Assembly: GCA_964468745.1 (NCBI GenBank)
Contig: CAYXVY010000079.1
Span: 7,660-71,659, forward strand
Length of the DNA: 64,000 bases
From: an uncultured Planctomycetales bacterium
GTDB taxonomy: Bacteria; Planctomycetota; MHYJ01; JACPRB01
Direction of reading: 5' to 3'
A model generated the notes under the pieces. It searched no databases. It was not told the origin of the DNA and worked only from the letters and a program-made list of their open reading frames with translations. Numbering within the stretch: position 1 is the first letter of the stretch; the number at the start of each line of letters is the position of its first letter. The translations under genes and the position numbers were made by a program. Positions 1-64,000 of this stretch are shown here, one piece after another.

Positions 1-22
1 GCCGCCGCTCCACGTTCCCATC

Positions 23-583
23 GTGGGAGACCGGTACGAGTACGGGCCGCTCGACGCTCTGCTCGCGGGACAATGGGCGCGCTACCGCATCACGCGCGGC
101 TCGGCGACGCAGGAGCTGACGCTCGCGTGCGTCGAACGTGCCGGCGACCGCACGTGGATCGAGGTCGTCGAGGAGGGCGAACCTCGGCGCGCCAGCCTCC
201 GGCGGATCACGCCCGACGGCGCGGTCGAGCGCGCGCTCCTGCGCGAGGTACCCGCCGCCGGGGAGGCGAGCGGCATCGAAGTGCAACGCGTCGTGCAGTC
301 CCCCGCGCCGCCCGTCGCCGCGAGGCCGCAGTCGGTCGATACGAAAACGAACCGGGAGGATCTTCGGGGCCCGATCGACGTCACGATCGAACGGGCGCTC
401 TTCCGAGACGAGGAGCTCGGCCGCGAATACGTCGAAGAGCACGCGTGGAGCAAGTCGGTGCCGTCTCTGTACGCCGGCTCCGATGCGGGCGGGCTGGTGC
501 GCCGCGTCACTCCCGCGGAAAAGATCGAGCTGCTCGATCACGGTGCGGGCTACAAGGCGCTCGTTCCCCCCGGCGGAAAATAG
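23..583 (+). CDS. Hypothetical protein. The frame is open to the window start, so the gene may begin upstream.
   Basis: ORF track 23..583 has no in-frame stop between position 2 and 23. The composition is plausible and GC3 is high. No recognisable motif. Confidence 0.35.
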   Translation: MGDRYEYGPLDALLAGQWARYRITRGSATQELTLACVERAGDRTWIEVVEEGEPRRASLRRITPDGAVERALLREVPAAGEASGIEVQRVVQSPAPPVAARPQSVDTKTNREDLRGPIDVTIERALFRDEELGREYVEEHAWSKSVPSLYAGSDAGGLVRRVTPAEKIELLDHGAGYKALVPPGGK

Positions 584-584
584 T

Positions 585-1448
585 TCACTCGGGGTGCATG
601 CGTCCCGTGACGATGGTGATGTCGTCACTCTGAAGCTGCCCCGCACGGTGCATCTCGAGATCGTCCGTCAGGCGCCGCAGGAAGATGTCGGACGGCTGCC
701 GGCCGCTCGCCGCCATGACCTTGTGCAGCCGCTCCATGCCGTACTCCTCCTGCACCGGATTCATGAGCTCGGAAACGCCGTCCGTGAACAGGACAAACCT
801 GTCGCCGGGCTCGAGCGTCTCGGCGCGTTCGAGCATGTGCTCGCTGAACATCTCCTCCGTCGCAGCCCCGAGGACCAGCCCGCGCGGCTGCACGTCCGTC
901 ACCTGGCCGGTGCGCGCCCGGTGCAGCGCCAGCGGGGTGTGCCCGGCGCTGACCATGGTCATCGTGGCTTCGACGGGATCGAGCACGACGAAGAAGATGC
1001 TGACGAACATCCCGCGATCGAGATCTCGCAGCAGGACACGGTTCGTGCGCAGGAGAATCTCGCGTGGCGACGACGAGACCGACGCCATCGCGCGCAGCAC
1101 GGCGCGCGCTTCCACCATCAGGAGCGCGCCGGCCAGCCCCTTGCCGGAGGCGTCCGCGATGACGACCGCAAGGCGGTTCCCGTCAAGCGGTATGAAATCG
1201 AAGAAGTCCCCGCCCACTTCCCCCGCCGGCTGGTAAACGACGTCGAAATCGAACCCGGGCAATTGCGGCCGCTCCGAGAGCAGGCGCCCCTGGATGCGCC
1301 GCGCCACCTCGAGGTCCTGCTGCAGCGCGTAGAGATTCGCGGCGACGCCCGACAGCGCAGGCGGCCGGTACACCGCCGGCACGCGGAACAGCTTCGTGCC
1401 ACCGCCCTGCTCCCCCTGCGGAGCCGTTTCGGAGGACATGCGCGGCAT
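585..1448 (-). CDS. PP2C-family protein serine/threonine phosphatase (SpoIIE/RsbU-like PPM domain)
   Basis: Translation carries PPM metal-binding motifs (GDFFD, VIADASGKG, FTDGV) and is the right length for a stand-alone PP2C domain. It ends convergently with the ORF at 23-583. Confidence 0.8.
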   Translation of the reverse strand: MPRMSSETAPQGEQGGGTKLFRVPAVYRPPALSGVAANLYALQQDLEVARRIQGRLLSERPQLPGFDFDVVYQPAGEVGGDFFDFIPLDGNRLAVVIADASGKGLAGALLMVEARAVLRAMASVSSSPREILLRTNRVLLRDLDRGMFVSIFFVVLDPVEATMTMVSAGHTPLALHRARTGQVTDVQPRGLVLGAATEEMFSEHMLERAETLEPGDRFVLFTDGVSELMNPVQEEYGMERLHKVMAASGRQPSDIFLRRLTDDLEMHRAGQLQSDDITIVTGRMHPE

Positions 1449-1470
1449 TCTACTATAATCACGGAATCCG

Positions 1471-2301
1471 ATGCATCGCTTCGCCTACAGCACGAACGCC
1501 TACACGAAGTGGCCGCTCGAGAAGGCGATCGCCGACGTGCGCGCACGCGGCTTCGATGGCATTGAGATCCTGGCGGACGTGCCGCACGCGTGGCCGGAAA
1601 GCGCGGACATCGCGTCGCTCAAACGCGCGCTCGGAGATTTCCCGATCTCGAATCTCAACGCCAACACCTCGGTCGGACTCGACCGTGAGGGGCGGGATCC
1701 GTCCGGCTTCTGGCCGAGCCTCCTCGATCCGGACGAGGCGCTCCGGAACCGGAAGATCGACTACGTGAAGAGGGTGATCGACCTCGCGCGCGAGCTCGGC
1801 GCGCCCTGCGTCTGCACGGCGACGGGGACATTGCCTCCCGGCGTTACACCGGAGGTCGCGCAGCGCGTGCTCGCCGATTCCTTCGGTCGGATTCTCGCTC
1901 ACGCGGAACGCGCTCCCCGTGTCCGGATCGGCATCGAGTACGAGCCCGGATTCTTCGTCAACGGCTGCGCATCGGCGCTGCGCCTGCTCGATCAGCTGCG
2001 GCATCCCCTGATGGGCGTAAACCTCGACCTCGGCCACGCCGAATGTGAGGGTGAAGAGCTCGGCACGACGATCGAATCATTCGGGCCGCGCATCTGGAAC
2101 ATCCATCTCGAGGACATCCGCAAGCGCGTCCACGAGCACCTCGTGCCGGGCGATGGGGACATCGATTTCGCGAGCGTGCGTCGCGCGCTCGACCGCATCG
2201 GCTACACGGGCTTCGTCACACTCGAGCTCTATCCCTACAAGGACGACCCCGGCGGCGCGGGGACAAGGGGACTCGAATACTTGCGCCCGATCTTCGGCTA
2301 A
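1471..2301 (+). CDS. Sugar phosphate isomerase/epimerase (xylose-isomerase-like TIM barrel)
   Basis: ATG start at 1471. Translation MHRFAYSTNAY...GFDGIEI...HLED...GDGDIDF is typical of the AP-endonuclease-2 / xylose-isomerase-like TIM-barrel family. Confidence 0.8.
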   Translation: MHRFAYSTNAYTKWPLEKAIADVRARGFDGIEILADVPHAWPESADIASLKRALGDFPISNLNANTSVGLDREGRDPSGFWPSLLDPDEALRNRKIDYVKRVIDLARELGAPCVCTATGTLPPGVTPEVAQRVLADSFGRILAHAERAPRVRIGIEYEPGFFVNGCASALRLLDQLRHPLMGVNLDLGHAECEGEELGTTIESFGPRIWNIHLEDIRKRVHEHLVPGDGDIDFASVRRALDRIGYTGFVTLELYPYKDDPGGAGTRGLEYLRPIFG

Positions 2302-2681
2302 GCCAGCGCGATCACATCGATCTCGACGGCAACGCCCTTCGGCAGCGCACCCGCCTGGATCGTCGAACGCGCCGGCGGCTCCTTCGTGAAATACGTCGCG
2401 TACACCTCGTTGACCTTCGCGAAGTCGCCGATCGCGGCGAGGAAAATCGTCGTCTTCACGACGCGATCCATCGACATTCCCGCCGCCTCGAGCACCGCCT
2501 TCACGTTGTCGAGCACGCGGCGCGTCTGGGCGGCGACGTCGTCCATCACGACCTGTCCCGTCTTCGCGTCGATGGAGATCTGCCCTGAGACGAAGACGAA
2601 CCCGCCGGCGCGCACGGCCTGCGAATACGGGCCGATGGGCGCGGGGGCGCGGTCCGTCCGGATGATCTCGCGTTCCGACAT
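2298..2681 (-). CDS. ridA: RidA/YjgF/TdcF family reactive-intermediate deaminase
   Basis: The 127-aa product from the internal ATG (MSEREIIRTDRAPAPIGPYSQAV...) has the classic RidA N-terminus and length. The track ORF extends 31 codons further upstream, but those codons are low-complexity. Confidence 0.85.
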   Translation of the reverse strand: MSEREIIRTDRAPAPIGPYSQAVRAGGFVFVSGQISIDAKTGQVVMDDVAAQTRRVLDNVKAVLEAAGMSMDRVVKTTIFLAAIGDFAKVNEVYATYFTKEPPARSTIQAGALPKGVAVEIDVIALA

Positions 2682-2751
2682 GGCGCGCGATCGTACGGCC
2701 CCCTGAGGGTTATTGCAACACCGCAGCCGTGCGGCTATCGTTGAGCCCTTC

Positions 2752-4866
2752 ATGGCGGACAACGAATCGTACAAGCCGACGGACCGGCGCGACGCGAAGA
2801 AACCGGAGAAGCCGAAGCCGAAGCCGCCGCCGCCCGACGACGATCCGTCGCTCGTCCAGCCGAAGGCGTGGGGACTGCCCGGAATTCACGATGGCATGAC
2901 CATCATGGACATGGGCCCGCTCACGCCCGATCCGAAGACGAATCCGCCGACGGACATGACCCTCAAGGCGCCGAACGCGCCTCCGACGGCTCCGCCGAAA
3001 CTCGCCGAAATGTCGGCCGACTTTACCGACCTGACCCTCAAGGCGGACGTGACGCCGCCGTCGCGGCAGACCTCCGACTCGAATCCCCCGTCGAAAGGCG
3101 GCTCGAGCTCATCCAACAGCCGCCGCCCCTCGCAGGATCCCACGCCCGACGAGGTCAAGCCGTTCCTGAGCGACCTCTCGCGTCGCATGAACCAGTACAT
3201 CCTCGCGAAGCAGGTCGGCGCGGGGGGAATGGGCGCGGTCTGGAAAGCTTGGGACATCAAGCTGCGCCGCTGGGTGGCGATCAAGCAGCTGAACGTCTCC
3301 GACGAAGAAAGCATCCGCCGCTTCGAGCGCGAAGCACAGCTCGCCGCACACCTGCGGCACCCGAACATCTGCGGCATCTATGAAGTGAACGAGGCGCAGG
3401 GCCGGCACTACCTCGTGCTCGATTTCATCGACGGCGGATCGCTGTCTAAGACACAACTCCCGCTGCGCCCGATCCTCGAGATCTTCGTCAAGGTGTGCCG
3501 CGCGATCCAGTTCGCCCACGCGAACGACATCATCCATCGCGACCTCAAGCCGGCGAACATCATGATGAGCAGCGCCGGCGAACCCTTCGTCACCGACTTC
3601 GGCCTCGCGAAGCTGATGCAGGCCGAGTCGTCGATCTCGATCCAGGGCGCCATCATGGGCACGCCCGCGTACATGCCGCCGGAGCAGGCCGCCGGCAAAC
3701 TCGAGGAACTCGACGCGCGGAGCGACATCTATTCGCTCGGCGCGACGCTGTACGCGCTGTGCGCCGGCAAGGCGCCCTTCGAAGCGGACAACGCGACGAC
3801 CCTGCTCTTCAAGGTCTGCACGGAGGAGCCGACGCCGCCGCGCAAGCACAAGCCGGACATCCCGGCCCCGATCGAGGCGGTCATCCTCAAGGCGATGGAG
3901 AAGGAGAAGCGGTCGCGCTACCTCACCGCGGGCGAGATGGCCGACGACCTCGAACGCTTCCTCAACGATCAGCCCGTCAGCGCGCGTCCCCCATCCACGG
4001 TGGAGCGTCTCTTCCGCAAGCTCCGGAAGAACAAACTCCCGGCGGCCGCGACCTCGGCGATCGTCATCGCCGCCGCGATCGTCACGGTCGTCGTCGTCAA
4101 CGCCCGCCGTCAGCGCAACAATCAGAATCAGAACGTCGACCCCATCGTGAAGACGATCACCATCCCGCCGCCGGAACAGAGCGAGGAGCAGAAACGCATC
4201 GCGGCGTGGAAGGACATCTGGGAGCAGGTCCAGCCGAAGCTGCTCTGGGTCGCGTTCAAGTCGTCATCTCCAGACCTGGTCGAGGCGACCCGCAAGCACG
4301 TCGCGGGCGTGCCGGAGGGCGACGCGGGCGAGGGCCTGCGAAAGGACGCGATGGCCTGGCTCACCGACCAGCTCGAGTCGATTCCAAAACCCGAATGGCC
4401 GAAGTCCGAGTGGGCCGACAAGCGCTCCGCCGCGCAGCGCGCCGACGAGTTCGCGGTCATGCTGGCCTCGATCGTCGAGAAAGAGGGCGGCGGCGCCGAC
4501 GCGCTTCGCGCCGTCTCGAAGCGCGTGCGCGACCAGTACGCTCCGCTGCTCGCGTGGCGCGGCACGTTTTCGCTCAAGCTCTACGCGATGCCGTACGCGG
4601 AGCTGCGCCACCTGAAGGTCGGTGATGCGGCCGTGTTCAAGGACGGCAAGCCCGTCGACGGCGTCCGGCTCGTGGGCGACTCGGGCTTCACGCCCCTCGT
4701 CCTCCAGAATCTCGAGATCGCCGACCTCACGATCACGCTGCACCACCCGACGCTCGGCACGCGGGAGTTCAAGGTCGCCTCGGCCGACTTGCAGAACGGC
4801 CGGACGTACCTCTGGTCGGGCTCGATGGAGAAGCCGGAGACGTTCCGCCTCAGGATCTCACCGTAG
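2752..4866 (+). CDS. Ser/Thr protein kinase (Hanks-type) with a proline-rich N-terminus, one TM segment and a ~270-aa extracytoplasmic C-terminal domain
   Basis: Kinase motifs are present: [41 protein letters not shown] hydrophobic TM segment ([21 protein letters not shown]) follows the kinase domain. ATG at 2752; the track alternative is TTG at 2713. Confidence 0.85.
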
Positions 4867-6423
4867 CTTTTCGACGACCTGCTGGATCTTCGGGCCGAAC
4901 GACGAGACGTCGAGCGCACCGCCAACGCCGCGAAGGTCCGACCCGAGAACGCGCGTCGAACGCGTGACGTCGTCCACCGTAGAGCCCTTGAGGAATCCGC
5001 GCAGCGCGGCGGCGACAATGCGGTACGTCACGATCGAGCGCCGCGATTCGAGCGACATGCGCTCCGACTTGTCCCAGAGCTTCGAGAGCGCATCCTCAAT
5101 TTCCGAGAGCGCACGATCGGGATCCTCCGCCGCCGCCGTCGCGAGAAGATCCGTCGCGTACTTCTTCACGCTGTCGTCGTCCACCGGAAACCGCTCGAAC
5201 AGCGGCTTGAAATCGCGCGCAGGGATCTGCGACGCGTAATCCTTCTTGTCCGTCGCCTGGCGCACGCGCGCGTCGAAGTCCTGCCATTGGCGCGAGAGTT
5301 CGTCGGCTTCCTTGCGGAGCGCCGCCCGGCGGTCCGCCGGCGCGTTGCGCGACTCCTCCGCGCGCTTCTCGATGTCCTCGTAGACCGACGCGTACGCGAG
5401 CGCCTCGACCGATTTGTACCAGCGGACGCCGCCCCCCTTGTCCGCGATGCCGATCGAGTTCGTCGCGTGATTCAGCAGCGCCGCGACGAACGGCTTCCCC
5501 TCGCGGATGACGGCGAGCGTGTCGCGCACGTAGCGGCACCACGAGAAGTCGTCGCGCGCGACGGTGAGCTCCGCCCCGTCCGGCAGTTCGAACCGGCGCG
5601 CGAAGGTTTCGCGCTCCATCGTCTTCAGGCGCTGCAGCTGTCCCGCGTCCTCGAGGCTCGTCAGGAACGACGCGGCGGCCGACGCCATGTACTTGTCGCA
5701 CTCGATGTCCACGTCCTTGACGTACTGCTGGCGCTTCGGATCGGTGAGGAATCCCCCCTTCGCGCCTACGTGCGCCTTCGCGGCGGCGAAGCGGCCGGAA
5801 TTGACGAGCGAACGCCACTCGCGCAGGAAGTCGGGTTCGGGATCGACGCCGGTGGCCGCGGCCTTGAGCGCGGCGACGCGTTGTTTCGCGGAGGCGGAGG
5901 CACCCGCGCCGGCCGCACCGTGGGCCGTCGCGTCGTCGAAGTCCTTGATCGCGCGGTCGAGGATCTCGATCGCCTTCTCGCGCTCGGCCGACTCGGCCAT
6001 CGTGACGCGCACGTTGCCGCGCGCGAGGAAGGCGTCGCCAAGCGGGCCATCGCTCGCCTTCAACCCCCGCTTCACTGATTCCTCGAAATCGGCGATCGCC
6101 TTGTCGAGATGCGTGAGCGCCCGGTCCGGTTCCGCCGTCGCGGCCTGTTTCACGCGCGACTGCCCGCGCAGCTGGTAGGGATAAAAGTCCACGCGCTTGT
6201 AGTTCCCGGACGAGATCTCGATCTTGAGCTTGCACTCCTTTTTCTCGACCTTCGAGCTCTCGATGATGGCGGTCAGCATGTCGACCGCGTCGCCCGCCGA
6301 CGCGTTCCTCGCCTGCTCGTACTTGTCGAGCGCCTCGAGGTACGGACCCTTCGCGGCCTTCGAGATGAACTCCTCCTGCTGGAGGAGGAGCAGAAGCGCC
6401 AGAAATGCCGTCACGCCTGACAT
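4858..6423 (-). CDS. Hypothetical secreted protein with TPR-like helical repeats
   Basis: N-terminal hydrophobic signal-like segment (VTAFLALLLLL), K/E/A-rich helical composition and high GC3. Its 3' end overlaps the convergent kinase gene by 9 nt. No family assignable. Confidence 0.5.
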   Translation of the reverse strand: MSGVTAFLALLLLLQQEEFISKAAKGPYLEALDKYEQARNASAGDAVDMLTAIIESSKVEKKECKLKIEISSGNYKRVDFYPYQLRGQSRVKQAATAEPDRALTHLDKAIADFEESVKRGLKASDGPLGDAFLARGNVRVTMAESAEREKAIEILDRAIKDFDDATAHGAAGAGASASAKQRVAALKAAATGVDPEPDFLREWRSLVNSGRFAAAKAHVGAKGGFLTDPKRQQYVKDVDIECDKYMASAAASFLTSLEDAGQLQRLKTMERETFARRFELPDGAELTVARDDFSWCRYVRDTLAVIREGKPFVAALLNHATNSIGIADKGGGVRWYKSVEALAYASVYEDIEKRAEESRNAPADRRAALRKEADELSRQWQDFDARVRQATDKKDYASQIPARDFKPLFERFPVDDDSVKKYATDLLATAAAEDPDRALSEIEDALSKLWDKSERMSLESRRSIVTYRIVAAALRGFLKGSTVDDVTRSTRVLGSDLRGVGGALDVSSFGPKIQQVVEKLR

Positions 6424-6447
6424 CCTACGAAACGTCGCGGCCGGCCG

Positions 6448-7896
6448 CTACGGGGCCCTTCGGTAGACCTGCGTCGAGAAAGTGATCGCGCCCCCCACCA
6501 TGTTGGACGCGCCCGATTCGAACGCCACGGTAGTGCCGTCTTCGCTCATGCGCGGAGTACGGCAATCGTTGTTCGGTTCCGCGCCGAGCGTCGTCAGCGA
6601 CATGCGGGCGGTTGTGCCTCCCAGGATGTTCCGGATGAACACATCGTCAAAGCCCGCAATATCTCCGGGGACGAGATCCGGCGCGCCCGACTGGAAGCAC
6701 ACGAAATCGCCCCCGCCCGACACGGACGGGAATACGCAGTCCTGCGTCGATTGCGAGCCGAAGGAATCGAGCGACACGATCTCGGTCAGCGCAACGCCGG
6801 TCATCGGCCCACGCCGAAAGATGTCCTTCGTGCTTCCGTTCGCATCCAAAGCGGCCGGGACCAGATCGGTGGCCGCGGACTCGAACACGACGAAGTTTCC
6901 GTCGCCCGAAAGGCTCGGATTCAGACTGGTGCCGTCTCCGGTCTTGACGCCCCCTGCATCATCGTCGGACACGAGGAGGACTGCGCTGACGGTAGGGGCG
7001 AGCGGCCACCCAGTCTTGGTTACGGACCGCCAGAAGACGTCGTCGCTGGTGTTTCCCTCGATGGCGCCCGCGACGAAGACTGACGCGAGCGCGTTGGACT
7101 GCCATGCCACATAGACCGTACCCGCGTCCTGACCGAGCGTCGGCCGCACGTTGAAGCCGTTGGACGCGATTGTAGGTGAGGACGTTCGCGTGAGGAGGAT
7201 CGTGAGACCCCCAATAATGTTGTCCATCACGCCGCCTACCAACGGAATGCGCCTCAGATAGACCTCATGGTAGTCAGTCGTGGTGCCCGCTACGTAGTCG
7301 GCGCCGTACGCCGTGAAGACGACGTACACCGCGGCCGCATCGGCGACCACGTTGAAGCCGTAGAAACCCTCGGACCCGTTGAGTGTGGTGGTCGTGCTCG
7401 AGACGGCCCTCACGCTCACGCACACGGTCGTGTCGGTGTAGAGATCGCGAACAAACAGATCGTCGCGATTATTGGCGTCCGTAAGCCCAGTCACGAGATT
7501 CGTCGCGCGCGAAGCGAACGCGACGAACCGCTCATCGGGAGAGATGAAGGCGGCGGAACAGTAATCGTTGGCGCCCGTCAAGCCGGAGCTGCTGACCGAG
7601 ACGAGCGTGGTCGTGTTCGTCACAGTGTCGCGCACGTAGATGTCGTCGATCGTGTTTGTGTCACGCGGGTCCAGGTTGTTTGAGGAGGACTCGAACGCGA
7701 CGTAGCGACCGTCGTAGGAAACCGTCGGCTGGCGCCCCCCGTTCGTCCCCGGGCTGCCGGCGGAGGACAACGACATCATCCGCACGTTGATCGTGCCGAT
7801 GCTGTTGTTGTTGACGTTGCCGCTGCACGCCCCCGCGAGCGGGAGCCACGCAGCCGCGACGACCAGCAGGGCGATTCGAAGCACCGTGGTTCTCAT
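6448..7896 (-). CDS. TolB-like PD40 beta-propeller repeat lipoprotein
   Basis: Lipoprotein-type signal (MRTTVLRIALLVVAAAWLPLAGAC). Repeated PD40-like units (SxDGRyVAFxSxAtNLV, DIyvRD, DifRR) recur about six times. Confidence 0.6.
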   Translation of the reverse strand: MRTTVLRIALLVVAAAWLPLAGACSGNVNNNSIGTINVRMMSLSSAGSPGTNGGRQPTVSYDGRYVAFESSSNNLDPRDTNTIDDIYVRDTVTNTTTLVSVSSSGLTGANDYCSAAFISPDERFVAFASRATNLVTGLTDANNRDDLFVRDLYTDTTVCVSVRAVSSTTTTLNGSEGFYGFNVVADAAAVYVVFTAYGADYVAGTTTDYHEVYLRRIPLVGGVMDNIIGGLTILLTRTSSPTIASNGFNVRPTLGQDAGTVYVAWQSNALASVFVAGAIEGNTSDDVFWRSVTKTGWPLAPTVSAVLLVSDDDAGGVKTGDGTSLNPSLSGDGNFVVFESAATDLVPAALDANGSTKDIFRRGPMTGVALTEIVSLDSFGSQSTQDCVFPSVSGGGDFVCFQSGAPDLVPGDIAGFDDVFIRNILGGTTARMSLTTLGAEPNNDCRTPRMSEDGTTVAFESGASNMVGGAITFSTQVYRRAP

Positions 7897-7918
7897 GATA
7901 CCTCCGGCATTTCCAAGC

Positions 7919-9121
7919 TTAGAACTCATGAGTGTACCCCATTGCGACGTTCAAGGAATCACCACCGGCGTCGGCCGCCAGGTCCACCGAGCGCAGTTTC
8001 CCGCCCTCGGTCGTCCACTGGAGCCCCGCGCCGAACGTGAAGAGGTTGAACGACTCGTCGTCCGTCTCGAGCACGAGCTTGAATCCGCCGGTGGACGGCA
8101 GATTGTTCGCGTCGGCCCACGGCGCGTCGAACCGGCGGAAGCCGAGGCGCGGATAGAGGGCGATCTTCTCGGAGAGCTGGAACCGGTACTCGCCGCCGAT
8201 CGAGAAGTTGAACGCGTCGTCGAACTCGGGCTGGCCGCTGAAGATCGGCTTCTCCGCGGTCTCGCTCCAGTCGATGAACTGGAAGTCGATGGTGACCCGC
8301 AGCGGCGTCCCCTGCAGCAGGTAGAACGTGGCGCCGAAGTTAACTTGTTGAGGCATGTCGAACGCGGGAAGAATGTCCGGCTCGATGTCGAACGTGTACT
8401 CCACAGCGCTGGAGTACGCGAATCCGACGTTGACCTTGAAGGATTCCCCGTTGTCGTACACGCCGAGGAGGAGGCCCAAGCCGAAGCCGAACCCGATGGA
8501 CGTGTCGGTGTTGAGGGTGGTGATAACGAGCCCCGACACGCTCGTCTGCTGGGTGAACTCCCAGCGTTCGTATCCGAGGTCGATTCCCACGCCGACCGCC
8601 AGGTGCGTAAACGTGCCTGACTCGCCGACCGGGCGGAAGCGGATGTCCTTGGCGAATGAGACGCGGAAGCGCGAGAGGGACTCCTCGACACCCGCCGTCG
8701 GATTGAACGTCGTCTGGGCGGGATCGGAGATGACGTCCATCGCGTACTTGATGTGGTACGGACGCGCGTAGCAGATCCCGATCGCCATCGGGTCCTCGGG
8801 CGTGCCCAGCTGGAATACGGCACCGAGGAAGGCCGGCAGCAGGGCCGGATCCACCATGATCGTCTCCGCCTCGGTGGACGCAGCGATGGTTCCGCCGGAG
8901 CGCTCGCGCTTGACGGGATAGCCCGTGTACGTGTGGTACGCGATCGCGCCCTGGTCAGGCTGGGTCGCGATTCCGGCCGGATTGAGCCAGATCGAGACCG
9001 GGTCGTCCTCGAACGCCGTGTAACTGCCGCCCATCGCCTTCGTGCGGGCGCCTAACTGCTGGTCCTGTCCCCACGCGGCGGCCGGCACGATCAAGCATAC
9101 GAACCCGGCGATCCATTTCAT
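7919..9121 (-). CDS. Outer-membrane beta-barrel transport protein, FadL/TodX/PorV-like
   Basis: Signal peptide (MKWIAGFVCLIVPAAAWGQ); N-terminal FadL-type segment with NPAG; alternating hydrophobic beta-strand pattern. The C-terminus ...GYTHEF is the aromatic terminal residue typical of OMPs. Confidence 0.6.
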   Translation of the reverse strand: MKWIAGFVCLIVPAAAWGQDQQLGARTKAMGGSYTAFEDDPVSIWLNPAGIATQPDQGAIAYHTYTGYPVKRERSGGTIAASTEAETIMVDPALLPAFLGAVFQLGTPEDPMAIGICYARPYHIKYAMDVISDPAQTTFNPTAGVEESLSRFRVSFAKDIRFRPVGESGTFTHLAVGVGIDLGYERWEFTQQTSVSGLVITTLNTDTSIGFGFGLGLLLGVYDNGESFKVNVGFAYSSAVEYTFDIEPDILPAFDMPQQVNFGATFYLLQGTPLRVTIDFQFIDWSETAEKPIFSGQPEFDDAFNFSIGGEYRFQLSEKIALYPRLGFRRFDAPWADANNLPSTGGFKLVLETDDESFNLFTFGAGLQWTTEGGKLRSVDLAADAGGDSLNVAMGYTHEF

Positions 9122-9222
9122 GTACGTTCCCTCTGTGAGGTCGCTGATTATAGGAACCGGACGCAGCTACGCAAATCTTTAGGGAGTGCCCGCGTCGACG
9201 CACCACGGGCTATGCTTAGGGC

Positions 9223-10449
9223 GTGGCGCGCATCTCGATCGACCGTTTCGCCGCCGTCGCTGTCCGTCGCGGCTTCCTCTCGCGCCAGCAGCTCGAGGCG
9301 GCGCTCAAAGACATCGGGCTCGAAGCCGCACGCAACCGCCACAAGCTCATCGCCGCGCTCGTGCGACGCAAGGACCTCAGCACCGCGAGCGTCGAGCGGA
9401 TCCTGCAACTGCTGCGCGGACACGATCTGTGGTGTTCCGGCTGCAAGGAGGTGCGTGCGATCGACCGCTTCGATCCGCAGAAAGAATACGCATGCCCGAC
9501 GTGCGCCAAGCCGCTGCGCCGCGTGGACGGCCTCGACCGGCAGTCGAACCTGCGCATTGATGAGGTCTTCGACGAGATGGACGACGAGAACTCGTCGGTG
9601 CGGTTGTCGCGCTGGAAGATCCTCCGGCGGATCGGCGCGGGCGGGATGGGACGCGTCTATCTCGCGAAGCACCGCAAGCTGAAGAAGCTGGCCGCCGTGA
9701 AGGTGCTGCCGTCGGATCTGGCGAGCGATCCAGAGTACGTGAAGCTGTTCATCCGCGAGGGTCGCGCACTCGCGAGGCTCAAGCACCCGAACATCGTGGA
9801 GATCTTCGACATCGACCAGGAGGCGGGGATTCATTTCCTCATCATGGAATATGTCGAAGGGGTCAGCCTGAAGGAGCTGCTGGAACAGTCCGGCACGGTC
9901 GCGCCCCGCGTGGCGGTCGGCATCGCGATGGACCTGAGCCGGGCGCTCGTCCACGCGCACGCGCGGTCGTTCGTGCATCGCGACATCAAGCCCGGGAACA
10001 TCCTGCTGGGCCGCAGCGGCGAGGTGAAGCTCACGGACTTCGGGCTTGTCCGCGAGATGGGGCCGGACGCCGCGACGTGGACCGATGCCGTTCTCGGCAC
10101 GCCCCACTACATGTCGCCCGAGCAGGCGCGCGGGAGGCCGGCGGACATCCGCTCGGATATCTACTCCTTCGGCGCGACGCTCTACATGATCCTGGCGGGA
10201 ACGACGCCCTTCACCGGGCAGGACACGATGACGGTGCTGCTCAAGGTGGCCAACGACACGCCGCCGGAAGTGCGCGAGCTGAATCCCCTCGTGCCGCGCC
10301 CGCTCTCCGACCTCATCGCACGGATGATGGCGAAGAATCCCGTGGAACGGCCGCAAAGCGCCGCCGACGTCTTCCGCGAGCTGGAGCGCGTCTCGCTCAA
10401 CGGGCGGGCAACCGGCACGCGCCCGAAGACGCGGACGGCGTCGTCGTAG
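9223..10449 (+). CDS. Ser/Thr protein kinase with an N-terminal C4 zinc-ribbon
   Basis: CSGC...17 aa...CPTC zinc ribbon, then kinase motifs GAGGMGRVYLA, AVK, HRDIKPGNILL, DFGL, GTPHYMSPE. GTG start at 9223. Confidence 0.85.
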   Translation: MARISIDRFAAVAVRRGFLSRQQLEAALKDIGLEAARNRHKLIAALVRRKDLSTASVERILQLLRGHDLWCSGCKEVRAIDRFDPQKEYACPTCAKPLRRVDGLDRQSNLRIDEVFDEMDDENSSVRLSRWKILRRIGAGGMGRVYLAKHRKLKKLAAVKVLPSDLASDPEYVKLFIREGRALARLKHPNIVEIFDIDQEAGIHFLIMEYVEGVSLKELLEQSGTVAPRVAVGIAMDLSRALVHAHARSFVHRDIKPGNILLGRSGEVKLTDFGLVREMGPDAATWTDAVLGTPHYMSPEQARGRPADIRSDIYSFGATLYMILAGTTPFTGQDTMTVLLKVANDTPPEVRELNPLVPRPLSDLIARMMAKNPVERPQSAADVFRELERVSLNGRATGTRPKTRTASS

Positions 10450-10541
10450 GAGTTGTCGCGCGCTGCGCGAGCATGTACGCGCACGGAAGATCCGGCTCGA
10501 ACGAAATTCCGAGACCGGACGGAGGCGCTATACTGCTCGGC

Positions 10542-13500
10542 ATGCCGGACCTCCCGACGGGCAGGGCGCTGGGCTCGTACGTCCTTGTCGAGCAGATCGG
10601 CAGCGGCGGCTTCGGCGAGGTCTGGAAGGCGTGGGACACGAAGCTCTCGCGCTGGGTCGCGCTCAAGCTCCTCCGCGAGGAGAACCCCGAGGAGCTGCAG
10701 CGGTTCTTCCGCGAGGCGCGCCTGGCGGCCGCCATCGTGCACCCCGGCATCGTCCCCATCCACGAGGTCGGCAACGCGGACGGACGCCATTTCATCGCGA
10801 TGCAGCTCGTCGAAGGGGCCTCGCTCGCCGATCACGGACCGCTGCATCCGCGGGAGGCGGTGCGGATCATCGTCGACGTCGCCCGCGCGGTCGACTACGC
10901 GCACGAACGCGGCGTGGTGCACCGCGACCTCAAGCCGTCGAACATCCTGCGCGATCCCGAGGGCCGCGTGTTCGTCACCGACTTCGGCCTCGCCAAGCGC
11001 GTGAAGGCGGGCGCCCTCAGCGCCTCGAGCGTCCTCGTCGGAACCCCCGACTACATGAGCCCGGAGCAGGCGCGCGGCTCGGGGGTGGACCGCCGAAGCG
11101 ATGTCTGGTCGCTCGGCGCGACTCTCTACGCCCTGCTCGAGGGCCGGGCGCCGTTCGCGGGTCCGTCGGCACTCGACATCATGATCCGCGCCGCCTCGGA
11201 GCCCCCGCCGCCTCTCGAATCGGTCGAGCGCGATCTCGCGATAATCGTCATGAAGTGCCTCGAGAAGGACCCGGCGATGCGCTATCCCACCGCGGGCGAA
11301 CTCGCCGCGGACCTGCAACGCTGCCTCGCCGGCGAACCCATCAACGCGCGCGCGCCGTCGGTCATCTACCGGCTGCGCAAGCGCGTCGCGAAGAATCGCA
11401 CCCTCACCATCACGGGTATAGCGGCGGCGGTCCTCGCGGTCGGCGCGCTCGTCGTCGTGGGCGTCTATCGCGCGAAGTTGAGGGGCGCGGAAGAGTCGCT
11501 GCTGCTGCAATTGAGGCAGTCGACCGACGCGTACCTGGAGGCGGCGCTCGCCGCGCGTCGCGCCGGCGATCTCGAGCGGATGGACGCCTACGCGGAGAAA
11601 GTCGCAACGGTCTGCTCGGACGTCATCGCGCGGTCGCCCGCGCTCGCCGAGCCGCACCACCGCTGGGGACGCATGCTGCGGGCCCTCCTTCGATTCGACG
11701 AGGCGCGGGAGAAACTCGATGAGGCGGTTCGAAGAGACCCCGGCAACGAGGACGCCCGATACGAGCGCGGCGTCACCCGCCTGGCCCTCTGGGGCGACCG
11801 CATGGCCGCGATACGGGTCGAGATCCGCCGTCGCGAGGCGCTGCTCGTCGCGGGCCAGCGAGGCCTTGTGAAGGCGCGTGCCACGCCGCTCATCGAATAC
11901 GAGGACGCGGGGGCGCGCACGCTCCGGCTCGGCGCAGCGGAGGACCTGACCATCCCCGGTGCGGCGGCGGCCGCGCTGCGCAGCTTCGCGCTTCTCGAGG
12001 AACGGGCCTGGGAACACCTGCTGGAGGCCGCCCGCCTGTCCCCCGTCAACGTCGATCTCTGGCGCCACCTGGGCGAGATGGCGTTTGCAAACCGCGATGC
12101 GATACGGGCGGTCGAGCTTCATTCCGAGGCGGCGACCCGCGACCGCGGATTCCTGCCGTGCCGGCTCGGCCGGGCCGAGGCCCTGATCTATCTTTCCCGC
12201 GGCTCGGGCGAGGCCGACGAACGCAACAAGCTCTTCGACGCCGGGATCGCCGATCTCGACGATGTCGTGCGCATGCGGCCGCGGGTCGCGGCGTTCCGCC
12301 GTCGCCGTGCGGATGCGCTCGGCCGCTGGGCGGGGTCGCTCGACGTGCTGCGGCTGAAGTCGGACGACACGTGGGCGCGGGCGTTCGCCGACGCGGACGA
12401 AGCGATCCGACTCTCGCCGGCCGACTCCGAGGGGTACATCACGCGCGCCCAGCTGGCGGTCGACGATCTCGTGCATTCCGTCGCGCGCGGCGGCGAGCCG
12501 GGGTCTCGACTCGACGGCGCGATCGCCGACCTCCAGCGCGCCGTCGAACTCGGCGGTTCCGCCGGGGAGATCGCCACCTGGCGCTCGTACGCCTGGCTCG
12601 TCCTCGCCTCCCATCGGGCCGGGCGCGGAGAGCCGGCCGACGAGATCTTCGAGCGCGCGGTGAAACAGGCCGAGGAGGCGACGCGGGCGTCGCCGCGCAG
12701 CCACCTCGCATGGTTTCGCTCCGCCGAAGCGCGCGAGTTGTGGGTTCGTCACCGCAAGTACCGCGGCGAGCAGCCCATCGAACTCCACCGTGCCGCGATC
12801 GCCGACTACGACGAGGCGTTGCGCGTCTCGGAGATTCCGATCACGTACGTCGCCCGCGGCGTGGCTCGACTGAATTGGGAGCGCGGGCTCGCCTCGGGGA
12901 CGAAGGATCCCGCAGCGACGCTTCAGCCGGCCCTCAAGGATTTCGACCGAGGGCTCGAGCTCGACCCGGGAATGGACGAGGCGCGATTCTCCCGCGGCGA
13001 GACGAACCTGTTCATCGGCAGCTCGCTGCTCCAGCGCGGCCAGGACCCCACGCGGTTCTACGAGGCGGCGCTGGTCGATCTCGACGTCGCGCGGACGAAG
13101 ATGCCGCACGACGGCCGTGTCGCGCTCGCGCGGGCCGGCGTGCACGCGTCCTGGGCCTCGTGGCAAATGGGACGCAACGAGAATCCCACGAAGCACTTTG
13201 AAGCGGCCCTGGCGGACTTCGATGCGGCCGTCAGCCTCGGGCCGAGCAACGATGTCGCGTGGGCGAATCGCGGCTTCATACGCGGCTCCTGGATCGCGAT
13301 GCTCCTATCGACCCGCCCCGTGGACCGCGCGAAAGTCGAGGCGCTCGCCGACGGGATGGAGCGCGATTTCGCGGAGGCGCTGAAATTGAATCCCGGGAAT
13401 CCCGACACCTGGTATCGCCGGGGCCGCTCGCGGATGACCACAGGAAATTTCCAGGGAGCGATTGACGACCTAGAGGAGTCGGTCCGCCGCAATCCCAGGA

Positions 13501-13556
13501 TGGAATCGATCGCGCGCCCGATGATCGAACAGTGCAAGGCGCGGCAGCGCGAGTAG
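10542..13556 (+). CDS. Ser/Thr protein kinase fused to a TM segment and a long C-terminal TPR-repeat domain
   Basis: Kinase motifs GSGGFGEVWKA, HRDLKPSNIL, DFGLAK, GTPDYMSPE; TM segment ITGIAAAVLAVGALVVVGV; then ~650 aa of TPR-like repeats (A..Y.rG...). Start chosen at ATG 10542, which has GGAGG about 15 nt upstream. ATG 10473 is an alternative. The track ORF begins at 10077 inside the upstream gene. Confidence 0.85.
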   Translation: MPDLPTGRALGSYVLVEQIGSGGFGEVWKAWDTKLSRWVALKLLREENPEELQRFFREARLAAAIVHPGIVPIHEVGNADGRHFIAMQLVEGASLADHGPLHPREAVRIIVDVARAVDYAHERGVVHRDLKPSNILRDPEGRVFVTDFGLAKRVKAGALSASSVLVGTPDYMSPEQARGSGVDRRSDVWSLGATLYALLEGRAPFAGPSALDIMIRAASEPPPPLESVERDLAIIVMKCLEKDPAMRYPTAGELAADLQRCLAGEPINARAPSVIYRLRKRVAKNRTLTITGIAAAVLAVGALVVVGVYRAKLRGAEESLLLQLRQSTDAYLEAALAARRAGDLERMDAYAEKVATVCSDVIARSPALAEPHHRWGRMLRALLRFDEAREKLDEAVRRDPGNEDARYERGVTRLALWGDRMAAIRVEIRRREALLVAGQRGLVKARATPLIEYEDAGARTLRLGAAEDLTIPGAAAAALRSFALLEERAWEHLLEAARLSPVNVDLWRHLGEMAFANRDAIRAVELHSEAATRDRGFLPCRLGRAEALIYLSRGSGEADERNKLFDAGIADLDDVVRMRPRVAAFRRRRADALGRWAGSLDVLRLKSDDTWARAFADADEAIRLSPADSEGYITRAQLAVDDLVHSVARGGEPGSRLDGAIADLQRAVELGGSAGEIATWRSYAWLVLASHRAGRGEPADEIFERAVKQAEEATRASPRSHLAWFRSAEARELWVRHRKYRGEQPIELHRAAIADYDEALRVSEIPITYVARGVARLNWERGLASGTKDPAATLQPALKDFDRGLELDPGMDEARFSRGETNLFIGSSLLQRGQDPTRFYEAALVDLDVARTKMPHDGRVALARAGVHASWASWQMGRNENPTKHFEAALADFDAAVSLGPSNDVAWANRGFIRGSWIAMLLSTRPVDRAKVEALADGMERDFAEALKLNPGNPDTWYRRGRSRMTTGNFQGAIDDLEESVRRNPRMESIARPMIEQCKARQRE

Positions 13557-13678
13557 GCGCCAGAGCGCACCCTCCTTCGCCGTTCTACTGACTTCGCAGG
13601 GTGCTTGCGGGCTTCGGAGGGCAGGCAGAGAAGACCCGAAGCCACACCGTAAGCATGTGGCGCGGGGCGGAGACTGCC

Positions 13679-14674
13679 CTACGCCCGAGGACCCCGGCGC
13701 CTGAGCAGCAGCAGGAAGAACGGCGCGCCCGCAAGGGCCGTCACGGAGCCGACGGGCAACCCCGCCGGAGGAAGAGCGATACGCGCAACCAGATCTGCAC
13801 CGACGAGGAACGTGCCGCCGGCAAGAATGGTCACGGGCAACAGCGTCCGATGATCGGGACCGACGACCAGCCGCACCACGTGCGGCACGATGAGCCCGAC
13901 GAACCCGATGATGCCGCACATCGCCACCGCCACCGCCGCCGCGATCGCGCCGGCCGCCAGCAGCACCATTTTCACGCGTTCGACCTCGACCCCGAGCTGC
14001 TGCGCCGGCTCCTCGCCGAGAAGCATCACGTTGAGATCGCGCGCGAAGAACCCCACAATGCCGAGCGAGACGGCGACGAACGGCAGCGCGACCTTGAGCC
14101 GGATGCCGGCGTCGGGCCGCGCCACGCTCCCCAACATCCACGTCATGATTTCGTTCCAGTTCTGCGTGTGCATGAGGAGGAGGATCGACACCATCGCGCT
14201 CGCGAAGGAACTGACCGCGAAGCCCGCGAGCAGCAGCGTCGTCACTGGCGTCCGCCCCCGCGCGCTCGAAAGCCTCCACACGAGCCACGTCGCGCCGAGC
14301 GCGCCGACGAAGGCCGCGAACGTCGTCGCCCCGAGTCCAAGCAGCGTAACGTTCACCCCGGCGACGATCGCGCACACCGCCCCGAGCGCCGCGCCCCCCG
14401 ACGCGCCGACGACGAACGGGTCGGCCAGGGGATTCCGGAAGAGCCCCTGGAAAACCGCGCCCGATCCCGCGAGCGCCGCGCCGACGACGAAGGCGAGCAT
14501 CGCCTGATCGAGGCGCAGCATCACGATGGAGTTCGTCAGATCGTGCGCGCGCAGGGCCGCGAACACCTCGCCGGGCGTCAGCCGTGCCGGGCCCACGAAG
14601 AGCGACGCCGCCATGAGGGCGAGCGCGGCCGCCGCAAGACCCGCCATCGCGAGTCGCCGGTCAATTCTTCTCAT
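13679..14674 (-). CDS. ABC transporter permease, FecCD/BtuC family (vitamin B12 / iron-chelate type)
   Basis: About 9 TM segments and FecCD-family glycine-rich motifs (GASGGAALGAV, LAGAPFFLLLL). Last gene of the riboswitch-controlled operon. Confidence 0.9.
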   Translation of the reverse strand: MRRIDRRLAMAGLAAAALALMAASLFVGPARLTPGEVFAALRAHDLTNSIVMLRLDQAMLAFVVGAALAGSGAVFQGLFRNPLADPFVVGASGGAALGAVCAIVAGVNVTLLGLGATTFAAFVGALGATWLVWRLSSARGRTPVTTLLLAGFAVSSFASAMVSILLLMHTQNWNEIMTWMLGSVARPDAGIRLKVALPFVAVSLGIVGFFARDLNVMLLGEEPAQQLGVEVERVKMVLLAAGAIAAAVAVAMCGIIGFVGLIVPHVVRLVVGPDHRTLLPVTILAGGTFLVGADLVARIALPPAGLPVGSVTALAGAPFFLLLLRRRGPRA

Positions 14675-15497
14675 GGAGAAACCTCGCCGCCAGCTCGAGT
14701 CCGTCCACGAGGCGGGGCGTCGGGTAGATGAACGCCTCCTTCGGCACCACGTGAACCCGTCCCGTCCTCACAGCCTTCAGCCGGTCCCATCCCGTCCGCG
14801 ACGCGAGGTTCGCCGTATTGCCGTGCGCGATGAAGATGACGTCCGGATCGCGCTGCAGCACGAGCTCCCAGGAGATCTGCCCCCACGTCCACGGCATGTC
14901 GTCGAAGATATTGCGCCCCCCCGCCCGACGGATCGCATCCCCCGAGTATCCCCTCGACGTGGCCGTCCACAGGGGATCGTGCGACGACTCGAAGAAGAAT
15001 GTAGGCTGCACTCTGCCGCGCACCCGATCCTCGACCGCACGTACGCGATCGAGAAGGCGGCGCGCCTCGACTTCGCCGCGCGCCTCGTTCCCTGTCAGGC
15101 GCCCGAGACGACGCAACTCCCCCGCAATATCCTCGAACGACTCGCCATACACCTCGACGACGCGAATCCCCATGGTCCTGAGAGCGCGATTGGAATCGTG
15201 CGCCATGCGGTCGACCGACATCACGCAATCGGGACGCAACGCGACGATCCGCTCATAGTTGAGGACGAGATCGCCCACCTTGTCCTTTTGCTTCGCCTCA
15301 GGAGGAAAGTCGCAATACGTCGTGACGCCGACGATGCGGTCGCCGGCGCCGACGGCGAACAGGAGCTCCGTGACGCTGGGGACAATGGAGACGATGCGGT
15401 CGTACTTTTCCTCGGGGAGTCCGCGGCCGGGCCGGTTCGCGTAGACGAGGATTCCCAGGAACACCGAGCCCAGGACGACCGGCAGGATCCTCCTCAC
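14661..15497 (-). CDS. ABC transporter periplasmic substrate-binding protein, BtuF/FepB-like (class III)
   Basis: GTG start at 15497 overlaps the TGA stop of the upstream ATPase gene in a GTGA arrangement. Signal peptide VRRILPVVLGSVFLGILVYA, then RIVSIVPSVTELLFAVGAGDRIVGVT, which is typical of BtuF-like binding proteins. The track ORF extends ~120 codons further upstream, but that extension is Arg/Gly-rich low-complexity sequence. Confidence 0.8.
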   Translation of the reverse strand: MRRILPVVLGSVFLGILVYANRPGRGLPEEKYDRIVSIVPSVTELLFAVGAGDRIVGVTTYCDFPPEAKQKDKVGDLVLNYERIVALRPDCVMSVDRMAHDSNRALRTMGIRVVEVYGESFEDIAGELRRLGRLTGNEARGEVEARRLLDRVRAVEDRVRGRVQPTFFFESSHDPLWTATSRGYSGDAIRRAGGRNIFDDMPWTWGQISWELVLQRDPDVIFIAHGNTANLASRTGWDRLKAVRTGRVHVVPKEAFIYPTPRLVDGLELAARFLHEKN

Positions 15498-16255
15498 GAG
15501 ATCCTCGGCAGAAACACGAGCCGCCCGTCGCGCTGCAGCACTTCGACGTTGATCTTGAAGATCCGCTCGATCATCTCCGCCGTGAGAACGTCCGCGGGCG
15601 CGCCTGCTGCGACGATGCGTCCGCGTTCGATCAACACGAGCCTCCGGCAGAAAGCGGCCGCAAGATTCAGGTCGTGCATCACCGCCACCACCGCACATCC
15701 GAGTTCCGCAACCATGCGCATCGTCTGCACCTGGTGGCCCAGATCGAGGTGTGCCGTCGGCTCGTCGAGCAGGAGGACCCGCGGCTCCTGCGCGAAGGCA
15801 CGTGCGAGGATGACGCGCTGGCGCTCGCCTCCCGAGAGTTCCGTCACCAGGCGGTCGCGCAGCTCCCACGTTTCCGTCCGCTCCATCGCGCGGCGGACGA
15901 CGTCGAGATCCGCCGCCGACTCGCCCTGAAAGCGGCCGAGATGCGGCGCCCGTCCCATCAGGACCGCCTCGTGACAGGTGAAGTCGAAGGCCGGAGCCCC
16001 CTCCTGCGGCACGACGCCGATCGCGCGAGCGGACTCGCCCGCGCTCACGTCGCCATAAAGATCGCGACCGTCCAGCAGCGCGCGCCCGACGCGAGGCCGC
16101 AACACGCGGCTCATCGCGCGGACGAGCGTCGATTTCCCGGCTCCGTTCGGGCCCAGGAGGCCGACGAAATCCCCGGGCGCGATCTTCAACGTCACGTCCG
16201 AGAGGACGTGCACGCCGTCGTACGCGCAGGTGACTCCGTCGACCTCGATGATCAT
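15494..16255 (-). CDS. ABC transporter ATP-binding protein (BtuD/FecE-like)
   Basis: Walker A GPNGAGKST, signature LSGGERQRV, Walker B LLLDEPT. ATG at 16255 directly abuts the stop of the receptor gene. Confidence 0.9.
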   Translation of the reverse strand: MIIEVDGVTCAYDGVHVLSDVTLKIAPGDFVGLLGPNGAGKSTLVRAMSRVLRPRVGRALLDGRDLYGDVSAGESARAIGVVPQEGAPAFDFTCHEAVLMGRAPHLGRFQGESAADLDVVRRAMERTETWELRDRLVTELSGGERQRVILARAFAQEPRVLLLDEPTAHLDLGHQVQTMRMVAELGCAVVAVMHDLNLAAAFCRRLVLIERGRIVAAGAPADVLTAEMIERIFKINVEVLQRDGRLVFLPRIS

Positions 16256-18253
16256 TTAGAAGTCGGCCTCCAGGGAGATCAGCACGCTGCGTTCGGCGCC
16301 CGGATTGAAAGCAGTGCCGGCGAAGCCGAGCCCGCCGCTTTCAAAATACTCGCGATCGAAGACGTTGTAGACCGCGAGCGACGCCAGTGCCTTCCCCCAG
16401 CGCACGCTGACCTTCGTGTCCATCAGCGCGTACTTCCCCAGCTTGGGGGCCGTGTTCGACGTGTCGCTGATCTGATAGCGGCTGCCGACGAAACGGCCAA
16501 GCAGCGTGAGATACACGTCGCTGTACGTGATCGTCGATCCGAGCAGCCCCTGGTGCGGCGGCGTGACGGGATAACGCTTTCCGTCCAGTCCGCTGCTCTT
16601 GATCACCGCGTCGGTATACGTGTAGACCCCGAAGATCTCCAGACCCACGGGGGTCTCCGGTTCGAGCGGCGTCAGGCGCACCTCCGCTTCGATGCCCCGA
16701 TGGCTCACGCGCTCGAAGTTGAAGTTCGTGCCGAAAAATCCGGACGACGGATTGAAGTAGATCTCGTTCTTGACGTTCATCCAATAGTACCCGAGGCCCG
16801 CGCTGCCCCACCTCGGCGACCAAAGCCTCACGCCCGTCTCGAACGAGTGGGCGCGCTCCGGCTGGAGCTCCGGATCGGACGCGCTGAATCCGACGAGCTC
16901 GTCGCGCGTCGGATACTTGAAGGGCCGGCCGTAGCTCGCGTAGATGCTCAACTCGTCCAGCGCGTGATACGTCGCGCCGAAGGCGGGGCTCACCTGCGAG
17001 AACGCCTTCTGCTTCTGGACAGCCGGGCTGAAGGCGGCGCCGCTGACGGCGCGATCGAGATCGAGCAGCGCGCGGTCCCAGCGGAGGCTGCCCGATAGGA
17101 CGAGCGCCTCGAGCGGGCGGACCTCGACATGGCCGAAGAGCCCAACCAGGCGGCGCACGTATTCGTTCTCCGTGCCCGCGGCGGAACCGAAGAAGACCGA
17201 GTCGGAGAGCGCATCCGAAGACTCGTGCACGAGGTCGGTGCCGACAGTGAGCTTCCAGGCGAGCCCGAGGAGATCGACGTCGAGCACGTCCTTCAAATGC
17301 AGCGCGATTTGCTTGTAGTCGTCCTCCGTGTCGAAGAAGTCGCCGCCGCCGAATTCGTCGTGAGCGTCGGATTCGCCGTCGAGGAAGCTGAGCTGCGCGG
17401 TGACGACGCCGAAATCGCCCCCCTCCCACGTGAAGAATACGTCGCCGTAGGCGTTTGCCGAATCGGCGTGGTCGTTCGGATTGACGGTCCCGGCGCGCCC
17501 TACGGCGGCGAGATCCGCCGGCGTCAACGTGCCCGGCCTGCGGCGTTCGTCGTCGTGCACACCGATTTTCAGCGCGAGGCGGAGCCCCTCGCCGAGCGGG
17601 TATTCCAGGTCGGCTGTCAGATCGACGGCGTCGTAACCGCTATTCTCGCGCCAGCCGTCGGTGTGCTGCGCGCCACCGAAGAGGCGGTATTCGAGGTCGT
17701 CGCATTTGCCGCTGACTTCAGCCGCGCCGTGCGCCGTGTTCCACGATCCCCCCTCTGCCAAGGCCCGCCACCTGGTCTCTTCCTTCTTCTCCCGCCGCGT
17801 GATGATGTTGATGACGCCGGCCAGTGCCGGGTCGCCGTAGAGCGCCGCGGCGCCGCCGCGCACGACCTCGATTCGTTCGACGTTTCGCAGCGGGATCGTC
17901 GCCCAATCTGTGCCGCCCGAGGTGGGACTGTTCGTGCGGCGCCCGTCCACGAGGACGAGCGTGCGCTGGCCATTTCCCGCCCCGTTGTTGTATCCGCGCA
18001 GGTCGAGCAGCGCATCGGCGCCGTGCGGGTTGGGGCCCTGAGCGAAAAATCCCGGCACCGTGCGGAGCACGTCGACGATGTTCGACGCGCCGCTCTTCTC
18101 GATCTGCTCGCGCGTGACGACGGTCACACCGGCGGCGACGTCGAGCACATCGCTTTCGCTGCGCGTCGCCACGACGACGACTTCCTTTTCCTTCTCCTGT
18201 TTCTTCTCGGTCGACTCCTGCGCCATGAGCACCGTAGCCAGAACCAGCCACAT
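16256..18253 (-). CDS. TonB-dependent outer-membrane receptor (BtuB-like, by context)
   Basis: Signal peptide MWLVLATVLMAQ; TonB-box-like VVVVATR; plug-domain motifs; C-terminal ...SLEADF. Start at ATG 18253, with GGAGG 5 nt upstream. The gene sits downstream of a cobalamin riboswitch. Confidence 0.85.
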   Translation of the reverse strand: MWLVLATVLMAQESTEKKQEKEKEVVVVATRSESDVLDVAAGVTVVTREQIEKSGASNIVDVLRTVPGFFAQGPNPHGADALLDLRGYNNGAGNGQRTLVLVDGRRTNSPTSGGTDWATIPLRNVERIEVVRGGAAALYGDPALAGVINIITRREKKEETRWRALAEGGSWNTAHGAAEVSGKCDDLEYRLFGGAQHTDGWRENSGYDAVDLTADLEYPLGEGLRLALKIGVHDDERRRPGTLTPADLAAVGRAGTVNPNDHADSANAYGDVFFTWEGGDFGVVTAQLSFLDGESDAHDEFGGGDFFDTEDDYKQIALHLKDVLDVDLLGLAWKLTVGTDLVHESSDALSDSVFFGSAAGTENEYVRRLVGLFGHVEVRPLEALVLSGSLRWDRALLDLDRAVSGAAFSPAVQKQKAFSQVSPAFGATYHALDELSIYASYGRPFKYPTRDELVGFSASDPELQPERAHSFETGVRLWSPRWGSAGLGYYWMNVKNEIYFNPSSGFFGTNFNFERVSHRGIEAEVRLTPLEPETPVGLEIFGVYTYTDAVIKSSGLDGKRYPVTPPHQGLLGSTITYSDVYLTLLGRFVGSRYQISDTSNTAPKLGKYALMDTKVSVRWGKALASLAVYNVFDREYFESGGLGFAGTAFNPGAERSVLISLEADF

Positions 18254-18299
18254 GGGATCCTCCGGACGCAAAGAGAGAACCAGAACGGCGTCAAGGGAC

Positions 18300-18500
18300 G
18301 ACACCCTGTGGTCCCCCCGGTCGCATTTCTTCGTCGAGAAGCGCGACCACGCTCACAGGCAGGTCTTCTGGCTTCTGGGCTACCTACTCCCCGGTCTTCC
18401 CGACGTTTGTCAGTGACCTGTGGGTTTCGTTCCCAGTTACAGCGGCGGGACCGCCTCGGCGTTTCACCGAGTTCCCTATTGAGCCCCGAGGGGCACCTGT
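18300..18500 (-). promoter_or_regulatory. Cobalamin (AdoCbl) riboswitch in the 5' leader of the TonB-dependent receptor / ABC importer operon
   Basis: The minus-strand RNA reads GGUGCCCCUCGGGGCUCAAUAGGGAACUCGGUGAAACGCCGAGGCGGUCCCGCCGCUGUAACUGGGAACGAAACCCACAGGUCACUG. This contains the conserved AAUAGGGAA, GGUGAAA, GCUGUAAC-GGGAA and B12-box-like GGUCACUG elements in the canonical order, located 50-250 nt upstream of the receptor start. Confidence 0.75.
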
Positions 18501-18509
18501 GATGGCGGT

Positions 18510-19088
18510 ATGATACGGGGCGTGGCCGAGGAGTCAACGACTGAAGCGCCCGTGCCGCCGCTGCCGATGTCGGCGAAGCTGTTGGGGATCGTCTTCGCGC
18601 TGATGGCGGGGATGAGCATTCCGTCGAGCCTGTTCTCGCTGGCGTGTGGGGGGCTGTTCGCCCTCGCCGGGCGGCCCGACATTCCACGAGAGGTCAAGTT
18701 CCTCGAGCCGGTGATCGATTGGGTCCTCGCATGGCACCTGCCGCTGACGCTGCTCGAACTCGTGTCGAGCACGATCGTGCTCGTGATTTCCGTGCAATTC
18801 CTGCGACGGCGCGGCTGGGCGCGCACGGGGATGGAGATCCTGAACTGGCTGGTGGCCGTGCTCCTCGTGCCGCTCGGCGTGGGGATGATGGTCTTCATGC
18901 GCGATATCCGCCGGTGGATGCCGCCCGAGCTCGACAGCAAACAGATTGAGGCGATCGATTTGATCGGCTCTATCTTCGGTTACGTCGGACTCGGAATGGG
19001 AATCCTGTTCGCTTTTTTCCACGTCGGCATCGCGCTCTATCTGCGGAAGAAGATCATCCGCGACGCGATGGTTCACAGGGCGGCCTAG
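18510..19088 (+). CDS. Small integral membrane protein (4 predicted TM helices), hypothetical
   Basis: Hydrophobic stretches LLGIVFALMAGM, VLAWHLPLTLLELVSSTIVLVI, LNWLVAVLLVPLGVGMMVF and GYVGLGMGILFAFFHVGIAL. Divergent from the riboswitch. The true start may be the internal ATG at 18567. Confidence 0.4.
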   Translation: MIRGVAEESTTEAPVPPLPMSAKLLGIVFALMAGMSIPSSLFSLACGGLFALAGRPDIPREVKFLEPVIDWVLAWHLPLTLLELVSSTIVLVISVQFLRRRGWARTGMEILNWLVAVLLVPLGVGMMVFMRDIRRWMPPELDSKQIEAIDLIGSIFGYVGLGMGILFAFFHVGIALYLRKKIIRDAMVHRAA

Positions 19089-19154
19089 AGCGCACGGAGA
19101 AGGCGGCTCGAAGCTCACTGGCAGATCGGTGTCGCACGGCGAACGGTCATCCAC

Positions 19155-19290
19155 CCGATACACACCGAGGAAACCGAGGAAACCGAGGAGCCTTGGTTGG
19201 GCGTGAGATTCCCCCCCAACCCTCTCTCGGTTTCCTCAGTTCTCTCGGTGTTGATCTCCTTCTCGCGCGGAGTTACCGAGATCCCCTTGG
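19155..19290. repeat. Cluster of short direct and inverted repeats in an intergenic region: 3 tandem AACCGAGGA units, then the inverted complement CTCTCGGTTTCCTC, with further CTCGG / CCGAG copies
   Basis: Read directly: accgaggaaaccgaggaaaccgaggag ... cccccccaaccctctctcggtttcctcagttctctcggtg ... taccgagatcc. Arms of ~14 bp can pair around a ~35-nt loop, which itself contains ggttggg/cccaacc. Confidence 0.5.
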
Positions 19291-19495
19291 TGGGCAAGGC
19301 GGTCTTGGCGGCCTATTCGGAAAGTGCGTTGTTGGATTGCCGCTCTTCGTCCGCGCACGCTCCGTGTCTCTGTGGCAATCCGGCTCCGTGCGCTGGTGGC
19401 ATGTAACCCCGACAACAGGCTTCTTCTCTAGTGATCGTGGATAGAGCCGGCTGCGCCGTAGGGGCGCGGCTTCCCTCGCCACAAGGAGAAACGCC

Positions 19496-20830
19496 GTGGA
19501 AAGCCAGGCCGTGGAGAGCGTCGAGAACAAGTATCTCGACCAAGTCATGCAGCAGCGCGGCCAGCTCGAGAACGAGCTGCGCGGGGGCCGCGCGTGCAAG
19601 CGCATCATGGCGCCTTCGAGCGCCAAGTCCGCCCCCATGGACGACGAGGATGGAAGCCGCATCTTCCCGGCGTCGCCCGACATCTACACTCCGTCGTCGC
19701 ATGCCATCGATGTCCGCATCACGGGCTGGTGGCGCTGGAAAAACGTCGTCGTTCCGCCGAACGCATACGTCGTCCACACAAGGCGCGGATACACCGAGCC
19801 GCTCCACTGCGGCCTCGGCATCTCGTTTCGGTTCGACCCCGTGACGGACAGCTTCCTCGTCGTCCCGTCGGCGATGCAGACGATGATCATCCAGGCGAGC
19901 TGCATCTGCAAGGAGCGCCAGGGCGTGCTCGTGCAGGGCTACGTCCAGTGGATCATCGACGACTTCAAAACCGCGTATCGCAAGCTCGACTTCACCGACC
20001 CCGAGGATCCGATGCGGGTCGTCAACGTGCAGCTCCGCGAACAGGCCGAAGCGGCGATCAAAGACAAGGTTTCGACGATGTCGATCGACGACGTCCTCGC
20101 AGACAAGCAGCCGATCATCAAGGAGCTGACCGCGCGCCTGCGCCATGTCGCCGAGGGCGACGGCGCGGACAAGGGGCTCGGCCTGCGCATCGTGCAGGTC
20201 CAGATCAAGGAAGCAGTTGTCTGCTCGCAGCGCGTGTGGGAGATGCTGCAGCGCCCGTTCCGCGCCGAGCGCGCCAAGGAAGCGCGCATCGCGCAGCTGG
20301 GGAGCGAGGCCGTCGTCCGCACGAGAGAGGCGGCGGAGGAGAAGGTCGCCGCCAAGGAGGCGATCGAGAAGAGCGCCGAGATCGCGCGCCATCAGGGGCA
20401 GAGCGAGGCGGCCGCGTTCGACCGGCTGGAGAGCGAGAAGGTCCGTCGCGCGAAGATCGAGGCGGAGACCCTCGCAGCCACCATCGCGCACGAGAAGGAA
20501 AAGACGGAGCGGCAGGCCGAGATTGCGCGCCTGCGTCTCGAGCACGAACTGACGGAGAACGGCATGCGCGCCGAGGCGGAAAACCGCCAGGCCCTGAAGG
20601 AGCTGGAACTCGAGGCGGCCCGCCGCCGGATCGACAACGACCTGTCGGAAGCCGCGCTGCGCAGCCGGCTCATCGAACTGCTTCCGACCATCGCCGAGAA
20701 GATGCCGCACCCGAGCGAGATGAAGAGCTTCACGATCGGCGGGGCCGACGGGCTGGGCAATCTCGTCTCCGGCGTCCTCAAGCTCGTCGAGTCGATGAAG
20801 AACGGCAAGTCTGTCACGCACGCCGCCTAA
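19496..20830 (+). CDS. Flotillin-like SPFH/band-7 domain protein
   Basis: GTG start with AAGGAG 7 nt upstream. N-terminal SPFH-like region, then a long Glu/Ala/Arg/Lys-rich heptad coiled-coil (EAAEEKVAAKEAIEKSAEIARHQGQSEAAAFDRLESEKVRRAKIEAE...) typical of bacterial flotillins (YqiK/FloT). Confidence 0.8.
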   Translation: MESQAVESVENKYLDQVMQQRGQLENELRGGRACKRIMAPSSAKSAPMDDEDGSRIFPASPDIYTPSSHAIDVRITGWWRWKNVVVPPNAYVVHTRRGYTEPLHCGLGISFRFDPVTDSFLVVPSAMQTMIIQASCICKERQGVLVQGYVQWIIDDFKTAYRKLDFTDPEDPMRVVNVQLREQAEAAIKDKVSTMSIDDVLADKQPIIKELTARLRHVAEGDGADKGLGLRIVQVQIKEAVVCSQRVWEMLQRPFRAERAKEARIAQLGSEAVVRTREAAEEKVAAKEAIEKSAEIARHQGQSEAAAFDRLESEKVRRAKIEAETLAATIAHEKEKTERQAEIARLRLEHELTENGMRAEAENRQALKELELEAARRRIDNDLSEAALRSRLIELLPTIAEKMPHPSEMKSFTIGGADGLGNLVSGVLKLVESMKNGKSVTHAA

Positions 20831-20901
20831 ACAAGCGCTCGGTCTGGGCGCGGGGGGAGTTGTAACCTCCCGCGCCCCATACCTTCTCATCGGGGGTGGG
20901 G

Positions 20902-22290
20902 ATGGAAGCTTTGGAGTACACCTGGCGCGACCACATGCACTACCTGCGCTCTCCGGTCGCAGAGACGCGCGCGCGAGCTCTGGAGGAGCTGACCGAACTC
21001 GGCGCGACGCAAGCAGTGCCGGAAATCGTGGCGCTCCTTTCGGATCCCGAACCCGGAGTGCGGGGCCGCGCCGCAGCCGCGCTGGGGCGGCTTGGACGAT
21101 CGGACGCGAAGTCGAAGATCGCCGCGCTGCTCGGGGATGCGGACGACCGCGTTCGCTGGCGAGCCGCCGACGCGCTCGCATGGATGGGCGAGGCGGGCGC
21201 GATCGTCGGACTGATCGGCGATCCCTCCCCTGACGTGCGCCGGCTCGTTCTCTATACGCTCGGTACCGAGCTCGGCGATGCCGCCCTTCCGCTGCTGACG
21301 GACGACGACGCCGGTGTGCGCCGCGCCGCGGTGCAGGTACTCGGCACGTCGCTCGGAGCCGACCTCCTCTCCGAATGCCTGTCGGACCTCGACCCCCACG
21401 TGCGCATCGAGGCCGCCCGCATGCTCGCGACGCTCGGGCGGTACGCGGACAAGGTCCAGGCCCTTCTGCTGGACGAACACGCAGGGGTGAGGCGCGCGGC
21501 GATCGAAGCGCTCGCCCGCATGCAGCGCCGCGAGCCCGTCGGCCGCATGTTCCACGATCGCGACCCGAAGGTACGCGCGACCGCAGTTCGCGCGATGGCG
21601 TCGATGAATGCACGCGAGGGCACAGCAGAGATCGGCCGCCGCTTGCTCGATCCCGAGCTGCGCCCGGCCGTCCTCGACGCGCTGGGCGTGCTGGGAGCGA
21701 TCGATTGGGCCAACTCCGTCGCACTATTCCTGGTCGACACCGATCCGGACGTGCGTGGCCGCGCGGTGCGGGCCCTCGGCCTCATGGGATCGACGGCGCA
21801 TCTGGACTCGATCCGTCCGCTGCTCGAGGACGTGGACACGAGAGTTCGGGAGCACGCGGCTGAAGCGCTCATCGACTTGAGTACGGAGCCGCAGCCGGCT
21901 CCGCCCATCGTGCTTCCGGACGGAGCCGATGAGAGGGCCCTCATCGAGCAGGTGCGCGATCCGGTCCCCGGCACGGCGGGCGCCGCGGGGCTGCTCGACG
22001 CGCTCGCCGCACGGCATGAACCCGCGGCGTGGTCCAAGCTCGAGGCGCCGCAACGGCTCGATTTTCCGATCGCAAGTGTGGCCGACGTCGCGAAGCTCCT
22101 GCAATCGCTCGGTCTGGCCCTGGAGGGGGTGGCGGACTGCACGTTCGTGGGTTGCTTCGCTGCGGACACGGTCGTCGCCCCGCGTCGAGTGCTCGATCGT
22201 CTCCGCCGGGCCGTCGTCCCGGCCGGCGACGTGATCCGCATGATGACCGTAAACGATGCGCTGGACTGCTGGGACCGACGATTGGAGTGA
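20902..22290 (+). CDS. HEAT-repeat (PBS-lyase-type) protein
   Basis: At least 10 repeats of the form LLxDxDxxVRxxAxxALGxLG (e.g. LLSDPEPGVRGRAAAALGRLG, LLGDADDRVRWRAADALAWMG), followed by a distinct ~150-aa C-terminal region. Confidence 0.75.
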   Translation: MEALEYTWRDHMHYLRSPVAETRARALEELTELGATQAVPEIVALLSDPEPGVRGRAAAALGRLGRSDAKSKIAALLGDADDRVRWRAADALAWMGEAGAIVGLIGDPSPDVRRLVLYTLGTELGDAALPLLTDDDAGVRRAAVQVLGTSLGADLLSECLSDLDPHVRIEAARMLATLGRYADKVQALLLDEHAGVRRAAIEALARMQRREPVGRMFHDRDPKVRATAVRAMASMNAREGTAEIGRRLLDPELRPAVLDALGVLGAIDWANSVALFLVDTDPDVRGRAVRALGLMGSTAHLDSIRPLLEDVDTRVREHAAEALIDLSTEPQPAPPIVLPDGADERALIEQVRDPVPGTAGAAGLLDALAARHEPAAWSKLEAPQRLDFPIASVADVAKLLQSLGLALEGVADCTFVGCFAADTVVAPRRVLDRLRRAVVPAGDVIRMMTVNDALDCWDRRLE

Positions 22291-22334
22291 CCTTTCGCGA
22301 CGGTCGCGCGTATGGCTCGCGGGAGGATTGAGCC

Positions 22335-24122
22335 ATGTGCGTTATCGTTGCGATCCTGGCCTTGTGCGGACAGAACGCCACCACTCCGGGCGCCGTTACG
22401 ACGCCCTATCCAACCGTCACCAACCTCGCGGTCGAGTGGGCGATCACTGGGGACGCGAATCTCAACGGCGTCGTTGCGGTGCGCTATCGCACGCTCGGCA
22501 CATCGACGTGGTCGACGGGCCTGCCGCTGCGGCGCGTTCCCGCGGGATTCAATCCCGATCCCAACTATGGCTGGACGAACAAGCACTCCGGCAGCGTCTT
22601 CGACGTCGAGCCAGGCACGACGTATGAGATCGAATTGACGCTGACGGATCCGGACGGCGGATCGACGTCCACGACCGTCACGGCGTCCACGCGCCCGGTG
22701 CCGGCGGATCCGGCGAGCCCGAACGTGCGCACGGCGAATTCATCCACCTTCCCGTCCGTCCTCTCGAGCGCCGTCGCGGGCGACGTGATCCTGCTGGACC
22801 CCGGCACGTACGCGGGATTCACCGCCTTCGTCAGCGGCGCGTCCGGCAATCCCATCGTCATCCGCGCGGCGACGGCGGGCACCGTCACCGTCAACGGGCA
22901 GGTGCGCCTCGACAATCGCAAATTCGTGCATGTCGAAAACCTCACGATCAACGGCATGACGAAGTTCAACGCCGCCGAAGGGATCGTCGTGCGCGGGTGC
23001 ACGATCACGGCCGACCCCGCGCTCGGGGGCATCATCGCGTACCTCGGCGTGACGAACTGCTACATCGCGAACAACGACATCACGGGGCCGTACACGTGGG
23101 TCGACGCCAACCTCGGCGCCAACGGCGCGACGACCGCCGAAGGGATCGAGCTGGCGGGCTCGGGCAACGTGATCTGCTTCAACCGCGTGAAGGGCTTCCG
23201 CGACAATATCTCGTTCTTCGAGGACGCGGCGATCCTGCAAGTGTGCAACGACGTCTACAACAACGACCTCTCGATCGGCTGCGACGACGGCATCGAGGCG
23301 GACTTCGCGATGGGCAATTCGCGCATCATGCGCAACCGCCTGACGAACTGCTACGTGGGCCTCAGCTCGCAGCCGAGCCTCGGCGGCCCTACGTACTTCA
23401 TCCGCAACGTCATGTACAACATCGTCTACGCGCCGTTCAAACTGCATCGCGGGAGCGTGGGCGACGTGATCCTGCACAACACGTGCGTGAAGTGCGGCGA
23501 CGCGTTCGCGGTCTACGCGAGCGTGGCGTGGTCGCGCGCGTACGTGCGGAACAACCTCCTCATCGGCGGCGCCGGCGGCGGCACGTACGGCGGCTACGGC
23601 AACGGGACCGGCCGGATCACGGACCTCGGCGCGGCCGACGCGACGAACAGCTTCAACTACGACGGCTATGCGTCGATCGGCACGGGGACGTTTGTCGGCA
23701 ACATCGGAGCGACCGGATACACGAGCCTCGCGACCATGCAGTCCTCGACCTCGGAGACGAATGCCGTTCAGGTGACGATGGGCGTCTTCGCGGCGGCCGT
23801 CGCCTTCCCGTCCTCGGGTCCGTACCCCGAGCGCGCCATCGCCGATCTGCGACTCGCCTCCGGCGGCGCCGCGATCGACGAGGGTGTGGCGCTCGCGAAC
23901 GTGAACGACGGGTACGCGGGGACGGCGCCCGACCTCGGCGCCCATGAATTCGGAACGCCGCTCCCGATCTACGGGCCTGGAGGGTCCACGGGGGGCGGTG
24001 GCGGAGGAGGCGGGGGGGGAGGAGGAGGGGGCGGCGGCGGAGGAGGCTGCGGTTTGACAGGATTCGAGTTTGTCGCGCTCTTCCTCGCACTCCTGATGGC
24101 GAGATACGCTAATGCGCGTTGA
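22335..24122 (+). CDS. Secreted right-handed parallel beta-helix (pectate-lyase fold) protein with an N-terminal FN3-like domain and a C-terminal poly-Gly / Cys / TM / Arg sorting-signal-like tail
   Basis: GGGAGGA RBS 8 nt upstream of ATG. Signal-like N-terminus. PbH1-type repeats (NNDITG, NCYIANN, IRNNLLIGG). The C-terminus is GGGGGGGGGGGGGGGGGGGGCGLTGFEFVALFLALLMARYANAR. The poly-Gly run is encoded by a GGN repeat at ~23990-24050. Confidence 0.75.
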   Translation: MCVIVAILALCGQNATTPGAVTTPYPTVTNLAVEWAITGDANLNGVVAVRYRTLGTSTWSTGLPLRRVPAGFNPDPNYGWTNKHSGSVFDVEPGTTYEIELTLTDPDGGSTSTTVTASTRPVPADPASPNVRTANSSTFPSVLSSAVAGDVILLDPGTYAGFTAFVSGASGNPIVIRAATAGTVTVNGQVRLDNRKFVHVENLTINGMTKFNAAEGIVVRGCTITADPALGGIIAYLGVTNCYIANNDITGPYTWVDANLGANGATTAEGIELAGSGNVICFNRVKGFRDNISFFEDAAILQVCNDVYNNDLSIGCDDGIEADFAMGNSRIMRNRLTNCYVGLSSQPSLGGPTYFIRNVMYNIVYAPFKLHRGSVGDVILHNTCVKCGDAFAVYASVAWSRAYVRNNLLIGGAGGGTYGGYGNGTGRITDLGAADATNSFNYDGYASIGTGTFVGNIGATGYTSLATMQSSTSETNAVQVTMGVFAAAVAFPSSGPYPERAIADLRLASGGAAIDEGVALANVNDGYAGTAPDLGAHEFGTPLPIYGPGGSTGGGGGGGGGGGGGGGGGGGCGLTGFEFVALFLALLMARYANAR

Positions 24123-24571
24123 CCGACTTCGAACACTTCCTGCAGCAGCACGCGGCGTCGGTGCGCGCACTGGCGATGTCAATCCTCGCCAACGCGGCGG
24201 ACGCAGAGGACGCGCTGCAGGACACGATGCTCGCGGCGGTGCAGCATCGGATGGAGCTCGACGCGGGGCGCCATCCGAAGGCTTGGCTCCTGCGCATTGC
24301 GGCGAACAAGGCGCGCGACATGCTGCGTCGACGGCGCGTGCGGTCGACGCCTCCGCCAGTGCCGCGGCCGCGCGAACCGGAGGTGGATCGGACGCGTCGC
24401 ATCATCGCGTCGATGCCGCCGCGGTATCGCATGGTGATGCATCTGGCGTACTACGAAGAGCTGCCCTACAAGGACATCGCGGAGGCGATGGGAGTGTCGC
24501 TCAGCGGCGTGAAGATGATGATCCTGCGCGGGCGACGCATGGTGCGAGCGAGGTTGGCGAATGAACTGTAA
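24119..24571 (+). CDS. ECF-family RNA polymerase sigma factor (sigma-70 regions 2 and 4)
   Basis: TTG start overlaps the upstream gene's TGA (TTGA). Region 2 (DAEDALQDTMLAAVQHR) and region 4 HTH (LPYKDIAEAMGVSLSGVKMMILRGRRMVRARL) are recognisable. Length 150 aa. Confidence 0.7.
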   Translation: MTDFEHFLQQHAASVRALAMSILANAADAEDALQDTMLAAVQHRMELDAGRHPKAWLLRIAANKARDMLRRRRVRSTPPPVPRPREPEVDRTRRIIASMPPRYRMVMHLAYYEELPYKDIAEAMGVSLSGVKMMILRGRRMVRARLANEL

Positions 24572-25940
24572 CGAAGCGCGCGACCGGCTCGTGTTCTTCG
24601 CGGACGGCGAAGACGACGAGGTGGGAACGCACGTTCGCGGATGTGCTGCATGCCGTGTCGAATGCGACAGGGTGGCCGGAGAGCGGGCGCTCATCAAACG
24701 GGCGCTGCGCCCCGCAACGCCACACGTCCGCGTGCTGGTGCGCCCCCGGACCCTTGCGTGGCCGTTCGCGGCTGCGGCAGCCGCGGCCGCCCTCCTTGCG
24801 TGGATCGCGCTGCGACCTCCCTTGCAGGCCCCGAAGAGCGCGCCGGAGATCACGAAGACGCCGCCTCCCGAAACGACGACGCAGACGCCGGTCCCGGCTG
24901 CGCCGCCTAATCCTCCCAAAACCGACGTACCTCCCCTAGTTGTTCCAGACCCTCCCGTTCGATCGACTGTCCTTCCTCCTCCAACTCCCGACTCCCAACC
25001 CGCAACTCCCACACCGGAAGATCGCCCTCCTCCACTTCCTCCATCGACAACCAGACCGGATCCCCCGCGTGTCGAGGTCGCCCTCACTCTCGAGCGAGGT
25101 ACGGAGTGGAAGGGGACGCGCACTTTCGTGGCCGGCGATGCGATTCGCGCACGCGCGGCGATGCGGATCGCCTGGGGTACCGCGACGATCCACGTGAAGG
25201 AAGGAACCGCTTTCACGGTCTCGGCAAGGGACGCGCTTACGCTCGACTCCGGCGCCGTATTTCTCGAGAACTGTCCGGCCGGCTTCGAGGTGCGGACCGC
25301 GCGCGGCACGATCCGCGACCTCGGGACGCGCTTCATGGTCGAGACGGATGCGAAGAGCACGACGACGTCGGTGTTTGAAGGGCGCGTGTCGTGCGACACA
25401 AGGGACGTCGAGGCGGGCCAGCGCGCGTATCTGACCGGGGGCGTTGCGCCCTCGGTCGAGGCGATGCGTGACCTGACGGTCTTTCCGTCGTGGCTATCGA
25501 AGACCCTCGCAGCGCGAGCGCCGGTGATCGCGTGGAATTTCGCGAAGGCCGACAAGCGCTACCAGGGTGTCCCGAAGGACGGCGTGCTGCACGGCGTCGT
25601 GCGCGACGACGTTTTCTCGGCCGGTCTCGAGGACGACCAGGCGATGTTCAAGGTCCCGGCGCGCGGCGAATTCTGGGTGACGGTCCACACGACGACGGCG
25701 CAGCCGCTCATCCTCAGGTGCCGCGGCATGACACCGGAATCCACGCCATACGACTACACGATCGAGAAGCCGGTCCTCAATCGTGCAGTACCGCTCCGCG
25801 TGCCGCTCGATCGATTCGTGTCGAAGGAAGGCAAGCCGCTTCCGGTCGGCGACGGCGTTCACATCATCTATATCTGGACGCGCGACCTGAAGGCGCTGCT
25901 TCGCATCGACGATCTCAGAATAGCGGAGCGGAAAGACTGA
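24561..25940 (+). CDS. Anti-sigma factor: N-terminal zf-HC2 zinc finger, one TM helix, a Pro-rich linker and a FecR-like periplasmic domain
   Basis: MNCNEARDRL...HVRGCAACRVECD is the zf-HC2 motif found in anti-sigma factors. A TM helix (WPFAAAAAAAALLAWIAL) is followed by a P/T-rich linker. The gene overlaps the sigma-factor gene by 11 nt. Confidence 0.7.
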   Translation: MNCNEARDRLVFFADGEDDEVGTHVRGCAACRVECDRVAGERALIKRALRPATPHVRVLVRPRTLAWPFAAAAAAAALLAWIALRPPLQAPKSAPEITKTPPPETTTQTPVPAAPPNPPKTDVPPLVVPDPPVRSTVLPPPTPDSQPATPTPEDRPPPLPPSTTRPDPPRVEVALTLERGTEWKGTRTFVAGDAIRARAAMRIAWGTATIHVKEGTAFTVSARDALTLDSGAVFLENCPAGFEVRTARGTIRDLGTRFMVETDAKSTTTSVFEGRVSCDTRDVEAGQRAYLTGGVAPSVEAMRDLTVFPSWLSKTLAARAPVIAWNFAKADKRYQGVPKDGVLHGVVRDDVFSAGLEDDQAMFKVPARGEFWVTVHTTTAQPLILRCRGMTPESTPYDYTIEKPVLNRAVPLRVPLDRFVSKEGKPLPVGDGVHIIYIWTRDLKALLRIDDLRIAERKD

Positions 25941-26871
25941 CGCGCGGCACACGCGGTCCGAGGCGAACAAGAATCTCGTACGGCGATGTGCCCGCCCATG
26001 TGGCCCAGTCATCGGGCGTGACCGTCGGACCCAGCAGCTCGATTTCGTCGCCCACGCGAAGGCCCTCGCCCTCGATGATCGTGTGATTCATCGAGATGCG
26101 GCCCAGGATGCGTACGCGACGGCCGTTCATGGCAACTTCGCCGCGATTCGACAACGCCCGCGGCACGCCTTGCTCCCACCCCACGGGGAGCGTCGCCACG
26201 CGACTCTCGCGCTCCAACCGGTGGAGGTGGCTGTAACCGACCCCCTCGCCGGCCTTGACGTCGCGCACCGCCACGACGCGCGTGATGAAACGCACGGCGC
26301 TCTCGACGAGCGCCAGACCCGGCCGGACGATATCGAGCTGCAGCTCAGGATTCTGCAGGCCGTGCGTGCTCGCGAGGCTCAGTTTCACGGGCCGGCCGAA
26401 TCTCGCCGCCGCCGCTCGCAGCCGCGCGAGCTGCTCAAGGTCGAATCCGTCGACTTCCGCGAGCGTGCTGTACAGGCACTCCGCGTCGACATCGTCGGGC
26501 ACCTGCCCGGGCGCGAATCCCATCCGGTGCAGCCCTGTGTCCACCTTGACGAAGACTCGTCGTCCGGCAAAGTGCTGCGCCGTCCTCTCGTCGAAGACGC
26601 TCGGCATGATGTGCGACGGGACGGGCTCATCAACCGGCAGGAGAAGCACGATGCGCGCATCGGAGCATGCTTTGTCTACTTCGAACGCCTCCTCGAGCGT
26701 CCCGACGCCGATCCAGCGTGCGCCCGTTGCCGCGGCCACCCTGCCCGCTCCGAGGCCGTAGCCGCCCCCCTTGACGACCGCCATGAGTTCGCATCCCGGC
26801 TTCAGCCGGGCGCGTATCGCTTCCGCATTGCTGCGGATTCTATCGGTATCGACCTCGATGCGGGTGAGCAC
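25915..26871 (-). CDS. alr: Alanine racemase family PLP enzyme (short form)
   Basis: AVVKGGGYGLG matches the PLP-lysine motif AVVKANAYGHG. Overall alr-like order with the C-terminal beta domain. The product is 318 aa, shorter than the typical ~360 aa. Confidence 0.65.
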   Translation of the reverse strand: MLTRIEVDTDRIRSNAEAIRARLKPGCELMAVVKGGGYGLGAGRVAAATGARWIGVGTLEEAFEVDKACSDARIVLLLPVDEPVPSHIMPSVFDERTAQHFAGRRVFVKVDTGLHRMGFAPGQVPDDVDAECLYSTLAEVDGFDLEQLARLRAAAARFGRPVKLSLASTHGLQNPELQLDIVRPGLALVESAVRFITRVVAVRDVKAGEGVGYSHLHRLERESRVATLPVGWEQGVPRALSNRGEVAMNGRRVRILGRISMNHTIIEGEGLRVGDEIELLGPTVTPDDWATWAGTSPYEILVRLGPRVPRVSLSAPLF

Positions 26872-26932
26872 GGACGGTCACAATAACCCGAAACCGAACA
26901 AATTGAATGTCGTGTACGTCTAGATAGGACTT

Positions 26933-28633
26933 ATGCGACGCGTTGCTCTTGTGCTTGGGCTGGCCACGATCGCGCTCGGACAGGAAGGTCCCAAGATCGT
27001 CGAGAAGCCCGGAGAGCGCGGCGTCGGAGCGAAGGTTGGAGCCTCCGCGCTTGTCGACCGCCTCCTGAAGGACGCGAAGGCCGTCGTCATCGCCTTCACG
27101 GCGAGCGACTGCCCCATGTCGAAGGTCTTCCGCCCGAAGATGCAGCGCCTCGAGAAGGACTATGCCGCGAAAGGCGTGAAATGGGCGTGGATCTTCTGCA
27201 ACTTCGCCGACAAGCCGAATCTGGACGCGGCGACCGTCGTGCACGACAAGGACGGCGCGATCACGAATCTGCTTTCCGCGCGGCGTACGACGGACGTCTT
27301 CGTCATCGACGCGGGCCGCGTGCTGCGGTATCGCGGCGCCGTCGACGACCAGTACGGCCTCGGATACGAGCGCGAGGCTCCGACGGCGACGTATCTGGTC
27401 GACGCGCTCGAATCGGTCCTCGCCGGCAAGCCGGTGAAGGTGGGCGCGACCGATCCATGGGGGTGCGCGATTGAATCGGAGCCGAAAGGGACGTCCACGG
27501 ACGTCACGTACCATCGCGACGTCGAGCCGATCATCCAGACACGCTGCCAGGAGTGTCACCGGCCGGGCGAGATCGGCCCCTTCCCGCTGCTCACGTACGA
27601 GCACGCGAGGGCGAATTCGAAGCGCATCAAGGAGGCGGTGCAGCGCCGGCTGATGCCGCCGTGGCACGCGAGTCCGAAGCACGGCGAATGGCTCAACAAC
27701 CGCAGCCTGAGCGACAAGGAGATCGAGACGATCGCGAAGTGGGTCGACGGCGGCTCGCCCGCGGGGAACCCGAAGGCCGCGCCACCGGCGCGAACGTTCA
27801 AGCAAGGCTGGGGCATCGGCGAGCCCGACGCGGTCTTCAAGATGTCGAAGCCATACAAGGTCAAGGCGGAGGGCGAGATCGCCTACCAGTACTTCCGCGT
27901 GAAGACGACCTTCGCGGAGGACCGCTGGATCAAGGCGATGGAGGTACGGCCGGACGCGCGCAAGGTGGTGCACCACATCCTGCTCTTCATCGAGTATCCG
28001 CGCGATCGGCGCAAGGAGCAGCCGGCGATCGACGGCGGTCTCTTCAACGGCTACTGGGGAGCGATGGTGCCGGGCGAGGACCCCAACGTCTTCGCGGCCG
28101 ACACGGGCAAGGTTCTGCCGGCGGGGGGCGCGATCATCTTCCAGGTGCACTACACGTCCAACGGCGAGGCGCAGCAGGACCAGAGCTCCGTCGGCCTCAT
28201 CTTCCACAAGGAGCCGCCGAAGCACGAGGTGATCACGCGCGGGATCGTAAATACGTTCATCAACATTCCGCCGGGCGCCGCGGACCACGAGGAGACCGCG
28301 ACCTTCAAGTTCGACCACGACGCGAAGATCCTGAGCTTCCTGCCGCACATGCACGTGCGCGGGAAGAGTTTCAAGTACGTTCTCATCCCGCCCGACGGGG
28401 GCGCGGAGGAGGTGCTCCTCGACGTGCCCGCTTTCGATTTCCGCTGGCAGACGATCTATCGTCTCAAGGAGCCGCGGCTGGTCAAAGATGGAACGAGGAT
28501 CAAGGCGTACGCGCGCTACGACAACTCGAAGAACAACCCGGCGAATCCCAACCCCGAGAAGCGCGTCCGGTTCGGCGACCAGACGTGGGACGAGATGCTG
28601 ATCGGGTACATGGATTTCATCAAGGTCGACTGA
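26933..28633 (+). CDS. Secreted three-domain redox protein: thioredoxin-like (CxxS), PSCyt1-type mono-haem cytochrome c (CQECH...RLMPPW), and a copper-monooxygenase-like (PHM/DBH-type) domain
   Basis: Signal peptide MRRVALVLGLATIALGQ. Thioredoxin-like segment AVVIAFTASDCPMSK. CxxCH haem motif with a downstream MPPW as in Planctomycete cytochrome c. Then a HH...H...HMH...M ligand pattern with PHM-like spacing (VVHHILLF; FQVHY; LPHMHVRG; EMLIGYMDF). Confidence 0.7.
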   Translation: MRRVALVLGLATIALGQEGPKIVEKPGERGVGAKVGASALVDRLLKDAKAVVIAFTASDCPMSKVFRPKMQRLEKDYAAKGVKWAWIFCNFADKPNLDAATVVHDKDGAITNLLSARRTTDVFVIDAGRVLRYRGAVDDQYGLGYEREAPTATYLVDALESVLAGKPVKVGATDPWGCAIESEPKGTSTDVTYHRDVEPIIQTRCQECHRPGEIGPFPLLTYEHARANSKRIKEAVQRRLMPPWHASPKHGEWLNNRSLSDKEIETIAKWVDGGSPAGNPKAAPPARTFKQGWGIGEPDAVFKMSKPYKVKAEGEIAYQYFRVKTTFAEDRWIKAMEVRPDARKVVHHILLFIEYPRDRRKEQPAIDGGLFNGYWGAMVPGEDPNVFAADTGKVLPAGGAIIFQVHYTSNGEAQQDQSSVGLIFHKEPPKHEVITRGIVNTFINIPPGAADHEETATFKFDHDAKILSFLPHMHVRGKSFKYVLIPPDGGAEEVLLDVPAFDFRWQTIYRLKEPRLVKDGTRIKAYARYDNSKNNPANPNPEKRVRFGDQTWDEMLIGYMDFIKVD

Positions 28634-28696
28634 CGCCCGTTGACGGTTGCCCGAATACGGATGGCGGCCCGTTTCAACCCGTCATGCGTCAACAGC

Positions 28697-30724
28697 TCAC
28701 AGAGACTTCAGGAAGAACTCACACACTCTGGCTTCCATCGCCGCCCTGCCCTTCTCGCTCCTGGGCATGTGACGCTCCTCGGGATAGGTCAGCTGCTCGT
28801 GCGGCTTGTTTGCCTCGAGAAGCGCGTGCAGCAGCCGCGCGGTGTGCCGGAAGTGCACGTTCTCGTCGAGCATCCCGTGGATCACGAGCAGCTTGCCGCG
28901 CAGGTTCTCCACGTGCGTCATCACGGCGCTCCGCTTGTATCCCTCCGGATTCGACTGCGGCGTGCGCATGTAGCGCTCCGTGTAGTGCGTATCGTAGCCG
29001 TCCCAGTGCGTGACGGGCGCCCCCGCCACGCCGGCCTTGAACACCTCGGGGGCGCGACACAGTCCCATCAGCGTCATGTATCCACCGTAGCTCCAGCCGT
29101 ACAGGCCGACCCGATCGCCGTCGACGAGCCCGAGCTTCTGCGCGTAGCGGACCCCGTCCACCTGGTCGCGCACCTCGATGTCGCCCATGTTCTCCGCGAT
29201 CGTCCCCTCGAACGCGAGCCCCCGGCGCGCGCTCCCACGATTGTCGACCTTGAGAACAACGAACCCCTGCTGCGCGAGGTACTGCGCACGCATGTCGACC
29301 GTCCCCAGCCACGTGTCCTGCACGGTCTGCACATGCGGCCCGCCGTAGACTGCCACGATGAGCGGCGCCGGGGTCTTCTCCGGTTTGTAGATCATTCCGT
29401 ACAACGTCGCGCCGTCTCGCGATGGGAACGATACGATCTCCGGTGCGGGCAGGTCAATCGCCTCCGGAGTCTCATGGATAATGTGGCGCACGCGGCCGTC
29501 CACTTCGCGAAGCGTGATCCGCGGCGGCTGCGTCCGGCTCTCCCACAGATCGACCCACGACGTGCCGTCGCGCGCGACGACCGCATCGTGCCAGCCGGGC
29601 TCCTTCGAGATTCGTTCGGGCGCCCCGCCGGACAGCGGCACGCGCCAGATCTGACGCTCAACGGGGTTTCCGCCTCCGCTCGCGTACCACACGTGCGTCC
29701 GGGTGGCGCGCAACACTGCATCGATCGGCCAGTCGCCGCTCGTGAGCTGTCGCACGATCTTGTCGTCACGATAGAGATAGAGGTGCTTGAAGCCGCTGCG
29801 CTCGCTCGCCCACACGTGCTCCCCCGAGTCGAGCACACGCAGGTCGTCGTGCAGGTTGACCCAGAACTTTGACTCCTCGGTGACGAGCGTCCGGCCCGTC
29901 CCTGTCGCGGCGTCGTACGCCCGCAGCTCGAGCCGCCGCTGATCGCGCGACTGAAGCTGGACGAAGAGTCGCCCGTCCGGCGCCCAGGCGACGCGCGCGA
30001 GGTATTCGAAGCCGCCGAGATCCATCCACGTAACCGCGCCGCCAGCGACGGCAACCACGCCAAGCCGCACCTGTGGATTGGCCGCGCCCGCGAACGGGTA
30101 GCGGTGCTCCTCGATCTCGAGCGCGTCCTTGCCTTGGTGCATGATCGGATAGATCGGAATGTGGCGCTCGTCGGCCTGCTCGAAGGCGACGTGCTTCCCA
30201 TCGCGCGAGATCCAGAGGCCGGTGAACCGGTGCATCTCCTCCTGTGCGCAGTAGTCGGCGAGGCCGTTGGTGACGCCCGGCTGCGCATCAAAGGTGAGCT
30301 GCCGGCCGCTGGCCCACACTTCGTTGCCGCTGACCCAGGCGAGGATCTTGCCGTCGTGCGACAATTGCGCCTCGGTGACGTCGCGCGCCACCGTTTTCCC
30401 ATCGACGACCGCATCGCCTCTCAACGGCACGAGCAGGACGTTCGCGTCCGCGGCCCACGCGTAGTGGGTGATGCCCGTTTCGCGCAGTCGCTGCCGTTCC
30501 CGCCGGAGCGTCTCTTCACGGGAAAAAGTCTCTTCGGTGGCGCCCGAGAAGAGAATTCGTCGCTCGCCGGTGGCCAGATCCATTTCCCAGAGCTGGCGGG
30601 CCAAATCGCCCCTTTCGCTCCACAGGAAGGTCAGGCACCGTCCGTCGGGGGTAAAGGCGGTCTTGCCGGGGACCGCCGTGCCGGGTCGGGGGAACCGGGC
30701 AGCAACTTCAGGGTTGATCTTCAC
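28697..30724 (-). CDS. S9-family serine peptidase (dipeptidyl-peptidase IV / prolyl oligopeptidase-like): beta-propeller plus alpha/beta hydrolase
   Basis: Catalytic GWSYGGY nucleophile motif and a downstream Asp/His pair (GMLDENVHF). The N-terminal ~400 aa has a DPP-IV-type propeller. Confidence 0.85.
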   Translation of the reverse strand: MKINPEVAARFPRPGTAVPGKTAFTPDGRCLTFLWSERGDLARQLWEMDLATGERRILFSGATEETFSREETLRRERQRLRETGITHYAWAADANVLLVPLRGDAVVDGKTVARDVTEAQLSHDGKILAWVSGNEVWASGRQLTFDAQPGVTNGLADYCAQEEMHRFTGLWISRDGKHVAFEQADERHIPIYPIMHQGKDALEIEEHRYPFAGAANPQVRLGVVAVAGGAVTWMDLGGFEYLARVAWAPDGRLFVQLQSRDQRRLELRAYDAATGTGRTLVTEESKFWVNLHDDLRVLDSGEHVWASERSGFKHLYLYRDDKIVRQLTSGDWPIDAVLRATRTHVWYASGGGNPVERQIWRVPLSGGAPERISKEPGWHDAVVARDGTSWVDLWESRTQPPRITLREVDGRVRHIIHETPEAIDLPAPEIVSFPSRDGATLYGMIYKPEKTPAPLIVAVYGGPHVQTVQDTWLGTVDMRAQYLAQQGFVVLKVDNRGSARRGLAFEGTIAENMGDIEVRDQVDGVRYAQKLGLVDGDRVGLYGWSYGGYMTLMGLCRAPEVFKAGVAGAPVTHWDGYDTHYTERYMRTPQSNPEGYKRSAVMTHVENLRGKLLVIHGMLDENVHFRHTARLLHALLEANKPHEQLTYPEERHMPRSEKGRAAMEARVCEFFLKSL

Positions 30725-30803
30725 GGGAAAAAGATTATAGTCGTAACCCTCGTAAGGTGCTTCTTCTCAGAACGGGTACACCAGTTATCAAACAGGAGGA
30801 TTC

Positions 30804-31430
30804 ATGCGGTTTTTGATCGCGCTCCCGCTCATCGCAGCCCTGTGCGCGTGCGACAGCGGTTCCACGACAACCAAGCCGGGCGACACGTCGAAGCCCGGGG
30901 ACACGGCCAAGCCGGGCGACACGGCCAAGCCCGCCCAGCCCGCCGCGAAGGCTCCCCCCGATGCGTGGGAGACCTGGAACAAGTGCGGCGTCGGAACGTC
31001 CATCAAGGTCGAGATGGACACCGCCGGCACCAAGATGGTGACGACCAAGACGCTCGCCACGAAGGGCGACGCGGAGCACGTCCTGAAGACCGAGCTGATC
31101 ATGAAGGTCGGCGACCAGGAAATGAAGACGCCGGGCGAAGAGAAGGTTGCGAAGCCGAAGGCGGGCGGCGCCGCGGACGGCAACTGCGCCCTCTGCAAGA
31201 AGGCGTACAAGGATCACAAGGACGAGGCCAAGTGGTCCGACGAGAAGGTCAAGGTCGGCGACAAGGAAGTCAGCGCCATGAAGTGGGAAGCTCCGGCCAA
31301 GCAGTGCGACGGCTCGGACAACCCGGGCAAGGGCATGACGATGTGGTACAGCGCCGAAGTGCCGGGCGGCATGGTGAAGATGGAAACCGCCACGATGAAG
31401 ATGACGACCATCGCGATGGACAAGAAGTAG
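30804..31430 (+). CDS. Lipoprotein with (T/S)KPGDTAKP tandem repeats, hypothetical
   Basis: AGGAGGA RBS 6 nt upstream. Signal peptide plus Cys (MRFLIALPLIAALCAC) and a KPGDT repeat region. Followed by a canonical terminator. Confidence 0.6.
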   Translation: MRFLIALPLIAALCACDSGSTTTKPGDTSKPGDTAKPGDTAKPAQPAAKAPPDAWETWNKCGVGTSIKVEMDTAGTKMVTTKTLATKGDAEHVLKTELIMKVGDQEMKTPGEEKVAKPKAGGAADGNCALCKKAYKDHKDEAKWSDEKVKVGDKEVSAMKWEAPAKQCDGSDNPGKGMTMWYSAEVPGGMVKMETATMKMTTIAMDKK

Positions 31431-31460
31431 ACACGGTCGACATCCAACGCTAGAAACAAC

Positions 31461-31496
31461 GGGGGCGGAAGGGCAACCTTCCGCCCCTGTTTTTTA
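31461..31496 (+). terminator. Rho-independent terminator (GC stem plus T7 tract) after the lipoprotein gene
   Basis: GGGGGCGGAAGG-GCAA-CCTTCCGCCCC followed by TGTTTTTTAT. The egtD ATG starts immediately after the T-run. Confidence 0.7.
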
Positions 31497-32422
31497 TGGA
31501 CCGATTTACGCTCACCGAAACCCCGATCCGCGACTCGTTCGTCGAAGCGGTGCGGGCCGGGCTGGCGGCACGCCCGCGCAGCATCCCACCACGCTTTTTC
31601 TACGACGCCGCGGGGTCCGAGCTCTTCGAGAGAATCTGCGCGCTGCCCGAGTACTATGTCACGCGGACCGAGATCTCGATCCTCGATCGCCACGCCGCCG
31701 AGCTTCCGACGGCTCCGACCGTGATCGAGTTCGGGTGCGGCTACGGCGTGAAGACCCGCCTGCTGTTCGACGCGTTTTTCCGCACGCAAGACCGCATGAC
31801 GTACGTGCCGGTGGACATCTCGAAGAATGCGCTGACGGAGGCCGCGGGGCTCCTGCTGCGCGACTACGCGGGCCTGACGATTCGGGCGTTGCACGCGGAG
31901 TTCGATCGGGCGTTCGAGCTGCTGCCGCGCGAGCCCGCGCTCGTCCTTTTCCTGGGCTCGAACATCGGAAATTTCACGATCGACGAGGCCGTCCACTTTC
32001 TCGCGCGCCTTCGAGGCCACCGCGTGCTCGTGGGCTTCGACCGGGTCAAGGACCCGCACGTGCTGCACGCCGCCTACAACGATGCGGCCGGGGTCACCGC
32101 CGCGTTCAATCTCAATCTGCTGTCGCGCGTCAACCGGGAGCTCGGCGGCGCGTTCGATCTCGGGCGGTGGGAGCACCGGTCGTTCTACGACGAGCGGACG
32201 GACCGCATCGAAATGCACCTCGTCTCGAAGGCCGCGCAAAGCGTGCGCATCGCGGCGCTGGACCGGACCTTCTCCTTTGACGCCGGCGAGGGGATCCATA
32301 CGGAAAACTCTCACAAGTTCACGCCGGCCTCGATCGCGCGGATCGCCACGGAGAGCGGATTCCGGATCTCGCGCACCTGGTCGGACGAGAAAGAGTGGTT
32401 CTCGGTCGCGTTGCTAGAATAG
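31496..32422 (+). CDS. egtD: L-histidine N-alpha-methyltransferase (ergothioneine biosynthesis, EgtD)
   Basis: EgtD-family hallmarks: PPRFFYDAAGSELFERICALPEYYVTRTE, EFGCGYG, AAYNDAAGVTAAFNLNLLSRVNRELGGAFDL, RIEMHL. Length 308 aa. Confidence 0.9.
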   Translation: MDRFTLTETPIRDSFVEAVRAGLAARPRSIPPRFFYDAAGSELFERICALPEYYVTRTEISILDRHAAELPTAPTVIEFGCGYGVKTRLLFDAFFRTQDRMTYVPVDISKNALTEAAGLLLRDYAGLTIRALHAEFDRAFELLPREPALVLFLGSNIGNFTIDEAVHFLARLRGHRVLVGFDRVKDPHVLHAAYNDAAGVTAAFNLNLLSRVNRELGGAFDLGRWEHRSFYDERTDRIEMHLVSKAAQSVRIAALDRTFSFDAGEGIHTENSHKFTPASIARIATESGFRISRTWSDEKEWFSVALLE

Positions 32423-32426
32423 CTTC

Positions 32427-33728
32427 GTGATCGCCGGCATCGTCTCCTCGAAGCACCTCCTCGATGCGCTCACGGACGCGCGCAGGACGGAACTGGAGCT
32501 GCTCAACGGGTTCGCCGACGCCCAGCTGCTGGGAAAGAAGGCTCACTTTCTCGAGCCACCCATCTGGGAGATGGGGCACGTGGGCTGGTTCCAGGAGTAC
32601 TGGCTGCTGCGTCACCTGGACGGAGCGCGGTCGCTCTTCCCCGGCTCCGACGGCATCTACGACTCATTCAACGTTTCGTACAAGCTCCGCTGGGACCACC
32701 GTTATCCATCACGAGAGGAGACGCGCGCCTTCATCGACGAGGTCTTCGCGCGCAGCATCGGCCGGCTCGAATCGCGCGAACCGGAGCCCGACGACGCGTA
32801 CTTCTACACGCTTGCCGCCTTGCATGAAGACATGCACTCCGAAAATCTCGCCCTCGTCCTGCAGACGCTGGGGTACGCGAAACCCCGGCTTTCGGCTGCG
32901 GATGCGCGTTTCGTGCACCCTCGCGTCAATCCGGCGTGGACGCCGGCCGACGTTGCGGTGCCGGGAGGCCCGTTCATGCTCGGCGCCCCGCCGTCCGAGC
33001 CGTTCGTCTTCGACAACGAAAAGTGGGAGCATGGCGTCGAGGTGCAGCCCTTCCGGATCGCGACGACCCCCGTGACGAACGCCCAGTTCCAGGCATTCGT
33101 GGACGACGGCGGCTACCGGAGGCGCGAGTGCTGGAGCACGCGCGGCTGGGACTGGCGGCGACGAGAAGGCGCGGAACACCCTCTTTTCTGGGTTCGCGAC
33201 GCGACCGGCGGATGGTTCGAGCGCGCCTTCGACCTCGTCGTACCGCTGCGAGCCTGGCACCCGGCAGCGCATGTCAACTGGTACGAAGCCGAAGCGTGGT
33301 GCCGCTGGGCTGGCCGGCGCCTGCCGACCGAGGCGGAGTGGGAAATGGCGGCGACGCTGGACCCGGCGACCGGTCACAAGCGCCGCTTTCCCTGGGGCGA
33401 CGACTCGCCGACGGCGGCTCGCGCGAATCTCGATTTCCGGGCGGGGGGCACGATCGACGTGCGCGCGCTGCCCGCCGGCGACAGCCCCTGCGGCTGCCGG
33501 CAGATGATCGGAAACGTCTGGGAATGGGTCTCCGATACCTTCGAGGCCTACCCCGGATTCGAGCGCGACCCTTACAAGGAATACTCCCAGCCGTACTTCG
33601 GGAACAAGAAGGTCTTGAAGGGAGGCGGCTGGACGACGCGCTCGCGCCTCATCCGCGCCACGTGGCGCAACTTCTTCAAGCGGCAGCGCCGAAACGTCGT
33701 CGCCGGCTTCCGGACGGTGGCACGATGA
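32427..33728 (+). CDS. egtB: Ergothioneine biosynthesis sulfoxide synthase EgtB (DinB_2 N-terminal domain plus FGE-sulfatase C-terminal domain)
   Basis: DinB-like N-terminus (WEMGHVGWFQEYW), FGE-type C-terminus (GNVWEWVSD, KGGGWTT) and the EgtB-type ending NFFKRQRRNVVAGFRTVAR. GTG start 4 nt after the egtD stop. Confidence 0.9.
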   Translation: MIAGIVSSKHLLDALTDARRTELELLNGFADAQLLGKKAHFLEPPIWEMGHVGWFQEYWLLRHLDGARSLFPGSDGIYDSFNVSYKLRWDHRYPSREETRAFIDEVFARSIGRLESREPEPDDAYFYTLAALHEDMHSENLALVLQTLGYAKPRLSAADARFVHPRVNPAWTPADVAVPGGPFMLGAPPSEPFVFDNEKWEHGVEVQPFRIATTPVTNAQFQAFVDDGGYRRRECWSTRGWDWRRREGAEHPLFWVRDATGGWFERAFDLVVPLRAWHPAAHVNWYEAEAWCRWAGRRLPTEAEWEMAATLDPATGHKRRFPWGDDSPTAARANLDFRAGGTIDVRALPAGDSPCGCRQMIGNVWEWVSDTFEAYPGFERDPYKEYSQPYFGNKKVLKGGGWTTRSRLIRATWRNFFKRQRRNVVAGFRTVAR

Positions 33729-34888
33729 CTTCGTACTTGATGCTCTATACGGAGCCCCCGACGCGGCGGCTTTTCGAGAACGAGCGACCCGGCCGGCTCA
33801 TCTTCGCGAGCGACGAGGTCACCGCCGCCGATCGCGACGTCTACGACGAGTGCATCGAGCTTCCTCCGATCACCGATCTCGAGGGAACGCTCGACGCGCT
33901 TTCCGACGCCCGCGCCGACCGCGTCATTGCGCAGACCGAATACGGGCTCCTGCCGGCCGCCCTCATGGGCGCCTGCGACAGGATGGCGGCCTTCCTCTGC
34001 ACCAACAAGTGGATGAGCCGCTGCACGCTCGCGCGCGAGGGGGTTCTGGTGCCGCGCTTCGCGCTCGTCGAAAACGCCGCGCAGATCCGCGCCTCCGGAC
34101 TCCGCTATCCCCTCGTCCTAAAGCCGGTCGCATCCACCCTCGGCCGGCATGTCCTGCGCGTGGACGCCGACTACCAGCTTGACATGCGTGTCGGCGCCAT
34201 CAAGACGGCGCTGCCGACGGCCGTCGACATCCGGCGCTGCGCCGAGTTCGCGCGCCTGGCGAAATTCGACATGGGGTGCGACCCGACACGCCAGTTCATC
34301 GTGGAGGAGTTCATCGACGCCCCCGCCTTCGAGATGGACGGGTACGTTCTCAACGGCCGCATCGAGAACTTCGGGGTGATCGAGCAAGTCACGAGTGCGC
34401 CGCCGCGGTTTTTCATCGAGGGGTACAAGCTGCCGGCCGACGGCGTCTGGCTCGACGACGCGCACGTGAAGCCGATCCACGCGAGCCGGCTCTCTGAGAT
34501 GGGCTTTGCGATCGAATTCCGAGGCTCCCGCGTGATCGAGGTCAACGGCAGGCTCGGCGAGGACGCGGGATTCCCGGATCTCTTCCGCGCGGCGGTCGGC
34601 GAGGCTCCGATCCTCTCATGGATGGCGGGCAAGCAAGCCCCTGCGCAGGCCGTAGCACGCGCGGCCATCGCGTACTACAACCGCTACGAGACGGGCCGTG
34701 TGAAGTCGGTGGACGCGCCGCCCGGGGTTACCGTGCTCGTGAAACCCGGCGACCTCGTGGACATGCGCAGCATCTACCACAACGGACCGCACGTGGCGTA
34801 CGCCATCGCCACTCACGCGATCAGCAGCCACGCCGCCTACGGGAAGGCTCGCGGGCTGATCCAGCGGACGCGCATCGAATTCGAATGA
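33725..34888 (+). CDS. ATP-grasp domain ligase, translationally coupled to egtB
   Basis: ATG overlaps the egtB TGA (ATGA). ATP-grasp fold features are present (RYPLVLKP...GRHVLRV, EEFIDAPAFEMDGYV, VIEVNGRLGED). The substrate is unknown. Confidence 0.75.
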   Translation: MTSYLMLYTEPPTRRLFENERPGRLIFASDEVTAADRDVYDECIELPPITDLEGTLDALSDARADRVIAQTEYGLLPAALMGACDRMAAFLCTNKWMSRCTLAREGVLVPRFALVENAAQIRASGLRYPLVLKPVASTLGRHVLRVDADYQLDMRVGAIKTALPTAVDIRRCAEFARLAKFDMGCDPTRQFIVEEFIDAPAFEMDGYVLNGRIENFGVIEQVTSAPPRFFIEGYKLPADGVWLDDAHVKPIHASRLSEMGFAIEFRGSRVIEVNGRLGEDAGFPDLFRAAVGEAPILSWMAGKQAPAQAVARAAIAYYNRYETGRVKSVDAPPGVTVLVKPGDLVDMRSIYHNGPHVAYAIATHAISSHAAYGKARGLIQRTRIEFE

Positions 34889-35093
34889 TCGTCGCGAACA
34901 TCCGCCGGTCGGTGCGCGAGGCGCTCGGCGGCAACGTGAGCTTCCTGCGGGCAGGACGCCTCGCGATGTCGCGCGCCGCCCCATCGTGCGCCGCAGCAGC
35001 GACACGTGGACGGTCGGAGGCTTCGGCGGCGATGGCCTCGCGCTGGCGCCCGCGGTCGCCGAGCAGATTGCAGAAAGTCTCCTCACGTCATAG
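34885..35093 (+). pseudogene. Possible frameshifted remnant of the C-terminus of a DAO-family FAD-dependent oxidoreductase
   Basis: Frame 1 from the ATG at 34885 reads MIVANIRRSVREALGGNVSFLRAGRL. Frame 0 then continues ...SDTWTVGGFGGDGLALAPAVAEQIAESLLTS*, which resembles the conserved C-terminal GHG..GL.LAP..G.LLAELI region of DAO-type flavoenzymes. No single intact frame spans both pieces. Confidence 0.3.
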
Positions 35094-35102
35094 GCTAGTG
35101 GC

Positions 35103-35318
35103 GTGGGCGACACCCTCAAGCGCAACAGGAAGGTTGAGGACCTCGAGGTCATCATCGACGAGCTCGCGCTGAAGCTCCGCGCGCTTGAGGAACTGTGCCT
35201 CAAGAAGAGGATGTTCACGCGGGCGGAGCTGCGCGCCTTGGCGCACGAGATCGACGCGGTGGACGGCCAGATGGACGGCCGGGTGAAGCGCTTCCACACG
35301 CCGCGCCGCGGCGATTAG
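35103..35318 (+). CDS. Small (71 aa) coiled-coil protein, hypothetical
   Basis: GTG-initiated ORF in a 435-bp gap. Heptad-like region VEDLEVIIDELALKLRALEELCLKK. No RBS identified. Weak call. Confidence 0.25.
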   Translation: MGDTLKRNRKVEDLEVIIDELALKLRALEELCLKKRMFTRAELRALAHEIDAVDGQMDGRVKRFHTPRRGD

Positions 35319-35323
35319 CCCTG

Positions 35324-36058
35324 ATGGGCGGCGACGCGACCACGATCGGAGGCGACGGCCGCACGTTTCCCGCAACGCGGTGGTCGCAGATCCGTGCGGC
35401 GGGCGATCCACGGTCGCCACGTCACCGCGAGGCGCTCGACGAGCTGTGTCGCGCATACTGGAAGCCCGCGTACGCATACCTGCGCTCGCTTCGCGATCTG
35501 TCGAACGAGGACGCGAAGGACCTCACGCAGGAGTTCCTCCTCGAGGCGATCGAGGGAGGCCTCCTCGCCCGGGTGCCGCGCGACGGGTCGGGCTTCCGCG
35601 CCTACCTCCGGGGCGCCCTGAAACTTTTCCTGCTCGAGCGACGCCGCGCGGCGGGGGCGCAGAAGCGCGGCGGCGACCGCACCCTCGTAAGTCTCGACGA
35701 CGCGGCGCTCGTCGAGCGGCATTCAGTGGGATCCGACCGCACCCCCGAGCAGGCGTTCGACGCCGAGTGGGCGCGCACGCTGATCGACCGCGCCGTCGAC
35801 GCCCTGAAACAGGAGCTGGCCGAGGGGGGGCGCGACGTCGTCTTCCGCGTCTTCGAGCGCTACGAGCTCAATCCGACGCCGGACGCCCCGACGTACGCTG
35901 CGATCGCGGCGGAATTCCGCGTCAACGAGACGGACGTGACGAACTGGCTCGCGTCGTGCCGCAAGCGGCTGCGCGCTCTCATCGAGGAACGGATCCGTGA
36001 CACCCTCGACAGCGAATCGGATCTCGCGACCGAGCTGCTCGACCTGTTCACGCGTTAG
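35324..36058 (+). CDS. ECF-type RNA polymerase sigma factor (Planctomycete/Verrucomicrobia-style TRWS region 2)
   Basis: N-terminal TRWSQIRAAGDP...REALDELCRAYWKPAYAYL matches the region-2 signature of this ECF subgroup. The C-terminal region contains an HTH-like segment. ATG at 35324. Confidence 0.65.
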   Translation: MGGDATTIGGDGRTFPATRWSQIRAAGDPRSPRHREALDELCRAYWKPAYAYLRSLRDLSNEDAKDLTQEFLLEAIEGGLLARVPRDGSGFRAYLRGALKLFLLERRRAAGAQKRGGDRTLVSLDDAALVERHSVGSDRTPEQAFDAEWARTLIDRAVDALKQELAEGGRDVVFRVFERYELNPTPDAPTYAAIAAEFRVNETDVTNWLASCRKRLRALIEERIRDTLDSESDLATELLDLFTR

Positions 36059-36097
36059 CGCTGCCTGCCACAGAGTCCCCGGCCACAGAGGGACAGA

Positions 36098-37540
36098 CTA
36101 ATTCCGAAGTCGATACACCGAGGCGCCCGCATCCTCGTACTCGGGCTGCAGGCCGACCCGCTCGGCGAGCCGGCGATGCCTCGCGCGCAGGATCAGCCAG
36201 TTCGACTTGAAGACGTCTCCCAGCTCCTGTGCGACGAGCGGCCGGCGACCCGCGAGAACCTGCTCGATCAGCTGCAGCTTTTCCTTCGAGCGCACATACA
36301 TGAACATCGAGTCGAGCCCGACGAGATACCGGTGCGTGGGATCAAAATGGAAGAGCTGGACGAAGTCGCCCCACTCGAGGTGGACGACCGTCTCATTGGG
36401 CGGGATGTTCTCCTTCATCCACCGGCAGGCGCCGACCACGTCCGGGCCCGGGTAGTTCTTCACCGCCGTCCGTGCGTTTCCCATCGAGAAGACCGTCAGC
36501 CCGATGAACGCGACCGCCGCCGCCGCGGCCACGCCCGCGCGCGCGCGCGTCCACGCGGTCACCGGCCACAGGTCGCTCGTGACGGACGCTGCCGCGAGAA
36601 GCGCGAGCGGCGCGAAGTACTCGACGAATCGCGAGGACATGCAATAGAGCCCGAAGCCGCCGAGCATGTAGCAGATCATCAGGCGCGAGCGGCGGCTCAA
36701 CGGCATGTCGGCGAGCGCCGTGGCCGCGAGCGTTCCGATGAAGCAGAGGAACGCGCCCGAGGAGGCGAGCGTGAGCGAACGGCCGTCGAACTCGACGCCG
36801 AGCCGCGCGCCGATGTCGCCCCCCAGGCCCCACGCCTGCGTCATGATCTGCACGTTCATGATCCACCACATGTGCAGGTCGTTCGGGAAGTACGGGTGGA
36901 ACAGCAGGCCCCCAACCACGCCCCCCGCCGCCCACGCGACCCCGCGCCATTCAAAGCGACCGTCGACGGCCCGGCGCGCCAGCGCGTCCAGGATCGCAAA
37001 CGCGACGAGAAGATGCGGCGCGGAGTAGCTCCACGAATAGAGGAATCCGACGAGCGCGAGCCACTTCCACCGCGTCGAGAGCATCACGTGAATGCCGAGC
37101 AACAGGAGGAGGAGCGACAGCAGCTGCGGCCGCACGTACTGCAAACGGAAGAGGAAATGGTTGCCGAGCGCCGGCACGAGGGCGATCCAGAGCCACGGCC
37201 AGCGCACCTGGTGCTTCGTGAGGATGAGGAGCAGGACGCCGATCACCGCGCACCCGAGCATCCACGTGAGCCCCTTCGCGCCCGGGATGACCCACGTGCC
37301 GCGGCAGAACGGCGCCAGAAGGACGTGAAAAAGAAACTCCTTGTCGCTGAACCGGTCGCTCCAGACGCTCTCCTGCGCCCACGGGAACTCTCTCGAGAGC
37401 CCGCGCTCGGGCATCAGCTGCGCGTAGCGGGCGTGGTAGTAGCTGTCGCGGTCCACGAGGTGGTCGGTGCCGAACTGGAGCACCGCCAGGGCGATGAAGG
37501 CCCAGAGCGCGGCGCCTTGAGCGAGAAACCAGCGCGACAT
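36098..37540 (-). CDS. Polytopic integral membrane protein, possibly a GT-C-type glycosyltransferase (ArnT/PMT-like)
   Basis: At least 11 predicted TM helices, a DxD/ExD-containing first loop (LVDRDSYYHARY) and a ~100-aa soluble C-terminal domain. Family not assignable from sequence alone. Confidence 0.6.
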   Translation of the reverse strand: MSRWFLAQGAALWAFIALAVLQFGTDHLVDRDSYYHARYAQLMPERGLSREFPWAQESVWSDRFSDKEFLFHVLLAPFCRGTWVIPGAKGLTWMLGCAVIGVLLLILTKHQVRWPWLWIALVPALGNHFLFRLQYVRPQLLSLLLLLLGIHVMLSTRWKWLALVGFLYSWSYSAPHLLVAFAILDALARRAVDGRFEWRGVAWAAGGVVGGLLFHPYFPNDLHMWWIMNVQIMTQAWGLGGDIGARLGVEFDGRSLTLASSGAFLCFIGTLAATALADMPLSRRSRLMICYMLGGFGLYCMSSRFVEYFAPLALLAAASVTSDLWPVTAWTRARAGVAAAAAVAFIGLTVFSMGNARTAVKNYPGPDVVGACRWMKENIPPNETVVHLEWGDFVQLFHFDPTHRYLVGLDSMFMYVRSKEKLQLIEQVLAGRRPLVAQELGDVFKSNWLILRARHRRLAERVGLQPEYEDAGASVYRLRN

Positions 37541-37625
37541 GCTAGCTCAATCGCATATAGCGGATAGCACATAGCAAATCGGCCGGAATCGATCTGCTAT
37601 CTGGTCTCTGCTATCTGCGATTCCT
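37541..37625 (-). promoter_or_regulatory. Low-GC, repeat-rich intergenic region upstream of the membrane-protein gene: three ATAGC direct repeats facing two GCTAT inverse copies, plus a GCTAGC palindrome
   Basis: Read directly: gctagctcaatcgcatATAGCggATAGCacATAGCaaatcggccggaatcgatctGCTATctggtctctGCTATctgcg. GC content is far below the window average. Confidence 0.4.
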
Positions 37626-38057
37626 CTATTGCTGCAGGGAGCCGCTGCCGGAGCACGTGGTGCAGGACCACCGCTCCTTGCCCTGGCACTTGGGGCATGC
37701 CGCGGCGTCGCCCTTGCCGCTGCAGCGCTGGCACGTCGAATATGTTTGCGGGTCGCGGCCGGTCCCCTTGCAGCCGGAACACTTCGGCCGACCGTCCTTG
37801 CAGTTCGTGCAGACGATGGTCTTTCTGCCGCGGCAGTCGGGACAGGTCTTCGAGCCGCCCATGCCGCTGGCGATGCCGACGATCACCACGACCGCGATCA
37901 GGAGGCCGCCGATGATGATGCCGTACTTGGCGCCGTCTCCCATATCCCGCGGCTTCTTCTTCGCCGCCACGGCGGGTTCGAATTCCGCGCCGCAATGCTT
38001 GCACGACAACGCCGTCGCGCTGACGTCCTCACCACATGCCGGACACGAGCTGGCCAT
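37626..38057 (-). CDS. Membrane-anchored multi-CxxC zinc-ribbon protein (DnaJ-type CxxCxGxG repeats)
   Basis: N-terminal Cys pairs (CPACGED...CKHCGAE), a TM helix (YGIIIGGLLIAVVVIVGIA), then six CxxC pairs (CPDCRGRK, CTNCKDG, CSGCKGTG, CQRCSGKG, CPKCQGKE, CTTCSGSG). Confidence 0.7.
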   Translation of the reverse strand: MASSCPACGEDVSATALSCKHCGAEFEPAVAAKKKPRDMGDGAKYGIIIGGLLIAVVVIVGIASGMGGSKTCPDCRGRKTIVCTNCKDGRPKCSGCKGTGRDPQTYSTCQRCSGKGDAAACPKCQGKERWSCTTCSGSGSLQQ

Positions 38058-38077
38058 AACACAATCCTCCGACGCCG

Positions 38078-39001
38078 CTAGTCCCTGAACTGCGAACGCA
38101 ATTCGCGCGCCGCCTTCTGCGCCATCCCCGCCTGGTTCGACTCCTCGCGGAGGTCGCCCAGTTCCTGCAACGCGTCCACCGTGATATCGGGGCGGTCGAG
38201 CCCCTTCTTCACGTAGTCTTCGAGCGCGCCGAATTTCTCGATCGCGCCGACACAGATCTCTTCGATGCTCTTGATCTTCTTACGGATCTCTTCCTTCTGC
38301 TCCGGGGTCCCCAGCAGGAGCGCGTCCTTCTCGCCCTCGATCCCTTTGAGGGTCTTCGAGGCCTGGCGCCACTTGTCCACCATGCGATACATCGGAATGT
38401 AGAGACCCCCGTACTCCGGCGGCTTCGAGGTCTCGTCGAGGAGATCGTCGGCGTCAAGCACCCAGAGCTTGATGATCACCCAGGTTCTGATGATCTCGTT
38501 TCCTTCCTTCGACTCGACTTTCTTATGGGCCTGCAGCAGCTCCATGAGCTCGCGCATCTTCGCGTCGGCATCCTGGAAGCTCTTGAGGCCTTCCTTGATC
38601 TTCCCGATCTCCTCCGGAGTCAATTCGACCCCGCCGTCGACCCACGCCTTGCTCTGGATCGCGAAGACGTCCTTCTTCCCGTTGCGCGCCTTCTTGACCG
38701 CCTCGCCGATTTCGGCGGCGACGTCGCGCGGCGGAGGGCCCTTCTTGCGGTTGAGGATCACGCGTACCACGATCGCCGCGGAGAGCCCCACGCATGTGAG
38801 GATGATCCCGAGCATCAACCACTTCTTCGCGCCGCTCTTCTTCCTGGCAGGCGCCGTGACTCCGGCCGACTGTGCCCCGGTCGCCATCTTTTGCTTGGCG
38901 GTGATACCGGTTTTGGGCGCTCCCGGGCTCACTCCCGTCACAGGCTTGAGCGCCCGCGTCGGCTTGGCCCCGGGGGCCGGATCCGTCGTTTGATCAGTCA
39001 T
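38078..39001 (-). CDS. Hypothetical membrane-anchored protein: basic/Thr-rich disordered N-terminus, one TM helix, K/E-rich helical domain
   Basis: TM helix WLMLGIILTCVGLSAAIVV, then a helical K/E-rich domain. Fourth member of a run of tightly packed co-directional genes. No family recognised. Confidence 0.55.
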   Translation of the reverse strand: MTDQTTDPAPGAKPTRALKPVTGVSPGAPKTGITAKQKMATGAQSAGVTAPARKKSGAKKWLMLGIILTCVGLSAAIVVRVILNRKKGPPPRDVAAEIGEAVKKARNGKKDVFAIQSKAWVDGGVELTPEEIGKIKEGLKSFQDADAKMRELMELLQAHKKVESKEGNEIIRTWVIIKLWVLDADDLLDETSKPPEYGGLYIPMYRMVDKWRQASKTLKGIEGEKDALLLGTPEQKEEIRKKIKSIEEICVGAIEKFGALEDYVKKGLDRPDITVDALQELGDLREESNQAGMAQKAARELRSQFRD

Positions 39002-39007
39002 TCATCC

Positions 39008-40126
39008 CTACTTTGGCTGCTCTTCCTTCGGCGCCTCGCCCGACAGCGCCCCCAGTTCCTTCTTTGCCGCCTCCGCCCACGGAGTCCCGCCGTAGCGCAT
39101 CACCTCGGACCAGTAACCGATTGCGCGCGACTTGTATTCGTTCTTCGCTTCCGGCTTCTCGGCGGCCTCGGAGAGCTTGAGCGAGCAGCGCCCGGCAATG
39201 AGCAGCGCCTGCGCGTATTCCTCCGCCTGGTCCCGGGCAGCCGGAGGACCCACCGAGATCGCCTGCGCGCACATAACGAGCACCTCGCGCACCTTCGTCT
39301 TGTCGCCCCCCGCGTCTTTCCACATCGCCTCCGCCAGCCCGGAGCACCCGGCCTGATACAGCGCGGGCGACACGGTCGCGCGGTCGCCCGTGTACTTGCC
39401 GCACGCGGCCTTGAGATCGTCCATCTTCCGCAGCGCACGCAGGCAGCGCAGGATCCCGAGCTTTCCCTCGTCGGCGATGCCGGTGTTGGAGTTCGTCGAG
39501 AGCCGCTCGTACGCCGACTGCGCACCGCCGTAATCGCCCTTGCGATAGTGCGACCGCGCGAGCTCGACCTGCGCCTCGCTTCCGATCGGCTCAGGTTCGG
39601 CCTTCATTTCCTCGAGAATCTCGTTCACCTTGGCGTCGTCCAGCTTGCGGGCAATCGCCAGCCCCGTCCTGAAGGAGTCCAGCCTGAGTCGGCAGTCGCC
39701 ACACTCCATGCGGAGGCGCTTCATCATGCCGAGCGCCTGGTCCGCCTCGCCCTTCTGGTCGAGCGTGACTGCCCAGTTATAATAGAGGTACTGCTTGTGG
39801 AGCGGTTCGCGGTCCTTGTTCTGGCCGATCTCCGTCAGCGCCGCCTCGTACAGCGTCAGCGCCTTGTCGAAGTTCTTCTGCTGCGCAGCCTGGTTGGCGC
39901 GGTTGAGGGTCGAGGGCGTATCGCCGAGCTTCACGTCACGAACGTCCTCGTTTTTCAGCGTGTGCGACTTGCTCGACGTATCGACCATGAGGACCTGGGT
40001 CGACGAGAGTTTCGTGATCTTCCCCTTGAGGACCTTGCCGTCCTTCAGGGTGACCTCGTCGGGCCCGGCGGTCGGGGGTTTGGAGGGCTGGGCGAGCAGT
40101 ACGAGCAGGGCGAGAATCGCGTTCAC
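39008..40126 (-). CDS. Hypothetical secreted TPR-like protein
   Basis: GTG start overlaps the upstream TGA (GTGA), with AGGAG 6 nt upstream. Signal peptide VNAILALLVLLAQPS. TPR-like helices (ALTLYEAAL, AQVELARSHYRKGDYGGAQSAYERL). The track ORF extends upstream, but that extension is Arg-rich junk. Confidence 0.55.
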   Translation of the reverse strand: MNAILALLVLLAQPSKPPTAGPDEVTLKDGKVLKGKITKLSSTQVLMVDTSSKSHTLKNEDVRDVKLGDTPSTLNRANQAAQQKNFDKALTLYEAALTEIGQNKDREPLHKQYLYYNWAVTLDQKGEADQALGMMKRLRMECGDCRLRLDSFRTGLAIARKLDDAKVNEILEEMKAEPEPIGSEAQVELARSHYRKGDYGGAQSAYERLSTNSNTGIADEGKLGILRCLRALRKMDDLKAACGKYTGDRATVSPALYQAGCSGLAEAMWKDAGGDKTKVREVLVMCAQAISVGPPAARDQAEEYAQALLIAGRCSLKLSEAAEKPEAKNEYKSRAIGYWSEVMRYGGTPWAEAAKKELGALSGEAPKEEQPK

Positions 40127-41064
40127 TTCATGCTCCTGAGTTTGGCGTTGATCACCTGCTGACCTTCGGTTCCGTTGTAAAGCGGGATCGACTCCTCGAG
40201 CGATTCGCGCGAGGTGGCGGAGGCGACGAGCGTCTCGGCCGCCTTCTTCGAGGCCATGTTGATTTCCCGTTCCTCCTGCTCGAGGCGGCTCCTGAGCAGG
40301 GGATCGCTCGACGTTTCGCCGAACTGCCGCCATTCGCGGATGGCCTGCGAGAAATTGCCCTTCCCCAGGAAGTCGCGCTCAACGCGCGCCTTGACCTGGT
40401 TGTAGTCCTTCTGCCAGTCGCTCTGAGACTCGGTGGCGACCCAGCGGCGCAGGTCCTCGCGGATGTCGCGCAGGTCCTTGCCGCCAGAGGTGTTGCCGTA
40501 GTCCAGGAGGAGTTTGTGGCACTCGTCCCAGAATTCCTTCGCGCGCTTCATCGCCGTCCCTTCCGACTTCGCCTGTTCGACCTTGTTCTTGAAGTCGCGC
40601 ACCTTGCCGATCGAATCGCGCTCGGCGTTCACCATCGGGCGCAGCCCAGCGGCCAGGTTCTCGAGGCTGCTGTAGTTCTCACTTCCCCTGAACGAAGGAT
40701 TGCTGAGACCCTCTTCGACCAGCGCGAGGGCTTCCGCGTGCTTTCCGGCGCTCTGGAGCGTGCTCGCCTTTCCGATGATCTTCGAGATCTTGGCGTCGAT
40801 GTCGGGGGCGCGCCGGCCCGAACCGCCCCCGCCGCTCATCATCATGAAGCCGCCGCCGAGAAGAACGACGGCGCCCACACCGATGCAGACGAAGAGCGTC
40901 GTTTGATCTTTCTTCTCCTGCTTGGGGAGCGCGGCGCGACCGTCCTCCTCCTGCTGCTGCGGCTGGCGGCCGGTGGCGGTGCGCACGTTGCGCGTCGTTT
41001 TACCCGTACGCCCGATGGCCCCGGACTTGGTCGTCGGCTTGGTGCGTCGAGGGTCGATCGTCAT
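40123..41064 (-). CDS. Hypothetical membrane-anchored protein: disordered basic/Gln-rich N-terminus, one TM helix, Gly-rich linker, helical domain
   Basis: ATG overlaps the upstream TGA (ATGA). TM helix LFVCIGVGAVVLLGGGF. No known motif. Confidence 0.55.
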   Translation of the reverse strand: MTIDPRRTKPTTKSGAIGRTGKTTRNVRTATGRQPQQQEEDGRAALPKQEKKDQTTLFVCIGVGAVVLLGGGFMMMSGGGGSGRRAPDIDAKISKIIGKASTLQSAGKHAEALALVEEGLSNPSFRGSENYSSLENLAAGLRPMVNAERDSIGKVRDFKNKVEQAKSEGTAMKRAKEFWDECHKLLLDYGNTSGGKDLRDIREDLRRWVATESQSDWQKDYNQVKARVERDFLGKGNFSQAIREWRQFGETSSDPLLRSRLEQEEREINMASKKAAETLVASATSRESLEESIPLYNGTEGQQVINAKLRSMK

Positions 41065-42182
41065 GGCTTGATCCCGCGGATGGTTTCCTCGAGCTTGTCC
41101 GCCTGGGGCAAGCCTTCGTACCCCTTCCGCGCGCCCTCCAGCAGTTTCATGGCGTCGGCCTTCTTGCCGTCCTTCACCAATTTGCCCGCCTCGGCCACGA
41201 GATCTTTGATCGTGCCGTCTGCCAGGCGTCCGTGCTTCGCGCGCTCTTCCTTCAGTTTCGCGGCGAGCTCCGGCTGTTCCTTCTCCTTGAACTTGTCACC
41301 GAAGTCCTTCAGGAGCTTGAAGGCCCCCACGTGGTCGCGCGTCTCCTTCGAGGCGAGCTTGAGGGCGTCCGCCTGCAGCTTCACCCACAGGGACGGCCAG
41401 GAGACGCTAGCGAACGACTCGAGGATCTTCGTGATCTCCGTCTTGATCTCTGTAAGCTTCGGGCCGTGGCGCGACAGGTTATGCAGGTCGTGTAGCGCCT
41501 TGACTTCGTCGTAGAGTTGCGTCGCGAGCGCCTCGTCCCCGGGCGCCTTCTCCTTCGAATCCTCCCACTTACGGAGGAACGGCAGCACTTCGCTGTCCGC
41601 CTCCTTCTGGCGCTTGATGAGCTCCTCGAGCGGGAAGATGTTCTTGCAAAAGACGTTATATTCCGCGACGCAGTACTTCTTGTACTTCTCGTTGTCGCGG
41701 ACCGAGATGCAGAGTGCGAGCCGCTCGACGGTCTTCTCGTCGCCGAGATCCTTGAATTGCTTGCTCAGATCCGCAATCTCTTCCTTGAGTTTCTTGGGGT
41801 CGTCCTGCGTCATGCCGATCGCCCAGACGATCCCCGCGATTGCGCCGATCGCGAGCAGCGCGCCGCTCGCCATCATGAACGTCCGGCCGGAGATCGCGGG
41901 CTTCCCCCCGCCGACGTGTGAGCGTGCTGATGACCGCGCTGAGGCGCGGCCCGTCGTGCGCTTGTGAGCCCCTGTAGGTTTCTGGACCTGTCCGGTCGCC
42001 TTCTGCACCTGGCCCGTGGCCGGACGTTGCGTTGGAACCTGGCCCGTCGACCCGCGCGTCGGCGCCGTGCTGCCGGTGGTCACCCGCTGAGTGGTGGGCT
42101 TCACCTGCTGCGTGGCGGGCCGGATCGCCTGCGTGGCGGGCTTCGCCGCGGGATTCCTCTGTGTCGACCTTCCGTCGGCCAC
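41061..42182 (-). CDS. Hypothetical membrane-anchored coiled-coil protein with an N-terminal TGQVQK / PATQ tandem-repeat low-complexity region
   Basis: GTG start with GGAGG 6 nt upstream. Repeats (QVPTQRPATGQVQKATGQVQKPTG), TM helix LLAIGAIAGIVWAIG, and a K/E-rich helical C-terminus with a TPR-like end. Confidence 0.55.
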   Translation of the reverse strand: MADGRSTQRNPAAKPATQAIRPATQQVKPTTQRVTTGSTAPTRGSTGQVPTQRPATGQVQKATGQVQKPTGAHKRTTGRASARSSARSHVGGGKPAISGRTFMMASGALLAIGAIAGIVWAIGMTQDDPKKLKEEIADLSKQFKDLGDEKTVERLALCISVRDNEKYKKYCVAEYNVFCKNIFPLEELIKRQKEADSEVLPFLRKWEDSKEKAPGDEALATQLYDEVKALHDLHNLSRHGPKLTEIKTEITKILESFASVSWPSLWVKLQADALKLASKETRDHVGAFKLLKDFGDKFKEKEQPELAAKLKEERAKHGRLADGTIKDLVAEAGKLVKDGKKADAMKLLEGARKGYEGLPQADKLEETIRGIKP

Positions 42183-42345
42183 TCCAACCTCCTTGAGCAG
42201 GTGCGCGTCATCCCTAACCGTCGACGAGCGCTCCCGCGCGATTGTGATTACCCTACCCCCTGCCGTCTACGACACCGTCCGCCTCCCGCGGACAGCCTAT
42301 TGGACGATTCTAACCTTTTCTTCGCCAGAGTTACCTCCCGCACGC

Positions 42346-43719
42346 TCATTCGCGGACGATCTCGATCCCGTATTCTCCCGCCTTGCGATACAGCGTCTTA
42401 CGGTCGATTCCCAGCATCTCCGCGGCCGCTTTGACGTTTCCCCTCGTGAGCTTGAGCACCTCGGTGATGTGCCGACGCTCGACCTCCTCGAGCGACTGCG
42501 ACACGTTCGGGGCCGGGCTCAGCAAGGACTTCGGCAGATCCTCCAGCATGATGCGCGATTTCGTATTGAGGATCACGCCGCGCTCGATGACGTTTTCGAG
42601 CTCGCGCACATTGCCCGGCCACGTGTACTGCTGGAATATGTGCAGCGCCTCGGGCGACACATCGAGGACGTTCTTGTGCGTTAGAGCGTTGTACTTCTTG
42701 ATGAAGAACTCCGCGAGGCCGGGAATGTCCTCGCGGCGCTCGCGCAGCGGCGGGAGCGTGATCGTGACGACGTTGATGCGGTAATAGAGATCCGACCGGA
42801 ACTTCTCGTCGCGGATCATCCCCTGGAGGTCTTTGTTCGTCGACGCGACGATCCGCACGTCGATCTTGATCGAGCGCGTATCGCCCAGCCGGCGCGTCTC
42901 GGACTCCTGGAGCGCGCGCAAGAGCTTCGCCTGCATGCCGAGGCTCGTATCGCCTACCTCGTCGAGGAAGAGGGTTCCGCCCGATGCCGTTTCGAAGAGG
43001 CCGGGTTTATCTGCAGTCGCGGTGCTGTGCGCACCTTTAGCGTAGCCGAAGAGTTCGGACTCGAGCAGCGTCTCCGCCATCGCGGCGCAGTTCACCGCGA
43101 CGAATTGCTTCGACGCGCGGTCACTGTGGTGATGGATGGCGCGCGCAACAAGCTCCTTGCCGGTGCCGCTCTCGCCGAGGACGAGGACGGTGCTGGTCCC
43201 GGCTGCGGCCTTGGCGATCGTCTTATAGATCTCCGCCATCGCGCGCGAATGGCCGAGCAGGTTCACGATCGCCTGGTCGGATGCGGGCGCCTTTTTCTGG
43301 GACGTGGCGAGTGATTCCTTCTTCTCGAGCGCGCGCGTGAGCGTCAATTTGATCTCATCGAACTTGAACGGCTTCGACAGGTAGTCGAATGCGCCCGCCT
43401 TCATGGCGTCGACGGCCGTGTCGATGGACCCGAAGCCGGTCATCATGATGACCTGGACCTCGGGGTGCTTGGAACGGAACACCTTGAGGACTCCCAGCCC
43501 GTCCACGCCGGGCATGCGGATGTCGGCAAGCACAATGTCGAAGTCCTCGACGTCCGCCAAGCGGACCGCGTCGTGCCCGGTGAAGACTTCGCGCACCTCG
43601 TAGCCCCACTTGCCGAGCACTTCGCGCAGCATGAGACAGTTTTCGCGGTCGTCCTCGACGAGCAGGATCCGAGCGGCGCGCGACCCTTTCGTGCGTTCCA
43701 CGTCGGTCGCCATACTCAT
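42346..43719 (-). CDS. Sigma-54-dependent response regulator (NtrC family: REC + AAA+ sigma-54 activator + Fis-type HTH)
   Basis: REC domain (ILLVEDD...DIVLADIRMPGVDG), AAA+ motifs (GESGTGKE, ESELFGYAKGAHSTA, GNVRELEN), and a C-terminal HTH (AAEMLGIDRKTLYRK). Confidence 0.9.
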   Translation of the reverse strand: MSMATDVERTKGSRAARILLVEDDRENCLMLREVLGKWGYEVREVFTGHDAVRLADVEDFDIVLADIRMPGVDGLGVLKVFRSKHPEVQVIMMTGFGSIDTAVDAMKAGAFDYLSKPFKFDEIKLTLTRALEKKESLATSQKKAPASDQAIVNLLGHSRAMAEIYKTIAKAAAGTSTVLVLGESGTGKELVARAIHHHSDRASKQFVAVNCAAMAETLLESELFGYAKGAHSTATADKPGLFETASGGTLFLDEVGDTSLGMQAKLLRALQESETRRLGDTRSIKIDVRIVASTNKDLQGMIRDEKFRSDLYYRINVVTITLPPLRERREDIPGLAEFFIKKYNALTHKNVLDVSPEALHIFQQYTWPGNVRELENVIERGVILNTKSRIMLEDLPKSLLSPAPNVSQSLEEVERRHITEVLKLTRGNVKAAAEMLGIDRKTLYRKAGEYGIEIVRE

Positions 43720-43765
43720 AGGCTACACGCTTATGTGGCCGGGCGCACGTCCGGCAAATCGCGCC

Positions 43766-46624
43766 TTAGCGTCCTCCGGTCACTTCGTCGATCTTCTTCC
43801 TCAGCTCGAGGAAGCGGTCCTTCATGCCGTGCTTCCCGCCGTCGAATTCCGGGTTGTTCTTCTCGAGGTTTTCGATGGCGATCTTCGCGAGCTTGATGTC
43901 GGAGTCCTTGCCGCGCTCGTAGAGGATCGAGATGCCCATGTACTTCGCGAGCCACCACGGCTCGGAGTCTGCCTTCGCCACGCGCAGCAGGTTGCCAAAC
44001 ACGGTCGACGCGCTGTCGAAATAGAACTTCTGCCCCTTGCGGCCCATCTCGTAGAAGACATATCCGAGCTCGAGATAGACGCCGAGCAGGGACGGATTCT
44101 TCTGCAGCACCGGCACGTTGAGCGCGCTGCTGTCGTCGACGAGCTTGTACGCCTTCACGATGTTCTCGTACTGCTCTTTCGCCTTGGCCCAGTCTTCCGC
44201 ATTGTCGGCGGTGAAGCTGTAGCAGCGCGCGAGCCGCGTCATGAGCGTGATCTTCTGCTTGTCCGAGAGCTTGCCGACCTTTCCGTCAACCAGGAGCGTG
44301 TGCACGAACGCGGCGTCCGACCAGTACTGCCGCTCGCCCACCTTCTTCCCCTTGAGATCGAGGAAGGAGATGGTCGTGTCGTCGAGTTGATTGAGCTGCT
44401 TGGCGATGATGTAGAGCGTGTCCGCGACCGCGAGCACGTCGTCCATCGTGATGCGAAGGCCACCGGCGGGACCTTCGTTCAACCACTTGGCGTAGTACCG
44501 GCTGATCTTCTTCAGATTGGCGTTGATTTTCGCCTGCTCGGCCTTGGCCTTGATGAGCTCCTGCGTCTGCTCGTCGAGCTTGATGGCCACGGACTTTGCA
44601 GCTTGGGCAATCGCCGCGCCGTCGGGGAACTTCTCGAACATGCGCTCAAGCAGCGCCATGGCGGGATCGAGTTTGCCGAGCGTGATCATGGCCTGGATCT
44701 GCAGAGCCCAGTTCTTTCCAAGACGCGCGTCGTCGGCCGGGATGTCTTTGGCCACCTTCTCGAGGAACGTGAGGCAGTCGGCGGCGCGGCCGATGGCCTC
44801 GTGCATGTAAATCCGGGCAAGGCCGTCGTTGGCAAGGAAGATCAGGTTGTTGCGCGCCTTCAGCTGGTCGGGGGTGAGACCGGACGGCACGGGGCGCCCG
44901 AGGAATTTCTGGAAGGCGTCCTCCGCCTTCTTGAGCGCAAGTTTCATGTCCGCCTTGAGCGCATCGTCCTTGTTCCCCTTCGACCACTTCAAGAAGGAGT
45001 CGACGCGGTAGCAATGTCCTGCGCGTACAAGCGCCTGCTCGTAGGCCGGCGCCTTCTCGGTCACGGTGAGGTATTTGTCCGCGGCGGCGCGGAGGTCCCC
45101 CTTCGCCTCGACTTCTTCGGCGAGGATGTAGGGGATGTTGATCGCGGCCGGGTGGTCCTTGTGGACGCTTCCGAGATGCTGCATCGCCCGCTGCTTGGCA
45201 TCCTCGTCGCGCTTCTCCCCCGAGACGGCAAACTCGCTGTTGTAGCAGCGAAGCACCTCGTAGCACGACTCGCCCGCGAGCGGATCCTTCGGCGCCAGTC
45301 GGCAGACTATCTCGAATGCGAGCGCCGCCTCATAATTCCGCTTCATCGACTGCATGCATTGCCCGAGCCTGTTGTAGGCCTGCGCGATGTACTTCGTCCG
45401 GTCGGCTTCGGCCGTGCACCCCTCGATGCAGCGACGCAGCGCTCCCGCCGCCTCCTTCCACTGCTCCTTCGAGAGGTAGCCTTCGGCTGCGCTCATCGCC
45501 TGGTCGGGCGACATGGCGAGGACGGCGCTGCCGCCGGAGGCGGCGCCGCCGCTGGAGAGTTTCTTGCGCGCGATCGCGCCGTAGCGACCTTCCGGATCGG
45601 CCTTCTGCACCTCGTTGTAAAGCGAGTTCGCGGCGCCGGACTCCCTCGCGAGCAGGTGAGCGTCCGCCTTCTCCAGCTTGAGCGCCAAGCCGGCCCACTC
45701 CTTCTCGATCCCCTTGTTTTCCTTGAAGACCTGGTCGACGAAGTTCTTCGCATCGCTGGCGCGGCCCGAGCGTGTGTACATCTGGGTCATCGCGATGTAG
45801 CCGTCGTAAATGATGCGGTTGTGGTAGTCGTTCGGACGGATCTTGGCCTCGGCCAGGCGGTGCTTCAGTGCGATGGTGCCGCGCAGTTTGACCTCCGCCT
45901 GCTTCCAGTCGCCGGCCTCGAGCATGCACTGTCCACCGAGGAGCATGGCCTCGAACGCGATGGGGCGGTCGCCGTAGTCGAACTCGAAATCCGTGAGCAG
46001 CTTTCCGGCCTCCTTGAGGATCTTCTTCTTGTCCTCGTCGTCGGCCTGCTTCGAACGTTCGTAAAGCGTGCGGGGCAGCTCGAGGCGGGCGTCCATGGTC
46101 GCGTTCTCGACCTCCTCGGTCTGCTTTTGCGCCTGCAACGTGGCGAGCGTCTCGCGGTAAAACTTTTCAGCCTCCCCGTAGACAGTGGCCGCCTTCTTCT
46201 TCAGTTCGGCGTGCTTGGCATTGTCCGCTTCGACGTCGAGCGCCTCGGTGATGAGCTTGGCCTTGCGGGCCATCGCCCAGCCGATCGAGATGCGCGCGTC
46301 GAGCGCGAGCTTGTGTGCCGCATTCTCCTTCACGAACTTCTGGAGGATGTTGACGGCGTCGTCGACCATCTGCTCCTGTTTCGCCAGGTCGGTTTCCGTC
46401 GAGGCTTGCGCGAGGCGGATCTCCGAGATGATCAGGGGCACGGAGGAGCGAGCGTCGGCGGACCGGGCGCTCTTGAGGATGCCGTTGCAGACCTCCTCCG
46501 CGAGATCAAACCACCCGCGCTGCGTCAGTGTGCGCGCCAAGTCCGAATCCTCGTCCTGCGCCCACGCCGGCGTGGCGCAGGCGATCACGGCCGACACTGC
46601 CACAACCGCACACGCGATGCGCAT
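43766..46624 (-). CDS. Large (952 aa) periplasmic TPR-repeat protein
   Basis: ATG at 46624 with AGGAG 6 nt upstream. Signal peptide MRIACAVVAVSAVIACATPAWAQ. TPR-like repeats run the whole length. The opposite-strand 1029-aa ORF is R/L/V/D-rich antisense and is rejected. Confidence 0.75.
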   Translation of the reverse strand: MRIACAVVAVSAVIACATPAWAQDEDSDLARTLTQRGWFDLAEEVCNGILKSARSADARSSVPLIISEIRLAQASTETDLAKQEQMVDDAVNILQKFVKENAAHKLALDARISIGWAMARKAKLITEALDVEADNAKHAELKKKAATVYGEAEKFYRETLATLQAQKQTEEVENATMDARLELPRTLYERSKQADDEDKKKILKEAGKLLTDFEFDYGDRPIAFEAMLLGGQCMLEAGDWKQAEVKLRGTIALKHRLAEAKIRPNDYHNRIIYDGYIAMTQMYTRSGRASDAKNFVDQVFKENKGIEKEWAGLALKLEKADAHLLARESGAANSLYNEVQKADPEGRYGAIARKKLSSGGAASGGSAVLAMSPDQAMSAAEGYLSKEQWKEAAGALRRCIEGCTAEADRTKYIAQAYNRLGQCMQSMKRNYEAALAFEIVCRLAPKDPLAGESCYEVLRCYNSEFAVSGEKRDEDAKQRAMQHLGSVHKDHPAAINIPYILAEEVEAKGDLRAAADKYLTVTEKAPAYEQALVRAGHCYRVDSFLKWSKGNKDDALKADMKLALKKAEDAFQKFLGRPVPSGLTPDQLKARNNLIFLANDGLARIYMHEAIGRAADCLTFLEKVAKDIPADDARLGKNWALQIQAMITLGKLDPAMALLERMFEKFPDGAAIAQAAKSVAIKLDEQTQELIKAKAEQAKINANLKKISRYYAKWLNEGPAGGLRITMDDVLAVADTLYIIAKQLNQLDDTTISFLDLKGKKVGERQYWSDAAFVHTLLVDGKVGKLSDKQKITLMTRLARCYSFTADNAEDWAKAKEQYENIVKAYKLVDDSSALNVPVLQKNPSLLGVYLELGYVFYEMGRKGQKFYFDSASTVFGNLLRVAKADSEPWWLAKYMGISILYERGKDSDIKLAKIAIENLEKNNPEFDGGKHGMKDRFLELRKKIDEVTGGR

Positions 46625-46653
46625 AAGGGCTCCTCGTTCCGTGCCTTCGCGGA

Positions 46654-48333
46654 CTACTTCGACTTGCTGCCGGCTCCGAAGACGTTGGCGTACCGGTAGT
46701 ACACCTCGAGCGTCAGGGCGTTGATGGCCACCGCATAGACGCGGCCGCCCTCGAATCCCCAGCGCTCTTCGCCCGGATCCCACGAGCCGTTCTGGCATCC
46801 GTCCTTCGCCGTCTTCTGGTTCGGGACGATAGCGTTTTTCATCGGCTCGTTCCACTTCTTCCACATGCCGCCTTCAGGACCGTCGAACTGGAAGAGGGCC
46901 AGCGACGAGTAGTACCAGTAGTAGAAGTCGATCTTGTTGCCCTTCCACTCGGGCAGGTCGTTGACGAGCAGCTGCACACCGCCGAGGGCCGGATCCGCCT
47001 TCTTCTTCTGCATGAAGATGCGGGCCATGATCGCGACCGCCGTCATCGACTGGTGGTGATCGAAATTCTCGTTCTTGCCCGGCACGAAGACCTTGCCCGT
47101 GCCGCGGTGCGTGTACCCGACCTGGTAGTAGCCGTTCTGGTCCGTGGCCTCGTTGAGCCAGTTGAGCAAGCCGTCATACGCGGCGCGCGGGAACGACAGC
47201 TCCGAAAGCTCCGCGCTCTTGAGCGCCATAACCGCCCATCCGCTGACCGACGTGTCGTTGTCGCCGCACTTCGCGCTGTAGCGCCACCCCTTGCCGGGGT
47301 TCTGCGACGCGACGATGAAGTCGATCGACTTCTGCGCAGGCTCCTTGAGAAGCTGCGTGGCCGTCATGCCGTATGCTTCCGACAGCGACAGCGCCGCGAT
47401 CGTGTGATTGTACATGTACTTCGGGCCGCGCTCGCCGATGCACCCTTCGGGGTCCTGGCGGCTGATCAGCCACTGCATCGCGTTCTTCACGACCTGACCG
47501 AACTTGAGCATCTTGCCGGGGTTGCACGGGTCCGGATACTCGTCGCGGGACAGGTGCGAGTAGCCAGCGCCGAGGAATGCCAGAAGTGAGAGGCCCGTCA
47601 GGCCCGCGTCGTACTCGTCCATGCCGTTGCCGCTGCACTTGCCGCCCGCGCACTGGGTCGTGAAGTGGGACGCCTTCCACGAACCGTCCGGGTCCTGGTG
47701 CCGCGCCAGCCACTTGAGGGCCGCCAACACCGCGCTTTCCGTCGCGCGGGTGCCGCCGCCACGGGCGACGAGGTTCTCACGGCCGCCGAAACGTCCGCCG
47801 TACCGGCCGCCGCTGCCGCCGCCGCCGCCGACGCCCATCGTGTCGTACACGCCCGGGGTCTTGCCGGCCTGCCGGCCACGGAAGCCGCCCGCCTCTCCTG
47901 GGATGTACGAAAGGAACTCCTTCGAGTCGCCCTTCATCTGCTTGTAGTCTTCGCCATCGGCCGACTCGTTGTGGTCGCTCTCCTTCGCTTCGGGGAAGAA
48001 GATCGCCGGCTCTTCCGTCGGAGCGGCGGTGTTGGCATCGTCCTTCGGAATGCCCTTGCGTTCGAAGACGTCGCGCGGACGCTCGATCTCGTTGACGACC
48101 GCGGCGCTCGGCGGCGTGACCGCGACGACCATTTCGCCCTCATCGATCGCCATGAGGCGCTCGACGTAGATGAGCGTCATCGCCAGCATGATCACGACGT
48201 GAAGGCCGGCGGACACCAGCCACCATGGAGCGTTCGAAAGCCACCCGCCGCTATCGCTGTCGACAACGACTTCCTGGGCCTGCTCTTCGGCGCCCTCTTC
48301 CGGTCCCTGTTCTTCTTCGACCTTGCGTCCCAT
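46654..48333 (-). CDS. Membrane-anchored protein with prenyltransferase / squalene-hopene-cyclase-type alpha/alpha-toroid repeats
   Basis: Acidic N-terminal tail, then TM helix WWLVSAGLHVVIMLAMTLIYV, a Gly-rich linker, and repeats of the form LKWLARHQDPDGSW / MQWLISRQDPEGCIG / GWAVMALKSAEL that are characteristic of PFTB/SHC repeats. Confidence 0.65.
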   Translation of the reverse strand: MGRKVEEEQGPEEGAEEQAQEVVVDSDSGGWLSNAPWWLVSAGLHVVIMLAMTLIYVERLMAIDEGEMVVAVTPPSAAVVNEIERPRDVFERKGIPKDDANTAAPTEEPAIFFPEAKESDHNESADGEDYKQMKGDSKEFLSYIPGEAGGFRGRQAGKTPGVYDTMGVGGGGGSGGRYGGRFGGRENLVARGGGTRATESAVLAALKWLARHQDPDGSWKASHFTTQCAGGKCSGNGMDEYDAGLTGLSLLAFLGAGYSHLSRDEYPDPCNPGKMLKFGQVVKNAMQWLISRQDPEGCIGERGPKYMYNHTIAALSLSEAYGMTATQLLKEPAQKSIDFIVASQNPGKGWRYSAKCGDNDTSVSGWAVMALKSAELSELSFPRAAYDGLLNWLNEATDQNGYYQVGYTHRGTGKVFVPGKNENFDHHQSMTAVAIMARIFMQKKKADPALGGVQLLVNDLPEWKGNKIDFYYWYYSSLALFQFDGPEGGMWKKWNEPMKNAIVPNQKTAKDGCQNGSWDPGEERWGFEGGRVYAVAINALTLEVYYRYANVFGAGSKSK

Positions 48334-48347
48334 TATGTCACCTCGAA

Positions 48348-49169
48348 TTACAGTTGCTTCTCGATGGCTACAGGCCTGGCATGCATGGGCGCCGGCTCCT
48401 TCCTCCAGAGCCGCGCCGACAACAGGATGACCGCGAACACCCCCATGACCGCGAGGCCCACGGCGAGCGTCCCCATGTTCCAGGTGTCCGTCGTGCGGGC
48501 CTCGATTACTTCCCGAAGATTGTACCCCACCAGCATCGGCGCCGTCTTGACGCCGTCGCCCCCTCCGTACGTCCCCATCCGGATGAACATCGCGTCCATC
48601 GAAACCACGGCGCGACGGTCCACCGGGGGGGGCGGGCGGAGGTGGTCTACAACATATCCCTCCTCACCCGACAGATCAACCAGGTACGTGCGATGGATCC
48701 ACTCGACCCCCGCTTCCGGGCGCTCCACGCGCAGCGGGCTTGAGTGCACGAGCAGCCCCGTCACGCGCACCGCCTTGCCGCGCAGCTCGTCGGCGTACTT
48801 GGCGAAGTGGCGGTAATCGACACGCAACGGCGAGCTCGCGAATTTCTCCTCCTTCGTCGTGCTCAGGTGCTTCACCACCGTGCACCAGGGGAGGTCCCAC
48901 GCGTCCGTGGGGAGTCCATCCTTCGCCTTATCAAGCACGCCGTCGAAGAGCACTTCATTCGACTTCGGCTGTCCCGGCACGAATGCGTCCTTGCCCGAGA
49001 CCACGTCGCGCACGCGCGCGATGCCCCGATCCTTCATCTTGGGGGCGATCTCGAAGACGACCACTGCGACCACCGAGAGAGTCATGATGGCGACGATCAC
49101 GAGCCAGCGGAACTCGCGCTTGGCCCAGAGGGGGGCCTTTGCGACCGCTGCGTTATTCGTCGTCATCAT
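48348..49169 (-). CDS. Bitopic/double-anchored membrane protein, hypothetical; not TonB-like
   Basis: N-terminal TM (FRWLVIVAIMTLSVVAVVVF) and C-terminal TM (LAVGLAVMGVFAVILLSA). No Pro-rich spacer and no TonB C-terminal motif. Confidence 0.5.
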   Translation of the reverse strand: MMTTNNAAVAKAPLWAKREFRWLVIVAIMTLSVVAVVVFEIAPKMKDRGIARVRDVVSGKDAFVPGQPKSNEVLFDGVLDKAKDGLPTDAWDLPWCTVVKHLSTTKEEKFASSPLRVDYRHFAKYADELRGKAVRVTGLLVHSSPLRVERPEAGVEWIHRTYLVDLSGEEGYVVDHLRPPPPVDRRAVVSMDAMFIRMGTYGGGDGVKTAPMLVGYNLREVIEARTTDTWNMGTLAVGLAVMGVFAVILLSARLWRKEPAPMHARPVAIEKQL

Positions 49170-49224
49170 AAAAAAGTGAGATCAGGGGTCCCCCGCCGCG
49201 AGGCGGAGGACCCCCGTCGTTCGA

Positions 49225-49701
49225 TTACTGTTTTGCCGCCGAAGGCGCGTACTCGATCGGAGCCGCGAACTCGATCCGCTCCATCTGCTCCTTCTTGCAC
49301 AAGTCCATGACCTTGATCACTTCCTGCCACGGCACTTCGGGCGTGGCATCGATCAGAACGGGGAATTCGGTCTTGCCTGCGCGCTTGAAGTCTCCCGACA
49401 TCGAGAGAATGATCTGCATGAGCTCCTGGTCCGTCGACACCGCGCCGCGGTTGCCCACCTTGCGGATCGTGTTGTTCGAACCGCCGTCCCAGCGCATGAA
49501 GACGCGAATTTCCTCGAGCACGACCTTGTCCACCTGCGTCTGGTTCACGCCGCGGTCCTTCGGGAGCCAGGTCTCGATCTTGCCTTCAAGCTGCTTGAAA
49601 TGCATCGAGCACATGAAGAACAGGCATAGACAGAAAATGATATCGACCATCGCCGTAACGTTGATCGATACTGGGTTGTCTTCGCCGCCGCCGCCAGCCA
49701 T
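49225..49701 (-). CDS. ExbD/TolR-family proton-channel accessory protein (copy 2)
   Basis: MVDIIFCLCLFFM matches the ExbD/TolR TM signature (PMIDVvFvLLiFFM). Periplasmic domain of the right size. Confidence 0.8.
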   Translation of the reverse strand: MAGGGGEDNPVSINVTAMVDIIFCLCLFFMCSMHFKQLEGKIETWLPKDRGVNQTQVDKVVLEEIRVFMRWDGGSNNTIRKVGNRGAVSTDQELMQIILSMSGDFKRAGKTEFPVLIDATPEVPWQEVIKVMDLCKKEQMERIEFAAPIEYAPSAAKQ

Positions 49702-49713
49702 ATCAATCTCCTA

Positions 49714-50250
49714 TCAGCTGCGCTTTTTCTTTTCGACCACGGGCATCGCCGCACCGACTTCGATCTTATAGATCCCGACCTTCGCGCACACGTTCATGGC
49801 GCGCTGTGCCAGACCGTACGGCGCCGAGAGGTCGGCCCGTATCTGCACCTTGCATTCCGAGACATGAGGGTTCTTCGGGTCGCGGCCGCGCGAACGGTCC
49901 GCTTCCTTCTTGAGCATGGCACCGAGCTTCTCGGGGTCCGAGAAATCCCGACCCTTGATGCCCACCTTCCAGTGCCGATCCTCGCGGCAGACCTGCTTCT
50001 TGTCGGCCGCCCCGCACTTGACCTCGTACACGTGGTACACGTTGACCGTGACGCGGTCCTGTTCCTTGCCCTCAAGCTGCTTGTCTTCCTTCACGGAAAA
50101 CGCCAGCGGAAGGGCCACCTCTTCGAGCTCGCGCTGACCCATGTCGGCGGAGAGCATGAAGAAAAGGAGCAGCAGGAACATGATGTCGATCATCGGCACC
50201 AGGTTCGGTGAGACGTTCTCGTCGATTGTGATCTTCGCCCTATGTGACAT
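49714..50250 (-). CDS. ExbD/TolR-family proton-channel accessory protein (copy 1)
   Basis: LVPMIDIMFLLLLFFML signature; 178 aa. Confidence 0.85.
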   Translation of the reverse strand: MSHRAKITIDENVSPNLVPMIDIMFLLLLFFMLSADMGQRELEEVALPLAFSVKEDKQLEGKEQDRVTVNVYHVYEVKCGAADKKQVCREDRHWKVGIKGRDFSDPEKLGAMLKKEADRSRGRDPKNPHVSECKVQIRADLSAPYGLAQRAMNVCAKVGIYKIEVGAAMPVVEKKKRS

Positions 50251-50261
50251 GTGTTACCTCG

Positions 50262-50999
50262 CTACTGCGCCCGCTGCTGTTGCTGCGCTTCCGGCGAAAG
50301 CGTCCGCGACAGGAGTTCGCCGATTTCGTTGTTGATGCGAAGCGTGAGATCCGACACCTTGTTCTTCAGGAAGAAGAAAATCGACAGGAACACGATCGCG
50401 ATGAACAGGCCGATCGTCGTGTTGACGAGCGACTCGTACACGCCGTGCGCCAGATCCGCCGGCGTCGGCGACTTCAGCGTCTCGATGACCTGGAAGCTCG
50501 AAATCATGCCCGTCACCGTGCCGAGCAGGCCCAGCAGCGGTCCGATGTTGCCGATGAGCGAAATGTAGCTCGCCTTTGCCTGCAGGCGGAACCCCTCGAC
50601 CGTGGCCGCCTCTTCCGCGCCCCTCTTCACTTCCTCGTAGCCGCCGAAGCTGCGACTGAGCGCGCCGGCGAGGACGCGTCCGCCGTAAGACTTGTCGGCC
50701 GAGGCGAGGGAGTACGCGCCATCCAAGTCGCCTTCCGTCAGGAGCGATTCGCACTCCGACAGCAGCGCCGGATTGGCCAGCTTCGATTCGCTGAAGTTCA
50801 CCATGTACTGGATCGCCAGCGCTGTCCCGATCAGAGATGTGATGACGAGCAGGATGCCGACCAGTCCCGTCGACTTGAACAGGTCGAACCAGCTCTTGCG
50901 CTGGTGTTCGACGGCGCCCTCCTCTTGGGCGAACGCGACCTCGCCGAACATGACCATAATGGCCAAGACACACATGACGGCTACCACGCGACGATTCAT
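50262..50999 (-). CDS. MotA/TolQ/ExbB-family proton channel protein
   Basis: Start at the internal ATG 50999 (MNRRVVAVMCVLAIMVMFG). Three TM helices with the family motif IGNIGPLLGLLGTVTGMISSF. Confidence 0.85.
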   Translation of the reverse strand: MNRRVVAVMCVLAIMVMFGEVAFAQEEGAVEHQRKSWFDLFKSTGLVGILLVITSLIGTALAIQYMVNFSESKLANPALLSECESLLTEGDLDGAYSLASADKSYGGRVLAGALSRSFGGYEEVKRGAEEAATVEGFRLQAKASYISLIGNIGPLLGLLGTVTGMISSFQVIETLKSPTPADLAHGVYESLVNTTIGLFIAIVFLSIFFFLKNKVSDLTLRINNEIGELLSRTLSPEAQQQQRAQ

Positions 51000-51100
51000 A
51001 GGTTCCTCCAATTGCGCGCTTCCACTATTGTGGGCGCGCATGGATCTGTTCCCAGCCAAGCACGCCCGGCCCGACCCCAGACAAAGGGTCTGGAATCAAT

Positions 51101-51117
51101 CGCAAAGGGAATGCCAG
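51101..51117 (-). promoter_or_regulatory. Candidate sigma-54 (-24/-12) promoter for the ExbB operon
   Basis: Minus strand reads TGGCAT-TCCCT-TTGCG, against the consensus TGGCAC-N5-TTGCA with exact GG/GC spacing. It lies ~100 nt upstream of the ExbB ATG, and an NtrC-type activator is encoded in the same cluster. Confidence 0.5.
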
Positions 51118-51305
51118 CCAGAACCCACGAATTCACGCGAAAAACGCTGTCCTCTGTACAGCGTGTGAGCCCCTGTGTGGCAAAACGCCACACGGACTCT
51201 CCCCACAGACAGACAGAGTCTGAGTTCACTGGCGATGCTTAACGCGCGATCGAGCCGGAAGGTTCAGCGGAATACTTGGAAGAGGCTGAAAGTCTGCAGG
51301 GCGCG

Positions 51306-53377
51306 CTAAGTCGCCCGAGGCTGCTCAACCGGCAGGTAGATGGTGAAAACCGTGCCCTTCCCGGTCTCGCTCTTCACCGTGATGTCGCCGTGGTGGTTGC
51401 GCACGATCTGGCGGCAGATCGCCAGACCGAGACCCAGCCCCATGCTTGGCCCCGTGTCGCCCTCGATCCTCTTGGCTGTGTAGAACGGCTCGAACGCCTT
51501 GCTCATCGACGTTGCGTCCATCCCACGACCGGTATCGGCGACGTCGATTCTCACGTGCGCCTCACTTCCCAGCAGCGCGGCGCTCTCTCCCGCCACGCTC
51601 GCCAGATCGGCGGACGAGACGAACGCGCTCGAGACGCGGATCCAGCCTCCCTGGTCCATCGCATCCATCCCGTTCGTGAAGAGGTTCATGAGCACCTGCT
51701 GGATCTGGTCCGCGTCCGCCTCGATCTGCGGAACCTCGCCGTTGGCCTGCACCTCGAGGACGATGCCACGCTTCTGGGTCACCGGCTGCACAAGTTCCGC
51801 CACGCCGCGGACGATTTTCTTGAGATCGACGCGGGCCGGGCGCGGCGGGGGCACGCGCATTGCCTTCAGCACCTCTCGGATGATGGCCGTTAGTCGGTCC
51901 ACCTGCCCATCGATCACTTTCAGGCGCTCGACCACCTTGGGATCAGCGACCTGATCCTGCAGGAGAAGTTGCAGATGGCCGGAGATCGCATTCAGCGGCG
52001 TGCCGAGCTCGTGCGCGATGATGGCGGCAACCTCACCGAGCGTGGCCAGTTTTTCCTGCGTTGTGAGATGCCGTTGCATCACGAAGAGCTTTTCGTTCAC
52101 CGCCTGCAGCTGCAGATTCTTCGCGGCAAGTTCCTCGGTCGCCGCGGCGATCTTTCGCTTCAGCTCCTCGTTGAACCCCTGGATCTGCTCGAGGAGCTGG
52201 CGGTTCTCGTCCAGCGTCCCCTTGAGCTGCCGGATCATCTGGTTGTATGACGTCGCCAGCCATCCGAATTCGCCGCCATGCAGGTCCACGATCGCGTTGA
52301 GATTCCCCTCCGTCGCCTGGCCCATCGACGTCGTGAGTTCCGTGATGGGGCGGCGCACCGCGAACTGGAAGAAGAGCGCGACGCCGAGCGCCAGGATGAG
52401 CAGCATCGCACCCGCGCCCAGGACGAGGTTGGCGCGCAACTCCGGCACGCGCGGCCCCAGGCCCACCTCCTGGGGGAGCATCTGGAAGTGCAGGACCGCG
52501 CGTACGTTGCCGTTGTCGATCAGCGGCGACGAAACGGCGACGTATTCTTTCCCCCCGCGCTGTACGTTGATCTTCTGGACGCGCTGCTCGATGACGGCCT
52601 TGGCGTCGCCGCCACTCGGACCCGTCATGGCGCCCGGGCCGTAGCTCGCGAGGTGGTTCAGGGTGCCGCCGGGGGATGCCACGAGAACTGAGATGTTCGC
52701 CAGACCGCTCGGCCCCTCGACGATGCGCTGCAACTCGGGAGTCATCACGTCTCCGATGACTTCGCGCAGGTCCTCCTCCACGTCGTACGTCGAGACCCAC
52801 GCCTCGAGCCACGTGGAGATGCTGCGGATTCGGTCGTGCACTTCGGTGATCACGGTCACCTCGGGGCGCTGCGGCAGCATCTGAAAGTGGACGACGCCGC
52901 GCGGGGCGGCCTTGTGCATGAGCGGCGCCGAGACGGTGATGTGTTCGCGCCCCTCGAGCTCGACGGTGACCGTCTGCACACCGTTTTCGACGAACGCCTT
53001 TACATCGTCCGGACCGGCCTCGGTCATCGCCCCCTTTCCGTTCCCGGAGATGAATTGCAGCTGACCGTCCTTCGTGGCCAGGAGGACGGAGACGTTTCGA
53101 AGTCCGTCCGCATCCGGCATCCGCTCCTTCAAAATGAGGGTCAGCGCGTCCTTGCGCCGCTTCGAGCGCAGCTCCTCGATCTTGCCCGAGGTCGGCAGCC
53201 GGTCGTGAAGCCGCAGCGAGACCACCCGAATCATGTCGTCGACTTCCAGCGCGTGGATCGCCTCGATCGTGCGGAAGTTGTAGACGTAATACACGAACAG
53301 CGTCGGCAGGACGATCGCCACCAGCAACATGTAAAGCCGGAGGCCCAGGTTGAACGTGATGCCGCGCGGCGCCCGGT

Positions 53378-53381
<4 letters not shown>
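51306..53381 (-). CDS. Sensor histidine kinase: TM, periplasmic double-Cache-like domain, TM, HAMP, HisKA, HATPase_c
   Basis: ATG 53381 overlaps the stop of the upstream Ser/Thr kinase gene (ATGA). H-box IAHELGTPLNAISG; N/G boxes (LMNLFTNGMDAM, DTGRGM, GLGLGLAICRQIV). Two TM helices flank a ~300-aa periplasmic domain. Confidence 0.85.
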
Positions 53382-56011
<2,630 letters not shown>

Positions 56012-56096
56012 TCCTCTCCACTATAGCTGCGGAATTCCTCAAAGGCTTTCACCCGGATTGCAGCTGTTGTGGTACGAGTCATCAAGGAGGCGTTCC

Positions 56097-56795
56097 ATGA
56101 TCCGACTGCTGGCGGCATTCGTAGTTCTCGCGCTCCTGCAACAGGAGGACAAGGAACTGGCGGCATTCAAGCGCGACGCACTGAAACAGTACGCAGAGGG
56201 CGCGTGGAAAAAGATCGTGTGGCAGGCCGACATTCCGGCCGCGCTCACGAAGGCCCAGAAAGACGGAAGGCCGGTCCTCGCCGTGATCACGGTGGGGCAC
56301 ATGGGCAGGAAGGACGCGGCGGATTGCTGACTCGGGGGTCGCCTGACCCGGGGCAGTTCGCTCTCGGACGAGAAGGTGATCGCGAAACTCGACAAGGATT
56401 ACGTGTGCGTGATGCTCAATGTCACGGACGATGGCTTCCCCAAGGACGCGCCCGGCCTCAAGGCGTGGCAGGATGCGTATGAGAAGGATCCGAAATACCG
56501 TGTCGCGTACTCGACGAGCGTCGTGCTGGGCTCGAATGGCGGAGGCGCATTCGCGACATCCGGATGCGGCCACCAGCCCGAGTGGAAAGTGGCGATCAGC
56601 TATCAGCCCGACAAGTACCTCTCGTTCCTGACCGAGGCGCACGAGCGGTTCACGCGAGCGACCGCGATCACCCGGGATCTGACGATCGACAGGGCGACGC
56701 GGGAGGAGAAGCTGAAGGAGATCGCCGCGGCCTGCCTCGAGCAGATCACGGAGGCGGCCCGCTGCAAAGTGAAGGACGGCGAGCGCACCAAATAG
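56097..56795 (+). CDS. Periplasmic thioredoxin-like (Thioredoxin_7 / DsbD-gamma-like) protein with an in-frame TGA at 56328-56330, aligning to the first Cys of the CxxC motif. Candidate selenoprotein; alternatively a nonsense pseudogene.
   Basis: AAGGAGG RBS 7 nt upstream of ATG 56097. Signal peptide MIRLLAAFVVLALLQ. The sequence reads ...GRPVLAVITVGHMGRKDAADC-TGA-LGGRLTRGSSLSDEKVIAKLDKDYVCVMLNV in a single frame. Flanks align to GKPVLVDFyADWCgpCKmmdketFSDPEVikLLNenFVlVKvDv, with TGA falling at the first Cys of the CxxC position. A small hairpin (GGGTC-gcct-GACCC) lies just downstream. Confidence 0.5.
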
Positions 56796-56816
56796 CATCG
56801 CCTATATACTGCATGC

Positions 56817-59579
56817 GTGGCCGATGACAAGACGGAGCGCGCGGGCGAGTCCGCACACCCTGCCGCGCCGGCCCCGCAGACCCGGCAGCTCGGCAATTAC
56901 ACGCTGACACGCGAGATCGCGCGCGGTGGCATGGGAGTCGTTTTCGAGGCCGAGGACCTCAAGCTGCACCGTCGCGTTGCACTCAAGGTCGTTCGCGAGG
57001 GGGACGCGGACCCCGAGTTCATCGCGCGCCTCCATCGCGAGGCGACGATCGCCGCACAGTTGCGCCATCCGAACATCGTCGTCATCCACGAGGTCGGCAG
57101 CGCGCAAGATGTCGCCGGACAGCTGGTTCATTTCATCGCGATGGACTACGTCGAGGGGTGCACGCTCGCGGACGTGCAGCAGCGGAAGGAGACTTCCCGC
57201 GCGGACATGTTGCGCATGTATACGGACGTCGCACGCGCGGTCGCCTACGCGCACGAACGCGGCGTCGTCCATCGGGATCTCAAGCCGCAGAACGTGCTCG
57301 TCGGAACCGGAGGACACGTCTTCCTGAGCGACTTCGGGCTGGCACGCGCGGACTCGATCCGCACGCAGCTCACGCAGTCACAGTCGGTGATGGGGACGCC
57401 GATGTACATGGCGCCCGAGCAGGTCGAGGGACGGACGCGCGAGATCAGCGCACGCACCGACGTCTACGCGCTAGGCGTCATGCTCTTTGAGATCCTCTGC
57501 TCGCGCCCCCCATTCACCGACCTCATTCCCGCACATCTCTTCTGGCAGATCGTGCACGACGAACCGCCTCGCCCCGCGGACCTGGGCGCCACGGTGGCGC
57601 GCGACCTCGAAGTGATCTGCATGAAGGCGCTCGAGAAGGACCCTTTGCAGCGCTACGCGTCGGCCGCCGCACTCGCCGATGACGTGGATCGCTTCAGACG
57701 CGGTGAGCCGATCTTGGCGCAGCCCCCGAGCCTCGTGTACCGCCTTCGCAAGACGATCGTCCGGCGCAAGCGCATGCTTGCGGTCACGGGGATCACGCTG
57801 GTTTTTGCCGTTGCGGCGGTCGCCGCCCTTCTCGCGGAGCGGGGACGCGGCCTGAACGAATTGCGCAAGCGTACGCAGACGTCGCTCGACGCCGCTCTCG
57901 CCCTGCGACGCGCGGGCAGCGTCGAAGGTATGCAGCGGTTCGCGACAGAGACTGAGGACGCCTGCCGCGAAGCGATCGAGCGGAAACCTCGACTTGCGGA
58001 ACCGCACTACCTGCTGGGACGGATGCAACGCGCCCTGATGAAGGACGACGAGGCGCTCGCCGCGCAGGAACGGGCGCTCGCACTGGACGCGGATTTTGCC
58101 CCTGCGCTCTACGAGCGTGTCGTGCTCACGACGCGGCTGTATCGCTGGCGCGTGGAAGAACTCGTGCAATCGCGCTGGGGTGAGGAGGGGCACATCCTCG
58201 TCCGGCAGGAGCGGCAGGGCGCGCGCCGCATCCCCAGCCTGCCGGAGCTGGCAAAGGAAGATGCGCAGGCGCAAACACTGCGCCTACGTATCGACGCGGA
58301 CCTCAAACGCATCGACGAACTCGTCACGAACGGGGACTCGCGCATCGGCGCCGGCGAACTCGCCTGCGTGCGCGGGCTGCTCGCGTATGCGCGGGGGGAC
58401 GCGGCGACGGCGCGCGATCAGCTGGGGTCCGCCATTCGAATCGCCCCGACCCTCGAAGAGGCCTACGAGTCGCTGGCGAGCCTCGAATTGGACGGCGCTG
58501 GATACGAGGCCTCCGTCGAGTGGTTCACGAGGGGACTGGAGAAGGATCGCGGATACATCGGTCACATCGAGGGTCGCGCCCAGGCGCGCATGCTCTGGAC
58601 GATCGACTTGCGTCGGCGGAGCGAGGACGCTTCGAAACGGATCGACGAGACGATCGACGACGCAACCCAGGCCCTGCAGCGGGATCCAAACCGCACACGG
58701 GCGCGCTTCTGCCGCGGCATCGCGCTGATCTATCGCATCGAAGCGAAAGTCACGCGACGGGGCTACACCCCCGGGCTCTACGTCGACGCGCTCGCGGACT
58801 TCGCGGAGCTTTCCCGGCAGAAACCGGACGATCCCGACGGCTGGATCTGGCACGGTGCATGCACGATGGCCGAGGGGTATGCGCACTATGTGCGGGGCGA
58901 GGACCCCCGGGCGACCGCGCGAACGGCCATCGCCGACCTCGATCGCGCGACCGCGCTCGCTCCGTCGCTCGATCTGCCGTTCCTCTTTCGCGGAATCTGC
59001 CACGGCGTAATGTCGCTTTACGCGGTCACGCGCAAGGAGGATCCGGCGCAGCCGAGCGGCGAGGCCATCGCCGACCTCGATCGCGCGCTGGCGCTCAACG
59101 CGAACAGGGCGGAGACGTGGATGTGGCGGGGACTCGCGCGCGCGGCGCTGGCCGGGTATGCGGCGACGCGCGGCCAGGATCCCCTGCCGAATTACGACGC
59201 CGCGATGAAGGACCTCGACAAGTCGGTGGAGCTCGAACCCGGAAAGCCGGAGGTCTGGACGTGGCGCGGGCAGACGCGGGCCACGTGGGCGCTCTATCAG
59301 GCGATCCAGCTCAAGAATCCGATCGCAACCTACGAGCTTGCGATCCTGGACTTCGACCGCGCCCTGCAGATCAACGCCTCGCACGTGCACGCCCTGCGCA
59401 GTCGCGGCAACGCCCACGAGATGATCGGAATCACGCACCAGGTGCTGAAGCGCGACGCAACGGAGTCCTTCACGCGCGCGATCGCGGATTACGAAGCGGT
59501 GATAGGCATCGATCCGGAACTGGAGCCGGGAGTGCGCGGGCAGCTCGCGAACTGCAAGCGGCGGCTCGAGAAGAAGTAG
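56817..59579 (+). CDS. Ser/Thr protein kinase fused to TM and TPR-repeat domains
   Basis: GTG start. Kinase motifs ARGGMGVVFEA, HRDLKPQNVLV, DFGLAR, GTPMYMAPE; TM helix VTGITLVFAVAAVAALLA; about 600 aa of TPR repeats. Confidence 0.85.
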   Translation: MADDKTERAGESAHPAAPAPQTRQLGNYTLTREIARGGMGVVFEAEDLKLHRRVALKVVREGDADPEFIARLHREATIAAQLRHPNIVVIHEVGSAQDVAGQLVHFIAMDYVEGCTLADVQQRKETSRADMLRMYTDVARAVAYAHERGVVHRDLKPQNVLVGTGGHVFLSDFGLARADSIRTQLTQSQSVMGTPMYMAPEQVEGRTREISARTDVYALGVMLFEILCSRPPFTDLIPAHLFWQIVHDEPPRPADLGATVARDLEVICMKALEKDPLQRYASAAALADDVDRFRRGEPILAQPPSLVYRLRKTIVRRKRMLAVTGITLVFAVAAVAALLAERGRGLNELRKRTQTSLDAALALRRAGSVEGMQRFATETEDACREAIERKPRLAEPHYLLGRMQRALMKDDEALAAQERALALDADFAPALYERVVLTTRLYRWRVEELVQSRWGEEGHILVRQERQGARRIPSLPELAKEDAQAQTLRLRIDADLKRIDELVTNGDSRIGAGELACVRGLLAYARGDAATARDQLGSAIRIAPTLEEAYESLASLELDGAGYEASVEWFTRGLEKDRGYIGHIEGRAQARMLWTIDLRRRSEDASKRIDETIDDATQALQRDPNRTRARFCRGIALIYRIEAKVTRRGYTPGLYVDALADFAELSRQKPDDPDGWIWHGACTMAEGYAHYVRGEDPRATARTAIADLDRATALAPSLDLPFLFRGICHGVMSLYAVTRKEDPAQPSGEAIADLDRALALNANRAETWMWRGLARAALAGYAATRGQDPLPNYDAAMKDLDKSVELEPGKPEVWTWRGQTRATWALYQAIQLKNPIATYELAILDFDRALQINASHVHALRSRGNAHEMIGITHQVLKRDATESFTRAIADYEAVIGIDPELEPGVRGQLANCKRRLEKK

Positions 59580-59624
59580 CGCGACCTACTTCGACGCCTC
59601 GAATCCGAGGCTGAGCGAATTGAT

Positions 59625-60062
59625 TCAGTAGCGGAGGCCGGTCGGCTTCGGTCCGTCGTGGAAGAGGTGGCCCAGGTGCGAGTCGCACTTCGCGCAGACC
59701 GCCTCCGAGGCGCCCCCGTCCGGCTTCAGGGCGACGGCCCCCTTGATGGCATCGAAGAAGCTGGGCCAGTCGCAGGCCTCGTATTTCGTCTCCGACGTGA
59801 AGAGCGCCTGACCGCAGGCGCCGCAGGTGTAGATGCCCTTCGCCGTGTTGTACAGCAGCTTGCCGGTACCGGGCCGCTCCGTTCCTTGCCGGCGAAGAAT
59901 CTGGTACTGCTCCGGCGTCAGCTTCTTCTTGTAGTCCTCTTCGCTGCACGTCCCAACGGCGTCCTTCGCGGGTTTCATCTGCTCCTCGCTCGACGACGGC
60001 TTCGGCGAACAGCCCGTCCACGCGAGCATCGTCACCAACACCGCCGTCGCAATCTTCTTCAT
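59625..60062 (-). CDS. msrB: Peptide-methionine (R)-S-oxide reductase MsrB (SelR domain), lipoprotein
   Basis: Lipobox MKKIATAVLVTMLAWTGC. SelR motifs CGACGQALF...C...SHLGHLFHDGPKPTGLRY, including the zinc CxxC pairs. Confidence 0.85.
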   Translation of the reverse strand: MKKIATAVLVTMLAWTGCSPKPSSSEEQMKPAKDAVGTCSEEDYKKKLTPEQYQILRRQGTERPGTGKLLYNTAKGIYTCGACGQALFTSETKYEACDWPSFFDAIKGAVALKPDGGASEAVCAKCDSHLGHLFHDGPKPTGLRY

Positions 60063-60174
60063 GCGTCCACTTAACCGTACGCCCGCCGCCATTATTCCGG
60101 ATCTGACAATCGATTGCGCGCTCTTTCGCCTGTTTGTTCTCGGTCCGCTCGAAGCATGCTACAAGTAACGCCTC

Positions 60175-62016
60175 ATGCTCGCCGCGTGGGTTCTCTGCCT
60201 CCTCGTCCAGGCCGAACCCGGCACTCTTGCGCTCGATGCCGATCGACCGGTCCTCGTACGCGGCGTCCCGTTCACCCTCACGGTGCGTACATCGCCGTCG
60301 TTTTCGGGAACCATCGGCTTGCGAGGGCTGCGCAACGTGGACTCCGCCGATGTCGTGCGCGGCCAGGCTGTACTGCGCAATGTCGTCGCGGATGACGTGG
60401 TGATGGCGAGCGGACCGGGGCAAACGGCGCAGCTCGACCGTCGGTTCATCCCCGGCTGGTTCGGACTGCTGCCGCCGCTGCTGGCCATCCTGCTGGCCAT
60501 ACTTTCGCGACATATCCTCCTGTCGCTCCTCGCCGGCGCCTGGCTCGGCATGCTGATCGAGGCAGGGGTCGGCCCCTTCTCGCCGATTACGGCGGCCGTG
60601 GACGTCGTTGACCGCCTGGTCCGCTCCGCGCTCGCGCGACCGGAGCAGGAATCGACACTCCTTTTCATCCTCATGCTGGGCGGGATGCTCGGCGTCATGA
60701 CGCACAGCGGCGGAACGCGCGGTCTCGGGGATTACGTCGCGCGCCAGGTCGCCACGCCGCGCCGCGGCATGGTGGCCGTCTGGGCGTCGGCGATCCTTTT
60801 CTTCATCGATGACGTCGCCAGCTGCCTCATCGTCGGCAGCTCGATGCGCCCCGTGACCGACCGCCTGCGCATCGCGCGCGAGAAGCTGGCGTACATCATG
60901 GATTCGACGGTCGCCCCCATCGCGACGATCGGCCTCTTGTCGGTCATCTCGTTCGCGGAAGTCGGGCTCACGGAGAGCTCCGGCACATCGTTCGACCTGT
61001 TCCTGCATCTCATCCCGTACGGCTTCTACGCGATCCTCTCGACGATCCTCGTCCTCCTCGTCTGTGCAACCGGTCGTGACTTCGGAGCGATGCTCGCCGC
61101 GGAACGCCGTGCGATCACGACCGGCGCGGTCGTGCGCGTCGGCGGCAGGCCTCTGGCCGATCGCGACCTCATCGCCGACGCCGATGAAATCGAGGACATG
61201 AGCGGCCGCTGGCAGAATGCCGTTTTCCCCGTGCTCGGCCTCATCGTGCTGACGGTGATGGCGCTCTGGATCGACGGCGCGCGTGCCGGCGGCGCCGGCT
61301 TCTGGGACGCGCTGGGCAAGGCGCATGCCGAGCGCATGGTCCTCTTCGGCATCCTCGGAGGCACGATCATCGCGTACGCGTGCGCGCTGGGGCGCAAGCA
61401 CCTGACATTCCGCCAAGCGGCGGAGTCCTGGGTGCGCGGCGGCAAGGCGACGTTCGTCCCTCTGGTCGTCATGACGCTTGCCTGGGCGATCACGCAAGTT
61501 GGTCGCGATCTTTCGACCGGGCCGTGGCTCGCGCAGGCGTTGGGGCCCGGCGCGCCCGCGCACTGGTTCCCGACCATCGCCTTTCTCGCGAGCGCGCTCC
61601 TCGCGGGATGCGTCGCCTCCCCCTGGACGGCGATGGCGCTCCTCATGCCCATCGTGCTGCCGATCCAGACGACCGAGAACGTCCACTACGGAATGCTCGC
61701 GGCGACGCTCTCAGGCGCCCTCTTCGGCGCGCAGATCTCGCCGATCGCGTCTTCGACAATCGTCGCGTCGCTGGGCGCTTCGTGCGATCACATCGACCAC
61801 GTGAAGACGCAACTGCCGTATGCCGTGCTCTGCGCCGGGGTGGCGCTGGCGTGTGGATTCATTCCCGTCGGTTTCGGCCTCTCCCCGTGGGTTGCGCTGC
61901 CGATTTCCGCCGCGGTCCTGGCAGGCGTCTTCTTGCTGCTCTCGCAATCGCGTCTCCCGCCCGAGGCCATAGAGATCGGCGACAGCGGATTGCCCGACGA
62001 GCCCACCGTGACTTAA
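60175..62016 (+). CDS. NhaC-family Na+/H+ antiporter-like membrane transporter with a ~110-aa N-terminal extension
   Basis: About 12 TM helices with NhaC-family-like hydrophobic and Gly patterns (LFILMLGGMLGVM, DSTVAPIATIGLLSVISFAEVGL). N-terminal signal-like segment. Confidence 0.75.
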   Translation: MLAAWVLCLLVQAEPGTLALDADRPVLVRGVPFTLTVRTSPSFSGTIGLRGLRNVDSADVVRGQAVLRNVVADDVVMASGPGQTAQLDRRFIPGWFGLLPPLLAILLAILSRHILLSLLAGAWLGMLIEAGVGPFSPITAAVDVVDRLVRSALARPEQESTLLFILMLGGMLGVMTHSGGTRGLGDYVARQVATPRRGMVAVWASAILFFIDDVASCLIVGSSMRPVTDRLRIAREKLAYIMDSTVAPIATIGLLSVISFAEVGLTESSGTSFDLFLHLIPYGFYAILSTILVLLVCATGRDFGAMLAAERRAITTGAVVRVGGRPLADRDLIADADEIEDMSGRWQNAVFPVLGLIVLTVMALWIDGARAGGAGFWDALGKAHAERMVLFGILGGTIIAYACALGRKHLTFRQAAESWVRGGKATFVPLVVMTLAWAITQVGRDLSTGPWLAQALGPGAPAHWFPTIAFLASALLAGCVASPWTAMALLMPIVLPIQTTENVHYGMLAATLSGALFGAQISPIASSTIVASLGASCDHIDHVKTQLPYAVLCAGVALACGFIPVGFGLSPWVALPISAAVLAGVFLLLSQSRLPPEAIEIGDSGLPDEPTVT

Positions 62017-62029
62017 CCGGAGGTGTTCC

Positions 62030-64000
62030 ATGGCCGGTTCGATCTGGAAAGCGGTTCACTTCAGCTCGAAGGCCGTTCCCGACGACACGCTCCTCGTCGC
62101 GAAGCTGGACGGGCATGAGCAGATCTCGAAGCCGTACCGATTCGAACTGGAGCTCCTCTCGCGGGACGTGGACATCGACTTCAAAAAAGTCCTGCGCGAA
62201 CCGGCGTGGATCGGCATCGAGCAGGGCGCGAGCGCCGGAGCCGCCGAGCCTCTGAAGATCCACGGACGCATCGCAACGTTTGAACAGGTCGAGGTGACGA
62301 CGGCCGGCGTGCGCTATCGAGCCGTCCTCGTTCCGCGCCTCTGGAAGCTGTCCCTGTCGTACCAGAGCCGCATCTTTCAGAAGCTCACGGTTCCAAAGAT
62401 CATCGAGCAGATCCTGCGCGAAGCTGGATTCGCCGCGGACGCATTCGAATTCAAGACGGCGCGCACCTATCCCGAACGCGAGTATGTCGTCCAGTACGAG
62501 GAAACCGATCTCGACTTCCTGTCGCGGTGGCTGGAACACGAAGGCATCTGGTACGTGTTCGAGCAGGGTGCGGCAGGGGAGAAGGTCATTTTCAGTGATG
62601 CGACGGCGCACTATCTGAAGCTGGCGGGGAAAGACTCCCTGCCCTTCCGCGCGGAGGGCCGCGGAATCGAGTGGGATGTGAACGGCCGGGCGGCGCAGGA
62701 GGAGTCGATTCACACGATCGCGTGCGCGCAGGCGCTCATCCCGAAGCAGGTGATCCTCAAGGACTACAACTGGCGCACGCCGGGGGTCGATTTGCGCTGC
62801 ACGTCGGAGGTGAGTCCGGACGGCGAGGGCGTGGTCTTCGAATACAACAACCACTATCGCACGCCGGACGAGGGCAAGGTGCTCGCGAAGATACGCGCGG
62901 AGGAACTTCTCGCGAGAGAGAAGGTGCTGCGCGGCGTCGGAAGCTGCCGGGCGTTCCGCGCCGGCGCGACGTGGGAGCTGTCGAACCACGCGCGGTCCGA
63001 TTTCAACGCGAAGCTGCTGCTCACCGAGGTGCGCCACCGGGCGACGCAGAGTCTCGCGCTCGACACGCGCTCGGCGACTCGCGCCGAGTACGCGAATGAG
63101 TTCGTGGGCGTCCCGGCCGACCGCACCTTTCGCGCACCACGTTCGACGGCATGGCCGGCGATCCACGGCACGATGCACGCGAAGGTCGATGCTTCCGGCA
63201 CCGGGCAGTACGCCGAGGTGGACGAGGAGGGCCGCTACAAGGTGAAGCTGCCCCTAGACCTGTCGAGCGCGGCGGCGGGGCAGGGCTCGCGCTGGATCCG
63301 CATGGCGCAGCCTTATGCCGGCGCGGACCACGGCATGCACTTCCCGCTGCACAAGGGGACCGAAGTGCTGCTGACGCACATCGACGGCGATCCGGACCGT
63401 CCCATCATCGCCGGAGCCGTTCCAAATGCCGAGACATCGAGCGTCGTCGGAAGCACGAATCAGACCGCCGGGGGCATCCGCACGGCAGGCGGTAATGAGA
63501 TCTCGATGAAAGACACCGACGGACACCAGAGCATCTTTCTGCGGGCGGGAAGCGGCCGGTCCGCGATCGTCGTGGGATCCGGATCCAACGAGCGAGTGGA
63601 CGTTTCGAGCGACAGCGCGATGGTTTCCACCGGCATTACATCGCTGTACTCGTACTTGATAAATGACACGGTCGGCGCGCTCGGCGCGAGCATCACGTCC
63701 GGCTATCCGAAGCTCCAGGCGGCGCTCTTCGGCGTGCGGCTCGGATTGGACTTCTGCGGGAAGCGGCTTCTCACTCCCCATCTTAAGGAGGACAAGGGAT
63801 GGGGCGAAGCGGGCGCGAAGGTCTGCGGCACACTCGTGGGGCTCGGAGGCACGATCATCGGCGCAGCGGTCAACATCCTCTACATGAAGAAGAACATCGA
63901 GCAGATCGTCGACAAGCTGGCGGTCGTCACGCCCAAGGCGATCGTCGGCGGCAAGGCGAAACAGTACGCCGTGAAGCTCTATCGCAAAGCGGGGAATTTT
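62030..64000 (+). CDS. vgrG: Type VI secretion system spike protein VgrG; 3' partial, runs off the window
   Basis: GGAGG 8 nt upstream of ATG 62030. VgrG hallmarks: YVVQYEETDLDFLSRWLEHEGIWYVFEQ (gp27-like) and RMAQPYAGADHGMHFPLHKGTEVLLTHIDGDPDRPIIAGAVPN (gp5 OB-fold region). The frame is open to position 64000. Confidence 0.85.
   Translation, partial: MAGSIWKAVHFSSKAVPDDTLLVAKLDGHEQISKPYRFELELLSRDVDIDFKKVLREPAWIGIEQGASAGAAEPLKIHGRIATFEQVEVTTAGVRYRAVLVPRLWKLSLSYQSRIFQKLTVPKIIEQILREAGFAADAFEFKTARTYPEREYVVQYEETDLDFLSRWLEHEGIWYVFEQGAAGEKVIFSDATAHYLKLAGKDSLPFRAEGRGIEWDVNGRAAQEESIHTIACAQALIPKQVILKDYNWRTPGVDLRCTSEVSPDGEGVVFEYNNHYRTPDEGKVLAKIRAEELLAREKVLRGVGSCRAFRAGATWELSNHARSDFNAKLLLTEVRHRATQSLALDTRSATRAEYANEFVGVPADRTFRAPRSTAWPAIHGTMHAKVDASGTGQYAEVDEEGRYKVKLPLDLSSAAAGQGSRWIRMAQPYAGADHGMHFPLHKGTEVLLTHIDGDPDRPIIAGAVPNAETSSVVGSTNQTAGGIRTAGGNEISMKDTDGHQSIFLRAGSGRSAIVVGSGSNERVDVSSDSAMVSTGITSLYSYLINDTVGALGASITSGYPKLQAALFGVRLGLDFCGKRLLTPHLKEDKGWGEAGAKVCGTLVGLGGTIIGAAVNILYMKKNIEQIVDKLAVVTPKAIVGGKAKQYAVKLYRKAGNF

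Follow-up and report, generated by a model that had tools for sequence, protein, structure and literature searches.

A conserved sigma-54-type promoter and predicted enhancer at a planctomycete ExbB/ExbD motor operon linked to an NtrC-family regulator with a variant GAHSTA loop

We analyzed a 64,000-nucleotide stretch of DNA (the window) from an uncultured Planctomycetales bacterium. Within it, genes for two sensor kinases, a proton-driven motor and an NtrC-family response regulator lie on the minus strand, and a spacer of 306 nt separates the histidine kinase gene from exbB. The features are listed in descending coordinates.

53378..56011, minus strand: receptor-type Ser/Thr protein kinase, 877 residues, with an N-terminal kinase domain, one transmembrane helix (residues 312–330) and C-terminal TPR repeats (Pfam)
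53378..53381, minus strand: ATGA overlap of the kinase TGA (53380–53378) and the histidine kinase ATG (53381–53379), read directly
51306..53381, minus strand: sensor histidine kinase, 691 residues, with a transmembrane helix, a periplasmic region of about 290 residues, a second transmembrane helix, HAMP, HisKA (His457) and HATPase_c (Pfam)
51175..51193, no strand assigned: perfect inverted repeat GTGTGGC-GTTTT-GCCACAC, a proposed regulator-bound enhancer predicted from conservation
51101..51116, minus strand: sigma-54-type -24/-12 promoter element TGGCAT-TCCCT-TTGCG, with a conserved equivalent before exbB in close relatives
51000..51090, minus strand: predicted 5' leader of exbB, the transcription start near 51090 being placed by the usual sigma-54 geometry
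50262..50999, minus strand: exbB, ExbB/TolQ-type proton channel subunit, 245 residues, with an N-terminal signal peptide (Pfam MotA_ExbB, E = 6.6e-25)
49714..50250 and 49225..49701, minus strand: two different ExbD/TolR-type genes (Pfam ExbD, E = 1.5e-18 and 6.3e-15)
48348..49169, minus strand: conserved envelope protein, 273 residues, with a transmembrane helix at each end (no Pfam match)
46654..48333, minus strand: membrane-anchored envelope protein, 559 residues, with weak squalene-cyclase-like repeats (Pfam SQHop_cyclase_C, E = 1.1e-9)
43766..46624, minus strand: secreted helical-repeat protein, about 950 residues, with a signal peptide from Met81 of the listed ORF (no Pfam match)
42346..43719, minus strand: NtrC-family response regulator, 457 residues, with receiver (Asp66), AAA+ and HTH_8 domains (Pfam)
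37638..42182, minus strand: distal genes conserved in relatives (tblastn), encoding proteins of 373 (41061..42182), 313 (40123..41064), 441 (an ORF, 39008..40333) and 307 residues (38078..39001), and a short zinc-ribbon-like homolog (near 37638..37787)

The exbB product matches the TolQ and ExbB models of NCBIfam below their cut-offs, and the transmembrane aspartate is kept in both ExbD proteins (MIDIMF and MVDIIF). The three genes that follow, encoding the 273-, 559- and ~950-residue proteins, are syntenic with exbB-exbD-exbD in relatives. Pfam and NCBIfam gave no matches for the 273-, 373- and 313-residue proteins, and a PDB sequence search returned weak squalene-cyclase matches for the 559-residue protein and none for the ~950-residue helical-repeat protein. 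Inspection of its sequence indicates that the 273-residue protein is not TonB/TolA-like, with no histidine in the transmembrane helix and no proline-rich linker. Among the cluster genes scanned, Pfam and NCBIfam detected no TonB-dependent receptor, TolB or Pal. The N-terminus of the 373-residue protein is threonine-rich. An additional ORF at 56082..56798, which is arginine-rich and gave no matches, was dropped as a likely antisense artefact.

The initial annotation had placed a TGGCAT-N5-TTGCG element with exact spacing about 100 nt before exbB, and an NtrC-family activator (42346–43719) at the distal end of the same operon; both are present. The element reads TGGCATTCCCTTTGCG on the minus strand (51116..51101, read directly), is intergenic and on the strand of exbB, and ends 102 nt from the exbB ATG (50999–50997). 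Its GG (51115–51114) and GC (51103–51102) doublets have the spacing GG-N10-GC. The regulator gene lies on the same strand at the end of a series of tightly packed genes, the gaps from exbB to the regulator being 11, 12, 55, 14, about 29 and 46 nt.

As a single motif, the -24/-12 element does not rise above chance, and its significance comes solely from conservation across related loci. It differs from the consensus TGGCAC-N5-TTGCW at two positions (TGGCAT and TTGCG), both outside the GG and GC doublets. With one mismatch allowed, the window holds 2 matches against 1.57 expected, which is chance level, and 1–6% of shuffled spacers score as well as the element does. Comparison with related loci identified a strong GG-N10-GC element before exbB in the window and in 11 others (L001/L017, L002, L003, L004, L005, L018, L019, L020, L021, L043 and L053), that is, in each Planctomycetota locus with enough upstream sequence, against a background of ~0.014 matches per 420 nt. 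Information content across the orthologous elements is 1.6–2.0 bits at TGGCA and TTGC and 0–0.6 bits in the flanks. L005 and L019 each have two overlapping candidates, 14 nt apart, of which the upstream one was used because it alone is correctly spaced in L020.

No intrinsic terminator was found in the spacer, and terminator-like matches over 18 kb occur near background only. The predicted leader of exbB contains a ribosome-binding site (GGAGGA, 51009–51004) and folds with -42.9 kcal/mol (z = -2.96 versus shuffles). No Rfam family matched this leader, and the spacer gave a chance match only.

Upstream of the element, the inverted repeat contains a 17-bp core dyad, TGTGGC-N5-GCCACA (51192–51176), centered 69 nt before the GG doublet of the -24 element. 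A dyad with at most one mismatch also precedes the -24/-12 element in L001/L017, L003, L004, L005, L018, L019, L020, L043 and L053. L021 has a copy with two mismatches only, and the exception is the truncated contig L002. Across 431 kb, 14 dyads with at most one mismatch were found, 13 of which adjoin a -24/-12 element. The dyad occurs in 0.1–0.2% of shuffled spacers, and promoter and dyad together in none of 1000 shuffles per spacer. In these loci the dyad is located 49–156 nt upstream of the element, and the spacing shows a periodicity of ~10.7 nt (R = 0.62, p about 0.01–0.03). A second dyad and promoter, identically spaced, are present in L001/L017. In L043, two perfect dyads lie between two outward-facing -24/-12 elements, one directed toward exbB and the other toward a kinase-regulator operon. 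A role for the dyad as terminator of the histidine kinase gene was rejected, since no T-run follows it and it is kept in the divergent spacer of L043. The dyad is not described in the initial annotation. Together, comparison of the related loci strongly supports the presence in the spacer of a sigma-54-type promoter with a predicted activator-binding enhancer.

The regulator is assigned by Pfam to Response_reg (E = 5.6e-29), Sigma54_activat (1.2e-67), AAA_lid_14 and HTH_8 (2.3e-14), and its best NCBIfam matches are AtoC, NtrC and ZraR, all below the equivalog cut-offs. The receiver motifs are Asp66, a threonine-containing MMTG at 92 and the lysine of SKPF at 115. The ATPase motifs are intact, with Walker A (GESGTGK) at 182 and Walker B (LFLDE) at 250, as is the region of sensors I and II and the arginine finger (ASTN at 292, FRSDLYYR at 307, PPLRERREDI at 323 and GNVREL at 369). 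The L1 loop reads GAHSTA (residues 229–234, codons 43035..43018, GGTGCGCACAGCACCGCG). The canonical GAFTGA motif is not present in the loop, its Phe, Thr and Gly all being replaced, and the two hexapeptides align without gaps, so that the loop has canonical length. This variant also went unremarked in the initial annotation.

GAFTGA is held to be essential for contact with sigma-54, and changes of its Phe or Thr mostly abolish activation (PMC3162934, PMC7175178, PMC3467059). The motif is used to define sigma-54 activators, and genome surveys drop proteins that fail a GAFTGA filter (PMC3162934, PMC12316311); with GAHSTA in its loop, the present regulator would fail the filters of both. Yet Phe, Thr and Gly are replaced throughout a clade in which the new loop is almost invariant: of the 69 closest homologs, 67 have GAHSTA or GSHSTA amid variable flanking residues. 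No GAHSTA protein was found among the best 150 proteins of a representative library at 50% identity, which indicates that the variant is rare, and none is described in the literature searched. The nearest homolog with a canonical GAFTGA is that of L048, where the downstream genes are the same. Thus, the loop appears to have changed inside a single orthologous system in which the -24/-12 promoters were retained. Near-perfect -24/-12 elements also adjoin the more distant GAHSTA regulators (L047 and L050). We give about an even chance to the proposal that GAHSTA is a functional natural substitute for the "invariant" GAFTGA, and that this His-for-Phe clade would still remodel the sigma-54 holoenzyme at -24/-12 promoters. 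Its function might require a matching change in region I of sigma-54.

The mutational literature also suits a different arrangement, in which a real sigma-54 promoter is driven by a canonical GAFTGA activator encoded elsewhere and the dyad-bound GAHSTA protein only modulates it, as repressor, anti-activator or architectural factor. The L003/L004 lineage is consistent with this, as it keeps the promoter and dyads and no regulator gene was found in the flanks at hand. We nevertheless regard such an arrangement as unlikely. A passive binding protein would have no need of the ATPase motifs, every one of which is kept, and the GAHSTA loop is itself under strong constraint. The dyad has the helical phasing and the distances of a classical enhancer, the same dyads in L043 serve the regulator's own operon, and no second activator gene was found near any of the ExbB loci.

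Alternatively, the regulator could be a sigma-54-independent activator, in the manner of Rhodobacter capsulatus NtrC, Caulobacter NtrC and VpsR, with TGGCA-N6-TTGC as the site of some other factor. NtrC-family regulators that lack GAFTGA and act with sigma-70 are documented (PMC6158489), and a search for the RpoN box found no rpoN either in the window or among 570 kb of related loci, a sample too small to be informative. Against this, L1 is deleted or shortened in the documented cases, as far as the sources consulted describe them, whereas here it keeps its full length and is changed by substitution alone. Both the exact GG-N10-GC spacing and the positions that are conserved form a sigma-54 signature, outside of which conservation falls to background. 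Every element is oriented toward the gene downstream of it, and this holds for the divergent pairs in L043 and L050 as well. A consensus scan, which is weak for Planctomycetota, detected no sigma-70-like promoter in the spacer or within the surrounding 18 kb, and sigma-54 regulons have been reported in this phylum (PMC12316311). We therefore hold a sigma-54-independent regulator to be quite improbable.

The best NCBIfam matches of the histidine kinase, AtoS and ZraS, are below the cut-offs. Its periplasmic region contains an internal duplication (44.6% identity, E = 5e-19), and its orthologs have 554–575 residues, with one of 829. Kinase and regulator genes are adjacent or overlapping in L005, L019, L043, L050, L051 and L052, and despite several rearrangements neither has lost its linkage to the exbB cluster. 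The histidine kinase gene of relatives either adjoins the regulator gene or precedes the promoter, in the latter case with no Ser/Thr kinase gene beside it.

In the window, the gene upstream of the histidine kinase gene encodes a Hanks-type Ser/Thr kinase (Pfam Pkinase, E = 1.9e-47, with several TPR families), with VALK at 53 (Lys56), HRDIKPGN at 146 (Asp148), DFG at 166 and APE at 192. The initial annotation had proposed that the histidine kinase ATG (53381) overlaps the upstream TGA as ATGA. The overlap is confirmed at 53381–53378, where the junction reads ...TCCATGAAC..., and the ATG start is supported by the orthologous kinases, which begin MKKTPRGIGLNLAFKLY..., matching MNRAPRGITFNLGLRLY... 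here. The further proposal that co-expressed Ser/Thr and two-component sensing feeds a sigma-54 output stands in part: the conserved promoter is tied to the kinase/regulator pair, whereas the GAHSTA loop would require a non-canonical mechanism and the Ser/Thr kinase pairing is absent in relatives.

The overlap may be ordinary operon packing after a local rearrangement, with the Ser/Thr kinase not acting on the two-component system at all, and in our judgement the odds on this are evenly balanced. A Ser/Thr kinase gene upstream of the histidine kinase gene was found in no relative examined, the pairing being confined to this genome, and a 4-nt overlap also joins two other genes of the cluster. 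The Ser/Thr kinase and its paralog, a divergent kinase at 56817..59579 (38.6% identity over about 900 residues), lie side by side at the locus. Pfam detected no FHA or other phosphothreonine-reading domain in either the histidine kinase or the regulator. On the other hand, the sequence preceding the histidine kinase ATG (GTACAATCGAATCC) has no GGAGG-like ribosome-binding site, in contrast to the GGAGGA of exbB. Translation of the histidine kinase thus probably depends on the Ser/Thr kinase gene, so that the two sensors would be made together. The 373-residue protein aligns to residues 145–488 of an FHA-domain protein of L053; the FHA (phosphothreonine-binding) part is missing here, and in five relatives (L004, L017, L048, L049 and L053) it is carried by the homolog of the 373-residue protein, a membrane protein of the cluster whose gene follows that of the regulator here. 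In the L005/L019 lineage, a HAMP-cyclase-kinase protein is encoded directly beside the promoter. These FHA homologs and this neighbor tie the cluster repeatedly, if indirectly, to phosphothreonine signalling. With the gene pairing confined to this genome, joint Ser/Thr and two-component sensing is a lineage-specific possibility and not a conserved design.

We favor the reading, which we consider reasonably likely on the evidence of sequence and conservation, that the two-component system drives the sigma-54 promoter of the motor operon through a non-canonical activator loop. The 306-nt spacer would act as an enhancer-dependent control region of sigma-54 type, with RNA polymerase carrying sigma-54 bound at the -24/-12 element (51116–51101). 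The membrane histidine kinase would be phosphorylated at His457 and pass the phosphoryl group to Asp66 of the regulator, which would then bind the dyad (51192–51176) and open the promoter by ATP hydrolysis; the unusual step would be contact of the GAHSTA loop with sigma-54. The predicted transcript comprises exbB, the two exbD genes, the three envelope protein genes and the regulator gene, and may continue into the downstream genes. Its products would include a TolQ/ExbB-TolR/ExbD-type proton-driven motor, and inclusion of the regulator gene in its own transcript would give positive feedback. Only in this genome does the histidine kinase gene appear to have moved upstream of the promoter, where it is ATGA-joined to the gene for a receptor Ser/Thr kinase.

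A widespread planctomycete cluster for a TolQ/TolR-type motor thereby gains a regulatory handle, consisting of a promoter, a 17-bp predicted operator and a sensor kinase. If GAHSTA works, filters based on GAFTGA undercount sigma-54 activators and the counts for Planctomycetota need revision, and the clade would provide a natural experiment on the coupling of ATP hydrolysis to promoter opening. If GAHSTA proteins do not activate sigma-54, they would form a novel class of regulators that act at sigma-54 promoters.

In Myxococcus xanthus, Hanks-type kinases and FHA-domain proteins are encoded beside NtrC-family regulators and feed transcription regulators. In contrast to those networks, the relatives carry the FHA domain on a membrane protein of the cluster and this genome lacks it, and a phosphorylation link here would be hypothetical. 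The motor genes resemble the cassettes of the PVC group, which, in the parts of PMC12204202 searched, combine a tolQ-like gene with two different tolR-like genes and TPR partners. The cassettes described there have vWA partners, whereas the window operon has neither a vWA protein nor a TonB/TolA-like transducer and instead encodes the 273-, 559- and ~950-residue proteins; L043 has a vWA gene near the cluster. The same parts of PMC12204202 make no mention of sigma-54 or of the regulation of these cassettes.

R. capsulatus NtrC, Caulobacter NtrC, NtrX, VpsR, TyrR, DhaR and HupR are, like the present regulator, NtrC-family proteins without a canonical GAFTGA, and their targets are sigma-70 promoters. 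In the accounts consulted, L1 is deleted or shortened in R. capsulatus NtrC, Caulobacter NtrC and NtrX, and several regulators of this group need no ATP hydrolysis. Here, in contrast, L1 is of full length and strictly conserved, the ATPase motifs are intact, and conserved -24/-12 elements are found at the targets.

Another likeness is to AtoS/AtoC, ZraS/ZraR and NtrB/NtrC (glnAp2), which also combine a HAMP-HisKA-HATPase kinase with a receiver-AAA+-HTH_8 regulator. In systems of NtrB/NtrC type, as at this locus, a 17-bp dyad with N5 spacing precedes a GG-N10-GC promoter, and autoregulation is probable. The present system differs in that its matches to these families are below the cut-offs, its L1 loop is GAHSTA, its dyad is TGTGGC-N5-GCCACA and the operon it is predicted to control encodes a TolQ/ExbB-type motor. 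The kinase gene, moreover, lies apart from the regulator gene in this genome and is apparently coupled to the gene for a Ser/Thr kinase.

The exbB operon and the sensory genes upstream of it are arranged as follows.

53378..56011, minus strand: Ser/Thr kinase, 877 aa, with one transmembrane helix and a TPR region
51306..53381, minus strand: histidine kinase, 691 aa, HAMP-HisKA-HATPase
Between the histidine kinase gene and exbB: 306-nt spacer containing the -24/-12 element
50262..50999, minus strand: exbB, ATG at 50999, preceded by GGAGGA at 51009-51004
49714..50250 and 49225..49701, minus strand: two exbD genes
48348..49169, minus strand: 273-aa protein
46654..48333, minus strand: 559-aa protein
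43766..46624, minus strand: protein of ~950 aa
42346..43719, minus strand: NtrC-type regulator, receiver-AAA+-HTH_8

Gaps of 11-55 nt separate the genes from exbB to the regulator gene. The initial annotation had proposed a sigma-54 promoter before exbB, an NtrC-type activator in the same operon and coupling of the Ser/Thr kinase gene to the histidine kinase gene. Every element that it described (the TGGCAT-N5-TTGCG spacing, the regulator gene and the ATGA overlap) can be read in the sequence, and its interpretation is partly supported. The minus strand at 51116-51101 is TGGCATTCCCTTTGCG; its GG (51115-51114) and GC (51103-51102) stand 10 nt apart, as sigma-54 promoters require (GG-N10-GC). 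Taken alone, this motif occurs in the window at chance level (2 matches with one mismatch allowed versus 1.57 expected), and 1-6% of shuffled spacers match its score.

Comparison of related loci supports the promoter well, together with its link to the two-component system. We gathered 53 loci (L001-L053) by an ExbB scan of public genomes and metagenomes and from contigs encoding regulator homologs; without exception they are from uncultured Planctomycetota, and relatives keep the synteny of the exbB-exbD-exbD-273aa-559aa-950aa block. Scored by a weighted consensus in which GG-N10-GC was obligatory, a strong site precedes exbB in every close relative with upstream sequence, with a background of ~0.014 per 420 nt on a single strand. 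In an alignment anchored on the element, information content is 1.6-2.0 bits within TGGCA and TTGC and falls to 0-0.6 bits at flanking positions, the profile expected of a sigma-54 promoter.

-24/-12 elements before exbB, and copies of the dyad TGTGGC-N5-GCCACA, in related loci (L001 and L017 are cited together)
L001/L017: TGGCACAGGATTTGCA; dyad perfect
L002: TGGCACGGGATTTGCG; contig stops short of the expected dyad position
L003 and L004: TGGCACGTYCTCTGCG; two dyads each, one mismatch each
L018: TGGCACGTCCTCTGCA; one dyad, one mismatch
L005, L019 and L020: TGGCAA-N5-TTGCG; one dyad each, one mismatch
L021: CGGCACCGGAGTTGCA; two-mismatch dyad only
L043: TGGCACAGGCTTTGCA; two dyads, perfect
L053: TGGCATGGGATTTGCG; dyad perfect

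Several features accompany the promoter. L005 (688-717) and L019 (9738-9767) carry two overlapping elements offset by 14 nt, the first one's TTGCG entering the CGGCA of the next, which is mis-spaced in L020. A small conserved membrane-protein ORF of ~35-55 aa (e.g. ...VTIMDRFLTQLRPVVLIGTILVLCLVVYAIAWALKRP) lies between promoter and exbB in several relatives (L001:about 9790-9960; L002; L005; L043:7113-7274, minus strand; L053:2344-2505); the window, L004 and L018 lack it. The predicted exbB leader of the window (50997..51092, minus strand) would adopt a more stable fold than its shuffled controls (-42.9 kcal/mol, z = -2.96), partly pairing the GGAGGA ribosome-binding site; it has no match in Rfam.

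The control region also gains a defined candidate enhancer, which the initial annotation did not mention. A perfect inverted repeat, GTGTGGC-GTTTT-GCCACAC, occupies window positions 51193-51175, and in relatives its core, TGTGGC-N5-GCCACA, is found again 5' of the -24/-12 element. Across 431 kb of sequence, 13 of 14 dyads with at most one mismatch adjoin such an element; the dyad appears in 0.1-0.2% of shuffled spacers, and dyad and promoter jointly in 0 of 1000 shuffles. In L043, two perfect dyads lie in the middle of a divergent 240-nt spacer flanked by outward-facing elements, one facing the small ORF and exbB and the other the overlapping kinase-regulator genes. L001:7153-7256 (= L017:2342-2445) holds a second dyad and element, TGTGGCATTTCGCCCCA and TGGCATGCGCTTTGCG, 81 nt apart, a spacing equal to that of the first pair. 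Downstream come genes for a thioredoxin/TPR protein and for a 428-aa zinc-ribbon membrane protein, both without a homolog in the window; this unit would add a second member to the regulon.

We read the dyad as the putative binding site of the regulator. Measured from the dyad centre to the GG, the distances are 49, 59, 69, 79-81, 123-126, 145 and 156 nt; L043 adds two values that fall outside this series. The best-fit period is 10.7 nt (6-16 nt scanned; R 0.62, p about 0.01-0.03, from 12 values that are not fully independent), which suggests that the activator is confined to a particular face of the helix. A role as terminator was rejected, as the dyad lacks a following T-run and is conserved even at sites that no gene reads into. 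A second inverted repeat, ACGCTGT-N7-ACAGCGT (51144..51164, minus strand), lies between dyad and -24 element and is not evidently conserved among the relatives. Some 20-35 nt before the element, several loci share a patch richer in A/T (GAATTC or AAATTCAG), which might be a bending site.

The nearest named families are AtoS and ZraS for the histidine kinase, and AtoC, NtrC and ZraR for the regulator, all below equivalog cut-offs. Their genes neighbour or overlap each other in L005, L019, L043, L050, L051 and L052, and both lie within the cluster in L053. Their position relative to the exbB block varies (distal, divergent or, in the window, split) while linkage is kept throughout, which argues that they encode the cognate sensor and regulator of the exbB operon. 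The periplasmic sensor region of the window kinase has an internal duplication (residues about 98-171 and 231-304; 44.6% identity, E 5e-19); most orthologs have a single copy and are about 130 aa shorter.

Walker A and B, sensor I and II, the arginine-finger region and the receiver residues, including Asp66, are intact in the regulator. Its L1 loop, ESELFGYAKGAHSTATADKPGLFE (codons at 43035-43018, GGTGCGCACAGCACCGCG), has GAHSTA where GAFTGA is expected, with length unchanged. Among the best 120 homologs listed, the 69 closest (57-100% identity) have GAHSTA (65), GSHSTA (2), GAFSTA (1) or GAFTGA (1); those of lower identity have almost all GAFTGA, with one GAYTGA and two loops missed by the search pattern. 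Since residues flanking the loop on both sides vary within the GAHSTA clade, the loop itself is, on this comparison, under strong constraint. In a library clustered at 50% identity, the 150 best-matching representatives include none with His at the Phe position; their variants are GSFTGA, GAFTDA, GAFTSA, a few GAYTGA and two GSFSGA. We did not find GAHSTA as a loop variant in the searchable literature. Because they select for GAFTGA, the two large sigma-54 activator surveys (PMC3162934, PMC12316311) would have discarded this clade. One homolog, P0013 (71% identity, 20 member sequences), has GAFSTA, keeping Phe together with the Ser-Thr-Ala of the variant; its loop could represent either an intermediate step in evolution or a reversion inside the clade. 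In L047, a second regulator (3205-4437) adjoins the GAHSTA regulator and has a receiver, an AAA+ domain and a degenerate, shortened L1 loop (RTLFGYDDAREGGPASGS), without an HTH_8 domain.

The proposed sigma-54 output keeps its conserved promoter signature but would run through a previously undescribed loop variant; the evidence that the GAHSTA protein still acts through sigma-54 is circumstantial yet coherent. Linked promoters keep the signature even between lineages in which regulator identity is as low as 64-72%. More remote GAHSTA regulators likewise have near-perfect elements directly 5' of ORFs: GGGCACGCGGTTTGCT and TGGCACACCGTTTGCT in L047 (59% identity), and the divergent pair TGGCACGTCATTTGCT and TGGCACGTCATTTGCG in L050 (62%). 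L048, the nearest homolog with a canonical loop, has the same downstream genes, so the loop changed inside a single orthologous system whose elements survived the change without decay. Against direct activation stand the mutational literature, in which the Phe and Thr of GAFTGA contact sigma-54 region I and most substitutions abolish activation (PMC3162934, PMC7175178, PMC3467059), and the unconfirmed status of rpoN, which was not found in the window or in 570 kb of related loci, a sample too small to be informative. We consider it unlikely that another activator drives a genuine sigma-54 promoter on which the GAHSTA protein acts as a modulator; a sigma-54-independent mechanism seems slightly less likely again. 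On balance, direct activation of sigma-54 by the GAHSTA protein is probable, though far from assured.

The coupling of the two kinase genes is partly upheld. The stop of the Ser/Thr kinase gene and the start of the histidine kinase gene overlap as ATGA (53381-53378), an ATG supported by orthologs that share the N-terminal start sequence. Unlike exbB with its GGAGGA, the histidine kinase gene lacks a ribosome-binding site, which makes it plausible that its translation depends on that of the upstream gene. However, among the loci compared this pairing occurs in the window genome only. The histidine kinase gene also lies upstream of the promoter in L003, with no Ser/Thr kinase match in 7.9 kb upstream, and in L004, where only ~650 nt precede it; in other relatives it is beside the regulator gene or at the far cluster end. 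In the L005/L019 lineage, a HAMP-cyclase-kinase protein is encoded directly upstream of the promoter.

Downstream of the regulator gene, a 373-aa protein (41061..42182, minus strand) begins with a Thr/Gln/Pro-rich low-complexity stretch and lacks the N-terminal FHA domain found in its homologs from five relatives (L017:14022-15503; L004:10019-11353; L049:5154-6470; L048:1580-2935; L053:11361-12827). Absence of the FHA domain coincides with the pairing of the Ser/Thr kinase and histidine kinase genes. Two paralogous receptor Ser/Thr kinases with TPR regions (53378..56011, minus strand, and 56817..59579, plus strand; 38.6% identity over about 900 aa) stand back to back across about 800 nt; an ORF listed between them (56082..56798) looks spurious. 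Judged by its domains, the cluster does touch phosphothreonine signalling repeatedly, so functional Ser/Thr kinase cross-talk is possible, with chances that we put at about even. The connection appears lineage-specific and is unproven.

The operon specifies a TolQ/ExbB-like channel together with two distinct TolR/ExbD-like subunits that both retain the transmembrane Asp; all that we can say of its function is that it is a proton-driven envelope machine. The 273-, 559- and ~950-aa partners have no informative family or PDB match, and no TonB, TolA or vWA transducer is recognisable in the window. A vWA-domain gene lies just 3' of the kinase-regulator pair in L043 (11962-13401). The regulator differs from other family members without GAFTGA, namely NtrC of R. 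capsulatus and Caulobacter and NtrX, in which, as far as the available accounts describe them, the loop is deleted or shortened and sigma-70 promoters are used. The operon's TolQ/ExbB-like gene and two TolR/ExbD-like genes match the motor cassettes of the PVC group, and the L043 vWA gene recalls the vWA force transducers proposed for such tolQ/tolR cassettes (PMC12204202).

Follow-up and report, generated by a model that had tools for sequence, protein, structure and literature searches.

The forward-strand interval 56097-56795 is very probably one gene encoding an exported thioredoxin-fold selenoprotein of 232 residues, in which the UGA at 56328-56330 is read as selenocysteine (Sec). Comparison with homologous loci strongly supports the assignment of this in-frame TGA to Sec at the active site of a predicted secreted thioredoxin-fold protein. 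Among the evidence for this interpretation, the TGA occupies the same column in all 15 distinct loci, uninterrupted relatives place Cys in that column, and a hairpin that fits the bacterial SECIS model lies a short distance downstream under strong synonymous constraint.

The reading frame and its in-frame TGA

The gene lies in a window of 64,000 nucleotides, by which we mean the whole stretch of DNA that was analysed. The open reading frame comprises 233 codons, from the ATG at 56097 to a TAG at 56793-56795, and an AAGGAGG ribosome-binding site ends 6 nt upstream of the start codon. The sole in-frame interruption is the TGA at 56328-56330, whose context is ...GRKDAADC-TGA-LGGRLTRGSSLSDEKV. The frame, its ribosome-binding site and its single interruption are thus as the initial annotation had described them, and so is the high GC3 that it reported for both halves (0.84 and 0.84, over 150 nt on each flank of the TGA). 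The signal peptide that it proposed fits the N-terminus, where residues 2-14 are strongly hydrophobic (mean Kyte-Doolittle value 2.74), and a comparable hydrophobic segment starts every full-length homologue; the protein is predicted to be exported to the periplasm. Full-length frames homologous to this one are present in 14 other distinct loci. In NCBI and the other sources, the annotation of the locus consists only of the C-terminal piece of 139 amino acids (P0001). Under the identical filter the 64-kb window has only one further site split by TGA, and this is the antisense shadow of the gene at 35195-36058. The features of the locus, all on the forward strand, are as follows.

56084-56090 (+): ribosome-binding site AAGGAGG, read directly from the sequence
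56097-56795 (+): full coding sequence of the probable selenoprotein, 232 residues with Sec as residue 78, a single frame with one TGA, ending in TAG
56097-56144 (+): predicted N-terminal signal or anchor segment MIRLLAAFVVLALLQQ, from hydropathy and the similar segments of homologues; export would follow from it
56325-56327 (+): TGC codon of Cys77, which adjoins Sec and would form a vicinal Cys-Sec pair; 12 of 15 loci have Cys at this position
56328-56330 (+): UGA codon of the putative Sec78; all 15 loci have TGA in this alignment column
56331-56792 (+): C-terminal part, from helix alpha-1 to the end of the predicted thioredoxin fold plus a helical tail, from family alignments
56346-56369 (+): nucleotide block ACCCGGGGCAGUUCGCUCUCGGAC, near-invariant, third-codon positions included, in an alignment of genomes of 50-71% GC
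56348-56367 (+): SECIS-type hairpin, RNAalifold consensus, folding energy -9.5 kcal/mol

The putative Sec column and the downstream hairpin

The initial annotation had suggested looking at the same codon in orthologues. In all 15 distinct loci, which span 37-71% GC, the homologous codon is TGA and never TAA or TAG, although TGA is the stop of only 15 of 37 genes in the window; the proteins share 30-48% identity and the peptide is conserved on both flanks of the codon. The residue before the TGA is Cys in 12 of these loci, Thr in two (L011 and L012) and Leu in one (L016). Among the continuous homologues, 12 of 14 have Cys in the Sec column, encoded by TGC or TGT, so that the dipeptide at the site reads C-C, A-C or Y-C (for example RC-C-LGGR, QC-C-FGGR, QA-C-LGAR and QY-C-DGGR). 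The Gly two residues after Sec is invariant across the family. The family motif is usually C-U-x-G-G, with U-L-G-G from Sec onwards in the window protein, and the position of the second Cys of a CxxC motif is held by Gly, or by Ala, Ser, Phe or Asn in a few members. Further conserved blocks of the C-terminal part are LSD..VI, LN.TD.GFP and F.TSVV..PDG, as seen in family alignments.

Which RNA element might direct recoding? A small hairpin just 3' of the UGA had been singled out earlier. It is indeed present in the window (GGGUC-GCCU-GACCC, approximately 56336-56349), but it is not conserved in homologues, and the relevant structure is the next one, at 56348-56367. Its 5' arm is CCGGGGC (56348-56354), its loop AGUUC (56355-56359), and its 3' arm runs from GC (56360-56361) past a bulged U (56362) to CUCGG (56363-56367). 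The hairpin satisfies all four constraints of the published bSECIS model as quoted in PMC13188914 (Fig. 2A). The model asks for an upper stem of 4-16 bp capped by an apical loop of 3-9 nt, and the hairpin has a 5-nt loop and a 7-bp stem with one bulged U. It places a G at loop position 1 or 2, usually followed by G or U, and here G stands at position 2 and is followed by U (A-G-U-U-C). The distance from UGA to apical loop, set at 16-37 nt, is 24 nt (from 56330 to 56355), and the minimum free energy, set at or below -7.5 kcal/mol, is -9.5 kcal/mol. The search for a SECIS element that the initial annotation had proposed therefore yields a hairpin of the expected geometry, and synonymous change over it is suppressed: from codon +6 to +13, synonymous codon identity is 207/257 (0.81) as against 1136/2578 (0.44) over the remaining codons. 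The profile along the gene has its single maximum here, and of 127 eight-codon windows the 11 highest-ranking all overlap this region.

Divergent members keep a hairpin at an equal offset, rebuilt from different bases: GAGAGC-AUCU-GCUCUU in L015, GAGGAC-AGUU-GUCCUC in L016, and CCGGAGCA-GUG-UGCUC(U)CGG in L011 and L012. The loop-G rule is also satisfied by L016 (AGUU) and by L011 and L012 (GUG); it fails in L015 (AUCU) and in L021, where the hairpin is not kept. By stability the hairpin ranks first of 628 windows within the gene of L015 and first of 637 within that of L016, and its median rank across 13 loci is 2.7% of within-gene windows. Covariation in favour of the hairpin comes from the divergent subgroups only, and the main, highly conserved subgroup contains no strict double compensatory change for any pair. 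Of three Cys-type genes, two lack a hairpin at the same offset and one (L024) has a stable one. Because the folding z-score of the whole region is unremarkable in this 66% GC sequence (z = -0.04), we relied on within-gene ranks and synonymous-site tests. Rfam gave no SECIS match at gathering or permissive thresholds, which is uninformative since Rfam covers bacterial SECIS elements poorly.

How might the UGA be decoded? As in the established bacterial pathway, the mRNA hairpin at 56348-56367, within the coding region, would be bound by SelB together with its Sec-tRNA(Sec), and Sec would be delivered to the ribosome at the UGA, so that termination is averted. Such a mechanism would not be new; thioredoxin-fold selenoproteins with a SECIS in the coding region are already well known.

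Fold, active site and competing explanations

The resemblance of the flanks to Thioredoxin_7 that the initial annotation had noticed is real but weak: the window protein scores 17.8 bits against PF13899, where the gathering threshold is 27, and only over residues 42-66. Pfam gives no match to PF03190, and the only relatives that pass Pfam thresholds, by a small margin, are two of the Cys type (P0118, 28.4 bits; P0087, 31.9 bits). A C-x-x-C redox motif is absent from the window protein, which has U-L-G-G instead. Because its score does not reach the Pfam threshold for Thioredoxin_7 and its second Cys is missing, the protein is a distant relative of Thioredoxin_7 and not a member. The proposal that the TGA falls on the first Cys of CxxC is borne out by a profile search of the PDB, in which the Sec column aligns to the first Cys of C-H-W-C in the DUF255 structures 3ira_A and 7tkv_A. 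The fold was modelled on P0053, the closest CC-type Cys form, which is 34% identical to the window protein. In the AF2 model (pLDDT 87.8, pTM 0.84) Cys88, the equivalent of Sec, lies at the start of helix 89-96 and caps helix alpha-1, and the Foldseek matches are DsbH 7tkv (E 1e-4), 3f9u, ERp19, 3ira and AGR2/3. The model supports a predicted thioredoxin fold in which helix alpha-1 is N-capped by the active-site residue. Sec78 would thus take up this N-terminal cap, where DUF255/DsbH/Thioredoxin_7 domains have the nucleophilic first Cys of CxxC, with Gly in place of the resolving second Cys. Because Cys directly precedes Sec in most members, the reactive centre is best regarded as a vicinal Cys-Sec pair (C-U-x-G-G). 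Such a centre could chelate a soft metal(loid), or its redox cycle could pass through a selenenylsulfide.

Could the TGA instead be a true stop that has been conserved? In that case two proteins would be made from the locus, one a secreted peptide of ~77 residues and the other a product of ~139-150 residues, possibly linked by termination-reinitiation coupling. Gene callers in every source do give two ORFs, and in the subfamily of L011 and L012 the TGA is directly followed by ATG (TGA-ATG), an arrangement known at reinitiation junctions. However, across the loci the first start codon downstream of the TGA lies anywhere from +1 to +16 codons away, no conserved ribosome-binding site accompanies it, and the stop is TGA throughout, in the genomes of 37% and 41% GC as well, with TAA and TAG never used. 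Two separate products would also divide the modelled thioredoxin fold between strand beta-1 and helix alpha-1 and leave the downstream piece without a signal peptide, while continuous homologues have Cys exactly at the TGA column. We consider a two-protein arrangement improbable. Little probability also attaches to readthrough of the UGA without selenium, in which another residue would be inserted by a near-cognate tRNA for Trp, Cys or Arg, or owing to a local suppression signal, and the hairpin would be a generic stimulator. Hairpins 3' of stop codons are able to stimulate read-through, and no Sec machinery was found in the available sequence: ARAGORN detected no tRNA-Sec in the 64-kb window or in nine loci, Pfam models of SelA, SelB and SelD matched none of about 40 window genes scanned, and neither the window nor any fetched locus contains selA, selB, selD or tRNA-Sec. 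Against this explanation, the column is Cys in the homologues that lack the TGA and is the catalytic position of a redox fold, which together form a specific signature of Sec/Cys exchange, and the hairpin has SelB-type bSECIS geometry, including the loop GU. Nor is UGA reassigned, because TGA is the ordinary stop of 15 of 37 ordinary genes in the window.

A last possibility is that a Cys-containing gene of thioredoxin-like type has become a pseudogene, has acquired a nonsense mutation or has been misread in sequencing or assembly. The sequence does come from a metagenome-assembled contig, and a single change from TGC to TGA would suffice; however, a second, independent assembly (Logan, run SRR9952630, L001) shows 100% identity across 401 nt, TGA included, which excludes the base-call error that the initial annotation had wished to see checked. 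In addition, the same TGA occurs in the 14 other distinct loci, from unrelated samples, and both halves are still under coding constraint. The comparative data effectively refute decay or error, to which we assign a negligible probability, and the earlier preference for Sec recoding over decay is upheld.

Relation to known proteins, distribution and possible function

The fold and active-site layout of the protein are those of DUF255/Thioredox_DsbH (PF03190) and Thioredoxin_7 (PF13899; 3ira, 7tkv, 2ju5, 3f9u), whose structures are the best Foldseek and profile matches. Both the strand beta-1 lead-in, W..I.W...A...A....KP(I/L), and the stretch from helix alpha-1 to strand beta-2, (S/T)(L/F)SD..V....N..FV.(I/V)..(N/D), can be aligned. 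Unlike these domains, the family has an insertion in the loop before the active site, C-U-x-G-G instead of C-x-x-C with the second Cys changed to Gly, and F-A/S-T-S at the canonical cis-Pro position before strand beta-3. The structural neighbours AGR2, AGR3 and ERp19 (TXNDC12) belong to the secretory pathway and are exported or luminal, comparable to the predicted export here, and the active site of AGR2/3 has one Cys only (CxxS), but all are eukaryotic, lack both Sec and a vicinal Cys, and are only 12-19% identical. A vicinal Cys-Sec pair flanked by Gly is also found in mammalian thioredoxin reductase, whose C-terminal Gly-Cys-Sec-Gly cycles between selenolthiol and selenenylsulfide. That enzyme, however, has an unrelated fold, carries its centre on a flexible C-terminal tail, uses a eukaryotic SECIS in the 3'-UTR and is cytosolic or mitochondrial and not exported.

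The sole catalogued selenoprotein of the Thioredoxin_7 type is the Trx7/PDZ domain-containing selenoprotein (NF041199; PF13899; motif CxxU), which was likewise predicted from metagenomes (PMC13188914, PMC9312934). Its Sec takes the second position of the motif, whereas here Sec comes first; Pfam finds no PDZ domain in the window protein, and NF041199 does not match it at E <= 1. Adjacent Cys and Sec also characterize the CU-motif selenoproteins SaoL, SaoB, SaoC, HgcA, some MerT and KCU-star (Haft & Gwadz, bioRxiv 10.1101/2022.07.06.499078). As in those families, there is a Cys-Sec dipeptide (Cys77-Sec78 here, CU in 12 of 15 loci and T-U or L-U in three), database copies are typically truncated at the CU site, Cys forms carry CC, and some gene neighbourhoods are suggestive of metal(loid) handling. 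The present family nevertheless has no sequence homology to them and a different fold, and its suggested link to heavy metals comes from a minority of loci. Haft & Gwadz (10.1101/2022.07.06.499078) also mention 'redoxin domain' proteins with a CU motif, a family to which WP_012872293.1 is related, and our family may be the same; Pfam gives no Redoxin match (PF08534).

How widespread is the family? An exhaustive HMMER search with a profile of the C-terminal part (56331-56792) returned 241 clusters, counted at 50% identity, among 1.84 billion representatives. Among the 159 clusters inspected, ~114 are Sec-type in appearance (split) and 12 are Cys-type, and about 90% of family members appear to use Sec. 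Word-indexed homology searches recovered C-terminal fragments only and none of the Cys forms, which were found by the exhaustive search. All database copies examined are annotated as one or two truncated hypothetical proteins, no model of NCBIfam release 20.0 matches the window protein (E <= 1), and the family is absent from the 119 families of the 2026 selenoprotein catalogue. It thus appears to be a large and widespread family that current selenoprotein catalogues do not list.

What might such a protein do? Some neighbouring genes suggest metal(loid) handling, namely a Se/Te-type TPMT in L016, a TehB/TPMT-like gene in L008, YbjQ in L002, and a MerR-type regulator with ArsR-GAPDH-ArsJ in L022 and L023. 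The window and about a dozen other loci show no such neighbours, and no neighbour gene is universal among the loci examined. As the gene neighbourhoods are not conserved, function is weakly constrained. We tentatively suggest that the protein acts in the periplasm through its selenol, either reducing or binding chalcogen or metal(loid) compounds. A fuller and more doubtful proposal is that these exported thioredoxin-fold proteins, most of them with Sec, form a family not described before, in which Cys-Sec has replaced CxxC and the selenol binds or reduces soft metal(loid)s or chalcogens (Hg, As, Se, Te) in the periplasm; as part of this same speculative proposal, the protein would not be a classical thiol-disulfide oxidoreductase.

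The family appears to be missing from the resources by which selenoproteins are recognized. With the family recognized, hundreds of gene models would be put right, and the selenoproteomes of GC-rich soil, groundwater and Planctomycetota-like bacteria would gain an exported selenoprotein. The family also offers a natural Cys-Sec centre at the CxxC position, in which selenenylsulfide chemistry can be compared with that of a disulfide. If the link to metal(loid)s or chalcogens is confirmed, selenium use would be tied to detoxification in the cell envelope, and a metal(loid) binder or reductase of this kind would add a new element to the envelope defence of many environmental bacteria against metal(loid)s.

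A reading frame with one conserved internal UGA

As the initial annotation had proposed, the gene under study is a single frame with a ribosome-binding site and one internal stop, TGA 56328-56330. This was confirmed by reading 55900-57000 and by translating 56097-56798, where the stop is flanked as VITVGHMGRKDAADC-TGA-LGGRLTRGSSLSDEKVIAKL.

56084-56090 (+), ribosome-binding site AAGGAGG, 6 nt ahead of the ATG at 56097
56097-56795 (+), selenoprotein-candidate frame, ATG 56097, 233 codons, closed by TAG 56793-56795

Residues 2-14 of the product are strongly hydrophobic. The coding-type composition claimed for both halves holds, GC3 being 0.84 in the 150 nt on each side of the TGA. A scan of the full window for TGA codons with coding-type flanks returned this codon and one antisense artefact only; the latter, at 35723 (-), runs antisense to the 35195-36058 (+) gene, whose shadow frame most likely explains it. 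TGA terminates 15 of the 37 GC3-supported genes of the window and is thus an ordinary terminator in this genome, so the codon has not been reassigned. A base-call error, named beforehand as a way in which the proposal might fail, is countered by a separate Logan assembly (run SRR9952630) that is identical over 401 nt, TGA included. The NCBI entry for the gene consists of a 139-aa C-terminal fragment alone (P0001); hence the gene has no selenoprotein annotation there.

The same truncation recurs among relatives. The initial homology search returned only proteins of ~140 aa, all covering the part after the TGA, and on their contigs an ORF of ~85 aa in the same frame ends 12-15 nt upstream of them. 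DNA of related loci was drawn from collections of genomes and metagenomes and, for further loci, obtained through exact look-up of proteins. All 15 distinct sequences have TGA at the homologous codon, and none has TAA or TAG (the window, L002, L003 (= L007), L004, L005, L006, L008, L009, L011, L012, L013 (= L014), L015, L016, L017 and L021; L017, which encodes the same protein as L018-L020, is counted once). These loci share 30-48% protein identity with the window protein and span 37%-71% GC. Peptide conservation extends to both flanks of Sec, ...KP(I/L)xVxxVVGKxxxKxAx(D/E)C-U-LGGx(L/I)TRGSSLSD(D/E)KVI..., and the preceding residue is Cys in 12 of the 15, Thr or Leu in the remainder. One locus, L021:3-1472 on a 41% GC contig, has a V-C-TGA-LGGRIM site preceded, in the same frame, by a fused low-complexity N-terminal extension (330 residues or more) in which Q, N, S and P abound.

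An exhaustive HMMER census of 1.84 billion representatives, queried with a profile of the C-terminal part, gave 241 clusters at E <= 1e-3, of which 126 reach E <= 1e-10. Among 159 classified representatives, 114 start within a few residues past the Sec column, the pattern that gene callers give when a TGA interrupts the frame; another 20 begin inside the domain as fragments, and 14 are continuous, N-terminal part included. Twelve of these 14 have Cys exactly at the Sec column, in sites such as RC-C-LGGR, QC-C-FGGR, AC-C-PGGR, PC-C-AGGR, QA-C-LGAR, QY-C-DGGR, KY-C-EGSQ and H-C-GGSE, and the codon is TGC, TGC and TGT in the three Cys-type genes with DNA. The family therefore displays a classical Sec/Cys pair. 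The continuous proteins P0118, with Gly at this column and the preceding Cys kept (PC-G-AGGR), and P0064, without any Cys (TRSSVRLIRSTVLSD), may be inactive or re-purposed members. Overall the family appears to be ~90% Sec-type, verified at the DNA level for 15 loci.

A SECIS-type hairpin downstream of the UGA

The segment ACCCGGGGCAGUUCGCUCUCGGAC (56346-56369) is near-invariant in its nucleotides, third-codon positions included, across genomes of 50-71% GC, and RNAalifold folds it into a hairpin.

56348-56367 (+), SECIS-type hairpin, 7-bp stem with one bulged U, loop AGUUC

The bacterial SECIS model (PMC13188914) specifies a 3-9-nt loop capping a 4-16-bp stem (here 5 nt and 7 bp), G within the first two loop positions and then G or U (A-G-U), a UGA spacing of 16-37 nt (24 nt) and an MFE <= -7.5 kcal/mol (-9.5 kcal/mol); all four constraints hold for the element 3' of the UGA. 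Within the main subgroup stem changes are one-sided and keep pairing (G-U to A-U twice, C-G to U-G, G-C to G-U), with no double compensatory changes. Members with a divergent peptide have a hairpin at the same offset built from other bases: GAGAGC-AUCU-GCUCUU in L015 (37% GC), GAGGAC-AGUU-GUCCUC in L016, and CCGGAGCA-GUG-UGCUC(U)CGG with a shifted bulge in L011 and L012. The loop G is absent in L015 and the hairpin is not kept in L021. A within-gene stability control placed the 26-nt window at the hairpin offset at a median rank of 2.7% among all windows, and it is the most stable of all in L015 (628 windows) and L016 (637 windows); combining five different hairpin types by Fisher's method gives p ~1e-5, approximate because of window overlap. 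Synonymous identity of same-residue pairs is 207/257 (0.81) at codons +6 to +13 vs 1136/2578 (0.44) over the gene's other codons, and the top 11 of 127 eight-codon windows all overlap the hairpin region. One of the three Cys-type genes, that of P0096 (L024:4001-4786), has a stable hairpin at the SECIS offset (-11.1 kcal/mol, top 6% of the gene's windows), perhaps left over from a recent switch of Sec to Cys, or due to chance. An Rfam search found no family matching the hairpin.

A probable Cys-Sec centre in a thioredoxin fold

The protein had been described as Thioredoxin_7-like with Sec at the first Cys of CxxC. The placement stands, but the family assignment is looser: the Pfam Thioredoxin_7 match is sub-threshold (17.8 bits vs 27) and stops ahead of the TGA, and the second Cys is replaced by Gly. 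NCBIfam gave no match to the window protein at E <= 1. Two Cys-type relatives lie barely above threshold, with Thioredoxin_7 at 28.4 bits and Thioredox_DsbH/DUF255 at 31.9 bits. Against the PDB the family profile matches 3ira_A, a DUF255 domain (E 1.1e-4), and 7tkv_A, a DsbH domain, aligning the Sec column with the first Cys of C-H-W-C and Gly with the second. A confident AlphaFold2 model of P0053, a CC-type homologue from a Planctomycetota MAG (pLDDT 87.8, pTM 0.84), has the thioredoxin order beta-alpha-beta-alpha-beta-beta-alpha, with Cys88, the Sec equivalent, N-capping helix 89-96; Foldseek of this model against the PDB returned thioredoxin-fold proteins only (DsbH, Thioredoxin_7, ERp19, AGR2/3 group). 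Alignment, model and Foldseek together thus make the placement of Sec on the first CxxC Cys correct. The family is a distant relative, not a member, of the DUF255/DsbH/Thioredoxin_7 Pfam families, and has C-U-x-G-G as its centre, the Gly at +2 being invariant.

The UGA is conserved, paired with Cys in homologues, followed by an RNA-constrained SECIS-type hairpin and located at the active site of a thioredoxin fold. These observations support the recoding first proposed, and we consider it very probable that UGA 56328-56330 encodes Sec. Bacterial Sec insertion proceeds through SelA, SelB, SelC and SelD. By analogy, SelB with GTP and Sec-tRNA(Sec) would bind the hairpin as the ribosome arrives at the UGA, and Sec78 would be inserted from this complex, in line with the established SelA, SelB, SelC and SelD pathway (PMC13188914); the hydrophobic N-terminus would then direct export of the protein.

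What might such a centre do? With the resolving Cys of CxxC missing and a Cys usually preceding Sec, the simplest chemistry would be a vicinal selenolthiol/selenenylsulfide couple or a soft-metal chelating pair. The proposed Cys-Sec couple would resemble that of mammalian thioredoxin reductase, whose Gly-Cys-Sec-Gly centre forms a vicinal selenolthiol/selenenylsulfide couple. CU and CC motifs have been argued to indicate heavy-metal binding (Haft & Gwadz, bioRxiv 10.1101/2022.07.06.499078).

Gene neighbourhoods and place among known selenoproteins

None of the neighbours in the window suggests an operon partner.

53378-56011 (-), Ser/Thr kinase-TPR gene flanking the selenoprotein gene, paralogue of 56817-59579
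56817-59579 (+), Ser/Thr kinase-TPR gene flanking the selenoprotein gene, paralogue of 53378-56011
59625-60092 (-), MsrB (SelR domain, E 3e-31), 3 kb downstream of the selenoprotein gene

The kinase-TPR paralogues (877 and 920 aa) have very similar N-terminal halves and belong to five Ser/Thr protein kinases within 64 kb (2713-4866, 9223-10449, 10077-13556, 53378-56011 (-), 56817-59579). MsrB, with an N-terminal extension of ~57 residues, would be a second redox-repair protein, possibly exported. Elsewhere the window holds a cluster that looks like a B12 uptake operon (13679-18515 (-)).

18341-18515 (-), cobalamin riboswitch, 120.6 bits, directly upstream of the TonB-dependent receptor
16256-18304 (-), TonB-dependent receptor, after the riboswitch
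15494-16255 (-), ABC ATPase, after the receptor
14674-15494 (-), unassigned gap between ABC ATPase and FecCD permease
13679-14674 (-), FecCD permease, last in the cluster

An EgtD-like histidine methyltransferase (Methyltransf_33, E 3e-106) adjoins an EgtB-like FGE-sulfatase/DinB_2 protein at 31496-33728 (+), a putative ergothioneine-type, or perhaps selenoneine-type, biosynthesis pair. An ExbB-ExbD-ExbD cluster lies at 49225-51059 (-), and a VgrG-like protein (Phage_GPD + Phage_base_V; 62030-64000 (+)) extends past the window end.

Among the loci compared, no neighbour is common to all, but a number of them are suggestive. In L016 a divergent TPMT gene (846-1424 (-)) lies directly upstream, scoring just under the TIGR03840 'TMPT_Se_Te' cutoff (223.0 vs 223.2 bits) with a match that begins at profile position 22, and an SMR gene lies downstream; in L008 a divergent TehB/TPMT-like SAM methyltransferase (4949-5653 (-)) lies 75 nt upstream. 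These two very different Sec-type members thus both have a divergent TPMT/TehB-type methyltransferase directly upstream. A YbjQ 'putative heavy-metal-binding' gene follows the family member in L002, and a divergent DJ-1/PfpI gene lies beside it in L017. The CC form P0053 (L022:1592-5693, L023:3-4023) is preceded at 48 nt by a MerR-family regulator of the metal type in the same orientation. P0053 also adjoins a divergent cluster for arsenate resistance, ArsR-GAPDH-ArsJ, with ArsJ at 559 bits. Elsewhere the neighbours are unrelated. We regard a metal(loid)/chalcogen function of the family as a tentative hypothesis, less likely than not.

A 2026 review lists 119 prokaryotic selenoprotein families/subfamilies with models and motifs, among which Trx7/PDZ (NF041199, CxxU) alone is of the Thioredoxin_7 type; that family differs in Sec position and domain content, and its model does not match the window protein. 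The CU-motif families SaoL, SaoC, HgcA, MbdU, KCU-star and Csac_0668 are not homologous to it. Haft & Gwadz (bioRxiv 10.1101/2022.07.06.499078) also refer to a 'redoxin domain' family with a CU motif, to which WP_012872293.1 is related; judged by domain content, identity with it is unlikely, since no member tested here has a Redoxin-domain match. As the family is apparently uncatalogued and the gene carries no selenoprotein annotation, we see in it a new family within a well-known kind, thioredoxin-fold selenoproteins decoded via a coding-region SECIS. The mechanism is not new; what is described here is a large, widespread, predominantly Sec-containing and apparently uncatalogued family that is systematically mis-annotated and in which an unusual Cys-Sec centre occupies the place of CxxC.
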